Part shown: positions 1 to 32,000 of the stretch, piece after piece | Layout: the number at the start of each line of letters is the position of its first letter | Position numbering within the stretch: position 1 is the stretch's first letter | From: Microcystis aeruginosa NIES-2549 | GTDB lineage: Bacteria; Cyanobacteriota; Cyanobacteriia; Cyanobacteriales; Microcystaceae | NCBI RefSeq assembly: GCF_000981785.2 | Contig: NZ_CP011304.1 | Span: 3,960,001 to 3,992,000 of the forward strand | Reading direction: 5' to 3' | Length of the DNA stretch: 32,000 nt | The notes under the pieces: generated by a model | Seen by the model: the letters and a program-made list of their open reading frames with translations, nothing else | The model's database searches: none | Told to the model about the DNA's origin: nothing | Made by a program: the position numbers and the translations under genes

Positions 1-62
1 TCCACCGTTTCCTGATGATAATTGACAGAGAGTTGAGAATCTTCGAGCGTTGAACCTTGCAT
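1..62 (-). CDS. ctaE: probable 5' end of cytochrome c oxidase subunit III (only ~20 codons lie in the window)
   Basis: ATG at 62-60 on the minus strand, preceded by AAGGA. It reads MQGSTLEDSQLSVNYHQETV and runs off the window. Its position just downstream of ctaC-ctaD fits the cyanobacterial ctaCDE order. It is too short for real homology support. Confidence 0.35.
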   Translation of the reverse strand, partial: MQGSTLEDSQLSVNYHQETV

Positions 63-136
63 AATTGAATATCCTTAGTTTACACGGGAGACGGGGAGCT
101 TTTTCTCAGTGTTGCCAAAGGCACGGCGTAGCCGTC

Positions 137-227
137 CAGTAAACAGTAAACAGTAATCAGTGAACTGAAAACTCACATCTGATAACTGATAACTGATAAC
201 TGATAACTGATAACTGATAACTGATTA
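137..227. repeat. STRR-like heptanucleotide tandem array (13 units; 6 perfect CTGATAA at 179-220)
   Basis: 7-nt periodicity read directly: CAGTAAA CAGTAAA CAGTAAT CAGTGAA CTGAAAA CTCACAT, then (CTGATAA)x6, then CTGATTA. The last unit contains the ctaD stop codon (TAA on the minus strand = 225-227). Confidence 0.9.
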
Positions 228-1901
228 TTGCGATTCCGCACCCACTTCAGCGAGGAGATCTTGTACTGATTCCGCTGCTTCTGATTCTTCCATATCAATA
301 CCGTAATCGTAGGGGCCGGACCAAAGAATCGGCATTTCCTCGAAATTCTCGATAATTGGGGGAGAGGAAGTTTGCCATTCTAGGGTTAAAGCGCGCCAAG
401 GATTACGACCGGCGGGTTGACCTTTAAAGGCACTCCAGACCATATTAATAGCGAAGGGAATACTTGATATACCGAGAATATAAGCCCCTGCGGTACTAAG
501 AACATTTAAACCCTGAAACTGCACATCATACAGGGCAATACGACGGTTCATACCCAATAATCCCAATTCGTGCATCGGCATGAAAGTTAAATTCAAACCG
601 ATAAAAGTGAGAACAAAGTGGATACGACCGAGAGTTTCGTTATACATCCGTCCGGTCATTTTCGGGAACCAATGGTAAACGGCCGAAAACAGGGCCATTG
701 CCGTACCACCAAATAGTACATAATGGAAGTGACCGACGACAAAATAGGTATCGTGGACGTGGATATCGAAGGGAACAGAAGCCAACATAATCCCAGTCAA
801 ACCACCGATGAGGAAAGAAGACAGGAAACCAATCCCAAATAACAAAGACGTATTGAGACTGAGTTTACCCCCCCAAAGGGTGGCACACCAACTAAAGATT
901 TTAATGCCCGTGGGAACGGCGATTAACATGGTTGCCGCCATGAAAAACATCCGTAACCAGCCGGGGGTGCCGCTGGTGAACATATGGTGGGCCCAAACAA
1001 TTAAACCCAAGAAACAGATGGTGAGACTGGAATAGGCGATCGCTCGATAACCAAAAATCGGTTTACGCGCGTGAACCGGTAATATCTCCGATATCGTGCC
1101 GAAAAAGGGCAAAATCATGATATAAACAGCAGGATGGGAGTAAAACCAGAACATATGCTGATAAACCACCGGATCGCCGCCCCCGGCGGGATTAAAAAAG
1201 CTCGTGCCAGCGATTAAATCAAAGGATAAGAGAACGAGAGCAGAAGCGAGAACGGGGGTGGAAAGCAGTACCAGAGTCGAGGTGGCCAGCATTGCCCAAC
1301 AAAATAGCGGCATACTGTACAAATCCATCTCAGGAATCCGCATTTTCAGGATCGTGGTGATGAAATTAATCGAGCCTAAAATCGAGGAAGTCCCGATCAA
1401 TAAAAGGCTCAAAATCCACAATTCTTCCCCCCATTTGCCGCTAATTAAGCTTAAAGGTGGGTAGGAAGTCCAACCGGACTGGGGGGCGCCGACAAAGAAA
1501 CTGGATAACAATAGCAGCCCGCCGGGGGGGTTAAGCCAGAAAGCCACAGCGTTAAGACGAGGAAAAGCCATATCTTCCGCCCCAATCATCAGGGGAATGA
1601 GATAATTGGCAAAACCTGCCCCAACCGGAACGATCCAAAGAAAGATCATGATCGTTCCGTGCATGGTCATGAATTGGTTATATAGTTCCGGGGAGACAAA
1701 ATCGGGGTCGGGAGTGGCTAATTCTGTCCGCAGCACTTCCGCGAAAGCACCGCCAATAAAGAAGAAAAGAAAGGCAGTCACCAGATATTGAATACCGATG
1801 ACTTTATGATCGGTGCAGAAAGTGAAGTAATCAGTCCACTTGCGGTGATGGATCACCTCGGGAACGGTTGCTGGGGTGGTTATTTCCGTTGATGCTGTCA
1901 T
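225..1901 (-). CDS. ctaD: cytochrome c oxidase subunit I
   Basis: 558-aa ORF with a polytopic heme-copper oxidase subunit I pattern (WFYSHPAVYIMILPFFG, HDTYFVVGHFHYVLFGG). It lies 29 nt downstream of ctaC. Confidence 0.97.
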   Translation of the reverse strand: MTASTEITTPATVPEVIHHRKWTDYFTFCTDHKVIGIQYLVTAFLFFFIGGAFAEVLRTELATPDPDFVSPELYNQFMTMHGTIMIFLWIVPVGAGFANYLIPLMIGAEDMAFPRLNAVAFWLNPPGGLLLLSSFFVGAPQSGWTSYPPLSLISGKWGEELWILSLLLIGTSSILGSINFITTILKMRIPEMDLYSMPLFCWAMLATSTLVLLSTPVLASALVLLSFDLIAGTSFFNPAGGGDPVVYQHMFWFYSHPAVYIMILPFFGTISEILPVHARKPIFGYRAIAYSSLTICFLGLIVWAHHMFTSGTPGWLRMFFMAATMLIAVPTGIKIFSWCATLWGGKLSLNTSLLFGIGFLSSFLIGGLTGIMLASVPFDIHVHDTYFVVGHFHYVLFGGTAMALFSAVYHWFPKMTGRMYNETLGRIHFVLTFIGLNLTFMPMHELGLLGMNRRIALYDVQFQGLNVLSTAGAYILGISSIPFAINMVWSAFKGQPAGRNPWRALTLEWQTSSPPIIENFEEMPILWSGPYDYGIDMEESEAAESVQDLLAEVGAESQ

Positions 1902-1930
1902 AATACCAAGATTTTAGATGACAAGAAAAA

Positions 1931-2896
1931 TTACATTTGCTGCTGATGGGCAACTTGGGCGAGGATTTCAGCGTCGATGCCCATTTCTTCGGTGTAGGGG
2001 GTCAAATATTGACTATCAGAGCGATCTTTAGCGGTCATAGCTACGGTTTGATCGCTGTCAACTTCGGCGATTGTGTTATCCTGCACCCATTGGTCGTAAT
2101 CCCCTTGGGAGTGAACCACAAAGCTAGATTTCATGCCGCCGTGATAGGCCCCGCAAAGTTCCGCACAAATGATCGGATATTGACCAATTTGGTTGGATGT
2201 GAACGATAACACCGTTTCCTGTCCGGGGATAACGTCCTGTTTTAGACGCAATTGGGGAACCCAGAAAGCATGGATCACATCCCCCGCTTCCATATTCAGT
2301 TGCACGGGGCGATTGACGGGGGCGTGCAGTTCCCCGGAAACAATGCCAGTTTCGGGATAGGTGAAGATCCAAGCGTATTGAATGCCTTTAACATTGACCA
2401 CTAGGGGGGGAACTCCTTCACCATCGTAGGAATTGCCGATACCTAGGGCTACTCTGCGATCGCCGCCCAGGGCCATCATCGTGCCGTGGTGATGACCGTG
2501 GTGGGCGATTTCTCCTTTGCCACCCTTGGAAATCAAGGGATCGAGACCGCCGATATTGTTATAAATCTCGAAGCTATAGACGGCAAGGATAAAAACGATT
2601 ACCGTCGGGATGGCTGTCCAGAAGATTTCTAGGGGGACATTGCCCTCCACTGCCGGCCCGTCGGTTTGATCCCCCGGTTTGCGGCGAAAGCGAATCACTA
2701 TATAGATAATCACGCCTTCAACTATTAAAAATAGTCCCGTGGCGATGGTCATCATCAGATTAAAGATATTATCTATCTCCTGAGCATCTTCGGAAGCGGC
2801 CACGGGCATTAAGCCATGATTTTGGCCATACCAGAGACTAATTAAGGTTAAGGTGATCCCGAGTACGAGCGTCAGGATACTGCTGGGAATTTTCAC
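1931..2896 (-). CDS. ctaC: cytochrome c oxidase subunit II
   Basis: 321-aa ORF with two N-terminal TM helices and a cupredoxin domain carrying the CuA motif CAELCGAYHGGM. It lies directly upstream of ctaD. Confidence 0.95.
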   Translation of the reverse strand: MKIPSSILTLVLGITLTLISLWYGQNHGLMPVAASEDAQEIDNIFNLMMTIATGLFLIVEGVIIYIVIRFRRKPGDQTDGPAVEGNVPLEIFWTAIPTVIVFILAVYSFEIYNNIGGLDPLISKGGKGEIAHHGHHHGTMMALGGDRRVALGIGNSYDGEGVPPLVVNVKGIQYAWIFTYPETGIVSGELHAPVNRPVQLNMEAGDVIHAFWVPQLRLKQDVIPGQETVLSFTSNQIGQYPIICAELCGAYHGGMKSSFVVHSQGDYDQWVQDNTIAEVDSDQTVAMTAKDRSDSQYLTPYTEEMGIDAEILAQVAHQQQM

Positions 2897-3180
2897 GGTC
2901 TTTTCAATATTTTTAATAGTGGCTACTTATTCAAGGCTAAAACATGATTCCCGTATAGATGGGAAATTTAACCAGCATCTTCTGAGAATTTTATCTTTTC
3001 TTTGGGATCGTTTTCAGGGAAAGTATTTAAAATAACTAATTTTTATGTTTTATTCTGAGTTTATGTAAACAAATGTAACGGAAATGGCCAGAAATCTAAA
3101 GAATATCTAAAAGGTTTTACCTGTCGTAAAAAAACTCATTCACAGTGATAAGTAACTGGCAAACAAAGCCATGATCTTTG

Positions 3181-4122
3181 ATGACAGACTCCTTGAGAAC
3201 AGGCAAACCGATGACCGAATCTGTTTTTAACCCGACACCCCTAAGAGAAACTGGCAATATTCAGGTGTGGATGCGCCGCTTAGTCTGGAAAATTGCGATC
3301 GCTACTTTCGCCCTCATGGTGGTGGGTGCTGCCACCAGAGTTATGAACGCCGGTTTAGCTTGTCCCGATTGGCCCCTCTGTTACGGTCAATGGATTCCTA
3401 GTCAGCAGATGAATCTACAGGTATTTCTGGAGTGGTTTCATCGTCTCGATGCCTCTTTGATCGGGTTTAGTACGATCGCTCTCGTCGGTCTGTCTTGGTG
3501 GTACCGTCGCCATCTTCCCCCTTGGCTGTTGCCCTCGGCGATCGCCGCCTTGGCTTTAATTCTCCTGCAAGGAGTGCTGGGAGGATTAACCGTCACCCAA
3601 TTACTGCGATTTGACATCGTAACGGCCCATTTAGCCACAGCTTTGCTCTTTTTCTCCACCCTAATCGTCATTGCTATCGGTCTGACTCCCTACCGTGGCA
3701 CAGGTACGATAGGAAAACTAACTGGGATGGGAATGGTCGCCACCAGTCTAGTTTATCTGCAATGTCTCCTCGGCGGTCTCGTCGGTTCCCGTTGGGCGGC
3801 CCATCAGTGTTTAACGGTTTCCCAACTCTGCACGGTGATGAATAGCCACATTATCGGGGTTTTTCCCGCCACTATCTCGGTTTTAACCCTAGTTTTCTTC
3901 GCTTGGCGAACTGCCGCTATCCATCCTCTCCTCAAAAAACTAGCTTTTAGCGCCGGGGGATTAGTCGCCCTACAGGTATTTTTGGGCGTTGCCACCCTGA
4001 AACTGCATCTACAGGTGGAACCCTTAACCATTACCCACCACAGCATCGGTGCGCTATTGGTGGGAACCCTCGTCGCTTTTACCACTTTCGCCCTTCGCGA
4101 TCGTTCTTTCGCCCCTAAGTAA
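3181..4122 (+). CDS. ctaA: heme A synthase (COX15/CtaA family)
   Basis: Polytopic membrane ORF with conserved His in TM helices (WFHRLDA, VTAHLATA, ITHHSIGA). It is divergent from ctaCDE and upstream of ctaB. ATG 3181 is preferred over TTG 3178; a later Met (MTESV) is also possible. Confidence 0.85.
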   Translation: MTDSLRTGKPMTESVFNPTPLRETGNIQVWMRRLVWKIAIATFALMVVGAATRVMNAGLACPDWPLCYGQWIPSQQMNLQVFLEWFHRLDASLIGFSTIALVGLSWWYRRHLPPWLLPSAIAALALILLQGVLGGLTVTQLLRFDIVTAHLATALLFFSTLIVIAIGLTPYRGTGTIGKLTGMGMVATSLVYLQCLLGGLVGSRWAAHQCLTVSQLCTVMNSHIIGVFPATISVLTLVFFAWRTAAIHPLLKKLAFSAGGLVALQVFLGVATLKLHLQVEPLTITHHSIGALLVGTLVAFTTFALRDRSFAPK

Positions 4123-4160
4123 CTAGACACAATTAATTGCACATATCTAACCACCTCTTG

Positions 4161-4195
4161 CCGTTCGGCTGAGCTCACGGCCGAAGCCTTTTGCC
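4161..4195 (+). terminator. REP-like hairpin downstream of ctaA, possible terminator
   Basis: CCGTTCGGCTGAGCTCACGGCCGAAG: TTCGGC pairs with GCCGAA around the palindromic core TGAGCTCA. It is followed by GCCTTTTGCC and lies 39 nt after the ctaA stop. An inverted copy of the same element sits at 15517-15542. Confidence 0.4.
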
Positions 4196-4273
4196 TCTTG
4201 CCTTTTGCCCATCCTAACCAAGAAGTTAATTTTGTCCCATTACTTATAAGCCATCTCTAAGGATTTAACCACG

Positions 4274-5224
4274 ATGACTGGAACTCAAGCCCTTCGCCAC
4301 CACGATAATTTTTTACAAGTCGCTAAAAGTTATTATCAACTCACCAAACCCCGAATTATTCCTCTACTGCTGATTACCACGGCTGCTTCTATGGAAATCG
4401 CCTCTAAAGGTCAGGTTTCCCCCCTCTTACTCTTTCTTACCCTCCTCGGTGGCACTCTCGCCGCCGCCGCCGCTCAAACCTTAAACTGCATCTATGATCG
4501 CGACATCGATCACACCATGCTTCGCACCCGCGCCCGTCCTATTCCCTCCGGTCGCGTGCAACCCCTCCACGCCCTCATTTTTGCCCTCGTTTTAGCCTCC
4601 CTTTCCCTAGCACTTTTTGTCTTTTTTGTCAATACTTTGAGCGGATTTTTAGCAATGACCGGTATCGCATTTTATATGCTGATTTATACCCATCTGCTCA
4701 AGCGTCATAGTGTCCAAAATATTGTTATCGGTGGCGCAGCTGGCTCGATTCCTCCCCTCGTCGGTTGGGCGGCAGTAACGGGCGATCTCGGTTGGATTCC
4801 TTGGATTTTATTCGCAATTATTTTCCTTTGGACTCCTCCCCATTTTTGGGCTTTGGCTTTAATGATCAAGGATGATTATGCAGAAGTGGATATCCCGATG
4901 ATGCCCGTAGTTAAAGGGGAAGAAGCCACTAGCGAGCAGATTTGGCTCTATACTTTAATCGTTGTTCCTTTCACTTTCCTCCTGATTTATCCCTTGGCTG
5001 CCTGTGGTGTGGTTTATGGTGTAGCGGCTTTAATTTTAGGGTTTGTTTTCCTGAAAAAAGCTTGGCGATTAAAACAGAATCCTTTCGATCGGGACATGGC
5101 TCGATCGCTGTTTAAATATTCCATTCTTTACATGATGTTATTATGTACAGCTATGGTGATCGATAGTTTACCCATGACCTCTCGTCTCCTCGCTACAATT
5201 GCCAGTTTATTCTCCTGTAGTTAA
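4274..5224 (+). CDS. ctaB: protoheme IX farnesyltransferase (heme O synthase)
   Basis: 316-aa UbiA-family ORF with the Asp-rich motif [24 protein letters not shown] and about 9 TM segments. It is adjacent to ctaA. Confidence 0.95.
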
Positions 5225-5234
5225 TCTCAGTTTT

Positions 5235-5290
5235 GAATCAGTTATCAGTTATCAGTTATCAGTAAACAGTTATCAGTGAACTGATAACTG
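5235..5290. repeat. heptamer array in both orientations, forming a hairpin between convergent ctaB and dnaA
   Basis: (GTTATCA)x3, GTAAACA, GTTATCA, then CAGTGAACTGATAACTG. CAGTTATCAG (5267-5276) and CTGATAACTG (5281-5290) form a perfect 10-bp stem with a TGAA loop. Confidence 0.85.
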
Positions 5291-5316
5291 AAAAACCCTA
5301 TCTCCCCAATTCCCGA

Positions 5317-6651
5317 CTACTGATTGCGACTGAGGGAGTTAATTCGCTCGATTAGTTGGGCTAAGATGTCTTGTAATTGTCGATCTTGATGCTGGGAAAG
5401 ATTGATTTTATCACAGCTATAAATAACGGTGGTGTGATCTTTGCCGCCAAATTCTTCGCCAATGCGCGGTAAACTTAAATCCGTGTGTTGACGCATCAAA
5501 TACATCCCAATCTGTCGAGCAAAACTAATTTCTCGTCGGCGGGAATTTCCTTTTAGATCGGCGATGGAGAGTTGAAATTTTTCCGCTACCACCGCCATAA
5601 TAATCTCAGGAGAAGTGGCAATTTTGGCCATTGGTGGATTTAAAACCGGCGCGATATTTTCTACCGTCATCGGCAATCCGGAGATAGAAATATAAGTAGT
5701 AGCCCGGATTAATGCTCCCTCTAATTCGCGAATATTAGAAGTATAATTAACGGCAATATATTCGATAACTTCTCTTGGGAGACGCAGATTTTCGTACTCG
5801 GCCTTTTTTTGTAAAATTGCCATACGAGTTTCGATATCCGGTGCTTGGATATCGGCGACTAATCCCATAGAAAAGCGAGAAATTAAACGATCCTGTAAAC
5901 TGGGCATCTGTTTGGGCAGGCGATCGGAGGCTAAAACCACCTGTTTTCCCGCTTCGTGCAGGGTATTAAAAGTATGAAAAAATTCTTCTTGAGTGTATTC
6001 TTTTCCTTCAATAAATTGCAGATCATCCACTAATAATATGTCCGCATGGCGATAATGATTACGAAAACTTTCCATACTATCTTGACGGATAGCGGTGATT
6101 AAATCATTCGTAAATTGTTCCGTCGATATATAAAAAACCCTGGATTGGGGATATAATTCTAGACGATAATGACCGATCGCCTGCATTAAATGGGTTTTAC
6201 CTAATCCCACCCCACCACAGAGAAAAAGCGGGTTAAATTCGCGTCCGGGTAATTCCGCCACCGCTAAGGCGGCCGCGTGGGCCATGCGATTAGTTGGCCC
6301 GACAACAAAACGGGAAAAATTATATTTAGGGTTAAGTTGATTACTGGGGGATAATTCTGATTCTAAGCTACTGTTAGGCTGGAAAATAGCGATCAAATCG
6401 CCCTGTTGTGCCGTTAGTTGAATCTCGACGGGATAACCGACGATCTCCTCCACTACTTCGGCAATTGTTGACAGATAATTTTTCTGAAGATGGTTAAGAA
6501 TAAAAGGATTGGCAGCCTGAATTACTAAGCGATCGTTTTGCCATTCTTTAACCGTCGCCGTTTGAAACCAAGTCTCGAAAGCGGGACGGGTTAATAGTAA
6601 TTTTAGACGCTCTAGGAGATGATGCCAAAGTTGTTGGGCGCTGCTATCCAC
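5317..6651 (-). CDS. dnaA: chromosomal replication initiator protein DnaA
   Basis: 444-aa ORF with Walker [11 protein letters not shown], Walker B LLVDDLQF, and the C-terminal DnaA-box binding helix region [38 protein letters not shown]. Confidence 0.97.
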
Positions 6652-6771
6652 AATTAATTTTGATTAACAAAGTTGCTCTGGTGCTGCTGTGGGGAAACCT
6701 TATCAGTTTAGCGAGATTTTGCCGCTCAAGATAAAATGATTTTCAGAGGGAAACAATTAATCTTTAGACAG

Positions 6772-6966
6772 ATGACGCAAGTTTTAACAATCACCCAATT
6801 AGGAAATCCAATTCTACAGCAAAAAGCACCAGAGATCGATAATCTTCTCGATGCTGACTGTCAAAATTTGAGCGATTACCTGATTACCACCGTACAAGCT
6901 GCCCACGGGGTGGGAATCGCCGCGCCCCAAGTTGGTCGGTCTCTGCGTCTGTTTATCGTTGCTTCT
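6772..6966 (+). pseudogene. def: peptide deformylase, N-terminal ~65-codon fragment only
   Basis: MTQVLTITQLGNPILQQKAPEID...HGVGIAAPQVGRSLRLFIVAS matches the Def N-terminus, including motif 1 (G-x-G-x-AAPQ). Similarity stops at about 6966, where the antisense toxin fragment begins. No EGCLS or HExxH motifs were found downstream. Confidence 0.8.
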
Positions 6967-7163
6967 CACTGCTCAACTAAATCTACAAAATCGCTGTCTT
7001 TGGTCATTACGATAGCTCTTTGAGCTTTTGCAACCTGAAAGATTTCAGTATCTTCAGCATCTCTGGGTCCAAGATCACGCAAGGCCACAGCTTCAATCTC
7101 AAGTTTAGTGCTAATCCGGGTTGCAATTGCAGGAGACAAATGTGCGTCAACCCAAATTGTCAT
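6966..7163 (-). CDS. DUF5615-type (PIN-like/Mut7-C-like) putative toxin, apparently C-terminally truncated (65 aa)
   Basis: MTIWVDAHLSP...AIVMTKDSDFVDLVEQ follows the DUF5615 family pattern (VDA.L ... TKD.DFVDL). Family members I recall are about 110 aa. Its ATG overlaps the stop of the upstream DUF433 ORF (ATGA). Confidence 0.6.
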   Translation of the reverse strand: MTIWVDAHLSPAIATRISTKLEIEAVALRDLGPRDAEDTEIFQVAKAQRAIVMTKDSDFVDLVEQ

Positions 7164-7372
7164 GCCACTAAAACTGGGTGATTAAGCTTCCGTGAGGCAT
7201 ATAAAAGCGCTGCTTTCAAATCATCTGCCTCAAGATCAGGTATTTCATCTAGAATTTCTCCCGCACTTAAACCTGCCGCGAATAGAGCTAACACATCTGA
7301 TCCCAGGATTCTCATTCCTCGAATACAGGCACGACCACCGCACTGCCGAGGATTAACTGTAATTGTTGAAGC
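7160..7372 (-). pseudogene. DUF433-type putative antitoxin lacking a start codon
   Basis: My own minus-strand translation gives TITVNPRQCGGRACIRGMRILGSDVLALFAAGLSAGEILDEIPDLEADDLKAALLYASRKLNHPVLVA*. This is the classic DUF433 core. An in-frame TAG lies 10 codons upstream with no ATG/GTG/TTG between, so it is 5'-truncated or non-canonically initiated. Confidence 0.6.
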
Positions 7373-7699
7373 ACGGGGGTTATTTGTCTATGTTCAAATT
7401 GGGAATTTGGAACCCGTTCGTCTAGCCTTTGCCTGGGTACAAGCCTCTCAGATACCCTTAATTCTGGCGCAAACTAACTTTTTTCGCGAATTTGATATCT
7501 GTTTTCAACGCTCGCGATGTACTATTGAAATTATCCGATTCTAATCAGGGTCGATGTGCAGATGTGTTTTGGGTGAGATCGTGCTTTTGTTTAGTATTGA
7601 TAGAGAAAAGTAATGCTAATTTTTTTGGGAAAATTAGTTAGCTTATAATCATAACATATAATTAATTGGCAAGAGTTCTAGTTAACTTGGTTAGGGCTA

Positions 7700-7923
7700 T
7701 GGATTTATTAAAAAATCGGTTTGTGCAGTCGTTGGGAGTCGGGGCGTTTTTTTACCTCCTAATGCTTTCCTTAAATTGGGTGGTGTTGTTCACCCTGAGA
7801 ATTCTTGAATCTTTTTCCAGTTGGTATCGATACCGCGCCGCTCCCTATTCCTTCCAAATCAGTATCGGGGTGACGCTGGCCTATTTGCTGATCACGGCCG
7901 TCTTGAGTAGCCAGCGCGATTAG
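7700..7923 (+). CDS. hypothetical small membrane protein (2 predicted TM)
   Basis: ORF only. Hydrophobic stretches GVGAFFYLLMLSLNWVVLFTL and ISIGVTLAYLLITAVL. No recognisable family. An overlapping antisense ORF (7771-8037) competes with it. Confidence 0.3.
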
Positions 7924-8037
7924 ATACCTTTGCTGCCGCGTTGTCGGTAGTAAAACGTAGGGCGCGTTAGACTGCAAAAATTGCTGCTTTGACTGGAAGG
8001 AGACAATCCGTCGTAAAGCACCACCTATCATCAACAT

Positions 8038-8643
8038 TTACTCGTACCGGCGGTTACGTTTGCGGATAATCCAGAGGATAAACCAGATAACCAGGGCAAG
8101 TAGGGCGATTTTTGACACAGGAGCCAGATATTCTTCCACAAGGGGGTAATTCTTCCCTAAAAAGTAACCTGCTGCCGTTAAAAAAACGACCCAGAGGGTC
8201 GTGCCGATGGTGGAGTAAACTAAAAAGGGAATCATCGCCATGTGATTCATCCCGGCAGGCAGGGAAATCAAAGTTCGTACTCCGGGGACCAAACGACAGA
8301 GTAAAACCGCTTTACTACCGTGACGGTTAAACCATTGATTGGCTTTTTGAATATCTTTAGCGGAAACGGTAATCCATTTGCCGTATTTATCGGCTAGTTT
8401 TTCAATTTTTTCCTCATCTACAACCCGACCGAGATAATACCAAGGTAGCGCTCCGACTACGGTTCCGACAATCCCCGCTACCACTGCCGGAATAAATTCC
8501 ATTTGTCCCTCATGGACGGTAAAACCCGCTAGGGGCATAATTAATTCCGAGGGAATGGGCGGAAAAAGATTCTCTAAAAACATTAATAGGGCTATGCCTA
8601 AATAGCCCATAGAAGTCATTGTATTTGTAATCCATTCAGTCAT
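8038..8643 (-). CDS. DedA/SNARE-associated family membrane protein
   Basis: 201-aa ORF with DedA-type motifs FLENLFPPIPSELIMPLAGF and LLCRLVPGVRTLISLPAGMN. Confidence 0.85.
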   Translation of the reverse strand: MTEWITNTMTSMGYLGIALLMFLENLFPPIPSELIMPLAGFTVHEGQMEFIPAVVAGIVGTVVGALPWYYLGRVVDEEKIEKLADKYGKWITVSAKDIQKANQWFNRHGSKAVLLCRLVPGVRTLISLPAGMNHMAMIPFLVYSTIGTTLWVVFLTAAGYFLGKNYPLVEEYLAPVSKIALLALVIWFILWIIRKRNRRYE

Positions 8644-8686
8644 AATTTTTTAGGATTTAGAAAACAGTTTTAAAGTAAAGTATTTT

Positions 8687-8734
8687 CGGTAAACAGTGAA
8701 CTGATAACTGATAACTGATAACTGATAACTGATA

Positions 8735-8737
<3 letters not shown>
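8687..8737. repeat. STRR-like heptamer array abutting the ahcY stop codon
   Basis: CGGTAAA CAGTGAA (CTGATAA)x4 CTGATAT. The ahcY stop (TAA on the minus strand = 8735-8737) is fused to the last unit. Confidence 0.9.
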
Positions 8738-10024
<1,287 letters not shown>

Positions 10025-10156
10025 TTAAATACAAGCCTCGGCTATTGGTTAATTTAACTTAACATTGTCTGGGGATTTTCGCCAATGTCAAGCTTTCCAC
10101 CGGTTTTTTATATAGGAAAAAGTTATCAATCAGATTTACACTGGGTTACGCATTTT

Positions 10157-10828
10157 TTAATAACCATGTTCAGCCAGAAATTCTAGGCTAATCTCGCTAG
10201 GAGGGTGATAAGAACGCATTCCTAACAATTTTTCCACATATTTGCCTAAAATATCCCCTTCTAGATTCACCCAATCGCCTAATTTTAAATGGGAAAGATT
10301 GGTTTCGGCGTAGGTGTGGGGAATGACTGCCACTTTAAACCAGCTGCCGGAGGCATCACAATCGGCCACGGTTAAACTAATGCCATTAACAGCTATACTG
10401 CCCTTACCAACGATATAACGAGCTATGTAGTTATTCCACTGTTCTTCTAGGGAACTAGGGGCAGCAAAGGTCATTTCCCAAGAATTAGCCACGATTATCG
10501 ATTCGACTAAACAACCAATACCGTCCACATGGCCGGTGACAAAATGACCGCCGATTTTACTCCCCACCCGCAAAGAGGTTTCTAGGTTAACGTTGGTTTC
10601 TGTTTTAATCCTTCGTCCTAAAGTCGTGCGCTGTAGGGTTTCCGGGGAAGCGGTGGCCAGAAAACCCTCTGGGAGAATTTCCTCAACTGTCAAACAAACC
10701 CCATCCACAGCCACACTATCACCAATCATTAAATCTTGAATAATTGTATCAGAGGATACAGACAAATAGAGTCTGTCGGTATCCACGACCCGGATTGTTG
10801 CCAAGGCTTGAATTAATCCTGTAAACAT
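10157..10828 (-). CDS. ribE: riboflavin synthase alpha subunit
   Basis: N-terminus MFTGLIQ and two lumazine-binding repeats (GDSVAVDGVCLTV / GSIAVNGISLTV). Its start is 15 nt downstream of the proA stop. Confidence 0.93.
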   Translation of the reverse strand: MFTGLIQALATIRVVDTDRLYLSVSSDTIIQDLMIGDSVAVDGVCLTVEEILPEGFLATASPETLQRTTLGRRIKTETNVNLETSLRVGSKIGGHFVTGHVDGIGCLVESIIVANSWEMTFAAPSSLEEQWNNYIARYIVGKGSIAVNGISLTVADCDASGSWFKVAVIPHTYAETNLSHLKLGDWVNLEGDILGKYVEKLLGMRSYHPPSEISLEFLAEHGY

Positions 10829-10843
10829 CGGCTTTTTTCTCGA

Positions 10844-12139
10844 CTATAAGTCCTTATGAGTGAAAGATTGGGCATTTTCCCCAGAATAATCGGCGACAAT
10901 ATGACCATCTCCGGCTAATTGATATTTGTAGGTCACTAATCCCTCTAATCCCACCGGACCGCGGGGAGGCATTTTTTGGGTACTGATACCCACTTCGGCC
11001 CCGAAACCGTAACGGAAACCATCGGCAAATCGAGTGGAACAATTATGAAAAACTCCGGCGGCATCGACTCGATCGCTAAAGGTTTTGGCCGTGTTAAAAT
11101 TTTCGCTGACAATGGCTTCCGTGTGTCGAGAACCGTAATAATTAATATGTTCGATTGCCGATTCTAGACTATCGACAATTTTAATTGACAGGATTAAATC
11201 ACTATATTCGGTTTGCCAGTCCTGTTCTGTGGCCAATGGTACGTTAATAATCTGACGAGTTGTTTCATCTCCCAATAATTTAACCTTTTTTTCCTCTAAT
11301 GCCTGGGCCAATGCGGGTAAAAATTGTCTAGCGATGTCTTGATGAACCAATAAAGTTTCAATGGTATTACAAGCGGCAGGATATTGGGTTTTACCATCGA
11401 CGGTAATCCTAATTGCTTTGCTTAAATCGGCTTCTTTGTCGATGTAGAGATGACAGATACCATCGGCATGACCGAGGACGGGAATGCGGGTATTATTTTG
11501 GATATAACGCACAAATTCGTTAGAACCTCTAGGAATAATTAAATCGATGTATTGCTCAAGTTTTAATAGTTCCTGAATTTCTTCTCTTGTTGTTAATAAT
11601 CTTACCGCCGCTGGATTAACTTTAGTTTGACTCAAGGCCTGATGAATAATTGTTACTAAAGCTTGACAAGAACGGAGAGCCTCTTTCCCCCCTTTTAAAA
11701 TAACGCCATTACCAGATTTTATCGCTAAACTGGTAATTTGAATTAAAGCATCGGGACGAGCTTCAAAAATAACCCCTAAAACCCCTAAAGGACAGGTTAT
11801 TCTCCGAAGAGTTAAACCTTGATCTAATTCCCGATTAATTTGCATTGTAGCCAAAGGATCTGCTAATTTAGCCACATCTCGCACCCCGGCAATAGCGGCT
11901 TTTAATTTGCTGGAACTTAACTCTAATCGCGCACATAAAGCCGGAGATAATTCCATCGCCTTGGCGGTTTGAACATCGGCCATATTAGCTTCTAGTATCT
12001 TATCGGCATTGGCAGTCAAAGCCTCAGCAATAGCCTCTAAAGCTTCATTCCTTTCTTCGTTAGTCAGGATAGCCAGTTGACGACTCGCTTGACGGGTTTC
12101 TCTGGCGATTTCGGGGAGGGATAGAGAAGTTGTAACCAT
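10844..12139 (-). CDS. proA: gamma-glutamyl phosphate reductase
   Basis: 431-aa aldehyde-dehydrogenase-fold ORF with the catalytic Cys context [14 protein letters not shown] and the motif [12 protein letters not shown]. Confidence 0.95.
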
Positions 12140-12307
12140 AGAAAATTAAACGTAATAACCGCTATCTTGTTTATTTTATCTTATTTTTGAGCAAGTTTCA
12201 GGGTCATTAGACCTCTTGTAAAAATCAAAAATTGTTGTTAGGGTTAGGATTCAGTAGCCAGGAGAATTAAGAATCAATAATAATTAATTAAATGGTCTAT
12301 TTACAGA

Positions 12308-12446
12308 TTTGGCTCTCTTGAGTTTGGTGGGTAAAATGTACTCTAAGATACAGTCCTGCCAGCGAGCGACTAGAACGAACCACAAAGACACAAAGGACAC
12401 AAAGATCGATCCTATATAAGTTAAACTTATCACACAAAGAATAAGA
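12308..12446. repeat. ~140-bp dispersed repeat (MITE-like), copy 1
   Basis: It aligns along its length with 28871-29015. Shared blocks are GGCTCTCTTG.GTTTGGTGGGTAAAATGTA and GAACCACAAAGACACAAAGGACACAAAGATCG....CTATATAAGTTAAACTTATCACACAAAGAATAAGA. Confidence 0.85.
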
Positions 12447-12620
12447 AAACCCTGATTTTAGGCAATTTAATCTTTATTTTCGAGGTTTATTGAAGGTTAT
12501 CAACTCTTGTCATGATCATCATAAATCTAGTTAAATAGAAAAAATAGCCGAAATTAGTGATTTTTCTATCCTAGACCTGTAGAGACATTATAGTTAACAT
12601 CCCTACAGCATCTAGACTAT

Positions 12621-13793
12621 CTAGACCAGATTGGCAATCAGACAGTTAGATACTTCTTGACGCGCCCAATTATCGGCGGCTAAAATATCATCTAGGCTAG
12701 GGGTAGAACTGTTATGAATTGTAAAGCGATCGCAAACTTTTTCGATCACCCGGGGAATATCTAAGAAGCTAATCTTTTCTTCTAAAAATAATGCTACCGC
12801 TTGTTCATTGGCCGCGTTTAATACTGCCGGCATTGCCCCACCCGCACGGCCAGCTGCGTAGGCTAATCCCATACAGGGATATTTTTGATGATCGGGTTCT
12901 TTGAAGGTTAAACTGCCGGCTTTAACTAAATTTAAAGGTTCCCAATCCGTATAAATTCTTTCAGGCCAAGACAAGGCATATAACAGGGGCAAACGCATAT
13001 CAGGCCAGCCTAATTGGGCTAAAACTGAGGTATCCTGTAACTCAATTAAAGAGTGAATAATACTTTGGGGATGAATAACAATATCGATCGCATTATAATC
13101 GACACCAAATAAATAATGAGCCTCGATAACTTCTAGACCTTTATTCATTAACGTAGCCGAATCGATGGTGATTTTTCTGCCCATAGACCAGTTAGGATGT
13201 TTCAGGGCATCAGCTACGGTTACTTGCGGCAATTTTTCCACTGGTAAATCCCGAAAAGCACCCCCAGAAGCGGTGAGAATAATCTTTTTTAATCCCCCAG
13301 GGGGAACTCCCTGTAAACATTGAAAAATAGCTGAATGTTCCGAGTCAGCAGGTAATAATTTAACTCGGTGTTTTTCCACTAAAGGCAGCACCACCGGACC
13401 GCCAGCAATCAGGGTTTCTTTATTAGCGAGGGCGATATCTTTACCGGCAGTAATAGCGGCAATCGTGGGCAGCAATCCCGCACAACCGACAATTCCCGTG
13501 ACGACGCTTTCGGAATCGCCATAACGGGCCACTTCGATTACTCCTTCCTTTCCTGCTAGGATAATCGGGGTATAGTCAAGGTCGGAAATTAGGCTTTTCA
13601 GGTCTTCTAGTTGACTTTCGTTGTTAATCGCCACGATTTGCGGGCGAAATTGCCGAATTTGCTCCGATAGTAGTTGAATATTATTACCCGTGGCTAATCC
13701 CACCACTTGAAACTTATCGGGATGATCGGTGACAATATCGAGAGTTTGAGTACCGATCGAGCCAGTAGAGCCTAAAATCGAGATTTTTTTCAT
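12621..13793 (-). CDS. dxr: 1-deoxy-D-xylulose 5-phosphate reductoisomerase
   Basis: 390-aa ORF with the NADPH motif [16 protein letters not shown] and the catalytic region [15 protein letters not shown]. Confidence 0.97.
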
Positions 13794-14030
13794 AGAAACT
13801 TACTATAATTTGGGGATTAGCTTTTAATATACGTTCTCTGGTGTCCTTCCGGCACATCAGCGTAAATATTAAATATTTGTTAAAAAAGTTGATAGTTTGA
13901 CCTTTTTATGCTATGGGTTAGAAAAAGTTAGCGATAGAGATGGTGACAGGGAAGAAATCCCATAGAAAGACCGATGGATGAGGCTGTCTAGCGGGGGGTA
14001 TGGTTTGCTGTTAAATTTGGGTTAAGTCGC

Positions 14031-14066
14031 AGAAAAAACAACCGAACTTAAACTTAAGTTCGGCTA
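14031..14066 (-). terminator. intrinsic terminator of desC
   Basis: CCGAACTTAA (14043-14052) and TTAAGTTCGG (14055-14064) are a perfect inverted repeat. On the minus strand the hairpin is followed by TTGTTTTTTCT, 32 nt after the desC stop. Confidence 0.65.
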
Positions 14067-14097
14067 GATTTATCATCTATTTAACCACTAAATAAAA

Positions 14098-14931
14098 CTA
14101 ACTTTCTGTCGCCGTTGCCGTGGTGGGAGGCAACTTAATATTAGTAGCTAATCCTAGAATTTGCAGCAGACGAATGGTCATCCAAGTCAGGTCAACTTCC
14201 CACCATTGTAGGCCATGACGGGCAGAATACTGATAGGCATGGTGATTATTGTGCCAACCTTCACCGAAAGTTAAGATGGCAACCCACCAACAATTTTTAG
14301 AATTATCGTGGGATTCATGGCTAACATAACCAAATTTGTGAGTGGCGCTATTGACAAACCAAGTGGAGTGGAAAACTAAGACCAAGCGAACAAAAATTCC
14401 CCAAATTACAAACGGCCAACCACCCATAGCATAGAGAATTAAGCCTAAAACAATTTGGATAGGAACAAAATAATTTTGACAGAATTTATAGAAAGGATCG
14501 TCGGCGATATCTTGGGTAAAACGGGCAATTTCTTCGTCGGCAGGAATTTCGTGTAACATCCAACCCATGTGACTCCACCAGAAACCTTTATTAGAATCGT
14601 GGGGATCGGGAGCAGTATCAGAATATTTATGATGAATACGATGTAAACCTATCCATGAGATCGCACCCCCCTGACAAGCGAGGGTTCCGCACAAAACCAG
14701 AAAGTATTCTAACCATTTGGGAGTCTTAAAACTCCGATGGGAGACCAAACGATGGAAACCGAGGGTAATTCCTAAACCCCCGGTAATCCAATAAAGAATC
14801 AATGTCACTCCCACAGCACCCCAGCTAAAATTGCCAGGCAAGAAGGCTAAAAGAGCCACTAAGTGGATAAAAGCCATGTAGATGAGAGTCACCCAGTCGA
14901 TGGGAAGTTTTTCGGAAGTCGCAACAGTCAT
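14098..14931 (-). CDS. desC: acyl-lipid/acyl-CoA delta-9 fatty acid desaturase
   Basis: Three His boxes with delta-9 spacing (HRLVSH, HRIHHKYSD, HNNHHAYQ) and 4 TM segments. ATG at 14931 is preferred over TTG at 14943. Confidence 0.92.
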   Translation of the reverse strand: MTVATSEKLPIDWVTLIYMAFIHLVALLAFLPGNFSWGAVGVTLILYWITGGLGITLGFHRLVSHRSFKTPKWLEYFLVLCGTLACQGGAISWIGLHRIHHKYSDTAPDPHDSNKGFWWSHMGWMLHEIPADEEIARFTQDIADDPFYKFCQNYFVPIQIVLGLILYAMGGWPFVIWGIFVRLVLVFHSTWFVNSATHKFGYVSHESHDNSKNCWWVAILTFGEGWHNNHHAYQYSARHGLQWWEVDLTWMTIRLLQILGLATNIKLPPTTATATES

Positions 14932-15439
14932 TGAATAACCCAAAGGGAAACAACAGGAGACAGAGCATCATTGTCTTATCTGTCTCGATTTGACACAGGG
15001 GGAACTTTGACGCTTATTGACACTCCCGTCGCTAAAAGCGAGGGATTCTTGGTTCAACGAGTCCACTTAAATTAGATGCCTTGCGTTATCCAACCCAGAG
15101 GTGGTTCTCTCCCCAAGCATTACTTTTCGTATGCCCCACGATAGTTGTATTTCTACAAAATTTGCTTGAATTGAAGTGTTAGCTTCAAATACTGCTTTGT
15201 CTAGTTCCTGCAAAGATTTTACCTACCTACAGGTAGAAACTAGAACAATTAGGCAGAACCCCAGCTCTTGATTGTCAAGGTGCAGATAGCGTAGTGATTA
15301 GACTACATGGGTTTTTAGAGCGGTTGATTACCCTATCCGCTATACTTGTATGGTAGCTATTTTGCCTGGATAGGTCAAGACCCTTAAAAGAAGAAGTTAT
15401 TCGAGATTTTGTCAGGAGACTGGACACCTATTTTTAATC

Positions 15440-15682
15440 GTGCTTCGTGTCACTGAGCTTGTCGAAGTGCTGTTCTAGGCTGCCCTTTGTTTCATCCCGT
15501 CGCTAAAAGCGAGGGCTTCGGCCGTGAGCTTAGCCGAACGGTCTTCACCCCGACATTTGAGATAAATAGTAACAAATATCACAGTCTATTGTTTGATGGA
15601 TATCCCCTCTCTACTCCACAGGGCAGAAAAGGCCCTACTCCCCATCTTTTCGGAAATTGACGCACAGGTCAAGGAAAATCTC
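15440..15682 (+). repeat. left copy of the long direct repeat bracketing the 11.9-kb segment (last 105 bp perfect)
   Basis: 15578-15682 is identical to 27507-27611 (offset 11,929 nt). 15440-15577 is a degenerate match to 27338-27506. Confidence 0.95.
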
Positions 15683-15733
15683 GCTAAAATCTTATTGGGA
15701 AAGTATGGCGAAGCGATTGATTTCCCTAGGTGA
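15596..15733 (+). pseudogene. 5' stub (29 identical codons) of the YnbB-like PLP-enzyme gene found intact at 27525
   Basis: ATG 15596 reads MDIPSLLHRAEKALLPIFSEIDAQVKENL, identical in nucleotides to 27525-27611. It then diverges (AKILLGKYGEAIDFPR) and stops at 15731-15733. Confidence 0.85.
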
Positions 15734-15901
15734 GGGTTTTTATAGGCAATGCTATCGGACGGGAAAGCCCCAGTCAATACAGCCTAATCTCTTCTAGAAA
15801 CAGTAAATAAGGTAATTTATAGACAAAAAAAGATAAATAAGTCCAAAATATCTGTTTTATCCGATCAGAACTCTATATTTAGCCAGATTAAATAGAACTC
15901 A

Positions 15902-17188
15902 ATGACTCTTAACTTACCTAAACAAATAGTTCAGGCTAATCATCCTCATCCCGTGGCGATCGGCGAAATTGTCTCGATAGCGATCGAAGCCCTCTGGAGT
16001 AATAAACTGCGGACTTTGTTAACCATGTTAGGGGTGATTATTGGCATTGCCTCCGTGATTGCTCTCACCTCCGTAGGCCAAGGAGTACAAAAAGCCACCG
16101 AACAAAAAATTCAATCTCTAGGTACTAATGTTTTACAAATTTTACCCGGAGAAGCCAGAACCGGGGGGATTAGTCTCGGCCGCGGTTCCAGTAGTACCTT
16201 AATCTGGGAAGATGCCAAAGTTATTCAAAATCAAGTTCCTGGTGTGCAGGTGGTCTCCGCCTATCTGCAGCGTCCAGCACCAGTGGTGGCGGGCCAGGTC
16301 AATCATGCCACTAATGTGGTGGGAATCGATCTCAACTACATGAAAGCCAGAAATACAGAACTCAGCCAAGGTCGATTTTTTACCGAGGAAGAAATGGCAC
16401 AGGCGACACCAGTGGCGATTTTAGGCTCGACTCTGTTAACAGAACTCTTTGGCGATGATACTAATCCTATCGGCAAAAAGCTTTGGATTGAAAGAAAAAA
16501 TAGTTACGAAATTATTGGGGTATTTGAGCCAAAAGGTGCAGAAGGTTCGATTGATCGCGACGATCAGGTCTTTATTCCTCTGAGCAATATGTCTTCTCGT
16601 CTGGTGGGCAATAATTCTTTAAGTGGTAAGGCCGTTAACGGCATTTATGTCAAAGTTGACCAGCAAGATCAGATGAAAAATGCCGAGTATCAAATTACTA
16701 ATCTTTTGCGTCAGCGTCACAATCTCGCCGCTGCTCAAGCCGATGATTTTAGCATTAGAAACCAAACAGATGTGGTCAAAACCTTGACCACGGTAGTGGG
16801 TTTGTTTACAGTGATGCTGGTGGCTATCGCTGGCATTTCCCTAGTAGTCGGTGGTATTGGCATCGCTAATATCATGTTAGTTTCCGTGGTGGAACGCACC
16901 AGGGAAATCGGGATTCGCAAAGCTGTGGGGGCCACCCGTTCGGCCATCCTCCAGCAGTTTTTAGCGGAATCGGTGATGATTTCCCTGACTGGCGGCGGCA
17001 TCGGTGTATTATCGGGAATTTTAGTCGCCCTCTGTAGCGCCCAGATTTTCCGATTTCCCTTTGTCTTGTCAGGTTGGTCGATAATCAGTGGATTTGGCTT
17101 ATCTTTTATCGTTGGTTTGTTAGCAGGAGTAATTCCCGCCCGTTCTGCCGCTCATTTAGACCCGATTACCGCTTTACGACGGGATTGA
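15902..17188 (+). CDS. ABC transporter permease, MacB/DevC (FtsX-like) family
   Basis: 428-aa ORF with an N-terminal TM, a large periplasmic domain and a C-terminal FtsX-type 3-TM bundle (REIGIRKAVGATRSAILQQFLAES). Confidence 0.9.
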   Translation: MTLNLPKQIVQANHPHPVAIGEIVSIAIEALWSNKLRTLLTMLGVIIGIASVIALTSVGQGVQKATEQKIQSLGTNVLQILPGEARTGGISLGRGSSSTLIWEDAKVIQNQVPGVQVVSAYLQRPAPVVAGQVNHATNVVGIDLNYMKARNTELSQGRFFTEEEMAQATPVAILGSTLLTELFGDDTNPIGKKLWIERKNSYEIIGVFEPKGAEGSIDRDDQVFIPLSNMSSRLVGNNSLSGKAVNGIYVKVDQQDQMKNAEYQITNLLRQRHNLAAAQADDFSIRNQTDVVKTLTTVVGLFTVMLVAIAGISLVVGGIGIANIMLVSVVERTREIGIRKAVGATRSAILQQFLAESVMISLTGGGIGVLSGILVALCSAQIFRFPFVLSGWSIISGFGLSFIVGLLAGVIPARSAAHLDPITALRRD

Positions 17189-17200
17189 GGCCAATACATC

Positions 17201-17863
17201 CTAAAAAACGATTAAGCCATCTTGAAGACGGATCACCCGCCTAGTTTGGGCAGCTACATCAGGATCGTGGGTGACAATCACAATCGTGATCCCCTGTTGA
17301 TTGAGTTCGGTTAGTAAATCCATCAGTTCTTGGGAAGTTTGTGTATCTAAGGCCCCCGTCGGCTCATCGGCCAACACCAGAGCCGGTTGATTAACTAGGG
17401 CCCGGGCGATGGCGACTCGCTGTTGTTGTCCCCCGGAAAGTTGGCTAGGCCGATTGTGGAGATAATTAGTCAACCCAACTCTAGCTAAAGCTTGCATCGC
17501 TCTTTGACGGCGCCTTGGCTTGGGAACATTGGCATAGACCATCGGCAACATGACATTTTCTAGGGCAGTGGAGCGGGACAATAAATTAAATTGTTGGAAG
17601 ACAAAGCCAATCCTCTGATTGCGAATATATGCCAGTTGGTTATCGTCCAAGTTCTTTAAGTTTCTGCCTTCTAAAATATATTGTCCCCCCGTCGGGCGAT
17701 CGAGGCAGCCGATAATATTCATCAGGGTTGATTTCCCGGAACCCGAAGCTCCCATAATGGACACGTATTCCCCTGACTGAATTTCCAGATCTATGCCCCG
17801 AAGAACAGGAATTTTCACTTCCCCTAGAGAGTAAATTTTTGTAATTGTCTGCAAGAAAATCAT
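17201..17863 (-). CDS. ABC transporter ATP-binding protein, MacB/DevA/LolD-like
   Basis: Walker A GASGSGKST, signature LSGGQQQRVAIARAL and Walker B LVLADEPTGALD. ATG 17863 (MIFLQTITKIYSLGEV) is preferred over the upstream Met at 17923. It is convergent with the permease, with 12 nt between the stops. Confidence 0.9.
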   Translation of the reverse strand: MIFLQTITKIYSLGEVKIPVLRGIDLEIQSGEYVSIMGASGSGKSTLMNIIGCLDRPTGGQYILEGRNLKNLDDNQLAYIRNQRIGFVFQQFNLLSRSTALENVMLPMVYANVPKPRRRQRAMQALARVGLTNYLHNRPSQLSGGQQQRVAIARALVNQPALVLADEPTGALDTQTSQELMDLLTELNQQGITIVIVTHDPDVAAQTRRVIRLQDGLIVF

Positions 17864-18144
17864 CGTTTTTACCAGGGGTGATTTAATACCCACATTCCGC
17901 AGGTTGACAAACAAAAAAATCATTAAACCTGAAAGCCTTTCTGTGCAAGGGCTTCATCTAATTTAGTTCACTTGAATTAATCTGTTTCTTGATATTGATA
18001 ATGAATCCTCCTTATTGAGAATTTGTTGAGCAAGGCTTGTACGATATTGCTTTGCGAAAATTATCCCTCTTTTGTCAGTTTAGGAAATTTCCAGGAAATT
18101 AGGCCGTTTCAGCCCAAGATAAATCAAGGTTTGACAAAAGAGGG

Positions 18145-18265
18145 GGGAGCATCTCACCTTTGTAACCCCTAAATCAGGTTTTATGTCAAGCTATTTTGAA
18201 AGCCTTGCTAGAAACCAGTTTTAGGGACAAGTGTAATTACTCACTTGCATAAATAAGATACTCCC
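18145..18265. mobile_element. ~121-bp MITE, copy R1, with 12-bp terminal inverted repeats and an 8-bp target-site duplication
   Basis: TIRs are GGGAGCATCTCA and TAAGATACTCCC (2 mismatches). It is flanked by AAAGAGGG at 18137-18144 and at 18266-18273. It aligns with R2 over its full length. Confidence 0.8.
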
Positions 18266-18438
18266 AAAGAGGGATATTTATGAAGTGGAATCTGAACTGC
18301 GGAATGTTGGATATAATCCAATTATAGTCATTTCAGATAAGTCTGATACACTCTAGACCGACAAAACCCTTATGAACTCTGGGATTGATATTCTCAATCT
18401 TAATTGAAATGACTATATGTACTAAAAACAGGAAATTC

Positions 18439-19092
18439 ATGACAGATATTCACTCGATCATCGGTATATTCCCCTCCAATGAAGAAGCAAACACAGTTGT
18501 ATTGGAGTTACAAAAAAAAGGCTTCGATATCAAAAAACTTTCATTGCTAAAAACCATTGGCACCCCAAACATAGAGGGTGCAGACTTCCACCCACCTCAC
18601 CCGGCAGGAATTCAACCCCCTCACCCAGAGGGGATGCAGCCTCCTTACCACCCAATGGGCATTCAACCCCCTCATCTGGAAGGAGTTCAACCTCCTGTCT
18701 CAGAAAGAGTTGAACCCCTTCATCCGGAAGGGGTTCAACCCCCCTGTACTCATTTCTTGCCCGGAAGATTACCATCTTCAGCAGTTGGCTTGGCCTTAGT
18801 AGGAGCAGAAGCAGCTGGAATACTATTTATTCCAGGCACAGGACCTGTTTTGATTGCCGGACCGATTGCGAGAACACTGGTAAGTTATGTGGAAAAAATG
18901 ATTACTGATGGCCTTGATCCGGCGGCAATCTCAGCAACTGGGGGACTAACAGAGGGATTGGGCATTCCCAAGCATAAAGCACTGCAATACGAGACTGAAA
19001 TCAGAGCAGGCAAATATGTTTTGCTGATATCGGGGAGTGAGGAAGATGTCAGTCAAGCTAAAAATAGCAGTGGAAGCATCTCACCTTTGTAA
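18439..19092 (+). CDS. stress-protein-like (YflT/DUF1269-like) glycine-zipper membrane protein with a Pro-rich octapeptide-repeat insert
   Basis: ATG 18439 is preceded by AGGA. The N-terminal domain (IIGIFPSNEEANTVVLELQKKGFDIKKLSLL) and C-terminal domain (IRAGKYVLLISGSEEDVSQAK) flank a Gly-rich hydrophobic segment. The last 7 codons and the stop come from MITE R2. The family call rests on recalled domain architecture, not a search. Confidence 0.65.
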   Translation: MTDIHSIIGIFPSNEEANTVVLELQKKGFDIKKLSLLKTIGTPNIEGADFHPPHPAGIQPPHPEGMQPPYHPMGIQPPHLEGVQPPVSERVEPLHPEGVQPPCTHFLPGRLPSSAVGLALVGAEAAGILFIPGTGPVLIAGPIARTLVSYVEKMITDGLDPAAISATGGLTEGLGIPKHKALQYETEIRAGKYVLLISGSEEDVSQAKNSSGSISPL

Positions 19093-19193
19093 CCCCTAAA
19101 TCAGGTTTTTATGTCAATCTATTTTGAAAGCCTTGCTAGAAAACAGTTTTAGGGATAAATATAATTACTCACCTGCATGAATGAGATGCTCCC
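19072..19193. mobile_element. ~122-bp MITE, copy R2
   Basis: TIRs are GGAAGCATCTCA and TGAGATGCTCCC. Flanks are AATAGCAG(T) at 19063-19071 and AATAGCAG at 19194-19201. The interior is near-identical to R1 (CCTTTGTAACCCCTAAATCAGGTTTT.ATGTCAA.CTATTTTGAAAGCCTTGCTAGAAA.CAGTTTTAGGGA). Confidence 0.8.
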
Positions 19194-19299
19194 AATAGCA
19201 GAATAGCAGTCTTACTTCGCCTAAAGGGAGCATACCATTTTCGTAAAATTATTACCAATAGTAAGGCAATAGAAAGGGTTTCAGTTCCCCTGAGAATGG

Positions 19300-19395
19300 C
19301 TAACGTGCCAAATTGGGATGCTCCCCGCCTAAAAGATAAATTTTTGTAATCGTCTGCCAGAAAATCATCGTTTTTACCACGGGTGTTTTGGGATA
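19300..19395 (-). pseudogene. duplicated 5' UTR plus first ~22 codons of the DevA-like ATPase gene
   Basis: TAAATTTTTGTAATCGTCTGCCAGAAAATCATCGTTTTTACCACGGGTG matches 17832-17880 with 3 mismatches in 49 nt. It reads MIFWQTITKIYLLGGEHPNLAR* against the intact MIFLQTITKIYSLGEVKIPVLRG. Confidence 0.75.
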
Positions 19396-19713
19396 ATTTT
19401 GTCCTAGAAATTAGGTTAAGCACTGGAATGTCAAAAATGGCACTATGTTAACAAATATAAAGTAAATTTTTTCAGTGCTGTTTGACTATCAACTGCTATT
19501 TTTATCGGTAAGTTCCAACTATGTCCACATTTAAAGATGAATGTATCCAACTTTGTCCACTTTCTGGGAGTTATCTCAACTAGACACTTGATTAAAACTC
19601 TTTTTTTGCTCAAGAGAGGAAATTATTAAGAAATAAAAAATATCTGGAATCACTGGCAAATAGTGAGAATAAAATAAAAAAACTAAATAGTAAATATACG
19701 GAGAAATCAATCA

Positions 19714-20043
19714 ATGTTAACACCAAGACATCCTCACCCCCCCGCTGCCCCGCAAAGCCCTCCTCCTGGTGTGCCTCAAAGTCCTCCTCCCGGAGCGCAT
19801 CAAGGGTTTCCACCTGGTGGACACCAGAACAATCCTCCGGGGACACCGCAGCCCTTTGCACCGACTGGGGCAGGACCGGCCAATCTACCGCGTCTAACAG
19901 AACAAGATCAAGAACTCTTAAAACAATTACTCGGTAATGATGAACAGGCTCAAGCTTTAGGGGGAATGTTACAAAACTCACCGCCAGAAATTGCCGCTTT
20001 GGGTTATTTAATCTTACGAGTCTTTGAACGTAGTCAGTCCTAA
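19714..20043 (+). CDS. small hypothetical protein: Pro-rich N-terminal half, helical C-terminal half
   Basis: 109-aa ORF with GGAGA about 10 nt upstream of the ATG. The C-terminal half (NLPRLTEQDQELLKQLLGNDEQAQALGGMLQNSPPEIAALGYLILRVF) looks like a folded helical domain. A longer antisense ORF exists, but it is explained by the stop-free complement of Pro codons. Confidence 0.5.
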   Translation: MLTPRHPHPPAAPQSPPPGVPQSPPPGAHQGFPPGGHQNNPPGTPQPFAPTGAGPANLPRLTEQDQELLKQLLGNDEQAQALGGMLQNSPPEIAALGYLILRVFERSQS

Positions 20044-20051
20044 TTGGTCTG

Positions 20052-20126
20052 GTTCTTCGGTTGCTTGTCTGCTTACCAAAGAGCAGAAATGTCATAGTTG
20101 CCGAAGAACTTTTATACCGTTTTTTT
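20052..20126 (+). terminator. possible terminator after the small Pro-rich ORF
   Basis: GTTCTTCGG (20052-20060) pairs with CCGAAGAAC (20101-20109), with an inner CTGCT/AGCAG stem. It is followed by TTTTATACCGTTTTTTT. The loop is long, so this is weak. Confidence 0.35.
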
Positions 20127-20367
20127 GAGATACAACAATTTTGGCAATTCCTAATTTTTCCCTGATCACATAGTTATTTCCCTCTATAAGCCCTGGGAAT
20201 TTACCTTTAGCACCTCTCAAAAAAACATTTTTAGATTCCATCCTACTCGGTCAATCCCTATCTACACAACCCCAGAGACTTAAGAGAGCGTTATCTTGAT
20301 TTTCCCCGCCAGCTTAGGTCAGGATTCTGCCAGAGAAAATATAGTCAAACGAGGATAAAAATTTACC

Positions 20368-21981
20368 ATGAACTCAGAACAAAAAATCAATACTCCCCAA
20401 AACGTCCCAGCACCAACACCATTTCCTAATCAGTCAGGAGTGATGCCCTCATTGCCGCCCACAGATGCCGGCCGGGGGGCGCCTCATAATCAAGGTGGAG
20501 TGAGTCCCTTCATGCCGCCCCCCTTGCCAGGAGATATCGAACCACCGCCCCATCCCCCCGACGGTACACCGTTGCCGAATGTCTGGATTTATGAAGGAGA
20601 AGCCTATGATCTCACGGAATTTATTGCCAAGCATCCGGGGGGACAATTTTTTATTGGACGTACCAAGAACAGAGATATAACCACGATTGTCAATATCTTT
20701 CATCCCAATCCTGAAAGAGTCAAAAAAGTCCTGCAAAAATATTCCCTTGGACAACAGGGAAGACCAGAGCATATTCATCCTAAATACAACGCTCCTGCCT
20801 TCTTATTTAAAGAGCATTTTAATGGTTGGCGGGATACTCCTCGCTATGATTTCCGCAACCCAGAACAATTGCTTAATAAGATTAAAGCCAGAGTTTACTC
20901 TCCAGAATTTAAACAGAAAGTGGAGCGCATGGATTTTCTGTTTAATGTTATCAGTATCTGTCTTTTTCTTATCTATTTTGTGGTGCAAGGGCTGTACTTA
21001 GAGGCCAGACAGTATATGCCGATTTACCTATTTGTGCCTCTCATCGCTATGCTAAGAATCGCCCTAGCAGGGGTAGGTCACTACCTAATTCATCGGCCAC
21101 AAGTGGGATTAAACAAGGTATTTGCCAATATTTTTGATATTAACTACGTTCCCCTCGCTTTAGTAGTAACAGACGGTCATACTTTACTGCATCATCCCTT
21201 TACCCAAACCGATGTTGATATCAAAAAGAATGTTTTCACCTTCATGTTAGAATTGCCTCGTTTTTATCGAGTTCCAGTACATACATTCCATAAAATAGGC
21301 CATGTGGTTACGGGAATGTTTGTTCGCATTATGGAATTATGTATCCTCGCTTTTAAAGCAGGTGTTAAGAATATGTATGGCAGTTGGCAGCTGGGATTAC
21401 CCCATTTTTTAGGTAGTTTTGGTATTCACTTATTACTATTAATCGAACTGGTTATCTTTTGTCTATACGGCCAATTTTGGGCTTGGTTAGCGCAGTTTTT
21501 CCTTACCCTCTGGATTAGCACTTTTATGATTGTGGCTAGTCATGATTTTGAAGCCGAAGAACCGCCAATAGATCCTATGGCACCACCTCAATGGGAAACC
21601 CAAGATTGGGCGGTTATGCAGATTAAAAATTCCTACGATTTGACTATGGTAGGTAATAAGTATATTGACTGTTTTCTCTCGGCGGGCTTGGCTCCCCACC
21701 GGGTGCATCACGTTCTTCCCCAACAAAAAAGTGGTTTTGCCAATATCATCAGTGAAGATATTGTCCGGGAAGAATCGGAAAAATTCGGAGTTGAATGGGC
21801 GGCACCTCAAAACTTCTTTTTTGACCGCCTACCAGGGCTAATTAAACACTATCTAGCTGTGCCATCCCGATTAGCCAAAGAGAAGGAGTTGGGATTATTG
21901 AAAGAACATTTTCACCCGCAAGCCTTAAGAACAACCCTAGACTATATTGTCAAAGGTTGGGCTGGTATTGGTTCAATTTGA
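20368..21981 (+). CDS. cytochrome b5-fused membrane fatty-acid desaturase/hydroxylase family protein with a Pro-rich N-terminal extension
   Basis: 537-aa ORF. The b5 heme-binding motif is EFIAKHPGGQFFIG, with a second His in NIFHPN. His boxes are GHYLIH (HxxxH), HTLLHH (HxxHH) and HRVHH (HxxHH), separated by TM segments. Confidence 0.85.
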   Translation: MNSEQKINTPQNVPAPTPFPNQSGVMPSLPPTDAGRGAPHNQGGVSPFMPPPLPGDIEPPPHPPDGTPLPNVWIYEGEAYDLTEFIAKHPGGQFFIGRTKNRDITTIVNIFHPNPERVKKVLQKYSLGQQGRPEHIHPKYNAPAFLFKEHFNGWRDTPRYDFRNPEQLLNKIKARVYSPEFKQKVERMDFLFNVISICLFLIYFVVQGLYLEARQYMPIYLFVPLIAMLRIALAGVGHYLIHRPQVGLNKVFANIFDINYVPLALVVTDGHTLLHHPFTQTDVDIKKNVFTFMLELPRFYRVPVHTFHKIGHVVTGMFVRIMELCILAFKAGVKNMYGSWQLGLPHFLGSFGIHLLLLIELVIFCLYGQFWAWLAQFFLTLWISTFMIVASHDFEAEEPPIDPMAPPQWETQDWAVMQIKNSYDLTMVGNKYIDCFLSAGLAPHRVHHVLPQQKSGFANIISEDIVREESEKFGVEWAAPQNFFFDRLPGLIKHYLAVPSRLAKEKELGLLKEHFHPQALRTTLDYIVKGWAGIGSI

Positions 21982-22134
21982 GCCAACAAAAACCAGAAAT
22001 TCTGTCGGAAAGTTTCGGGAAAATTATTGGGCATCTTACGGATATAATAAAGACCCAGACTTTTCCCTAGCTTTCCAGGCAATTGGTTGACAGAAACCCT
22101 CCCTATAATACCTAAACTGGTTCTGATATTTGCC

Positions 22135-23322
22135 ATGCAATCTTCTCAGTTTTTACCTGTCATTGAAAGTCTCGCCACTGGCACTCCGGGCAATCTTGTC
22201 CAACAAACGGATGCCGCTAAATTTTTAGCTAACCTCAAAGGTCTAGAGAAGAATCAACATCGTATCGAAAAAATCTACGAACATACCCGGATTGACACTA
22301 GGCATCTAGCTATTAACTTATTAACTGAAGAAACTGTTAACTTTAGTCGAGAAGAGGGAACTATTGAACAACGAATGCAAATGTACGAAAAATATGGGCT
22401 TCCCCTAGCAGAAGATGTGGCGAGAAGAGTTATTTTAGCCGCATCGGAGCAACAGAAAAAGCATAATCCTTTGAGTACAGAAAAGATCGAGGATTCTATT
22501 GGTCTAATCGTATTCGTCACCAGTACAGGCTTTGTTGCCCCGGGTATAGATGCTCAATTAATTAAAAGTTTAGGACTTCGACGCAACATTGCTAGAGTGC
22601 CAGTTAATTTTATGGGTTGTGCAGCCGCAATGAATGGTTTACGAGTAGCCTGTGATCATGTAAGAGCCAACCCTGAGCATAAAGCTTTAGTAATTTGTTT
22701 AGAATTAAGTTCTATTAATGCCGTTTTTCAAGATGATTTAAATGACATTATCATTCATAGTATTTTTGGTGATGGTTGTGCGGCAGTAGTAATCGGAGCC
22801 TACGAACCAGAACAAATACAAGGTCGAGGAAAATTTATCATTCGGGATAATTTTAGTTATCTGGCTGAAAATACCGAAGACGGGATTACCTTAGGCATTA
22901 GAGACAATGGTATTACCTGTCTGCTGTCCCGTCAATTACCTGATTATATTGAGTCTGGTGTCGGTCGAATTATTACTAATTTTCTGAATAGTCATGAGAT
23001 AACCAAGGAAGATATTGATTTATGGATGGTTCACCCTGGAGGGACAAAAATTATTGAAAAAGTGCAACTTTCCCTAGATTTAAATGATGAACAAGTGGCC
23101 GATAGTTGGGGAGTTCTCCGTCAATACGGCAACCTACTTAGTTGTGCGATTTTATTTGTAATGGAACGCATGATCTTAAGATTAGAACAAGGATGTGAGA
23201 CGCAAGCTCTTAAACAAAATAACAGCGGAGTTACTCGTCAAAACGCCGCATCTTTGACAGGTTTGGCCTTCTCTTTTGCCCCAGGAGTTGGTATTGAAGG
23301 AATTCTCCTAGAAAAGATTTAA
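22135..23322 (+). CDS. type III polyketide synthase (chalcone/stilbene synthase superfamily)
   Basis: Cys-His-Asn triad in type III PKS contexts: NFMGCAAAMNGL, WMVHPGGTKII (HPGG is typical of type III PKS, not FabH) and YGNLLSCAILFVM, plus IFGDGCAAVVIG. ATG 22135 (MQSSQFLPVIESLATGTP) is preferred over TTG 22087. Confidence 0.88.
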   Translation: MQSSQFLPVIESLATGTPGNLVQQTDAAKFLANLKGLEKNQHRIEKIYEHTRIDTRHLAINLLTEETVNFSREEGTIEQRMQMYEKYGLPLAEDVARRVILAASEQQKKHNPLSTEKIEDSIGLIVFVTSTGFVAPGIDAQLIKSLGLRRNIARVPVNFMGCAAAMNGLRVACDHVRANPEHKALVICLELSSINAVFQDDLNDIIIHSIFGDGCAAVVIGAYEPEQIQGRGKFIIRDNFSYLAENTEDGITLGIRDNGITCLLSRQLPDYIESGVGRIITNFLNSHEITKEDIDLWMVHPGGTKIIEKVQLSLDLNDEQVADSWGVLRQYGNLLSCAILFVMERMILRLEQGCETQALKQNNSGVTRQNAASLTGLAFSFAPGVGIEGILLEKI

Positions 23323-23365
23323 CCCCACCCTTGAAAATCTATCACCGGACAGGAGGACAAAATTA

Positions 23366-25291
23366 ATGGAATTTTTGAGATTTTTGCTGGCCATATCCTG
23401 GAAACATATCACTATTGCTATCGTAGCAGGTTTAGTTAGCGGTGTTGGCAACGCTCTTTTAATTTCTTTGATTAATCGAGAAGTCCATGAGGGTCATGCG
23501 GTCAATGCTCTACAATACTTTAGTATCTTGGCCATATTTATTATAGTGACCAGCATGATCTCGCAATTTATGCTGATTTTTCTCTCGCAGAATGCTATCT
23601 ATGAACTGCGAGTGAAATTGAGTAAAAATATTTTGTCCTCTCCTTTAGAACATCTAGAGAGACTGAAAGAAAATCGTCTTTTGGTTAGTTTTACCGATGA
23701 TGTTCATACCCTAACTCATGCAGTGGCATCCGTGCCGAATATCTGTGTGGATTTTGCTACAGTTGTCGGCTGTTTCGTTTACTTTGCTTGGCTATCTAAT
23801 GCCCTTTTCGTCTTAACGATAGCTTCTACTGTTAGTGCCATCTGGTTTGTGCAAACGATCCTGAATAAAGCCGAACGTTTATTTTTTAAGTCGAGGGAAG
23901 AAGAAGACACCCTATTTAAGGATTTTAAAGCCTTGATGAGCGGCATCAAAGAACTCAAGCTCAATCAGTCCAAAAGGCAGGCTTTTATGGAGAAGGAATT
24001 GCAGAGTAGTGCTGTACGGCTTCGGCAACTAAATACCAAAGCGATGAAAAGATTTGCGATCGCTAACGGGTTTGGACAACTATCTCAGTTTCTCAGTTTG
24101 GGATTTATTCTGTTCATTCTACCTTTGTTTTTAGACATTCCTTTAACGATGTTGGCCGCCTATGTTTTAATTGGTACTTTCATCGCCTTGCCAATGCAGA
24201 ATATGCTCAATCGCATTCCTGAATTAGTCCGGGGAAATATTGCCCTGCGAAAAATTGAAAGGATGAAATTATCTCTCTCCAGTCTCTCGGAAGCAGATAC
24301 CCTAGTTTTATCCATCAGTCCCTCCTGTCAACTACAATTTCAAGCTGTCACCTATCTCTATCACCCAGAATTACCACCTTTCCCCCCCGAAGGTTCTCCC
24401 GAAGGCCATCCACCTTTCCCCCCCGAAGGTTCTCCCGAAGGCCATCCACCTTTCCCCCCCGAAGGTTCTCCCGAAGGCCATCCACCTTTCCCCCCCGAAG
24501 GTTCTCCCGAAGGCCATCCACCCTTTCCTCATAATGGTCTTTCTCAAGGTTTTGCCAATAGTTTACCAGCACTAGCACCAGAATCCCCCTCCTCCGAGAA
24601 GAAACCAATTCCCTTTCCATCCCATCCCCCCTATTCTCAAAAAGGCAACCCACCACCACCGCCAAGGACAGATGAAAAAGGATTTCTGCTCGGACCAATT
24701 AGCTTTTCTTGGCAACCAGGGGAACTGATCTTTATTATTGGCGGCAATGGCAGCGGCAAGTCAACTTTAGCTAAACTAATTACAGGACTATACCCACCCC
24801 TATCGGGAGCAATTTACCTCAATGGTAAACGTATTACCCAAGATAATGTGGAGTGGTATCGTCAACATTTCTCGGCAATTTTCTATGATTTTTACTTATT
24901 CGATAGTTTTCTCGGTTTTGATCGCCCCAATCTCGATCAAGAGGTAGAAAATTATCTGATGCAACTGCAATTAGCCCATAAAGTCACGGTCAAAAATGGA
25001 GTTTTATCCACCACAGAACTATCTCAAGGACAAAGGAAACGACTGGCTTTATTAACAGCCTATTTAGAGGATCGTCCTATCTATGTGTTTGATGAATGGG
25101 CCGCCGACCAAGAACCCCGTTTTAGGGAACTATTCTATAAACAGATACTGCTACAACTGAAAGAAAGAGGAAAAATAGTTATTGTTATTAGCCATGATGA
25201 GCGCTATTTTCATCTAGCCGATCATATTATTAAGCTCGATTATGGTGCTGTGGAATCGGAACAGACTGTTCAACAATCAGGTTCTCTCTAA
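23366..25291 (+). CDS. ABC exporter of the SyrD/PvdE-like 'cyclic peptide transporter' type, with a ~95-aa Pro-rich insert between TMD and NBD
   Basis: AGGAGG lies 8 nt upstream of the ATG. The 6-TM N-terminal half starts MEFLRFLLAISWKHITIAIVAGLVSG. The NBD has Walker A GGNGSGKST, signature LSQGQRKRLALL and Walker B IYVFDEWAADQEP. Confidence 0.88.
   Translation: MEFLRFLLAISWKHITIAIVAGLVSGVGNALLISLINREVHEGHAVNALQYFSILAIFIIVTSMISQFMLIFLSQNAIYELRVKLSKNILSSPLEHLERLKENRLLVSFTDDVHTLTHAVASVPNICVDFATVVGCFVYFAWLSNALFVLTIASTVSAIWFVQTILNKAERLFFKSREEEDTLFKDFKALMSGIKELKLNQSKRQAFMEKELQSSAVRLRQLNTKAMKRFAIANGFGQLSQFLSLGFILFILPLFLDIPLTMLAAYVLIGTFIALPMQNMLNRIPELVRGNIALRKIERMKLSLSSLSEADTLVLSISPSCQLQFQAVTYLYHPELPPFPPEGSPEGHPPFPPEGSPEGHPPFPPEGSPEGHPPFPPEGSPEGHPPFPHNGLSQGFANSLPALAPESPSSEKKPIPFPSHPPYSQKGNPPPPPRTDEKGFLLGPISFSWQPGELIFIIGGNGSGKSTLAKLITGLYPPLSGAIYLNGKRITQDNVEWYRQHFSAIFYDFYLFDSFLGFDRPNLDQEVENYLMQLQLAHKVTVKNGVLSTTELSQGQRKRLALLTAYLEDRPIYVFDEWAADQEPRFRELFYKQILLQLKERGKIVIVISHDERYFHLADHIIKLDYGAVESEQTVQQSGSL
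24374..24517 (+). repeat. four perfect 36-bp tandem repeats (plus a degenerate fifth at 24518-24540) inside the ABC exporter CDS
   Basis: The unit CCACCTTTCCCCCCCGAAGGTTCTCCCGAAGGCCAT occurs at 24374, 24410, 24446 and 24482. It encodes (PPFPPEGSPEGH)x4 in frame. Confidence 0.97.
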
Positions 25292-25317
25292 ATTAACCCA
25301 CCAGTTTCTTACTCACT

Positions 25318-26877
25318 ATGTCAGATAGTTCCTCCTTCCAAAAACTTAACAAACAGCCCGCAATTAGCTGGGCATTGGGATTACTAGCTTTATTTTTAGC
25401 CATTGGTGGTATTGTTCTCGCCTATCGTCAGTTTGGGCATACCCCCCACCGGGATAGTTCCCGTCCGCTGCCTGTAGCCGTGGAACAGACGGATTTAACG
25501 ATCATCGTTTCCGCTAATGGCACTGTGGAACCGGAAAAAGTGGTTAATGTTAGCCCTAAAACAGCAGGAATTTTGAAGGAACTGCTAGTAGATGAGGGTT
25601 ATACTGTCAAAAAAGGACAGATAATTGCTAAAATGGACGATTCTGATTGGCAGGGTCAATTATTAGAATCCCAGGGCAAACTAGCGGCAGCCCAAGCTAA
25701 TCTCCGCAAACTAATCGCCGGTAATCGTCCCCAAGAAATCGCTCAGGCCCAAGCGAAACTGGAACAACTAGAAGCCAACCTACAAAAGCTGATGGCCGGT
25801 AATCGTTCTCAGGAAATTGCCCAAGAAAAAGCTCGTTTAGAAGGTTTAAAAGCCATTTTCCAAAAATCTGATGATGAATATCGTCGCAATCAGCTACTTT
25901 TCAACGAAGGAGCCATATCTCAACAGACTTTAAACGAAAAACTGGCAACTAGGGATAGCGCCCAGGCTGCCGTGATTGAATCCCAAGAAAAGCTATCTCT
26001 CCTTAAAGAAGGAACTCGCTCGGAAGAAATTGCTCAAGCAAAGGCGGAAGTGAGAAATCAACAACAGGTCTTAGACCTTCTCCAAGCAGGAACAAGACAG
26101 GAGGAAATCGATCAAGCACGGGCGGAGGTGACTACTGCTCAGGGTTCTCTACAAAATGTCAAAACTCAGATTGAGGATACCATCATCAAAGCACCCTTTG
26201 ACGGGGTGGTTACTTTTGTCTACGCTGAACCGGGGGCCTTTGTCGCTCCTACTACGACCGGCAGTTCCGTATCTTCGGCCACTTCTTCCTCGATTTTATC
26301 CCTGGTTTCACAAAATGAAGTGGTCAGCAATGTAGCAGAAAAAAACATTGATAAGATCCGGGTTGGGCAAAAGGTGACGATTACAGCCGATGCTTATCCC
26401 GATAAAATCTTCCATGGACGAGTCTCTCTGATTGCCACCCAGGCAACGGTAGAACAAAATGTCACCAGTTTTGAAGTGAAAGTGACCCTAGAAGAAAAGG
26501 CGGCCAGGGAATTAAAGGCGGGAATGAATGTTTCTACCGATTTCCAAGTCGGCCAACTGAAAAACGCTTTAACCGTGCCAACTATTGCCGTTACCCGTCA
26601 GAACGAGCAAACTGGTGTTTTTGTTGGCGCACCTAACCAACCACCCCGATTTGTCCCCATTACCACTGGCGTTACTATCGGCAATCGTACCGAAGTTAAA
26701 AGCGGACTCGATGGCTCCGAACATATCTTAATTAATCCACCCTCGGACACCCGACCAAGGCAAGGTTTTTCTTGGCAAAGTCTCTTTGGTGGTGGGGGGA
26801 ACGAACCTGCTGCCGGTGGCCCTCCCCCCGGGGCCCCACCACAGGGAGCCTCACCCCCCCCAAGTGGGCCGCTCTAA
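25318..26877 (+). CDS. HlyD/DevB-family periplasmic adaptor (membrane fusion protein) with a Gly/Pro-rich C-terminal tail
   Basis: Signal-anchor TM (ISWALGLLALFLAIGGIVLAY), a lipoyl-like domain, a long coiled coil with four G(N/T)RxxEIxQAxA repeats, and a beta-barrel. It starts 26 nt after the ABC exporter stop. Confidence 0.9.
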   Translation: MSDSSSFQKLNKQPAISWALGLLALFLAIGGIVLAYRQFGHTPHRDSSRPLPVAVEQTDLTIIVSANGTVEPEKVVNVSPKTAGILKELLVDEGYTVKKGQIIAKMDDSDWQGQLLESQGKLAAAQANLRKLIAGNRPQEIAQAQAKLEQLEANLQKLMAGNRSQEIAQEKARLEGLKAIFQKSDDEYRRNQLLFNEGAISQQTLNEKLATRDSAQAAVIESQEKLSLLKEGTRSEEIAQAKAEVRNQQQVLDLLQAGTRQEEIDQARAEVTTAQGSLQNVKTQIEDTIIKAPFDGVVTFVYAEPGAFVAPTTTGSSVSSATSSSILSLVSQNEVVSNVAEKNIDKIRVGQKVTITADAYPDKIFHGRVSLIATQATVEQNVTSFEVKVTLEEKAARELKAGMNVSTDFQVGQLKNALTVPTIAVTRQNEQTGVFVGAPNQPPRFVPITTGVTIGNRTEVKSGLDGSEHILINPPSDTRPRQGFSWQSLFGGGGNEPAAGGPPPGAPPQGASPPPSGPL

Positions 26878-27337
26878 TCATTCCTATTGTCAACCTTGGC
26901 AGATGTTTTCAGCGGAAGGATTGACGTTGTATGATCAGTAGGCTTGTTGACAATCCCCGAAGCGCTCAGGCGAGGGATTCTTGAAGCTCATCACCGCGCT
27001 TTCTGGTTTCCCCTACTCACGTCTTACACGATTATGTCCTATCCGAACCTACTAGAATATCACTTGTTATCTAGTTGTCCACTTGTGGATAGCTCTCCAA
27101 GCGTTTTGGTCTTTCAACCAAGATTCGGGTATGCCCTACCCTATCTGCCTTACGGCAAAATGTTTTTAGTTTATTTCAGTCTTGGAAAAGACTTACTCCC
27201 CTGTTTTAAGAGTTTTCGGGTGGCTCTTGTCTTCTTTTTTCTCCTCAAAAGTGCCGTACTATTGCAACGGGATTTCCACGATGTGAGCGGCATTTCAACC
27301 TGTTGACTCTTGGATTTTAACACAACTGTTTAGAGTT

Positions 27338-27611
27338 GTGCTTCGTGTCACTGAGCCTTGACATTGAGCCTGTCGAAATGTGTCGAAATGTGTCGAAATG
27401 TGGACACTGAGCCTGTCGAAGTGCTGTTCTATATTGGTCGGCTTTTCATCTCCGAGGTAAAACCGAGGGTTTCTCCAAGCCGACATTTAAGGTAAATGCA
27501 ATACAGATCACAGTCTATTGTTTGATGGATATCCCCTCTCTACTCCACAGGGCAGAAAAGGCCCTACTCCCCATCTTTTCGGAAATTGACGCACAGGTCA
27601 AGGAAAATCTC
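27338..27611 (+). repeat. right copy of the long direct repeat (last 105 bp perfect); contains the promoter region and 5' end of the intact PLP-enzyme gene
   Basis: See the left copy at 15440-15682. This copy also carries (TGTCGAAATG)x3 at 27371-27400, which is absent from the left copy. Confidence 0.95.
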
Positions 27612-28748
27612 CGTCAAGTCCTCGCTGCTTTCCGTGCAAACCGCGTCGGGGTGCATCATTTTGCTAGTGTTAGCGGTTATGGTCATGATGACTTGGGACG
27701 GGATACTTTAGATCAAGTGTTCGCCCAAGCCCTGGGGGCCGAAAAGGCAGCGGTGCGAGTACAATTTGTTTCAGGAACCCATGCGATCGCCTGTGCCTTG
27801 TATGGGGTTCTTCGACCGGGGGATGAGATGTTAGCGGTAGCGGGTGCGCCCTACGATACCCTAGAGGAAGTAATCGGGATTAGGGGCAGTGGTCAAGGCT
27901 CTTTAAAAGATTTTGGCGTTAGTTATCGGCAATTAGAGCTAGATTCTACTGGTGCGATCGATTGGTTGTCCTTGGCAACGGCAGTGAAACCCCAAACCCG
28001 TTTAGTACATATTCAAAGATCCTGCGGTTATTCCTGGCGATCGAGTTTGTCTATTGACGAAATCGAGAGAATTGTCCGTATAGTTAAACAACAAAACCCG
28101 AATACGGTCTGTTTTGTCGATAATTGCTATGGGGAATTTATCAACACCCAAGAACCCACCGATGTGGGGGCAGATCTGATGGCCGGTTCTCTAATTAAAA
28201 ACCCCGGAGGTACAATTGTCACGGCTGGGGGATACATAGCAGGTAAAGCGGAATTAGTGGAAATGGCCTGCTATCGTCTGACAGCACCTGGAATCGGTAG
28301 CGAGGGAGGGGCAACTTTTGACCAAAATCGTCTTCTTTATCAGGGATTGTTTCTAGCGCCGCAAATGGTGGGAGAAGCGATGAAAGGCAGTCATTTAATT
28401 GCCTATGTGGGCGATAAGTTGGGTTATCCGGTCAATCCTGCTCCTTTTGTGCCTCGACGCGATATTATTCAAGCGATTAAACTCGGTTCCCCCGATAAGC
28501 TGATCGCCTTCTGTAAAGCCATTCAAGCCTATTCTCCCATCGGTTCCTACTTGGATCCCATTCCTGCCCAAATGCCGGGCTATGAGAGCCAAGTAGTGAT
28601 GGCTGGTGGCACTTTTATCGATGGCAGCACCTCGGAATTCTCCGCCGATGGACCCCTACGGGAACCCTATATCGTTTTTTGTCAGGGGGGAACCCATTGG
28701 ACTCATATTTCCCTGGCCCTAGAACAAGCGATCGCCGCTTTATCTTAA
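27525..28748 (+). CDS. YnbB-like / 'aluminium resistance' family PLP-dependent enzyme (Met gamma-lyase-like fold)
   Basis: 407-aa ORF with the family-typical N-terminus (VHHFASVSGYGHDDLGRDTLDQVFA), VSGTHAI and the PLP-Lys context GSLIKNPGG. ATG 27525 is preferred over TTG 27522. Confidence 0.85.
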   Translation: MDIPSLLHRAEKALLPIFSEIDAQVKENLRQVLAAFRANRVGVHHFASVSGYGHDDLGRDTLDQVFAQALGAEKAAVRVQFVSGTHAIACALYGVLRPGDEMLAVAGAPYDTLEEVIGIRGSGQGSLKDFGVSYRQLELDSTGAIDWLSLATAVKPQTRLVHIQRSCGYSWRSSLSIDEIERIVRIVKQQNPNTVCFVDNCYGEFINTQEPTDVGADLMAGSLIKNPGGTIVTAGGYIAGKAELVEMACYRLTAPGIGSEGGATFDQNRLLYQGLFLAPQMVGEAMKGSHLIAYVGDKLGYPVNPAPFVPRRDIIQAIKLGSPDKLIAFCKAIQAYSPIGSYLDPIPAQMPGYESQVVMAGGTFIDGSTSEFSADGPLREPYIVFCQGGTHWTHISLALEQAIAALS

Positions 28749-28870
28749 ACGGGTCCTCTCACTTTCCTTCTCTCCCTTAGTTAAAGTCCTAACTTCCTGT
28801 CTTTGTGGTTAACAAAAAGGGAACAGTCAAGGAGCAAAAGTGCCATTAATAGAGGCTTTCAACATTAGTA

Positions 28871-29015
28871 TTTAGGCTCTCTTGGGTTTGGTGGGTAAAA
28901 TGTATTCTTGAGATATAATTCTGCTGGCGAGCGAGTGGCACGAACCACAAAGACACAAAGGACACAAAGATCGGTCGCTCCTATATAAGTTAAACTTATC
29001 ACACAAAGAATAAGA
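28871..29015. repeat. ~140-bp dispersed repeat (MITE-like), copy 2
   Basis: It aligns with 12308-12446 in the same orientation. Confidence 0.85.
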
Positions 29016-29234
29016 GAGTCGTATTTATTCCTTTTTTATTTTTGTTAAGGACTTATTGATTGATTTAGGCTCTTTTTTTGGGTAATTCCTAATTTTTAAG
29101 ATCAATGTAGATTGACAAAAATGAGATGCAGCCACTTCTCGAACTTGTTTAACTCGATGCCGGACGGGAAAATAACCACAAATCTAACTATACTCATTAC
29201 AATATAAATATCAACGACCACGATAAAAGCTCTT

Positions 29235-30485
29235 ATGCGGGTAACTCTAAAATCGGCCTTGAGTGACAGTCATATCGATGCTAATCAAAGCAGCAGTCAA
29301 CGTCAACTGATGCTATCGATCGCCGCCACCAGTGAACAGATCAACACAAATTTACCGATTAATCTTTGTTTAGTTCTCGATCATAGCGGTTCTATGCAGG
29401 GAAAACCCCTAGAAACGGTCAAAAAAGCGGCCTTAAGTTTAATAGAATCCCTCGGTGTTAATGATCGTCTCTCGGTGATAGCTTTCGATCATCGCGCCAA
29501 AGTTATTCTTCCCTCCCAATCGCGACAGGATGATCTGACCTTAATTCGCTCAAAAATTCAACGATTACAAGCGGGAGGAGGCACGGCGATTGATGAAGGG
29601 ATAAAATTAGGTATTCAAGAAAGTTCTACCGGCAGCAAAGGTTATGTGTCTCATATTTTTCTGCTTACCGATGGTGAAAATGAACACGGAAATAATCAAC
29701 GCTGTTTAAAATTATCCGCAGTGGCGGCCGAGTACGGTATCACCTTAAATACCTTCGGTTTTGGCGATCATTGGAATCAAGATATCCTAGAAAAAATTGC
29801 CGATATCGCTGGCGGAAGTTTATCCTATATCGAAAGACCCGAACAAGCTTTAATTGAATTTACTCGTTTATTTAACCGTCTGCAATCTGTCCGGTTAACT
29901 AACGCTTTCCTGCAATTAGAATTAGATGCCCAGACTCATTTAGCGGAGTTAAAACCCATTGCCCAAGTTGCCCCAGAAACCATAGAAATGAGCCTACAAA
30001 AAGAGGGTAATTTTTACATCACCCGTTTAGGGGATTTAATGATAGATGAAGAAAAAATTCTCCTCCTCAATCTCTATATTGACCAAATTCCCCCTGGTAC
30101 TCACACCATAGCTAAGGTAAAGATTCGCTACGATGATCCCGCTTCCGGTCAAAAAGGGCTAGAAACTGCGACTGTTAGCCTTGATATCACCTCCCAAGCT
30201 CTCTATCAATCCCAATTAAACGATCAAGTTCAGAAATCGATTCTGACTTTAGCCAAATATCGTCAAACCCAAATCGCTGAAGAAAAATTAAAACAGGGCG
30301 ATCGAGCGGCCGCCGCCACCATGCTACAAACCGCGGCCAAAACAGCCCTACAATTGGGAGAAAAAAATGCCGCCACTGTCCTCCAAACTAATGCCACCCG
30401 TCTACAGGTGGGAGAAGAATTGAGCGAGGGAGATTTAAAGAAAACCCGCATTATTGCTAAAACAAGACTACAAACCGATGAATAA
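29235..30485 (+). CDS. von Willebrand factor type A (VWA) domain protein
   Basis: MIDAS motif LVLDHSGSMQG, plus GGGTAIDEG and LLTDGENEHG. The C-terminus is a helical Ala/Gln-rich region. Confidence 0.85.
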   Translation: MRVTLKSALSDSHIDANQSSSQRQLMLSIAATSEQINTNLPINLCLVLDHSGSMQGKPLETVKKAALSLIESLGVNDRLSVIAFDHRAKVILPSQSRQDDLTLIRSKIQRLQAGGGTAIDEGIKLGIQESSTGSKGYVSHIFLLTDGENEHGNNQRCLKLSAVAAEYGITLNTFGFGDHWNQDILEKIADIAGGSLSYIERPEQALIEFTRLFNRLQSVRLTNAFLQLELDAQTHLAELKPIAQVAPETIEMSLQKEGNFYITRLGDLMIDEEKILLLNLYIDQIPPGTHTIAKVKIRYDDPASGQKGLETATVSLDITSQALYQSQLNDQVQKSILTLAKYRQTQIAEEKLKQGDRAAAATMLQTAAKTALQLGEKNAATVLQTNATRLQVGEELSEGDLKKTRIIAKTRLQTDE

Positions 30486-30490
30486 ACTAC

Positions 30491-31399
30491 TTATTGAAAC
30501 AAAATCCCAATTCCTAGCAAAGCGATAATCACCCCGAAAATCGCCCGCAAGTTAATCCGATCCCCCATCATGGCTGCTATCGGTAAGACAAATAAAGGAC
30601 TGGTAGCGGTGAGAGTTTGGGCAATACCCACAGGAGAGAATTTTAAAGCAGTTTGCTGTAACCATATCCCTAAAAACGTACTGCCGAAAGCGGTGACAAT
30701 AATAATAGCAATCAGACGCAATGACCAGTTAATCGCTGGCGATGATTCCTGACGGCGAAAAAACATCATAATTAACACTATTCCCGTCCCCGCTAACAGA
30801 CGAAAAAGGGTACTCTGCAAAGACGACATTCCCGACTCCACCAGTGCCTGACGAGATAAAACCGCCCCCACCGCTTGGGAAATCGCAGCGATTAAAGCCC
30901 AGGCAATTCCTCGCCGCCAAGGACGTTGACTATTGATTTCGGGAGTTTTTTCGGAAATAACCCAAGCAACCCCGAAGATGGTCAAAATAATGCCAATATA
31001 AGCCGATATTTTCAGGGATTCCCCCAAAAAAGTCGCCGCTAGAATTGCTCCCAAGGGAGGCGAAAGGGTTTCTAACAGGAGGGTTTTTCGCGGTCCCAAA
31101 TAATTGAGGGCGGTAAAATAGGCCGTGTCACCGATTCCTATACCAATTGCGCCACTTGTCAAGAGTATAAATACCGAACTTTGTTGATTAATACCGCGCC
31201 ATTGTCCGGAAAGGGGCAGCGTCAGGGCAATTAAAGCGATCGCGACTACTCCTTTCAGAAAATTAAGCAATAAAGGCGGGATTTTCTGGCCTAATAGGCT
31301 ATAAATCGCCGCAGAAATCGCCCAAAGCGCCGCCGCACTCAAAGCCGCTATCTCTCCCGTTAAATTTTCACCGAAACTAAATCCGTTGGGCATTATCAT
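30491..31399 (-). CDS. EamA/DMT-superfamily transporter
   Basis: About 10 TM segments in two EamA-like halves. The start is uncertain: Met at 31399 (MIMPNGFSF) is preferred because the upstream 25 codons cover a GAGACTCC tandem repeat (31423-31444). It is convergent with the VWA gene, 5 nt apart. Confidence 0.8.
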   Translation of the reverse strand: MIMPNGFSFGENLTGEIAALSAAALWAISAAIYSLLGQKIPPLLLNFLKGVVAIALIALTLPLSGQWRGINQQSSVFILLTSGAIGIGIGDTAYFTALNYLGPRKTLLLETLSPPLGAILAATFLGESLKISAYIGIILTIFGVAWVISEKTPEINSQRPWRRGIAWALIAAISQAVGAVLSRQALVESGMSSLQSTLFRLLAGTGIVLIMMFFRRQESSPAINWSLRLIAIIIVTAFGSTFLGIWLQQTALKFSPVGIAQTLTATSPLFVLPIAAMMGDRINLRAIFGVIIALLGIGILFQ

Positions 31400-31552
31400 A
31401 TTTGTCAGGAGACAGTATTCAGGAGACTCCGAGACTCCGAGACTATTTTTATTTATTATCCCCATTTCCCACACGCCACACCCTTGACAATCAAGACAGT
31501 CGCTAATTTAGTGATTTAATAAAACCGACCACTGCTGCAGAAGATAAAAACT

Positions 31553-31945
31553 ATGTGTATTCTCGGTTTTGATCCGGGTAAGGATAAATGTGGGATCGCC
31601 GTCAGGTCATCGACGGGGAAAATTTATACCCATGAGGTGATAGCATCGTCACAAGCGATCGAGTGTTTAGCCAGTCTCTGTCAACAATATCCGATCGAAT
31701 TACTGGTGATGGGGAATCAAACCACCTCGAAAAGTTGGCGCGAAAAAATTGCCGCTCGTCTCACCATCCCGATTACTCTAGTAGATGAACGCAATAGTAC
31801 CCTAGAAGCTCGCGATCGCTATTGGCAAATGTTCCCCCCCAAAGGATTACAGAAACTCATCCCCCAGGGGATGCGTCTTCCCGATCGCCCTATTGATGAT
31901 ATAGTAGCGATTCTGCTGATTGAACGTCATTTACAGTCCAAATAA
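31553..31945 (+). CDS. YqgF/RuvX-like RNase H-fold nuclease (putative Holliday junction resolvase / pre-16S processing nuclease family)
   Basis: 130-aa ORF with the N-terminal acidic motif ILGFDPGKDKCGIAV and a later LVDERNSTLEAR, as in the YqgF fold. Confidence 0.6.
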   Translation: MCILGFDPGKDKCGIAVRSSTGKIYTHEVIASSQAIECLASLCQQYPIELLVMGNQTTSKSWREKIAARLTIPITLVDERNSTLEARDRYWQMFPPKGLQKLIPQGMRLPDRPIDDIVAILLIERHLQSK

Positions 31946-32000
31946 TGTCACACTACAAAATAGACACAGCAGGGTGAATTGACGATGCTCCTAAGTAAAG

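What the first reader, a model, noticed from the sequence alone, without database searches (positions are those of the whole stretch)
15440..27611. 11.9-kb segment bracketed by a perfect 105-bp direct repeat that duplicates the 5' end of the flanking gene; no integrase or transposase
15578-15682 is base-for-base identical to 27507-27611 (offset 11,929 nt). Similarity continues upstream in degenerate form, with shared blocks GTGCTTCGTGTCACTGAGC, CTGTCGAAGTGCTGTTCTA and CGACATTT.AG.TAAAT.

The left copy carries the ATG and 29 codons of the YnbB-like gene. It then diverges and terminates, leaving a dead stub. The right copy heads the intact gene.

All the unusual genes (exporters, Pro-rich proteins, b5-desaturase, type III PKS) therefore sit between attL/attR-like duplicates. 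I found no integrase, transposase or tRNA anywhere in the segment.

105 bp of identity is enough for homologous recombination to delete the segment precisely and restore a single-copy site.
Basis: partly seen in the sequence, partly recalled or inferred. Interest (0 to 1): 0.72.

Follow-up and report, generated by a model that had tools for sequence, protein, structure and literature searches.

The report
Gene-cluster insertion flanked by 105-bp target duplication
In this Microcystis chromosome an 11.8-kb lipid/polyketide-and-exporter gene cluster sits between two ancient neighbour genes, flanked by a duplicated 105 bp of the target; some strains lack it, it carries no recombinase, and it fits a little-understood known class called insertion with long target duplication.

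Summary
Window 15578-15682 equals 27507-27611 exactly (105 bp).

The left copy is a dead 45-codon stub of the Met_gamma_lyase/YnbB-like gene. The right copy heads the intact gene.

**Origin.** The window is a Microcystis aeruginosa-type chromosome. Other Microcystis genomes and metagenome contigs carry an empty site: desC, about 130 bp, one core, intact gene. The desC/ynbB divergent pair is conserved in 70 of 80 cyanobacterial loci. The segment is therefore an insertion.

**Distribution.** It always lies at the same site with the same junctions. It is present in roughly a third of sampled populations.

**Mobility genes.** No recombinase, transposase or tRNA was found, and no circular (attP-type) junction among 24 metagenome contigs.

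- The degenerate upstream similarity is not part of the duplication. It comes from two independently polymorphic ~545-bp IS200/IS605-derived miniature elements, E1 and E2.
- The perfect identity is specific to this strain. In other strains the two copies differ by about 3 nt.

**New points.**
[quoted passage not shown] That suggests a circular or tandem intermediate.
- A second, nested 1.5-kb insertion duplicates the start of the ABC ATPase gene.

**Verdict.** A new member of the known class "insertion with long target duplication".

The parts
14098..14931 (-). desC-type acyl-lipid desaturase, left flanking gene. It is the ancestral divergent neighbour of the ynbB-like gene.
   Evidence: PF00487. 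A divergent desC lies next to ynbB in 70 of 80 cyanobacterial loci, with gaps mostly 80-280 bp.
15017..15561 (-). E1: a 545-bp IS200/IS605-derived miniature element in minus orientation. It is a polymorphic insertion just upstream of the left repeat copy and is not part of the island.
   Evidence: - Absent from L010 and from 6 empty-site and several island-bearing contigs; present at 6 empty sites.
- Its first 316 nt match cyanobacterial plasmids. In Stanieria the match lies at the 3' end of a tnpB gene.
- TnpB C-terminal remnants lie on the minus strand.
- The same hairpin occurs near both ends, at 15024-15048 and 15495-15519.
- No target-site duplication.
15578..15682 (+). Left copy of the 105-bp duplicated target: 18 nt of 5' leader plus 29 codons of ynbB.
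   Evidence: Identical to 27507-27611. It aligns to the single copy at empty sites.
15596..15733 (+). Dead 45-codon stub ORF: 29 ynbB codons plus 16 unrelated codons.
   Evidence: Translation. It carries a 24-nt internal deletion in L100.
15683..27506 (+). The insert proper, 11,824 bp. It contains a circularly permuted cytochrome-b5/type III PKS/exporter cluster.
   Evidence: Absent from the empty sites. Gene content. GC is 43.4% against 44.6% in the flanks. HIP1 (GCGATCGC) occurs once in 11.8 kb against 9 times in 19.3 kb.
15902..17188 (+). MacB/DevC-type ABC permease.
   Evidence: PF12704 and PF02687.
17201..17863 (-). DevA/LolD-type ABC ATPase, inverted relative to the canonical operon.
   Evidence: PF00005; 220 aa, TIGR02982-like.
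17885..19389 (-). Nested second insertion, a 1,505-bp unit including one repeat copy. It carries the Pro-rich 235-aa gene (18385-19092). It is bracketed by a ~57-62-nt duplication (17823-17884 and 19328-19389, 87% identical) that spans the ATPase start codon.
   Evidence: D6. A single copy and no insert in L092, L100 and L117-L122. Three-way alignment.
19714..20043 (+). Small Pro-rich protein (109 aa). A small ORF (43-111 aa) lies at the same position upstream of the cytochrome-b5 gene in four of five other taxa.
   Evidence: ORF. Small ORFs of 94, 110, 111 and 43 aa lie upstream of the cytochrome-b5 gene in L115, L123, L124 and L128. None was called in L129. The comparison is by position only; sequence similarity was not tested.
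20368..21981 (+). Cytochrome-b5 fused to a membrane desaturase/hydroxylase-like domain with three His boxes: HYLIH, HTLLHH, HRVHH.
   Evidence: PF00173. Sequence. Some homologues carry PF00487.
22087..23322 (+). Type III polyketide synthase.
   Evidence: PF00195 and PF02797.
23366..25291 (+). Fused TMD-NBD ABC exporter with a Pro-rich 36-nt tandem-repeat linker (24374-24553).
   Evidence: PF00664 and PF00005. TIGR01194 scores above its cut-off. Repeat D1.
25318..26877 (+). HlyD/DevB-type membrane-fusion protein.
   Evidence: PF16576 and PF13437. TIGR01730 scores above its cut-off. The 519-aa length is confirmed by L091 and L093.
26945..27491 (-). E2: a second miniature element of the same family as E1, similar only at its ends. 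It is polymorphic within island-bearing genomes.
   Evidence: Present in L091, L093, L097 and L001. Absent from L100, L101, L104 and L113.
27507..27611 (+). Right copy of the 105-bp duplicated target, heading the intact gene.
27525..28748 (+). Intact YnbB-like PLP enzyme (Met_gamma_lyase family). It is the right flanking gene, not part of the cluster.
   Evidence: PF06838, E 1e-198. It is present at empty sites and next to desC across cyanobacteria.

Best explanation
A foreign gene cluster was inserted once into the compact, ancient desC/ynbB divergent gene pair of a Microcystis ancestor. The cluster comprises a small Pro-rich protein, a cytochrome-b5 desaturase-like enzyme, a type III PKS, an ABC exporter, a membrane-fusion protein, a MacB-type permease and an ATPase.

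**The insertion event**
- It duplicated 105 bp of the target: 18 nt of leader plus the first 29 codons of ynbB.
- The native promoter region was left attached to a dead stub.
- An intact ynbB remained behind the insert.
- This is the pattern called "insertion with long target duplication". No element-encoded recombinase is involved.

**The likely intermediate (inferred)**
- The insert is a circular permutation of the canonical operon, opened exactly between the membrane-fusion gene and the permease gene.
- The incoming DNA was therefore most likely a circle, or a tandem repeat, of the cluster.

**After insertion (inferred)**
- The insert has been a presence/absence polymorphism at a fixed locus.
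- It is exchanged among strains by homologous recombination through the flanks.
- It could be lost precisely through RecA-dependent recombination between the 105-bp copies.

**Shown versus inferred**
- Shown: the duplication, the empty sites, the single site, the permutation, and the lack of mobility genes.
- Inferred: the circular intermediate, the route of spread, and loss by repeat recombination.
For: - **Empty sites.** They exist with one core flanked by the left copy's upstream sequence and the right copy's downstream sequence: L010 and 13 metagenome contigs.
- **Ancestral state.** desC and ynbB are divergent neighbours in 70 of 80 loci from other cyanobacteria. None of those loci holds cluster genes in between or a second ynbB 5' copy.
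- **One site, one pair of junctions.** Every occupied Microcystis locus seen has the same site and junctions. The cytochrome-b5 protein P0121 is indexed in 185 blocks, and all six contexts shown are desC, stub, permease.
- **No mobility genes.** No recombinase, transposase or tRNA. No terminal inverted repeats.
- **Canonical gene order.** In Nostoc sp. C052 (L129) and contig L115 the order is cytochrome-b5, PKS3, ABC, MFP, permease, ATPase, all co-directional. In Microcystis, permease and ATPase are at the left end and MFP at the right end. Joining the two island ends restores MFP followed by permease.
- **Native duplication.** Right-flank ynbB sequences of island-bearing contigs lie within normal Microcystis diversity. 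The core variants 23C, 28T and 58T are shared between stub, intact-copy and empty-site alleles.
- **Foreign signature.** HIP1 is depleted in the insert.
- **A second case.** A nested insertion with the same topology duplicates the ATPase start.
- **Precedent.** The class is described in the literature, including an 88-bp case in Microcystis, with repeats that often span translation starts (PMC2853133).
Against: - The mechanism of this class is unknown, so the name describes rather than explains.
- The permutation also needs an inversion of the ATPase gene. It could therefore result from local rearrangements rather than from a circle.
- Only two outgroup clusters contain permease and ATPase.
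- The roughly 45 nt upstream of the two cores are weakly similar (anchored alignment, p about 0.01). This could mean the incoming DNA already carried a diverged ynbB upstream fragment.
- No circular junction was seen, though only 24 metagenome contigs were sampled.
Confidence: 0.55

Rival explanations
1. **Homologous insertion-duplication.** A circular copy of the cluster already carried a fragment of a ynbB upstream region plus 5' end between the MFP and permease genes. It integrated by a single RecA-dependent crossover in that fragment, like a natural suicide-plasmid integration. It can excise and re-integrate by the same route.
For: - The topology is exactly that of insertion-duplication: a stub truncated at a fixed point with the native upstream, and an intact gene with the insert-borne upstream.
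- There is weak upstream similarity (p about 0.01).
- The island-side upstream sequence is constant in all strains, while the cores carry local alleles.
- The empty-site allele in L112 is a left/right chimera of the L106 stub core and the L113 intact-copy core, and it shares a downstream haplotype with L113.
- The gene order is circularly permuted.
Against: - It needs an unexplained first capture of a ynbB fragment.
- No attP-type junction appeared in 24 contigs.
- The upstream similarity is short and only marginally significant.
- No other taxon shows a ynbB fragment elsewhere.
Confidence: 0.2
2. **Decayed integrase-type island or cis-mobilisable element.** The 105 bp would be an att core. 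A tyrosine or serine recombinase, now lost or acting in trans, inserted the island into the 5' end of ynbB while supplying a replacement 5' end.
For: Direct repeats lie at a gene end and the target gene is restored, as in elements that integrate into the 5' end of dusA (from memory). The insertion site is strictly one site.
Against: - No recombinase appears in any of at least 15 island variants.
- The cargo is nothing but the biosynthetic cluster.
- No attP junction was found.
- No integrase-bearing element lies at ynbB in 80 loci.
- The identity block ends at an arbitrary codon, with no recognisable core-type inverted repeats.
Confidence: 0.08
3. **In-situ rearrangement.** The cluster was resident in the Microcystis ancestor. 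The permutation and the repeat arose by tandem duplication followed by deletions or inversions. Today's empty sites are precise deletions between the repeats.
For: - Duplication followed by deletion is the classical route to circular permutation.
- The ATPase inversion and the nested duplications show that this region rearranges.
- Island-bearing and empty flank haplotypes are interleaved.
Against: - The route needs several steps.
- It does not explain why only 105 bp of the target is duplicated.
- desC/ynbB adjacency without the cluster is the state in every outgroup.
- HIP1 depletion suggests a foreign origin.
Confidence: 0.12
4. **Assembly artefact.** The left copy would be a mis-join.
For: The deposited record has homopolymer errors nearby.
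Against: The same stub junction occurs in at least 11 independent assemblies and metagenomes.
Confidence: 0.01

Closest known systems
Insertion with long target duplication (Nobusato et al. 2000; Furuta, Abe and Kobayashi 2010, PMC2853133)
   Same: - A non-transposon insert of under 20 kb with no mobility genes.
- It is flanked by direct repeats longer than 30 bp that both align to a single copy in an empty-site genome.
- The repeat spans a translation start, so the target gene stays intact.
- The class has already been reported once in Microcystis (88 bp).
   Different: - Published cases carry restriction-modification genes. Here the cargo is a biosynthetic and exporter cluster.
- The cargo's circular permutation gives a hint about the intermediate.
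- A second such event is nested inside the first.
[quoted passage not shown]
   Same: [quoted passage not shown] The product is unknown, and an alkylpyrone similar to the PKS18 product has been suggested. Microcystis members are listed in that paper.
   Different: - In Microcystis the order is permuted and the ATPase is inverted.
- The "sulfhydrylase" that the paper counts in the SPC777 and NIES-1211 clusters is probably the flanking ynbB-like gene. That gene is a conserved neighbour of desC and not part of the insert (my inference).
Integrase-type genomic islands that replace the 5' end of their target gene (for example dusA-specific islands) and cis-mobilisable elements
   Same: Direct repeats made from the target gene's end; the gene is restored by the insert-side copy; there is one specific site.
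   Different: No recombinase here or in any variant, no related autonomous element, and no attP junction.
IS200/IS605-family miniature derivatives (palindrome-associated elements), for E1 and E2 only
   Same: - No target duplication, and seamless presence or absence.
- The same hairpin lies near both ends.
- E1 retains the 3' end of tnpB.
- On the minus strand the flanks read ...TTTAT| and ...TTTAC|, and the element ends ...GTCAA. This resembles the TTAC and TCAA sites of IS608 (from memory).
   Different: There is no transposase. Copy number in the genome is unknown. E2 resembles E1 only at its ends.

Membership tests
Insertion with long target duplication | Both flanking repeats align to one single-copy sequence in an empty-site genome. 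| tested here: met
   L010 and 13 metagenome contigs have one core with the left copy's upstream sequence and the right copy's downstream sequence.
Insertion with long target duplication | The duplication is longer than 30 bp and the insert is shorter than 20 kb. | tested here: met
   105 bp and 11,824 bp.
Insertion with long target duplication | No transposase, integrase or other mobility gene in the insert. | tested here: met
   Pfam and NCBIfam scans of the 8 main ORFs checked and of 10 further ORFs of at least 80 aa, plus ARAGORN. Caveat: E2 is a transposase-less IS remnant that entered later.
Integrase-type genomic island | A tyrosine or serine recombinase gene at one end. | tested here: not met
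   None in the window or in variants L091-L122.
Integrase-type genomic island | An excised circular form (attP junction: island right end, core, island left end). | tested here: inconclusive
   None among the 25 core copies on 24 metagenome contigs. No read-level data were available.
DNA transposon or composite transposon | Terminal inverted repeats or flanking IS copies, with a short target duplication. | tested here: not met
   No terminal inverted repeats. The duplication is 105 bp. E1 and E2 are polymorphic independently of the island.
IS200/IS605-derived miniature element (E1, E2) | No target duplication; subterminal hairpins at both ends on one strand. | tested here: met
   Occupied and empty sites compared. 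Hairpin copies at 15024-15048 and 15495-15519. E2's hairpins are degenerate.
IS200/IS605-derived miniature element (E1, E2) | Sequence homology to an autonomous family member. | tested here: met
   For E1 only: it matches the tnpB 3' end and right-end region of Stanieria plasmid pSTA7437.05 and other cyanobacterial plasmids, and TnpB C-terminal remnants are present. E2 had no match.
IS200/IS605-derived miniature element (E1, E2) | Multiple copies per genome. | not testable with these tools
   Only this locus was available. A viral-contig scan found nothing.
[quoted passage not shown] | A cytochrome-b5 gene immediately upstream of a type III PKS, with transporters. | tested here: met
   Described in PMC8086630.
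[quoted passage not shown] | The PKS falls in clade 3.1 of the published tree. | not tested
   No phylogeny was built.

The most novel reading that the evidence does not exclude
The permuted operon would be the first direct footprint that inserts of the "long target duplication" class enter as circles. On this reading the island is a recombinase-free cassette. Host RecA loops it out through its 105-bp repeats. It travels as a roughly 10-kb circle, for example by transformation. It re-enters any Microcystis at the conserved ynbB start by a single crossover, regenerating the repeats each time. That would be a self-perpetuating way for a biosynthetic cluster to move without any mobility gene.
Probability: 0.25. 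Interest if true: 0.65.

Novelty: new member of a known kind. Interest (0 to 1): 0.4.

Why it matters
- **Gain and loss without mobility genes.** It shows how a widely expressed but uncharacterised Microcystis biosynthetic cluster is gained and lost. This is relevant to strain-level chemical diversity in blooms.
- **A clue to mechanism.** It extends a poorly understood insertion class beyond restriction-modification cargo. The circular permutation of the cargo is a structural clue to how that class works.
- **Cluster boundaries.** The YnbB-like "sulfhydrylase" is a flanking housekeeping neighbour, not a pathway gene.
- **Possible promoter swap (inference).**
  - The native ynbB promoter now faces the stub and the permease.
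  - ynbB itself sits behind the cluster.
  - Its regulation may therefore differ between island-bearing and empty strains.

Tried and rejected
- **Exact-protein look-ups.** Those using the mechanical ORF starts failed. They worked after trimming to the ATG. The cytochrome-b5 protein of the window is not on record exactly.
- **Rfam.** Nothing at gathering thresholds. At relaxed thresholds only a sub-threshold RAGATH-18 hit inside E1 (E 0.05). I treat it as chance.
- **RNA folding.** The conserved 3' parts of E1 and E2 fold no better than shuffles (z = 0.5 and -0.9).
- **Searches that found nothing.**
  - A viral-contig scan for the E motif.
  - Plasmid searches with E2 and with the 219-nt island left end.
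- **Plasmid-borne clusters.** No cyanobacterial plasmid in PLSDB carries the cluster. The only plasmid hits were actinobacterial homologues at 54-57% identity.
- **Spacer comparison.** The MFP-permease spacer of L115 is unalignable with the joined island ends because the taxa are too distant.
- **Promoter and terminator scans.** Results at both junctions were at chance level.
- **Composition.** GC and tetranucleotide composition do not separate the insert. Only HIP1 density does, marginally.
- **Donor-tract model.** I considered homology-facilitated illegitimate recombination from a foreign donor that would leave a foreign tract in ynbB. I set it aside because right flanks of island-bearing strains fall within normal Microcystis diversity.

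Full report
**1. The observation**

Window 15578-15682 and 27507-27611 are identical over exactly 105 nt. The match stops at both ends.

The left copy contains 18 nt of leader, ATG 15596 and 29 codons of the gene that is intact at 27525-28748 (PF06838 Met_gamma_lyase, E 1e-198). After codon 29 the left copy reads 16 unrelated codons and stops.

There is no tRNA or tmRNA and no Rfam family. No recombinase or transposase domain occurs in the main ORFs checked or in ten further ORFs of at least 80 aa inside the segment.

**2. Source and reality of the structure**

The intact gene's product is encoded on CP012375.1 (GCA_001704955.2), a 4.29-Mb chromosome. The window is 99.97% identical to it. From memory this record is Microcystis aeruginosa NIES-2481, which a paper in the library describes.

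The only differences are three 1-nt deletions in C-runs and one SNP. Independent metagenome contigs agree with the window at the ABC and MFP genes, so the window's reading frames there are the correct ones.

The stub junction recurs in at least 11 independent assemblies. It is not an artefact.

**3. Empty sites and direction of change**

Microcystis sp. BLCC-F210 (L010) has desC, about 130 bp, one core, then the intact gene.

I scanned metagenome contigs for the last 24 nt of the core. This returned 24 contigs carrying 25 core copies. I classified each by what lies on either side of the core:

| Class | Count | Contigs |
|---|---|---|
| Empty site | 13 | 6 bare, 6 with E1, 1 with a shortened E-like insert |
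| Stub junction (native upstream, core, island left end) | 5 | L092, L100, L106, L107, L109 |
| Intact-gene junction (island right end, core, gene) | 7 | L091, L093, L097, L100, L101, L104, L113 |
| attP-type (island right end, core, island left end) | 0 | none |

Outside Microcystis, desC is the divergent neighbour of ynbB in 70 of 80 loci from many genera. Gaps are mostly 80-280 bp. None of these loci has cluster genes in between or a second ynbB 5' fragment.

The empty arrangement is therefore ancestral for cyanobacteria, and the segment is an insertion.

**4. One site, one pair of junctions, many internal variants**

The cytochrome-b5 protein variant P0121 is indexed in 185 blocks of the collection. 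The six distinct contexts shown all read desC, 45-aa stub, permease, ATPase (minus strand), then cytochrome-b5 and PKS3.

Internal variants seen:
- A 5.5-kb deletion form lacking 19968-24531 (L100).
- Forms without the nested 1.5-kb segment (L092, L100, L117-L122).
- Forms without E2 (L100, L101, L104, L113).
- A lineage in which the island is interrupted at about 23215 (L117-L122).

**5. The perfect identity is strain-specific**

- In contig VYLM01000001 the two cores (L107 and L101) differ at 3 positions.
- In VYLB01000057 (L106 and L113) they also differ at 3 positions.
- In L100 the stub copy carries a 24-nt deletion.

Variants 23C, 28T and 58T are shared among stub, intact-copy and empty-site alleles. 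No difference is fixed between the two copy classes.

Flank haplotypes of island-bearing and empty genomes are interleaved. For example, the right flanks of L104 and L113 are 0.35-0.44% from empty L105, and the window's left flank is 1.4% from empty L099. All four combinations of E1 presence and island presence occur.

This means either recombination through the flanks, or repeated gain and loss. The two cannot be separated here.

**6. What the upstream similarity really is**

Relative to bare sites, the window has two extra blocks:
- E1, 545 bp (15017-15561), upstream of the left core.
- E2, 547 bp (26945-27491), upstream of the right core.

Both start TTGACA(C/A)TCCC and end CCGACATTT(G/A)AG. 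Both lack target duplications. Both sit immediately before (A/G)TAAAT, about 16 nt from the core. Their interiors are unrelated.

E1 also occurs at six empty sites, and E2 is missing from four island-bearing contigs. They entered independently of the island.

Evidence that they derive from IS200/IS605 elements:
- E1's first 316 nt match cyanobacterial plasmids at 68-90% identity. In Stanieria pSTA7437.05 the match lies at the 3' end of a tnpB gene.
- E1's minus strand retains TnpB C-terminal remnants, GHTKSNAWGENHLW and DSLNQES.
- The same hairpin lies near both of its ends.

I read E1 and E2 as IS200/IS605-derived miniature elements in minus orientation. On that strand the flanks read TTTAT| and TTTAC|, and the element ends GTCAA. 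This resembles the TTAC and TCAA sites of IS608 (from memory).

The CGACATTT.AG part of the third block lies at their ends.

Once the elements are removed, the roughly 45 nt upstream of the two cores are only weakly similar (anchored alignment, p about 0.01).

**7. The cargo**

[quoted passage not shown] 2021, whose product is unknown (PMC8086630).

The cytochrome-b5 fusion has close homologues across cyanobacteria at 60-77% identity.

| Source | Gene order |
|---|---|
| Nostoc sp. C052 (L129) | cytochrome-b5, PKS3, ABC exporter, 65-aa ORF, MFP, MacB-type permease, ATPase; all on one strand |
| Contig L115 | 94-aa ORF, cytochrome-b5, PKS3, ABC exporter, MFP, MacB-type permease, ATPase; all on one strand |
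| Other taxa (L123, L128) | End after the ABC exporter or the MFP |
| Microcystis | Permease and an inverted ATPase at the left end; MFP at the right end |

Joining the two ends of the Microcystis island restores MFP followed by permease in the same direction. A circular permutation opened exactly at the insertion junctions is what integration of a circle, or of a unit cut from a tandem array, would produce. This is an inference. It also requires one inversion of the ATPase gene.

GC content does not mark the insert (43.4% against 44.6%). HIP1 is depleted, with 1 copy against 9.

The YnbB-like gene is not part of the cluster. The "sulfhydrylase" that Larsen et al. count in two Microcystis clusters is probably this flanking gene (inference).

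**8. A nested second case**

Inside the island, 17823-17884 and 19328-19389 are 87% identical direct repeats. They span the start codon of the ATPase gene on the minus strand.

They bracket a 1.5-kb segment carrying a Pro-rich 235-aa gene. L092, L100 and L117-L122 have a single copy and no insert.

The three-way alignment shows the same topology as the main event. The native upstream sequence plus a stub lie on one side, and the intact gene lies behind the insert.

**9. Comparison with known systems**

The pattern meets every stated criterion of "insertion with long target duplication":
- Both repeats align to one target copy.
- The repeat is longer than 30 bp.
- The insert is shorter than 20 kb.
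- There are no mobility genes.
- The repeat often spans a translation start, so the target stays intact.

That paper lists an 88-bp case in Microcystis NIES-843 against PCC 7806. Its mechanism is unknown.

Integrase-type islands and transposons fail their defining features here.

**10. Verdict**

The finding is a real, polymorphic, fixed-site insertion of a known biosynthetic cluster, flanked by a 105-bp target duplication. It belongs to a known but mechanistically unexplained class.

The added value lies in four results:
- The empty sites.
- The correction about E1 and E2.
- The permuted gene order as a clue to a circular intermediate.
- The nested second event.

Active excision has not been shown.

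Noticed in passing
window 15017-15561 and 26945-27491: Two different members of one IS200/IS605-derived miniature-element family inserted independently at the equivalent position, just before (A/G)TAAAT and about 16 nt upstream of each copy of the duplicated core. L105 has a third, shortened variant at the same spot. The site looks like a hot spot for this family.
   Followed up: partly
window 17823-17884 / 19328-19389, and 18136-18267 / 19063-19195: Nested direct repeats lie inside the island. The outer pair (87% identical) duplicates the ATPase start and brackets a 1.5-kb insert that most other islands lack. The inner pair (about 90% identical, 928-nt spacing) brackets the Pro-rich 235-aa gene. 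No empty form of the inner pair was looked for.
   Followed up: partly
L117 9523-18186 (GCA_031546645.1 JAVQIG010097639.1); L118-L122 contig ends: In one Microcystis lineage the island matches the window only up to about 23215, the 3' end of the PKS gene. It then continues into five large ORFs without Pfam hits: 292, 509 (a Pro run plus repeated GCT(D/N)..A.NYN motifs), 1645, 209 and more than 376 aa. These look like phage structural proteins. At least two of the five other contigs (L118, L122) also stop matching the window at that point.
   Followed up: no
window 24490, 26854, 31834: The deposited record CP012375.1 lacks one C in three C7/C8 runs relative to the window. This splits the ABC exporter (402 + 197 aa) and lengthens the MFP to 540 aa. 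Independent metagenome contigs agree with the window (641 and 519 aa).
   Followed up: yes
window 24374-24553: A 36-nt tandem repeat encodes a Pro-rich 12-aa unit (HPPFPPEGSPEG) 4-5 times, between the membrane and ATPase domains of the ABC exporter. The copy number varies: the L104/L113 allele is 613 aa. Pro-rich tracts also mark the small 109-aa protein, the N-terminus of the cytochrome-b5 protein and the C-terminus of the MFP.
   Followed up: no
window 12307-12446 and 28870-29015: A dispersed intergenic repeat of about 140 nt (87-89% identical, same orientation) containing CACAAAGA/CACAAAGG motifs. One copy lies between the aldehyde dehydrogenase and dxr genes. The other lies between the ynbB-like gene and the vWA gene.
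   Followed up: no
L002 4878-6523 (equivalent to window ~10131-10158): One metagenome contig carries a DUF4411 gene plus an HTH/Peptidase_M78 gene between the riboflavin-synthase-like gene and the next gene. The window has nothing there. This is another small presence/absence polymorphism.
   Followed up: no
window 14932-15016 plus 15562-15595, and 70 other cyanobacterial loci: The desC/ynbB-like divergent gene pair, with an intergenic region of about 80-280 bp, is conserved across many cyanobacterial orders. This suggests a shared regulatory region or a functional link between a lipid desaturase and this PLP enzyme of unknown role.
   Followed up: partly
NZ_LN868939.1 and NZ_LR134450.1 (hits H5, H6): The desaturase-like part of the cytochrome-b5 fusion (residues 71-537) has 54-57% identical homologues in Nocardia and Tsukamurella replicons. 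This fits the mycobacterial PKS18 link mentioned in the literature.
   Followed up: no

Follow-up and report, generated by a model that had tools for sequence, protein, structure and literature searches.

Proline-, glycine- and histidine-rich repeat modules recur in proteins of a type III polyketide synthase and exporter cassette of Microcystis aeruginosa

Introduction

Clusters that combine an orphan type III polyketide synthase (PKS) with a cytochrome b5 gene have been described in cyanobacteria, with Microcystis named among the carriers (Larsen, Pearson & Neilan 2021, PMC8086630). According to that paper, the b5 gene lies directly 5' of the type III PKS gene, and genes for ABC and membrane-fusion-type transporters come next; membrane-fusion/RND-type and ABC transporter genes are a trait of the family, and the cluster product is orphan. 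The paper does not contain the word 'proline', hence Pro-rich segments are not discussed in it; its passages on these clusters make no mention of small accessory proteins of the small109 or P235 kind (below), and the actinobacterial orthologues they name are those of the Mycobacterium tuberculosis pks18 cluster, with none beyond. The cluster family is already known; we found no description of its Pro-rich modules in the searchable literature.

Type III PKSs commonly yield phenolic or pyrone polyketides. Segments resembling the modules occur in several well-known proteins. The regulatory insertion of CFTR NBD1, located between beta1 and beta2, is a disordered, phosphorylation-controlled stretch of about 30 residues and is not Pro/His-rich. 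The TonB spacer is periplasmic, has the form (EP)n-(KP)n and joins a TM anchor to the TonB_C domain. The GHHPH repeats of histidine-rich glycoprotein (HRG) and the PHGGGWGQ octarepeat of the prion protein, both found in eukaryotic, secreted or cell-surface proteins, bind metals (Zn, Cu) or haem.

Here, we analysed a window of 32,000 nucleotides from Microcystis aeruginosa NIES-2549 (NZ_CP011304.1:3960001-3992000; coordinates count from its first nucleotide), in which a sequence-only reading had pointed out Pro-rich stretches in five otherwise unrelated proteins.

Results

A repeat-bounded cassette for polyketide synthesis and export

15451-15691, + strand: direct repeat, left copy, the cassette's left bound
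15902-17188, + strand: MacB-type ABC permease (MacB_PCD 4.5e-46, FtsX 2.1e-20)
17201-17923, - strand: MacB-type ABC ATPase (ABC_tran 6.7e-35)
18439-19092, + strand: P235, 217 aa from ATG, a two-part alpha/beta domain around IPGxGPxxxAG
19714-20043, + strand: small109, cluster-specific by sequence, with homologues in 22 protein clusters
20368-21981, + strand: cytochrome b5 plus membrane di-iron oxygenase-like domain (Cyt-b5 1.3e-10, residues 73-129)
22087-23322, + strand: type III PKS (Chal_sti_synt_N, PF00195, 4.7e-24; Chal_sti_synt_C, PF02797, 5.8e-22)
23366-25291, + strand: full-length ABC exporter (TMD and NBD), 'cyclic peptide export' subfamily, TIGR01194
25318-26877, + strand: HlyD/MacA-type periplasmic adaptor with one N-terminal TM segment (aa 16-34)
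27405-27620, + strand: direct repeat, right copy, the cassette's right bound, overlapping the PLP-enzyme gene start
27522-28748: intact PLP-enzyme gene beside the right repeat copy

The direct repeats enclose 11.9 kb encoding eight or nine proteins (MacB permease and ATPase, P235, small109, b5-oxygenase, type III PKS, ABC exporter and HlyD), including all five that carry Pro/His/Gly-rich repeat segments. The left copy contains a truncated duplicate of the PLP-enzyme gene's upstream region and first 30 codons. In the repeat comparison, 15571-15691 and 27500-27620 showed 94% identity over 121 nt, about 110 nt of it identical, and the ORF at 15593-15733 opens with MMDIPSLLHRAEKALLPIFSEIDAQVKENL, as does the gene at 27522. 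Judged by its gene content, the cassette fits the orphan type III PKS plus cytochrome b5 cluster family, with PKS, adjacent b5 gene and transporters all present; the b5-enzyme ORF (Cyt-b5, PF00173) ends 105 nt upstream of the PKS. It is predicted to serve the synthesis and export of a polyketide.

Across 73 orthologues of the b5-fused enzyme, the haem ligands H89 and H112 never vary, and neither do three His boxes (H238x3H242, H271x3H275H276, H444x2H447H448), which follow the HX3-4H, HX2-3HH, HX2-3HH pattern of the membrane fatty-acid desaturase/hydroxylase superfamily; Pfam FA_desaturase gave no match on this enzyme even at E <= 1. The ABC exporter scored 423.7 bits against TIGR01194 (cut-off 286.2), the two matched stretches flanking an insert. 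HlyD scored 159.9 against TIGR01730 (RND_mfp, cut-off 94.9) and 104.3 against TIGR02971 (DevB, cut-off 129). The nearest NCBIfam matches of the MacB-type ATPase were MacB, LolD and DevA types, and a MacB-type permease directly follows HlyD in other cyanobacteria. With its HlyD-type adaptor, MacB-type permease and ATPase, the cassette resembles the tripartite MacAB-TolC and DevBCA-HgdD exporters; in contrast to these, its HlyD has an extra P/G-rich C-terminal tail and falls below the DevB family cut-off. The analogy suggests export in two steps, with the ABC exporter acting across the inner membrane and a MacAB-like pump then moving the product outward.

The accessory protein small109 is real and specific to the cluster: all three further genomic contexts lie within a PKS-ABC-HlyD-MacB cluster, and 17 aligned sequences have 21 invariant columns, all in the C-terminal half save the initiator Met. 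P235 belongs to a large family (369 representative relatives). Its earlier label as a stress-type membrane protein was dropped, as YflT (PF11181) matched with E = 0.19 and a score of 12.7 bits where the cut-off is 26.2. A candidate TM helix in P235 was also rejected, the hydrophobic stretch being modelled as a beta-hairpin.

Pro-rich modules are concentrated in the cassette and its relatives

18568-18747, + strand, aa 44-103: P235 module, 17 Pro and 6 His in 60 aa
19714-19890, + strand, aa 1-59: small109 module, 21 Pro and 4 His in 59 aa
20392-20586, + strand, aa 9-73: b5-enzyme N-terminal module, 21 Pro in 65 aa
24359-24685, + strand, aa 332-440: ABC module, P/G/H/E-rich, 37 Pro in 109 aa
26779-26874, + strand, aa 488-519: HlyD C-terminal P/G tail GGGGNEPAAGGPPPGAPPQGASPPPSGPL, 10 Pro, 9 Gly and 0 His in 32 aa

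The reported co-occurrence was borne out, as all five stretches are in frame and lie in long ORFs with homologues. The accompanying statement that no housekeeping protein elsewhere in the window shows anything similar also held: among ORFs of at least 100 aa, scored by the largest number of Pro in 30 consecutive residues, the five proteins peak at 10-14 and the other 19 at 2-5, including the MacB-type permease and ATPase (3 each) and the PKS (4), which have no module. The probability of five marked genes of 24 falling within six consecutive genes is 96/42504 = 0.0023.

We then extended the comparison to 43 syntenic cyanobacterial loci, counting as Pro-rich any segment with at least 9 Pro per 30 aa. 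Such segments were present in 19 of 42 b5 enzymes, 14 of 33 ABC exporters and 14 of 18 HlyD adaptors, but in none of the 43 PKSs, 13 MacB permeases or 15 MacB ATPases (MacB together, 0/28). The sequence-only reading had named equal abundance elsewhere as a refutation; with the flanking ORFs of related loci as control, the outcome was the opposite, since only 9 of 391 (2.3%) reached the threshold, compared with 42-78% of the ABC, b5 and HlyD orthologues. Similarly, PPHP-type tetrapeptides occurred at 0.65-0.87 per 1000 aa in b5 and ABC proteins versus 0.07 in flanking ORFs.

Four of the five modules are built on one HPxG/PPHP unit. The proposed sharing of sub-motifs was therefore correct in substance, the common unit being better written as (G)HPxG / PPHP, but does not extend to the HlyD tail, which lacks His and has only a PPPG flavour. 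Relative to shuffled sequences, HP dipeptides were over-represented in cyanobacterial (z = 9.1) and non-cyanobacterial inserts (z = 10.5), and HPxG in cyanobacterial ABC (5.1), non-cyanobacterial ABC (11.6) and accessory proteins (15.2), all values being inflated by tandem repetition and close kinship. No nucleotide similarity was found between modules of different genes. The GHP / PPHP unit also makes up stand-alone small proteins in other clusters: the MQDPxEF...(HPPHPxG)n proteins of loci L016, L023 and L009 are nearly all repeat, with an N-terminal peptide conserved across orders.

This histidine pattern raises the question of metal or haem binding. Spaced imidazoles on a polyproline-II-like backbone, with (HPPHPEG)n and (GHPPFPPEGSPE)n as candidate binding peptides, might take up Zn, Ni, Cu, Fe or haem, and the modules would then buffer or deliver the b5/di-iron cofactor or render the exporter ATPase domain metal- or pH-responsive. 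ABC inserts consist of 25-29% Pro, 14-24% Gly and 8-9% His, the latter nearly always in G-H-P; besides the strong HPxG over-representation, S2 and P235-type modules have two His per 7-8-residue repeat. Moreover, the cluster's b5 domain has an invariant KHPGGQ for haem ligation, HPGG being the haem-ligating motif of cytochrome b5, and Chamaesiphon clusters add a His/Cys-rich YHYH-domain protein. HRG (GHHPH/GHPPH) and the prion octarepeat offer an analogy in their disordered tandem Gly-His-Pro repeats with fixed His spacing, a likeness of composition and order only: there is no homology, the Microcystis copies are lower in His density, and metal binding by them is putative. We consider such a role unlikely. 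In Microcystis, His is absent from the HlyD tail and sparse in the ABC unit (one per 12 residues) and in small109 (four in 59); the cluster has no conserved genes for metal handling, and a Pro after His should block backbone-amide coordination, leaving the imidazoles alone.

Each of the five modules contains 5-14 consecutive-Pro positions. Strong stalling at PPP, PPG, PPE and PPD, relieved by EF-P, is known from proteins such as E. coli CadC, and runs of these motifs could stall ribosomes lacking active EF-P and thereby co-regulate the pathway in translation. One or two PP motifs would suffice for such a throttle, making arrays of 60-140 residues with conserved His context superfluous; as the PKS and MacB subunits lack such motifs and the stand-alone repeat proteins would be left unexplained, we rate this idea as very improbable.

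Most modules are placed on the cytoplasmic side

The segment in the exporter had been taken for a linker between TMD and NBD. Instead, it interrupts the NBD itself, with YLYHPE (beta1, with the A-loop Tyr) on one side and EKGFLLGPISF (beta2) on the other: when aligned to ABCB1, the exporter matches again from LLGPISF, which corresponds to ILKGLNL, with YLYHPE upstream as the A-loop strand. Judged from this alignment, the ABC module is cytoplasmic, within the beta1-beta2 hairpin of the ATPase domain, and its composition suggests disorder. The regulatory insertion of CFTR NBD1 occupies the matching site, beta1-beta2 beside the A-loop aromatic, and is alike in disorder as far as composition indicates; unlike it, the ABC insert is non-homologous, consists of HPxG/PPxP repeats, differs in length between orthologues (30-140 residues) and has echoes in further proteins of the operon.

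The b5 module ends in the conserved EPPPHPPDGTPLPNVW just ahead of the b5 domain and 115 residues ahead of the first TM segment; among orthologues, these N-termini are Pro-rich, variable and often repetitive. By likeness to b5-fused desaturases, this module would be cytoplasmic. In small109, an N-terminal M(L/H)TPRHPHPP and a variable P/H/G/Q repeat precede an invariant C-terminal three-helix domain, and the TM map showed neither a TM segment nor a signal peptide. The modules are predicted to be intrinsically disordered, slippage-prone tandem repeats: pLDDT was 44-60 in the N-terminal blocks of small109 (below 50 for most of residues 24-55) versus about 90 in helices 63-108, and below 50 for residues 42-124 of P235 versus about 75-80 in its core.

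For HlyD, the solved MacA aligns up to query residue 473, and the Pro/Gly segment beyond is periplasmic and His-free, probably a separate tail. It was present in 14 of 18 HlyD orthologues. Of four unrelated HlyD paralogues from the examined loci, three lacked it. Further periplasmic cluster proteins with Pro-rich/PPHP stretches are the S3 lipoproteins and the Chamaesiphon YHYH protein.

The proposed topology mapping thus assigns the ABC, b5 and small109 modules to the cytoplasmic side and leaves only the HlyD tail, which lacks the His motif, in the periplasm. This bears on the suggestion that the modules are TonB-like rigid spacers spanning periplasm or peptidoglycan, which did not survive for at least three of the five. 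TonB, too, is an envelope-associated protein with a Pro-rich stretch that is probably extended, and the HlyD tail and S3 lipoprotein stretches are both periplasmic and Pro-rich. However, the ABC module sits in a cytoplasmic NBD, the b5 module lies ahead of an N-terminal domain that is soluble, small109 has neither a TM segment nor a signal peptide, the repeat unit differs, and a profile search found no TonB_C domain in any of the five proteins. Even the HlyD tail lies at the membrane-proximal adaptor end, past the MacA-aligned region, and has only about 30 residues, which makes a spacer role hardly credible.

The presence of modules on both membrane sides and along the whole synthesis-export route is covered by a single specific function among those considered, a 'sponge' that would bind the phenolic polyketide and pass it from enzyme to ABC exporter to adaptor, or shield the cell from it. 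Small alkylresorcinol- or pyrone-type head groups have weaker affinity for Pro-rich proteins than tannins, which speaks against this idea. Salivary proline-rich proteins and histatins, which share disordered Pro-/His-rich repeats with the modules, do bind polyphenols (e.g. PMC7548203, PMC9328874), but are secreted animal proteins, unlike the cassette modules, which are embedded in enzymes and transporters. The cluster product is described as orphan in PMC8086630, and we regard product binding as improbable.

Modules co-vary between cluster proteins and change position

Orthologues in other genomes carry the inserts. In the ABC exporter, these span 16-158 aa over at least 60 orthologues; besides cyanobacteria, the carriers in the non-cyanobacterial set are one Acidobacteriaceae MAG and 35 actinobacterial loci, from Nocardia and, in one case, Antrihabitans. 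Co-variation of insert presence and length among cluster proteins was likewise found. ABC insert length correlated with how many Pro lie in the 45 aa ahead of the b5 domain (rho 0.58, p 9e-4, n=30), an adjacent HlyD accompanied 18 of 22 clusters with an ABC insert but none of eight without (p 8e-5), and accessory module proteins 12 of 22 versus none of eight (p 0.01), with kinship ignored in all three comparisons. That orthologous clusters might lack the inserts applies to eight of 30, which have neither the ABC insert nor the other modules nor an adjacent HlyD, and not to the rest. From these eight it follows that the ABC insert is not required for basic transport. In an NJ tree of the PKS, drawn without support values, the outgroups have long inserts and insert-less forms appear in at least three lineages.

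The repeats differ in age. In the Microcystis ABC module, a 36-bp unit is repeated 4.3 times at 24374-24528 (99% matches), and three copies are 100% identical, indicating very recent slippage. The P235 module comprises about six 8-residue units H-P-x-G-(I/M/V)-Q-P-P (period 24 nt) that are 63-73% identical in DNA and encode the conserved H, P, G and Q by differing codons; this repeat is therefore old and maintained at the peptide level. Its position also shifts within the family: internal in Microcystis, the module is missing there from the relatives P0028 and P0029, which have HPPHPxG repeats at the C terminus instead. When the 150 top-scoring relatives of the P235 core were inspected, PPHP motifs were confined to the three closest.

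These data can also be read without any common function, as loosely constrained disordered spacers in which C-rich slippage repeats are kept as harmless. Ancient template switching may have spread repeats among neighbouring genes, and cluster specificity would be only apparent, the cassette being inherited and transferred as a unit, consistent with its direct-repeat bounds and its presence in distant phyla. Copy-number variation among strains is typical of loosely constrained regions, and a comparison of three Microcystis genomes gave ABC inserts of 87, 107 and 115 aa; ABC repeat units are 100% identical, the small109 N-terminus varies between strains with identical C-terminal domains, and the eight insert-less orthologues point the same way. 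In a metagenome scan, HPPHP..HPPHP strings arose readily from C-rich simple-sequence DNA, an observation that weighs on any docking role as well.

Nevertheless, P/G/H make-up and GHP / HPxG order are retained in cyanobacteria, Nocardia and the acidobacterium, against the general deletion bias of bacterial genomes, and composition drift is no explanation, since His is not favoured by GC-rich codons. The peptide motif kept by P235 units despite divergent codons, the moves of the module within that family, the conserved N-terminal peptide of the stand-alone proteins and the joint absence of modules from the eight insert-less clusters also argue against mere spacers, a reading we hold to be possible but doubtful.

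Discussion

Our preferred explanation, to which we assign a probability of only about 0.35, is that disordered (G)H-P-x-G / PPHP modules are a hallmark of the cassette and act as arrays of docking motifs. As slippage-prone tandem repeats, they would mark a cassette of b5-oxygenase, type III PKS, ABC exporter and MacA/MacB-type exporter. The ABC beta1-beta2 insertion, right after the A-loop tyrosine, would be the oldest and most widespread copy, and in cyanobacteria like modules would have arisen, grown, shifted and disappeared together in the remaining module-bearing proteins of the cassette: at the b5-enzyme N-terminus, in small109 and P235, and in the stand-alone repeat proteins of other genera. 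Our best guess is that the modules are multivalent short-linear-motif arrays through which cytoplasmic, membrane-proximal cassette members bind each other or one common partner, an interaction that would hold synthesis beside the exporter. That the modules bind anything, and which partner, we infer; mutual docking, as the sequence-only reading had proposed, may be favoured by the concerted presence and absence and by the relocation in the P235 family.

Some observations stand against this docking model. Cytoplasmic docking leaves the periplasmic HlyD tail, S3 lipoproteins and Chamaesiphon YHYH protein unexplained, and the identical ABC units, with copy numbers varying among strains, argue against constraint. 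Together, the similar segments in cyanobacterial and Nocardia counterparts appear to be pointing to a pathway-specific role that has so far gone undescribed.

Proline-rich segments are concentrated in one gene cassette

The sequence-only reading had reported Pro-rich low-complexity stretches in five otherwise unrelated proteins and nothing comparable in the housekeeping proteins elsewhere in the window. Both observations held, and the first extended to other cyanobacteria. The maximum number of prolines per 30 residues reached 10-14 in the five named proteins and 2-5 in the other 19 window ORFs of at least 100 aa (4 in the type III PKS), and the chance of five marked genes among 24 lying within six consecutive genes is 0.0023.

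Genes and boundaries of the cassette
15451-15691 and 27405-27620, bounding direct repeat of ~240 nt, final ~110 nt identical
15902-17188, + strand, MacB-type permease, upstream of the Pro-rich genes
17201-17923, - strand, MacB-type ATPase, upstream of the Pro-rich genes
18439-19092, + strand, P235, starting at the ATG used by the sequence-only reading
19714-20043, + strand, small109, a 109-aa protein
20368-21981, + strand, cytochrome b5 domain fused to a membrane protein (b5 enzyme)
22087-23322, + strand, type III PKS
23366-25291, + strand, full-length ABC exporter of the 'cyclic peptide export' type
25318-26877, + strand, HlyD/MacA-type periplasmic adaptor (HlyD)
27522-28748, intact PLP-dependent enzyme gene

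Since the direct repeat brackets the genes from the MacB permease to HlyD, the five Pro-rich proteins share one 11.9-kb cassette. In the left repeat copy, the PLP-dependent enzyme gene's upstream region and its first 30 codons are duplicated in truncated form; the arrangement suggests that the cassette was inserted or rearranged at the 5' end of this gene. A perfect 10-bp tandem repeat, TGTCGAAATG (x3.2, 27371-27402), lies just ahead of the right copy. In Microcystis the MacB permease (+) and ATPase (-) genes are convergent and upstream of the PKS genes (15902-17923). Most other cyanobacteria have the HlyD, permease and ATPase genes in collinear order 3' of the ABC exporter gene, which indicates that the Microcystis order is a rearrangement with inversion. 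Elsewhere in the window, heptamer arrays (AACTGAT/ATCAGTT, 5-9 copies each, both orientations) occupy intergenic positions 137-225, 5237-5277 and 8699-8734, and a ~100-nt dispersed intergenic repeat holding a short CACAAAGA array recurs 16.6 kb apart (12346-12446 and 28911-29015, 86-98% identity).

The gene cluster belongs to the orphan 'type III PKS + cytochrome b5' family of Larsen et al. (PMC8086630). That paper gives no known product for the b5-linked type III PKS family, points out M. tuberculosis pks18 as the mycobacterial counterpart of such clusters, does not contain the word 'proline' and, in its passages on b5 clusters, describes no small109-like accessory proteins. Microcystis type III PKS products are still uncharacterised according to a 2026 review, and literature outside subscription journals yielded nothing relevant on His-Pro repeats in cyanobacteria, 'HPPHP' or Pro-rich NBD insertions. 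The cluster family is known; its Pro-rich repeat modules, predicted to be disordered, went undescribed in this literature.

Dozens of cyanobacterial genomes keep the order b5 enzyme, PKS and ABC exporter, and in most of them HlyD, MacB permease and MacB ATPase come next; the PKS of the window shares 97-98% identity with loci of two Microcystis genomes, and the three-gene core also occurs in Nocardia (about 50% identity) and an Acidobacteriaceae MAG. The Pfam FA_desaturase model did not match the b5-fused protein even at E <= 1. Its two haem-ligand His and three His boxes are invariant among 73 orthologues, so 'b5-fused desaturase/hydroxylase-like' is a fair label.

As the nearest control to a proteome-wide comparison we used the ORFs flanking 43 cyanobacterial loci (n=391), complemented by the 150 best relatives of the P235 core. 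Pro-rich segments were found in 9/391 flanking ORFs, against 14/33 to 14/18 for the b5, ABC and HlyD orthologues.

Proteins with at least 9 Pro in 30 aa, from crude ORF calls at 43 cyanobacterial loci
b5 enzyme, 19/42
ABC exporter, 14/33
HlyD adaptor, 14/18
type III PKS, 0/43
MacB permease, 0/13
MacB ATPase, 0/15
flanking ORFs, 9/391

High-GC ancestry was considered as a cause of the Pro/Gly richness and is insufficient alone: cluster GC (0.40-0.46) equals that of the rest of the window, and the His enrichment is not GC-driven.

The exporter segment is an insertion in the ATPase domain

The Pro-rich stretch of the ABC exporter, originally taken for a linker, turned out to lie inside the ATPase domain. 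Orthologue alignment placed it between a conserved ...VTYLYHPE and ...EKGFLLGPISF. Alignment to solved ABCB1 restarts exactly at LLGPISF, the position of ILKGLNL in strand beta2 of the ATPase domain, and the TIGR01194 family profile matches the exporter in two pieces that leave the insert out. We therefore assign the segment to a beta1-beta2 hairpin insertion of the cytoplasmic ATPase domain, right after the A-loop Tyr. The regulatory insertion of CFTR NBD1 is found at the corresponding site; the two sequences are unrelated.

A check on orthologues, suggested along with the first observation, revealed inserts in both cyanobacteria and Nocardia. Eight loci have 16 residues between the anchors, that is, no insert, and the remaining loci have 39-158. 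Cyanobacterial and non-cyanobacterial inserts agree in composition, at about 25-29% Pro, 14-24% Gly and 8-9% His. In the window, a 36-bp unit is repeated 4.3 times at 99% identity, with three copies identical, and three Microcystis genomes carry inserts of 87, 107 and 115 aa through differing repeat number; with no divergence among units and a copy number that varies from strain to strain, this repeat is very young. In a neighbour-joining (NJ) tree of the PKS, which carries no support values, the outgroups from Nocardia and Acidobacteria have long inserts and insert-less forms are spread over at least three lineages, which is most simply explained by several losses of an old insertion.

A His-Pro-Gly order motif recurs in independent repeat families

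Residue order in the modules departs from composition: His-then-Pro (z = 9.1 in cyanobacterial and 10.5 in non-cyanobacterial inserts), Gly before His in ABC inserts (z = 6.0 and 4.4, respectively) and H-P-x-G (z = 5.1 in cyanobacterial ABC inserts, 11.6 in non-cyanobacterial ones and 15.2 in accessory proteins) are all in excess, with z-scores inflated by tandem repetition and the relatedness of the sequences. HPxG recurs in independent repeat families, as HPGG and HPGA in Nocardia ABC inserts, HPEG in those of Chamaesiphon, HPAG, HPEG and HPMG in P235, and HPPG, HPAG and HPGG in stand-alone proteins; repeat peptide units of the module type include HPPHPEG and GHPPFPPEGSPE. As far as HP units go, the proposal that all five modules share sub-motifs stood for four; the HlyD tail has none. 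Among the cytoplasmic N-terminal tails of HlyD orthologues, PPHP occurred only at one locus (L008), hence is no general feature.

HPxG looks like the haem-ligand motif HPGG, which the b5 domain of this cluster itself carries, and like the GHHPH repeats found in histidine-rich glycoprotein. By this analogy the modules might bind metal or haem, an explanation we regard as rather unlikely; binding of the phenolic product instead seems improbable.

HPPHP-type strings arise easily. When metagenome DNA was scanned for HPPHP-xx-HPPHP, 120/120 among the matches listed were C-rich simple-sequence DNA or eukaryote-like low-complexity ORFs and 0 of those listed adjoined cluster genes, the pattern being too permissive to gauge specificity.

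Accessory proteins carry the same modules

The small109 family comprises 22 protein clusters with a conserved M(L/H)TPRHPHPP start, followed by a variable P/H/G/Q repeat. Its C-terminal half bears all 20 non-Met invariant columns and was modelled as three confident helices. Between Microcystis genomes, the N-terminus varies and the C-terminal domain is identical. The small109 gene also belonged to this cluster in 3/3 further genomic contexts, where it preceded the b5 gene or followed that of the MacB ATPase.

In Microcystis P235, a ~60-residue module sits after the N-terminal domain. The two nearest non-Microcystis relatives have this site empty and carry HPPHPxG repeats at the C-terminus; one of them, from Phormidium tenue FACHB-886, is encoded 8 kb from the cluster copy. 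The core domain has 369 representative relatives, with PPHP-type motifs only in the three closest of the best 150. P235 is flanked by ~130-nt direct repeats (18136-18267 versus 19063-19195, about 90% identity), the right copy of which provides its final ~10 codons, and a 62-nt copy of the MacB ATPase gene 5' end lies downstream (17823-17884 versus 19328-19389). Repeat-mediated recombination may have inserted P235 or cut its C-terminus short; the possibly truncated end is the one at which its relatives bear their His-Pro repeats.

Two further module families were found at other loci. S2 denotes stand-alone proteins with a conserved MQDPxEF peptide and up to 13 or more HPPHPxG units (L016, L023, L009); S3 is a small lipoprotein-like family with PPPRPD and PPHPPG stretches, encoded directly after the MacB ATPase.

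Additional proteins encoded at orthologous loci
L008 17296-17676, L016 14028-14420 (- strand), L028 16927-17259: S3, signal peptide plus Cys
L003 15075-16160, L004 11035-12126: YHYH-domain protein of Chamaesiphon (PF14240, 3.9e-18 for the L004 copy)
L081 3083-3295, L084 3088-3363, L008 13056-13334 and about 15 other loci: 70-92-aa protein
L081 3429-4121, L084 3404-4195: truncated HlyD-like gene
L083 13557-13976: 2Fe-2S ferredoxin (PF00111)

S3 hosts are three filamentous genomes (Iningainema, Stigonema and an unclassified cyanobacterial MAG), and the protein has two AAQKLGVTEAKLxxAL repeats with PPPRPD between them and PPHPPG at the end. The His/Cys-rich YHYH protein occupies the MacB permease position, its L004 copy having a clearly Pro-rich C-terminal tail. 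The conserved 70-92-aa protein (..ICxKMTQIQxxLExxLxKIFEQAGS...KxxYGC) lies between ABC exporter and HlyD or after the PKS, also in some insert-less clusters; the Microcystis window lacks it, and Pfam gave no match to it. In two metagenomic clusters, full-length HlyD is preceded by an additional HlyD-like gene truncated to the C-terminal half (230-263 aa), one copy of which ends Pro-rich with EGHPPGG. The ferredoxin gene, directly 3' of the ABC exporter in another metagenomic cluster, possibly encodes an electron donor for the b5/di-iron enzyme.

Searches with the small109 and P235 models returned no PDB fold below E = 0.9, and relaxed Pfam and NCBIfam scans of P235, small109, S2, S3 and S4 proteins gave no significant family. 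With the L016 stand-alone repeat protein as query, 0 of 2983 word candidates scored under composition correction.

Modules of different genes behave in concert

Co-variation of the modules, proposed as a check in the earlier reading, was borne out: at the 30 cyanobacterial loci where both proteins are complete, longer ABC inserts went with more Pro in the 45-residue stretch preceding the b5 domain (Spearman 0.58, p = 9e-4, phylogeny ignored). Likewise, an adjacent HlyD was present in 18/22 clusters with an ABC insert versus 0/8 without, and accessory module proteins in 12/22 versus 0/8, again ignoring phylogeny.

Between genes, the modules share only chance-level 14-18-nt matches. As nucleotide similarity is absent, they are not recent DNA copies of one another, and we rejected copying between genes as their origin for recent events; ancient copying is possible. 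P235 and small109 contain older 24-nt periodicities. The P235 units are 63-73% identical in DNA and keep H-P-x-G-x-Q-P-P with different codons for conserved residues, which indicates that selection acts on the repeat peptide.

Most modules probably lie in the cytoplasm

Structure models gave pLDDT below 50 throughout the P235 module and block means of 44-60 in the N-terminal half of small109, below 50 for most of residues 24-55; the hydrophobic stretch of P235 was modelled as a beta-hairpin. The ABCB1 alignment puts the ABC module inside the ATPase domain, on the cytoplasmic side, small109 has no TM segment or signal peptide, and the b5 module is followed by a soluble N-terminal region reaching to the first TM segment at residue 188. 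In b5-fused desaturases, the region before this segment faces the cytoplasm. HlyD has a single TM segment (residues 16-34), so its tail, which runs past the last residue aligning to solved MacA, is periplasmic. The suggestion of TonB-like, periplasm-spanning spacers was therefore not supported for at least three of the five modules (ABC, b5 and small109), and no TonB_C domain was found in the five Pro-rich proteins; we consider this idea hardly credible.

Interpretation

Most likely, we are dealing with a pathway-specific family of disordered His-Pro-Gly repeat modules, historically anchored in the ATPase domain of the ABC exporter and echoed in other cassette proteins. We put the odds that the modules are functional rather than neutral at roughly two thirds, because they are retained across phyla, their order motif is conserved, the module relocates within one protein family, stand-alone repeat proteins exist, and insert-less clusters jointly lack modules. 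The same points tell against loosely constrained spacers, an alternative that we find doubtful.

Our favoured functional reading, to which we assign about one chance in three, is that multivalent motif arrays gather cytoplasmic cluster proteins around the ABC exporter; direct docking between modules, as first proposed, is possible. Confidence in this docking model is modest, mainly because the periplasmic cases (HlyD tail, S3 and YHYH protein) fit it poorly. That the modules serve instead as an EF-P-dependent translational throttle appears very improbable. A more speculative and rather unlikely view holds that HPxG/PPHP is a transferable pathway 'address tag', repeatedly grafted onto b5/type III PKS cluster proteins, which binds a shared ligand (metal, haem or phenolic product) or drives membrane-bound synthesis-export co-assembly. 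If true, a bacterial biosynthetic gene cluster would be marked by a common intrinsically disordered motif, and the ABC insertion would be a ligand-responsive regulatory loop beside the ATP site.

One disordered motif common to the enzyme, exporter and accessory proteins of a biosynthetic cluster is unusual and directly testable, in a family that is widespread in cyanobacteria. It offers an experimental handle on interaction partners and on metal, haem or product binding, and allows further cluster members to be recognised by motif rather than homology, as were small109, P235, S2 and S3. For ABC transporter biology, it adds an ATPase-domain insertion next to the A-loop that is long, conserved and built of repeats; its range of 16 to 158 residues among orthologues forms a natural deletion series for probing insertion function. 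Even if the modules were neutral spacers, they would still document how low-complexity sequence was gained and lost in concert across a single operon.

Follow-up and report, generated by a model that had tools for sequence, protein, structure and literature searches.

The window, 32,000 nucleotides from Microcystis aeruginosa NIES-2549, carries at 20368-26877 four co-directional genes that a preliminary description had read as an orphan operon, a candidate system for making and exporting a phenolic lipid. Recomputed coordinates and strands agree with the intergenic gaps given there, 153 nt (105 nt if the polyketide synthase gene starts at an in-frame TTG at 22087, which yields an alternative product of 411 aa), 43 nt and 26 nt. 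Pfam and NCBIfam calls agree with all four gene identities, a cytochrome-b5/desaturase-like enzyme, a type III polyketide synthase (PKS), an ABC exporter and an HlyD-type adaptor, with the qualification that the desaturase-like protein has no match of its own to the fatty acid desaturase family. As judged from homology, the cluster in Microcystis is bigger than these four genes and includes a permease and an ATPase at 15902-17923. The features of the region are as follows.

15424-15691, no strand assigned: left copy of a ~270-nt direct repeat (repeat families D3, D5 and D9)
15902-17188, plus strand: MacB-type permease (MacB_PCD + FtsX; Pfam MacB_PCD 158 bits, FtsX 73 bits)
17201-17923, minus strand: ATPase of an ABC transporter, split MacB/DevA type (121 bits to ABC_tran; among NCBIfam models the MacB N-terminal half matches best)
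18439-19092, plus strand: Prich1, a Pro/His-rich small membrane protein found in Microcystis only (217 aa in L055, a sister genome, where it is a called gene)
19714-20043, plus strand: Prich2, a small Pro-rich protein of 109 aa (called gene in L055)
20368-21981, plus strand: cytochrome-b5/desaturase-like gene, 537 aa (Pro-rich tail, cytochrome b5 domain and divergent 4-TM membrane di-iron desaturase/hydroxylase domain)
22135-23322, plus strand: type III PKS gene, 395 aa from the ATG
23366-25291, plus strand: ABC exporter gene, 641 aa
24374-24528, plus strand: perfect 36-nt tandem repeat, 4.3 copies, encoding PPFPPEGSPEGH in the nucleotide-binding domain (NBD) of the exporter (TRF score 301, 99% matches)
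25318-26877, plus strand: HlyD-type adaptor gene, 519 aa
27322-27620, no strand assigned: right copy of the bounding direct repeat, overlapping the true start of the Met-gamma-lyase-family gene
27525-28748: Met-gamma-lyase-family gene ('sulfhydrylase'), flanking, outside the cluster

The ~270-nt direct repeat encloses exactly the cluster genes, permease and ATPase included, and the whole is most likely an accessory, repeat-bounded cluster of ~11.6 kb at about 15.7-27.3 kb of the window. In its last 121 nt the left repeat is a copy of sequence at the start of the Met-gamma-lyase-family gene, namely its upstream region and ~33 initial codons (94% identity in pairwise alignment). This gene, linked to the cluster in Microcystis loci only, had been suggested as a cluster member by Larsen et al.; with its linkage so restricted and its 5' end duplicated at the other border, the 'sulfhydrylase' is flanking DNA. 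Between the borders, Prich1 is flanked by ~130-nt direct repeats (D4/D8), contains internal 24-nt repeats (D2) and matches no Pfam or NCBIfam family; its membership in the cluster is uncertain. Both Microcystis and Chamaesiphon have Prich2 conserved immediately before the desaturase gene, and phmmer finds matches in the same position in L003, L006, L005, L007 and L008 (E 1e-17 to 1e-66). Terminator- and promoter-like signals show no enrichment over shuffled sequence.

Open reading frame, Pfam and NCBIfam calls across the whole window return no methyltransferase, acyl-AMP ligase, ACP or type I PKS/NRPS gene, as the preliminary description had stated. It had called the pathway unusually minimal on this account; the absence of ACP and ligase is general in comparable cyanobacterial clusters of the alkylpyrone and hierridin type, which are thought to draw acyl-ACP from primary metabolism (PMC10088813).

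The polyketide synthase and its desaturase-like neighbour

The PKS matches both chalcone/stilbene synthase domains (Chal_sti_synt_N and Chal_sti_synt_C, 85.5 and 78.8 bits, cut-off 27) and is 97-98% identical to the PKSs of other Microcystis strains. Its Cys-His-Asn triad, already reported as intact, aligns with C175/H313/N346 of PKS18 and is invariant among 48 orthologues. The closest solved type III PKSs are 7CB3 (355 bits), PKS18 (1TED, 347 bits) and Ectocarpus PKS1 (4B0N, 302 bits), and all others score 131 bits or less. By these similarities the enzyme, with PKS18 as its closest characterised relative, is a member of the PKS18 clade of long-chain alkylpyrone synthases, Clade 3.1 of Larsen, a group expected to form tri- or tetraketide alpha-pyrones from C6-C20 acyl starters. 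Tunnel residues taken from published lists (PMC6274091; PMC7064976) were compared, asking for the small or hydrophobic set A52, S143, T144, C205, N208, A209, H221 and L348 and for a residue other than Trp at position 266. A52, S143, T144, N208, A209, H221, L266 and L348 are identical in the window PKS, and the sole mismatch among the acyl-tunnel residues checked is C205, which is Ser in 40 of 40 cyanobacterial orthologues.

Position 266 holds Leu, the pyrone-type state: PKS18/ArsC-type pyrone formers have it at the cyclisation site, where ArsB has Trp (PMC7064976). Because the PKS18 tunnel is conserved and the cyclisation site holds Leu, an alkylpyrone is favoured over an alkylresorcinol, and the 'phenolic lipid' chemistry of the preliminary description appears less likely for this enzyme. 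Leu266 is nevertheless insufficient to fix the mode of cyclisation, since the same clade holds the phloroglucinol-making Ectocarpus PKS1. To our knowledge, the in vivo product is known for no member of the PKS18-type clade, PKS18 itself included.

The product of 20368-21981 is predicted to be a divergent, cytochrome-b5-fused membrane di-iron desaturase-like enzyme. A Pro-rich tail (residues 1-72) precedes the Pfam-defined cytochrome b5 domain (residues 73-129), in which the haem-binding HPGG motif (H89-G92) and the His ligands H89/H112 are invariant among orthologues. The remainder contains hydrophobic helix pairs at 187-241 and 344-391 and three His boxes, H238xxxH, H271xxxHH and H444xxHH, which occupy the canonical places relative to the helix pairs, after TM2 and after TM4; all their positions (H238/H242, H271/H275/H276 and H444/H447/H448) are invariant in 38 of 38 orthologues. 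The window protein itself does not match FA_desaturase (PF00487) in Pfam even at E<=10. Nine of the 38 orthologues do (59-77% identity to the window protein; best E 4.8e-10), among them P0174, whose match covers positions 5-225 of the 253-position profile and, at 35.7 bits, exceeds the gathering score of 29.7. The AF2 model has a pLDDT of 67.6, falling below 50 at residues 261-292 (the His-box-2 loop); with this model, Foldseek against the PDB finds no structural match for the desaturase domain, and both Foldseek and a PDB profile search recognise the b5 domain alone. Assignment to the 'front-end' class of cytochrome-b5-fusion desaturases was considered and rejected: HPGG is present, but the third box reads HRVHH and not QxxHH.

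Conserved gene order and export components

The desaturase-PKS-ABC exporter triad is kept in 39-47 of 43-48 informative loci from Cyanobacteria and Mycobacterium-type Actinomycetota. Of 48 loci, 47 have the PKS and desaturase genes side by side; the exporter is linked to the pair in 39 of 43, and the desaturase gene lies upstream of the PKS everywhere but in 2-3 loci. Recurrence of the gene order in dozens of genomes, drawn from two phyla, puts the arrangement beyond chance. Behind the triad, cyanobacterial loci carry genes for an HlyD adaptor (19 of 38 loci), a MacB-type permease (15 of 35) and an ATPase (16 of 35), and 15-16 cyanobacterial loci other than that of the window have the full order desaturase-PKS-ABC exporter-HlyD-MacB-type permease-ATPase. 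Mycobacterium-type loci instead have, on the flanks of the triad, genes for a lipid-carrier lipoprotein of the LppX/LprG family and for a sulfotransferase. Cyanobacterial pump genes on one side and LppX/LprG-type and sulfotransferase flanks on the other therefore point to phylum-specific envelope-crossing parts added to the same core.

The exporter is a half-size transporter with TMD-NBD architecture (ABC_membrane + ABC_tran in Pfam). By its score against the NCBIfam model for cyclic peptide export ABC transporters (TIGR01194; 423.7 bits, cut-off 286.2) it belongs to the PvdE/SyrD 'cyclic peptide exporter' subfamily; the YojI equivalog PRK10522 was rejected (374.7 against a cut-off of 604). 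The JGI label on its orthologues is 'putative pyoverdin transport system'. A His/Pro-rich insertion follows the A-loop strand, and the copy number of the repeat is polymorphic in Microcystis, where exporter alleles range from 593 to 641 aa and contain 1-4 units. Motifs related to this His/Pro-rich repeat also occur on the tail of the desaturase and in two small neighbouring proteins.

The adaptor (HlyD_D23/HlyD_3 in Pfam; TIGR01730 RND_mfp 159.9 bits, cut-off 94.9) has a single N-terminal TM helix and is predicted to be membrane-anchored and periplasmic. The permease at 15902-17188 shares 67-73% identity with the cluster-linked permeases of 15 loci, which lie behind the HlyD gene in other cyanobacteria. 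The ATPase at 17201-17923 shares 74-80% identity with the cluster-linked ATPases of 16 loci and is oriented opposite to the rest of the cluster; its true start is probably Met21 at 17863, and its orthologue in L055 is a called gene of 220 aa. All parts of a MacAB-type tripartite system encoded here (adaptor, MacB_PCD/FtsX permease and ATPase) are co-inherited across loci; no gene for an outer-membrane factor lies in the window.

The preliminary description had treated the four genes as the whole unit and the adaptor as the partner of the SyrD-like exporter. An alkylresorcinol-type phenolic lipid made by such a self-contained operon, and expelled by exporter and adaptor as a type-I-secretion-like pump, would fit the adjacency, common direction and short gaps (26-153 nt) of the genes. 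HlyB-type ABC exporters can indeed work with HlyD adaptors, and every characterised product of a cyanobacterial type III PKS is an alkylresorcinol (PMC8086630). This reading is nonetheless unlikely, given that about 20 loci, all Actinomycetota loci among them, have the exporter but no cluster-linked adaptor, that the adaptor is never found outside the lineage with MacB-type permease/ATPase orthologues, and that the Microcystis orthologues of both lie within the same repeat-bounded segment; the Leu at the cyclisation site argues against its alkylresorcinol. Because the adaptor travels with the split MacB-type permease and ATPase in cyanobacteria, it probably serves that pump and not the SyrD-like exporter, co-occurrence being the basis of this assignment. 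Counter to such a pairing, the Microcystis permease and ATPase are ~8 kb away from the adaptor and the ATPase is inverted.

Proposed pathway

Starting from the observed gene identities, conserved synteny and conserved catalytic and tunnel residues, we propose with moderate confidence that the cluster serves to produce and secrete a long-chain acyl polyketide that carries an oxidative modification and is probably a lipid of the alkyl-alpha-pyrone type. This proposal upholds the general idea of the preliminary description, in which a type III PKS is primed with a fatty acyl chain, a membrane di-iron enzyme tailors its product, and the product is exported. The substrate, the product, the order of steps and the pairing of transporters are inferred as follows. 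The PKS18-clade enzyme would load a long fatty acyl thioester, either acyl-CoA or an acyl-ACP diverted from fatty-acid synthesis, and add two or three malonyl units before ring closure by lactonisation. Using O2 and electrons delivered through its own haem domain, the b5-fused di-iron enzyme would desaturate or hydroxylate the alkyl chain or the ring, with either the PKS product or the starter as its target. The PvdE/SyrD-family half-transporter would then carry the amphiphile over the cytoplasmic membrane, and a MacAB/PvdRT-like tripartite pump (25318-26877, 15902-17188 and 17201-17923) would take it out of the periplasm by way of an outer-membrane channel whose gene lies elsewhere.

A variant of this scheme, and not a separate system, has the desaturase-like enzyme act before the PKS, so that the PKS starter would be an acyl chain, carried by a lipid or by CoA/ACP, with an unusual unsaturation or hydroxylation. 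The N-terminal b5 fusion and three His boxes are hallmarks of front-end acyl-lipid/acyl-CoA desaturases, and the position of the gene upstream of the PKS, save in 2-3 loci, is consistent with an early step; the third box is HxxHH instead of the front-end-typical QxxHH, nothing in the sequence discriminates the substrate, and we consider this order of events improbable. It is very doubtful that the PKS product is a small aromatic and no lipid, for example phloroglucinol formed from nothing but malonyl-CoA, with the membrane enzyme and the exporters handling that small molecule: Ectocarpus PKS1 is the third closest solved relative, but the long acyl tunnel of PKS18 is conserved (C205S aside), a tunnel of this kind is also present in Ectocarpus PKS1 (PMC6274091), and the PKS is accompanied by a membrane-embedded oxygenase and, in mycobacterial versions, by LppX-family lipid-type carriers.

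Beyond the alkylpyrone pathway proposed above, the triad may, more tentatively, be a module of ancient origin, exchanged horizontally between Cyanobacteria and Mycobacteria, for a class of exported envelope lipids so far undetected, either oxidised alkylpyrones or acyl-phloroglucinols. Each phylum would have added its own export parts, a MacAB-like pump or an LppX-type carrier and a sulfotransferase; the Microcystis lipid might modulate surface or colony properties, and the His/Pro-rich repeat might tune or dock the machinery. If so, the cyanobacterial product would also tell what PKS18 and Rv1371 make in Mycobacterium tuberculosis.

Relationship to known systems

The cluster was not newly noticed in the preliminary description: it is already known as an orphan "cytochrome-b5 / type III PKS" cluster. 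The family was described in Microcystis as 'Clade 3.1 / cytochrome b5' (Larsen et al., 2021; PMC8086630) and reported in strains SPC777 and NIES-1211, with the cytochrome b5 gene directly upstream of a PKS18-like PKS. The same cluster is the Lake Erie Microcystis 'T3PKS' cluster (Yancey et al., 2022), which is abundant and strongly transcribed in Microcystis blooms (bioRxiv 10.1101/2022.10.12.511943). As in the window, the cytochrome b5 gene adjoins the PKS gene, and ABC-, RND- or MFS-type transport genes lie nearby (PMC8086630). No characterised pathway with a known product matches the cluster, and the word orphan still applies. Several points go beyond these papers: the 'cytochrome b5' protein is desaturase-like, the ancestral order comprises six genes, the permease and ATPase are displaced in Microcystis, and repeats bound the cluster.

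The core is common to the rv1371-rv1372(pks18)-rv1373 operon of M. tuberculosis, in which PKS18 is an alkylpyrone synthase (PDB 1TED) and whose homologous genes are co-transcribed and affect lipid profiles and SDS tolerance (PMC13141999). In Mycobacterium-type loci the desaturase orthologue (50-55% identity) and the PKS (46-48%) stand in the same order as in Microcystis, and the PKSs of the two share conserved tunnel and catalytic residues, with C205 replaced by Ser in cyanobacteria. The M. tuberculosis operon has a sulfotransferase and lacks an ABC exporter, while environmental mycobacterial loci comprise an LppX-like lipoprotein, desaturase, PKS, ABC exporter and sulfotransferase. Microcystis differs in having no sulfotransferase in the window (one is present in the Mycobacterium locus L045) and in the added MacB-type tripartite pump.

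Pyoverdine is secreted in two steps, by the inner-membrane ABC exporter PvdE and then by PvdRT-OpmQ, a MacAB-like tripartite pump, and syringomycin has a similar arrangement of SyrD plus PseEF. The window likewise combines a TIGR01194-family exporter with a membrane-fusion protein and a MacB-type permease and ATPase, although the cargo would be a polyketide lipid instead of a peptide siderophore and MacB is split into two genes. Adaptor, FtsX-type permease and separate ATPase also resemble DevBCA-HgdD, which exports a lipid across the cyanobacterial envelope. Membership in DevBCA was rejected, with both scores below cut-off (DevB TIGR02971 104.3 against 129; DevA TIGR02982 202.1 against 295.8); DevBCA-HgdD exports heterocyst glycolipids, whereas Microcystis has no heterocysts. 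The hierridin (hid), Azotobacter ArsABCD and Streptomyces SrsABC systems, like the pathway proposed here, join a fatty-acyl-primed type III PKS to oxygenase tailoring, and hid, like the window, has no dedicated ACP. The window differs from all three in its PKS clade, in Leu instead of Trp, in having no methyltransferase, and in a predicted membrane di-iron/cytochrome-b5 oxygenase in place of a flavoprotein.

Gene content and conservation of the cluster

Four co-directional open reading frames lie on the forward strand exactly where the preliminary description placed them, separated by gaps of 153, 43 and 26 nt, and the domain content it gave them is upheld by Pfam and NCBIfam. Two further genes encode a permease and an ATPase whose orthologues are linked to the same cluster elsewhere.

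Cluster genes in the window (coordinates, strand, description)
15902-17188, +, MacB-type permease (67-73% identity to cluster-linked genes elsewhere)
17201-17923, -, ATPase (74-80% identity to cluster-linked genes elsewhere)
20368-21981, +, desaturase-like ORF with a cytochrome-b5 domain (537 aa; Pfam/NCBIfam)
22135-23322, +, type III PKS ORF (395 aa from ATG; both chalcone/stilbene synthase domains)
23366-25291, +, ABC exporter ORF (641 aa; half-transporter, ABC_membrane and ABC_tran)
25318-26877, +, HlyD-type adaptor ORF (519 aa; passes TIGR01730)

The PKS matches a protein of Microcystis aeruginosa NIES-2549 at 100% identity. It could also start at an in-frame TTG at 22087, and the ABC exporter scores 423.7 bits against TIGR01194, ‘cyclic peptide export’ (cut-off 286.2). 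The remaining genes of the window are housekeeping (cta genes, dnaA, ahcY, dxr, desC and others). Neither a methyltransferase, a ligase, an ACP nor a modular synthase is encoded in it, in keeping with the earlier statement that a methyltransferase, acyl-AMP ligase, ACP or NRPS/PKS-I partner is missing. An Rfam scan of the whole window gave no match. Promoter and terminator scans returned counts no higher than in shuffled sequence and are thus uninformative on operon structure; folding of the 153-nt desaturase-PKS spacer is unremarkable (z = -1.9).

A scan with the desaturase alignment, covering a single genome for each species, yielded 52 loci, spanning cyanobacteria of many orders and Mycobacterium-type Actinomycetota, the latter at 50-55% identity. 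Counted over loci with sufficient flanking DNA, the PKS adjoins the desaturase gene in 47 of 48, the ABC exporter is found in 39 of 43 and the HlyD adaptor in 19 of 38, while orthologues of the MacB-type permease and the ATPase occur in 15/35 and 16/35, respectively. The usual cyanobacterial order is desaturase-PKS-ABC exporter-HlyD-permease-ATPase, and no further conserved biosynthetic gene was found in the surveyed loci.

The preliminary description had paired the adaptor with a SyrD-like exporter. Across the survey, however, the exporter frequently occurs without an adaptor, and the adaptor is restricted to lineages with permease and ATPase orthologues. This distribution, together with the high identity of those orthologues (a paralogous pump in Rivularia reaches only 28-37%), suggests that the adaptor belongs with the pump, most probably as a component of a split system of MacAB type. 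The cluster is thereby refined to a putative six-gene unit comprising the desaturase-PKS-exporter triad, HlyD, the permease and the ATPase.

Individual loci depart from the usual arrangement. In Chamaesiphon, the closest non-Microcystis relative, a YHYH-domain protein (L005, 16925-18010) lies between the adaptor and the ATPase, replacing the MacB-type permease, so rearrangement of the pump genes predates or parallels that in Microcystis. Two actinobacterial MAG loci (L044 and L047, ~14.7-17 kb) carry a second PKS and ABC exporter pair after the first, so that the PKS-exporter unit is tandemly duplicated behind a lone desaturase gene. Mis-binning probably accounts for two other contigs (L004 and L051): one shares 98% identity with the Microcystis cluster yet is assigned to a Crocinitomicaceae MAG, and the other, assigned to ‘Candidatus Sericytochromatia’, has the actinobacterial panC-panD-coaX-LppX synteny.

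The enzyme pair and its predicted product

Even at E<=10, Cyt-b5 is the sole Pfam match of the 20368-21981 product, with no FA_desaturase hit. Aligning 38 orthologues (59-77% identity) shows the haem ligands H89 (HPGG motif) and H112 and three histidine boxes (H238xxxH242, H271xxxHH276 and H444xxHH448) to be invariant. FA_desaturase is matched by 9 of these orthologues, one of which, P0174, exceeds the gathering score over nearly the full profile, and hydrophobic helix pairs at 187-241 and 344-391 set the boxes in canonical positions. Taken together, these features support a divergent membrane di-iron domain. A Foldseek search of the PDB with an AF2 model built from the 38 orthologues (pLDDT 67.6) and a PDB-sequence profile search matched the cytochrome-b5 domain alone, and therefore neither support nor oppose the desaturase fold. 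Classical front-end desaturases have QxxHH as the third box, whereas the window enzyme has HxxHH. The protein is described as a putative cytochrome-b5-fused desaturase/hydroxylase-like enzyme.

Among solved structures, the PKS is closest to 7CB3, a ‘chalcone synthase-like protein’ (355 bits), followed by the Mycobacterium tuberculosis alkylpyrone synthase PKS18 (347 bits) and Ectocarpus PKS1 (302 bits); all others score <=131 bits. The PKS18 tunnel is lined by A52, S143, T144, C205, N208, A209, H221, L266 and L348 (PMC6274091; PMC7064976). These residues are identical in the window PKS save for C205S, and the pattern, including C205S, is kept in 40/40 cyanobacterial orthologues examined. At the cyclisation site, resorcinol formers (ArsB) carry Trp, and pyrone formers Gly (ArsC) or Leu (PKS18) (PMC7064976). 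The window PKS has Leu at this position, which makes a long-chain alkylpyrone the best guess from sequence. An acyl-phloroglucinol or a resorcinol is a less probable product. The initial gene identities stand and the initial interpretation is partly right; the four-gene unit, the partner of the adaptor and the phenolic-lipid chemistry would give way to six genes, a MacB-type pump and a probable pyrone-type product.

Borders and repeats in Microcystis

A direct repeat of ~270 nt (copies at 15424-15691 and 27322-27620) encloses exactly eight genes, permease through adaptor. Within this segment the inverted ATPase, and the ~130-nt repeats and 62-nt copy described below, are further scars. The 121-nt core of the repeat (94% identity) takes in the first ~33 codons of the downstream methionine-gamma-lyase-family gene, which had been proposed as the cluster ‘sulfhydrylase’ (Larsen et al., PMC8086630). 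As this gene is linked to the cluster in Microcystis only and the opposite border carries a second copy of its 5' end, it was rejected as a member and is regarded as flanking DNA whose 5' end was probably copied upon insertion or rearrangement of the segment. In a search for an island-free allele, all metagenomic contigs with an exact match to the desC protein run out on the island side after no more than a few hundred bases, and the same look-up with the lyase returned the sister genome only.

Smaller repeats are also present. Short hairpin-like elements (TCCCGTCGCTAAAAGCGAGGGATTC) recur in the border regions at 15024-15048, 15495-15519 and 27449-27473, and these regions also hold a 10-nt x 3.2 tandem repeat at 27371-27402. 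Direct repeats of ~130 nt (18136-18267 and 19063-19195, 89-90% identity) flank a Microcystis-only Pro-rich ORF; the presence of the same ORF 3' end in both copies points to a tandem duplication that has since decayed. The start region of the ATPase (17823-17884) recurs 1.5 kb away, at 19328-19389, as a 62-nt copy of 87% identity. The minus-strand ORF there (19169-19423) was discarded as an ATPase fragment, as it shares this DNA repeat only and gives no protein alignment.

The exporter gene contains a perfect 36-nt x 4.3 tandem repeat (24374-24528) encoding PPFPPEGSPEGH, an insertion in the ATPase domain immediately behind the A-loop strand. Alleles from Microcystis hold 1-4 units (593-641 aa), and none is longer than the window allele. 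In other genera, His/Pro-rich repeats of different sequence take this position (HPPFPPEGFGENG in Chamaesiphon, HPPHG in Mycobacterium MAGs), and certain orthologues lack an insertion altogether. Pro/His-rich low-complexity segments of a related kind are found in the N-terminal tail of the desaturase (20368-20583), where a conserved EPPPxPxxGxPLPNVW precedes the b5 domain, in two small upstream ORFs (18439-19092 and 19714-20043) and at the adaptor C-terminus (26790-26877). The second of these ORFs (109 aa) is conserved ahead of the desaturase gene in three Chamaesiphon loci as well as in Microcystis.

The sister genome (L055, CP012375.1) is 99.97% identical over 14.5 kb, with three indels. There, gene calling splits the exporter in two (402 + 197 aa) and gives an adaptor of 540 aa (5844-7768 and 7795-9417, against 23366-26877 here). 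Since every exporter repeat unit contains a C7 run, these differences could stem from sequencing error or slippage.

Relation to known clusters and export systems

The cluster has been described before, as an orphan. The type was defined as ‘Clade 3.1’ (16 clusters, including Microcystis SPC777 and NIES-1211) by Larsen et al. (2021; PMC8086630), who noted the upstream cytochrome-b5 gene and transporters and reported PKS18 as the nearest enzyme and the product as unknown. In Lake Erie, the same Microcystis ‘T3PKS’ cluster is abundant and strongly transcribed (Yancey et al., 2022; bioRxiv 10.1101/2022.10.12.511943). Clusters of this alkylpyrone type have no ACP of their own and probably draw acyl-ACP from primary metabolism (2023 review, PMC10088813), and type III PKS products of Microcystis are still listed as uncharacterised (2026 review, PMC12838216); no later characterisation of the cluster was found in the literature. 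Given this record, the present analysis adds little as discovery. Its refinements are the six-gene unit with its bounding repeats, the proposed pairing of the adaptor with the MacB-type permease and ATPase, the predicted pyrone-type chemistry, the cross-phylum core and the exclusion of the lyase. The six-gene unit with its proposed two-step export tells which genes to co-express, and the conserved long-chain tunnel and pyrone-type cyclisation residue guide which masses to seek among secreted or outer-envelope lipids.

In the actinobacterial loci, the triad lies between coaX and lysS; an LppX/LprAFG-family lipoprotein gene comes before it and a Sulfotransfer_1 gene after it, which makes the arrangement an expanded form of M. 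tuberculosis rv1371-rv1372(pks18)-rv1373. The M. tuberculosis genes are co-transcribed and affect lipid profiles, tolerance of SDS and infection of macrophages, though the knockout study did not identify the product (2026, PMC13141999). The question of what this shared enzyme pair (rv1371-pks18) makes in vivo dates back to 2003. In each phylum the same core is tied to phylum-specific envelope-crossing components, the strongest argument that the product is an exported lipid.

The preliminary description had likened export to DevBCA. The window pump resembles DevBCA in architecture but not in family membership, as the DevB and DevA models score below their cut-offs on the window proteins. The JGI annotation of exporter orthologues is pyoverdine transport protein, and the whole transporter set of the cluster resembles the two-step route of PvdE plus PvdRT-OpmQ.
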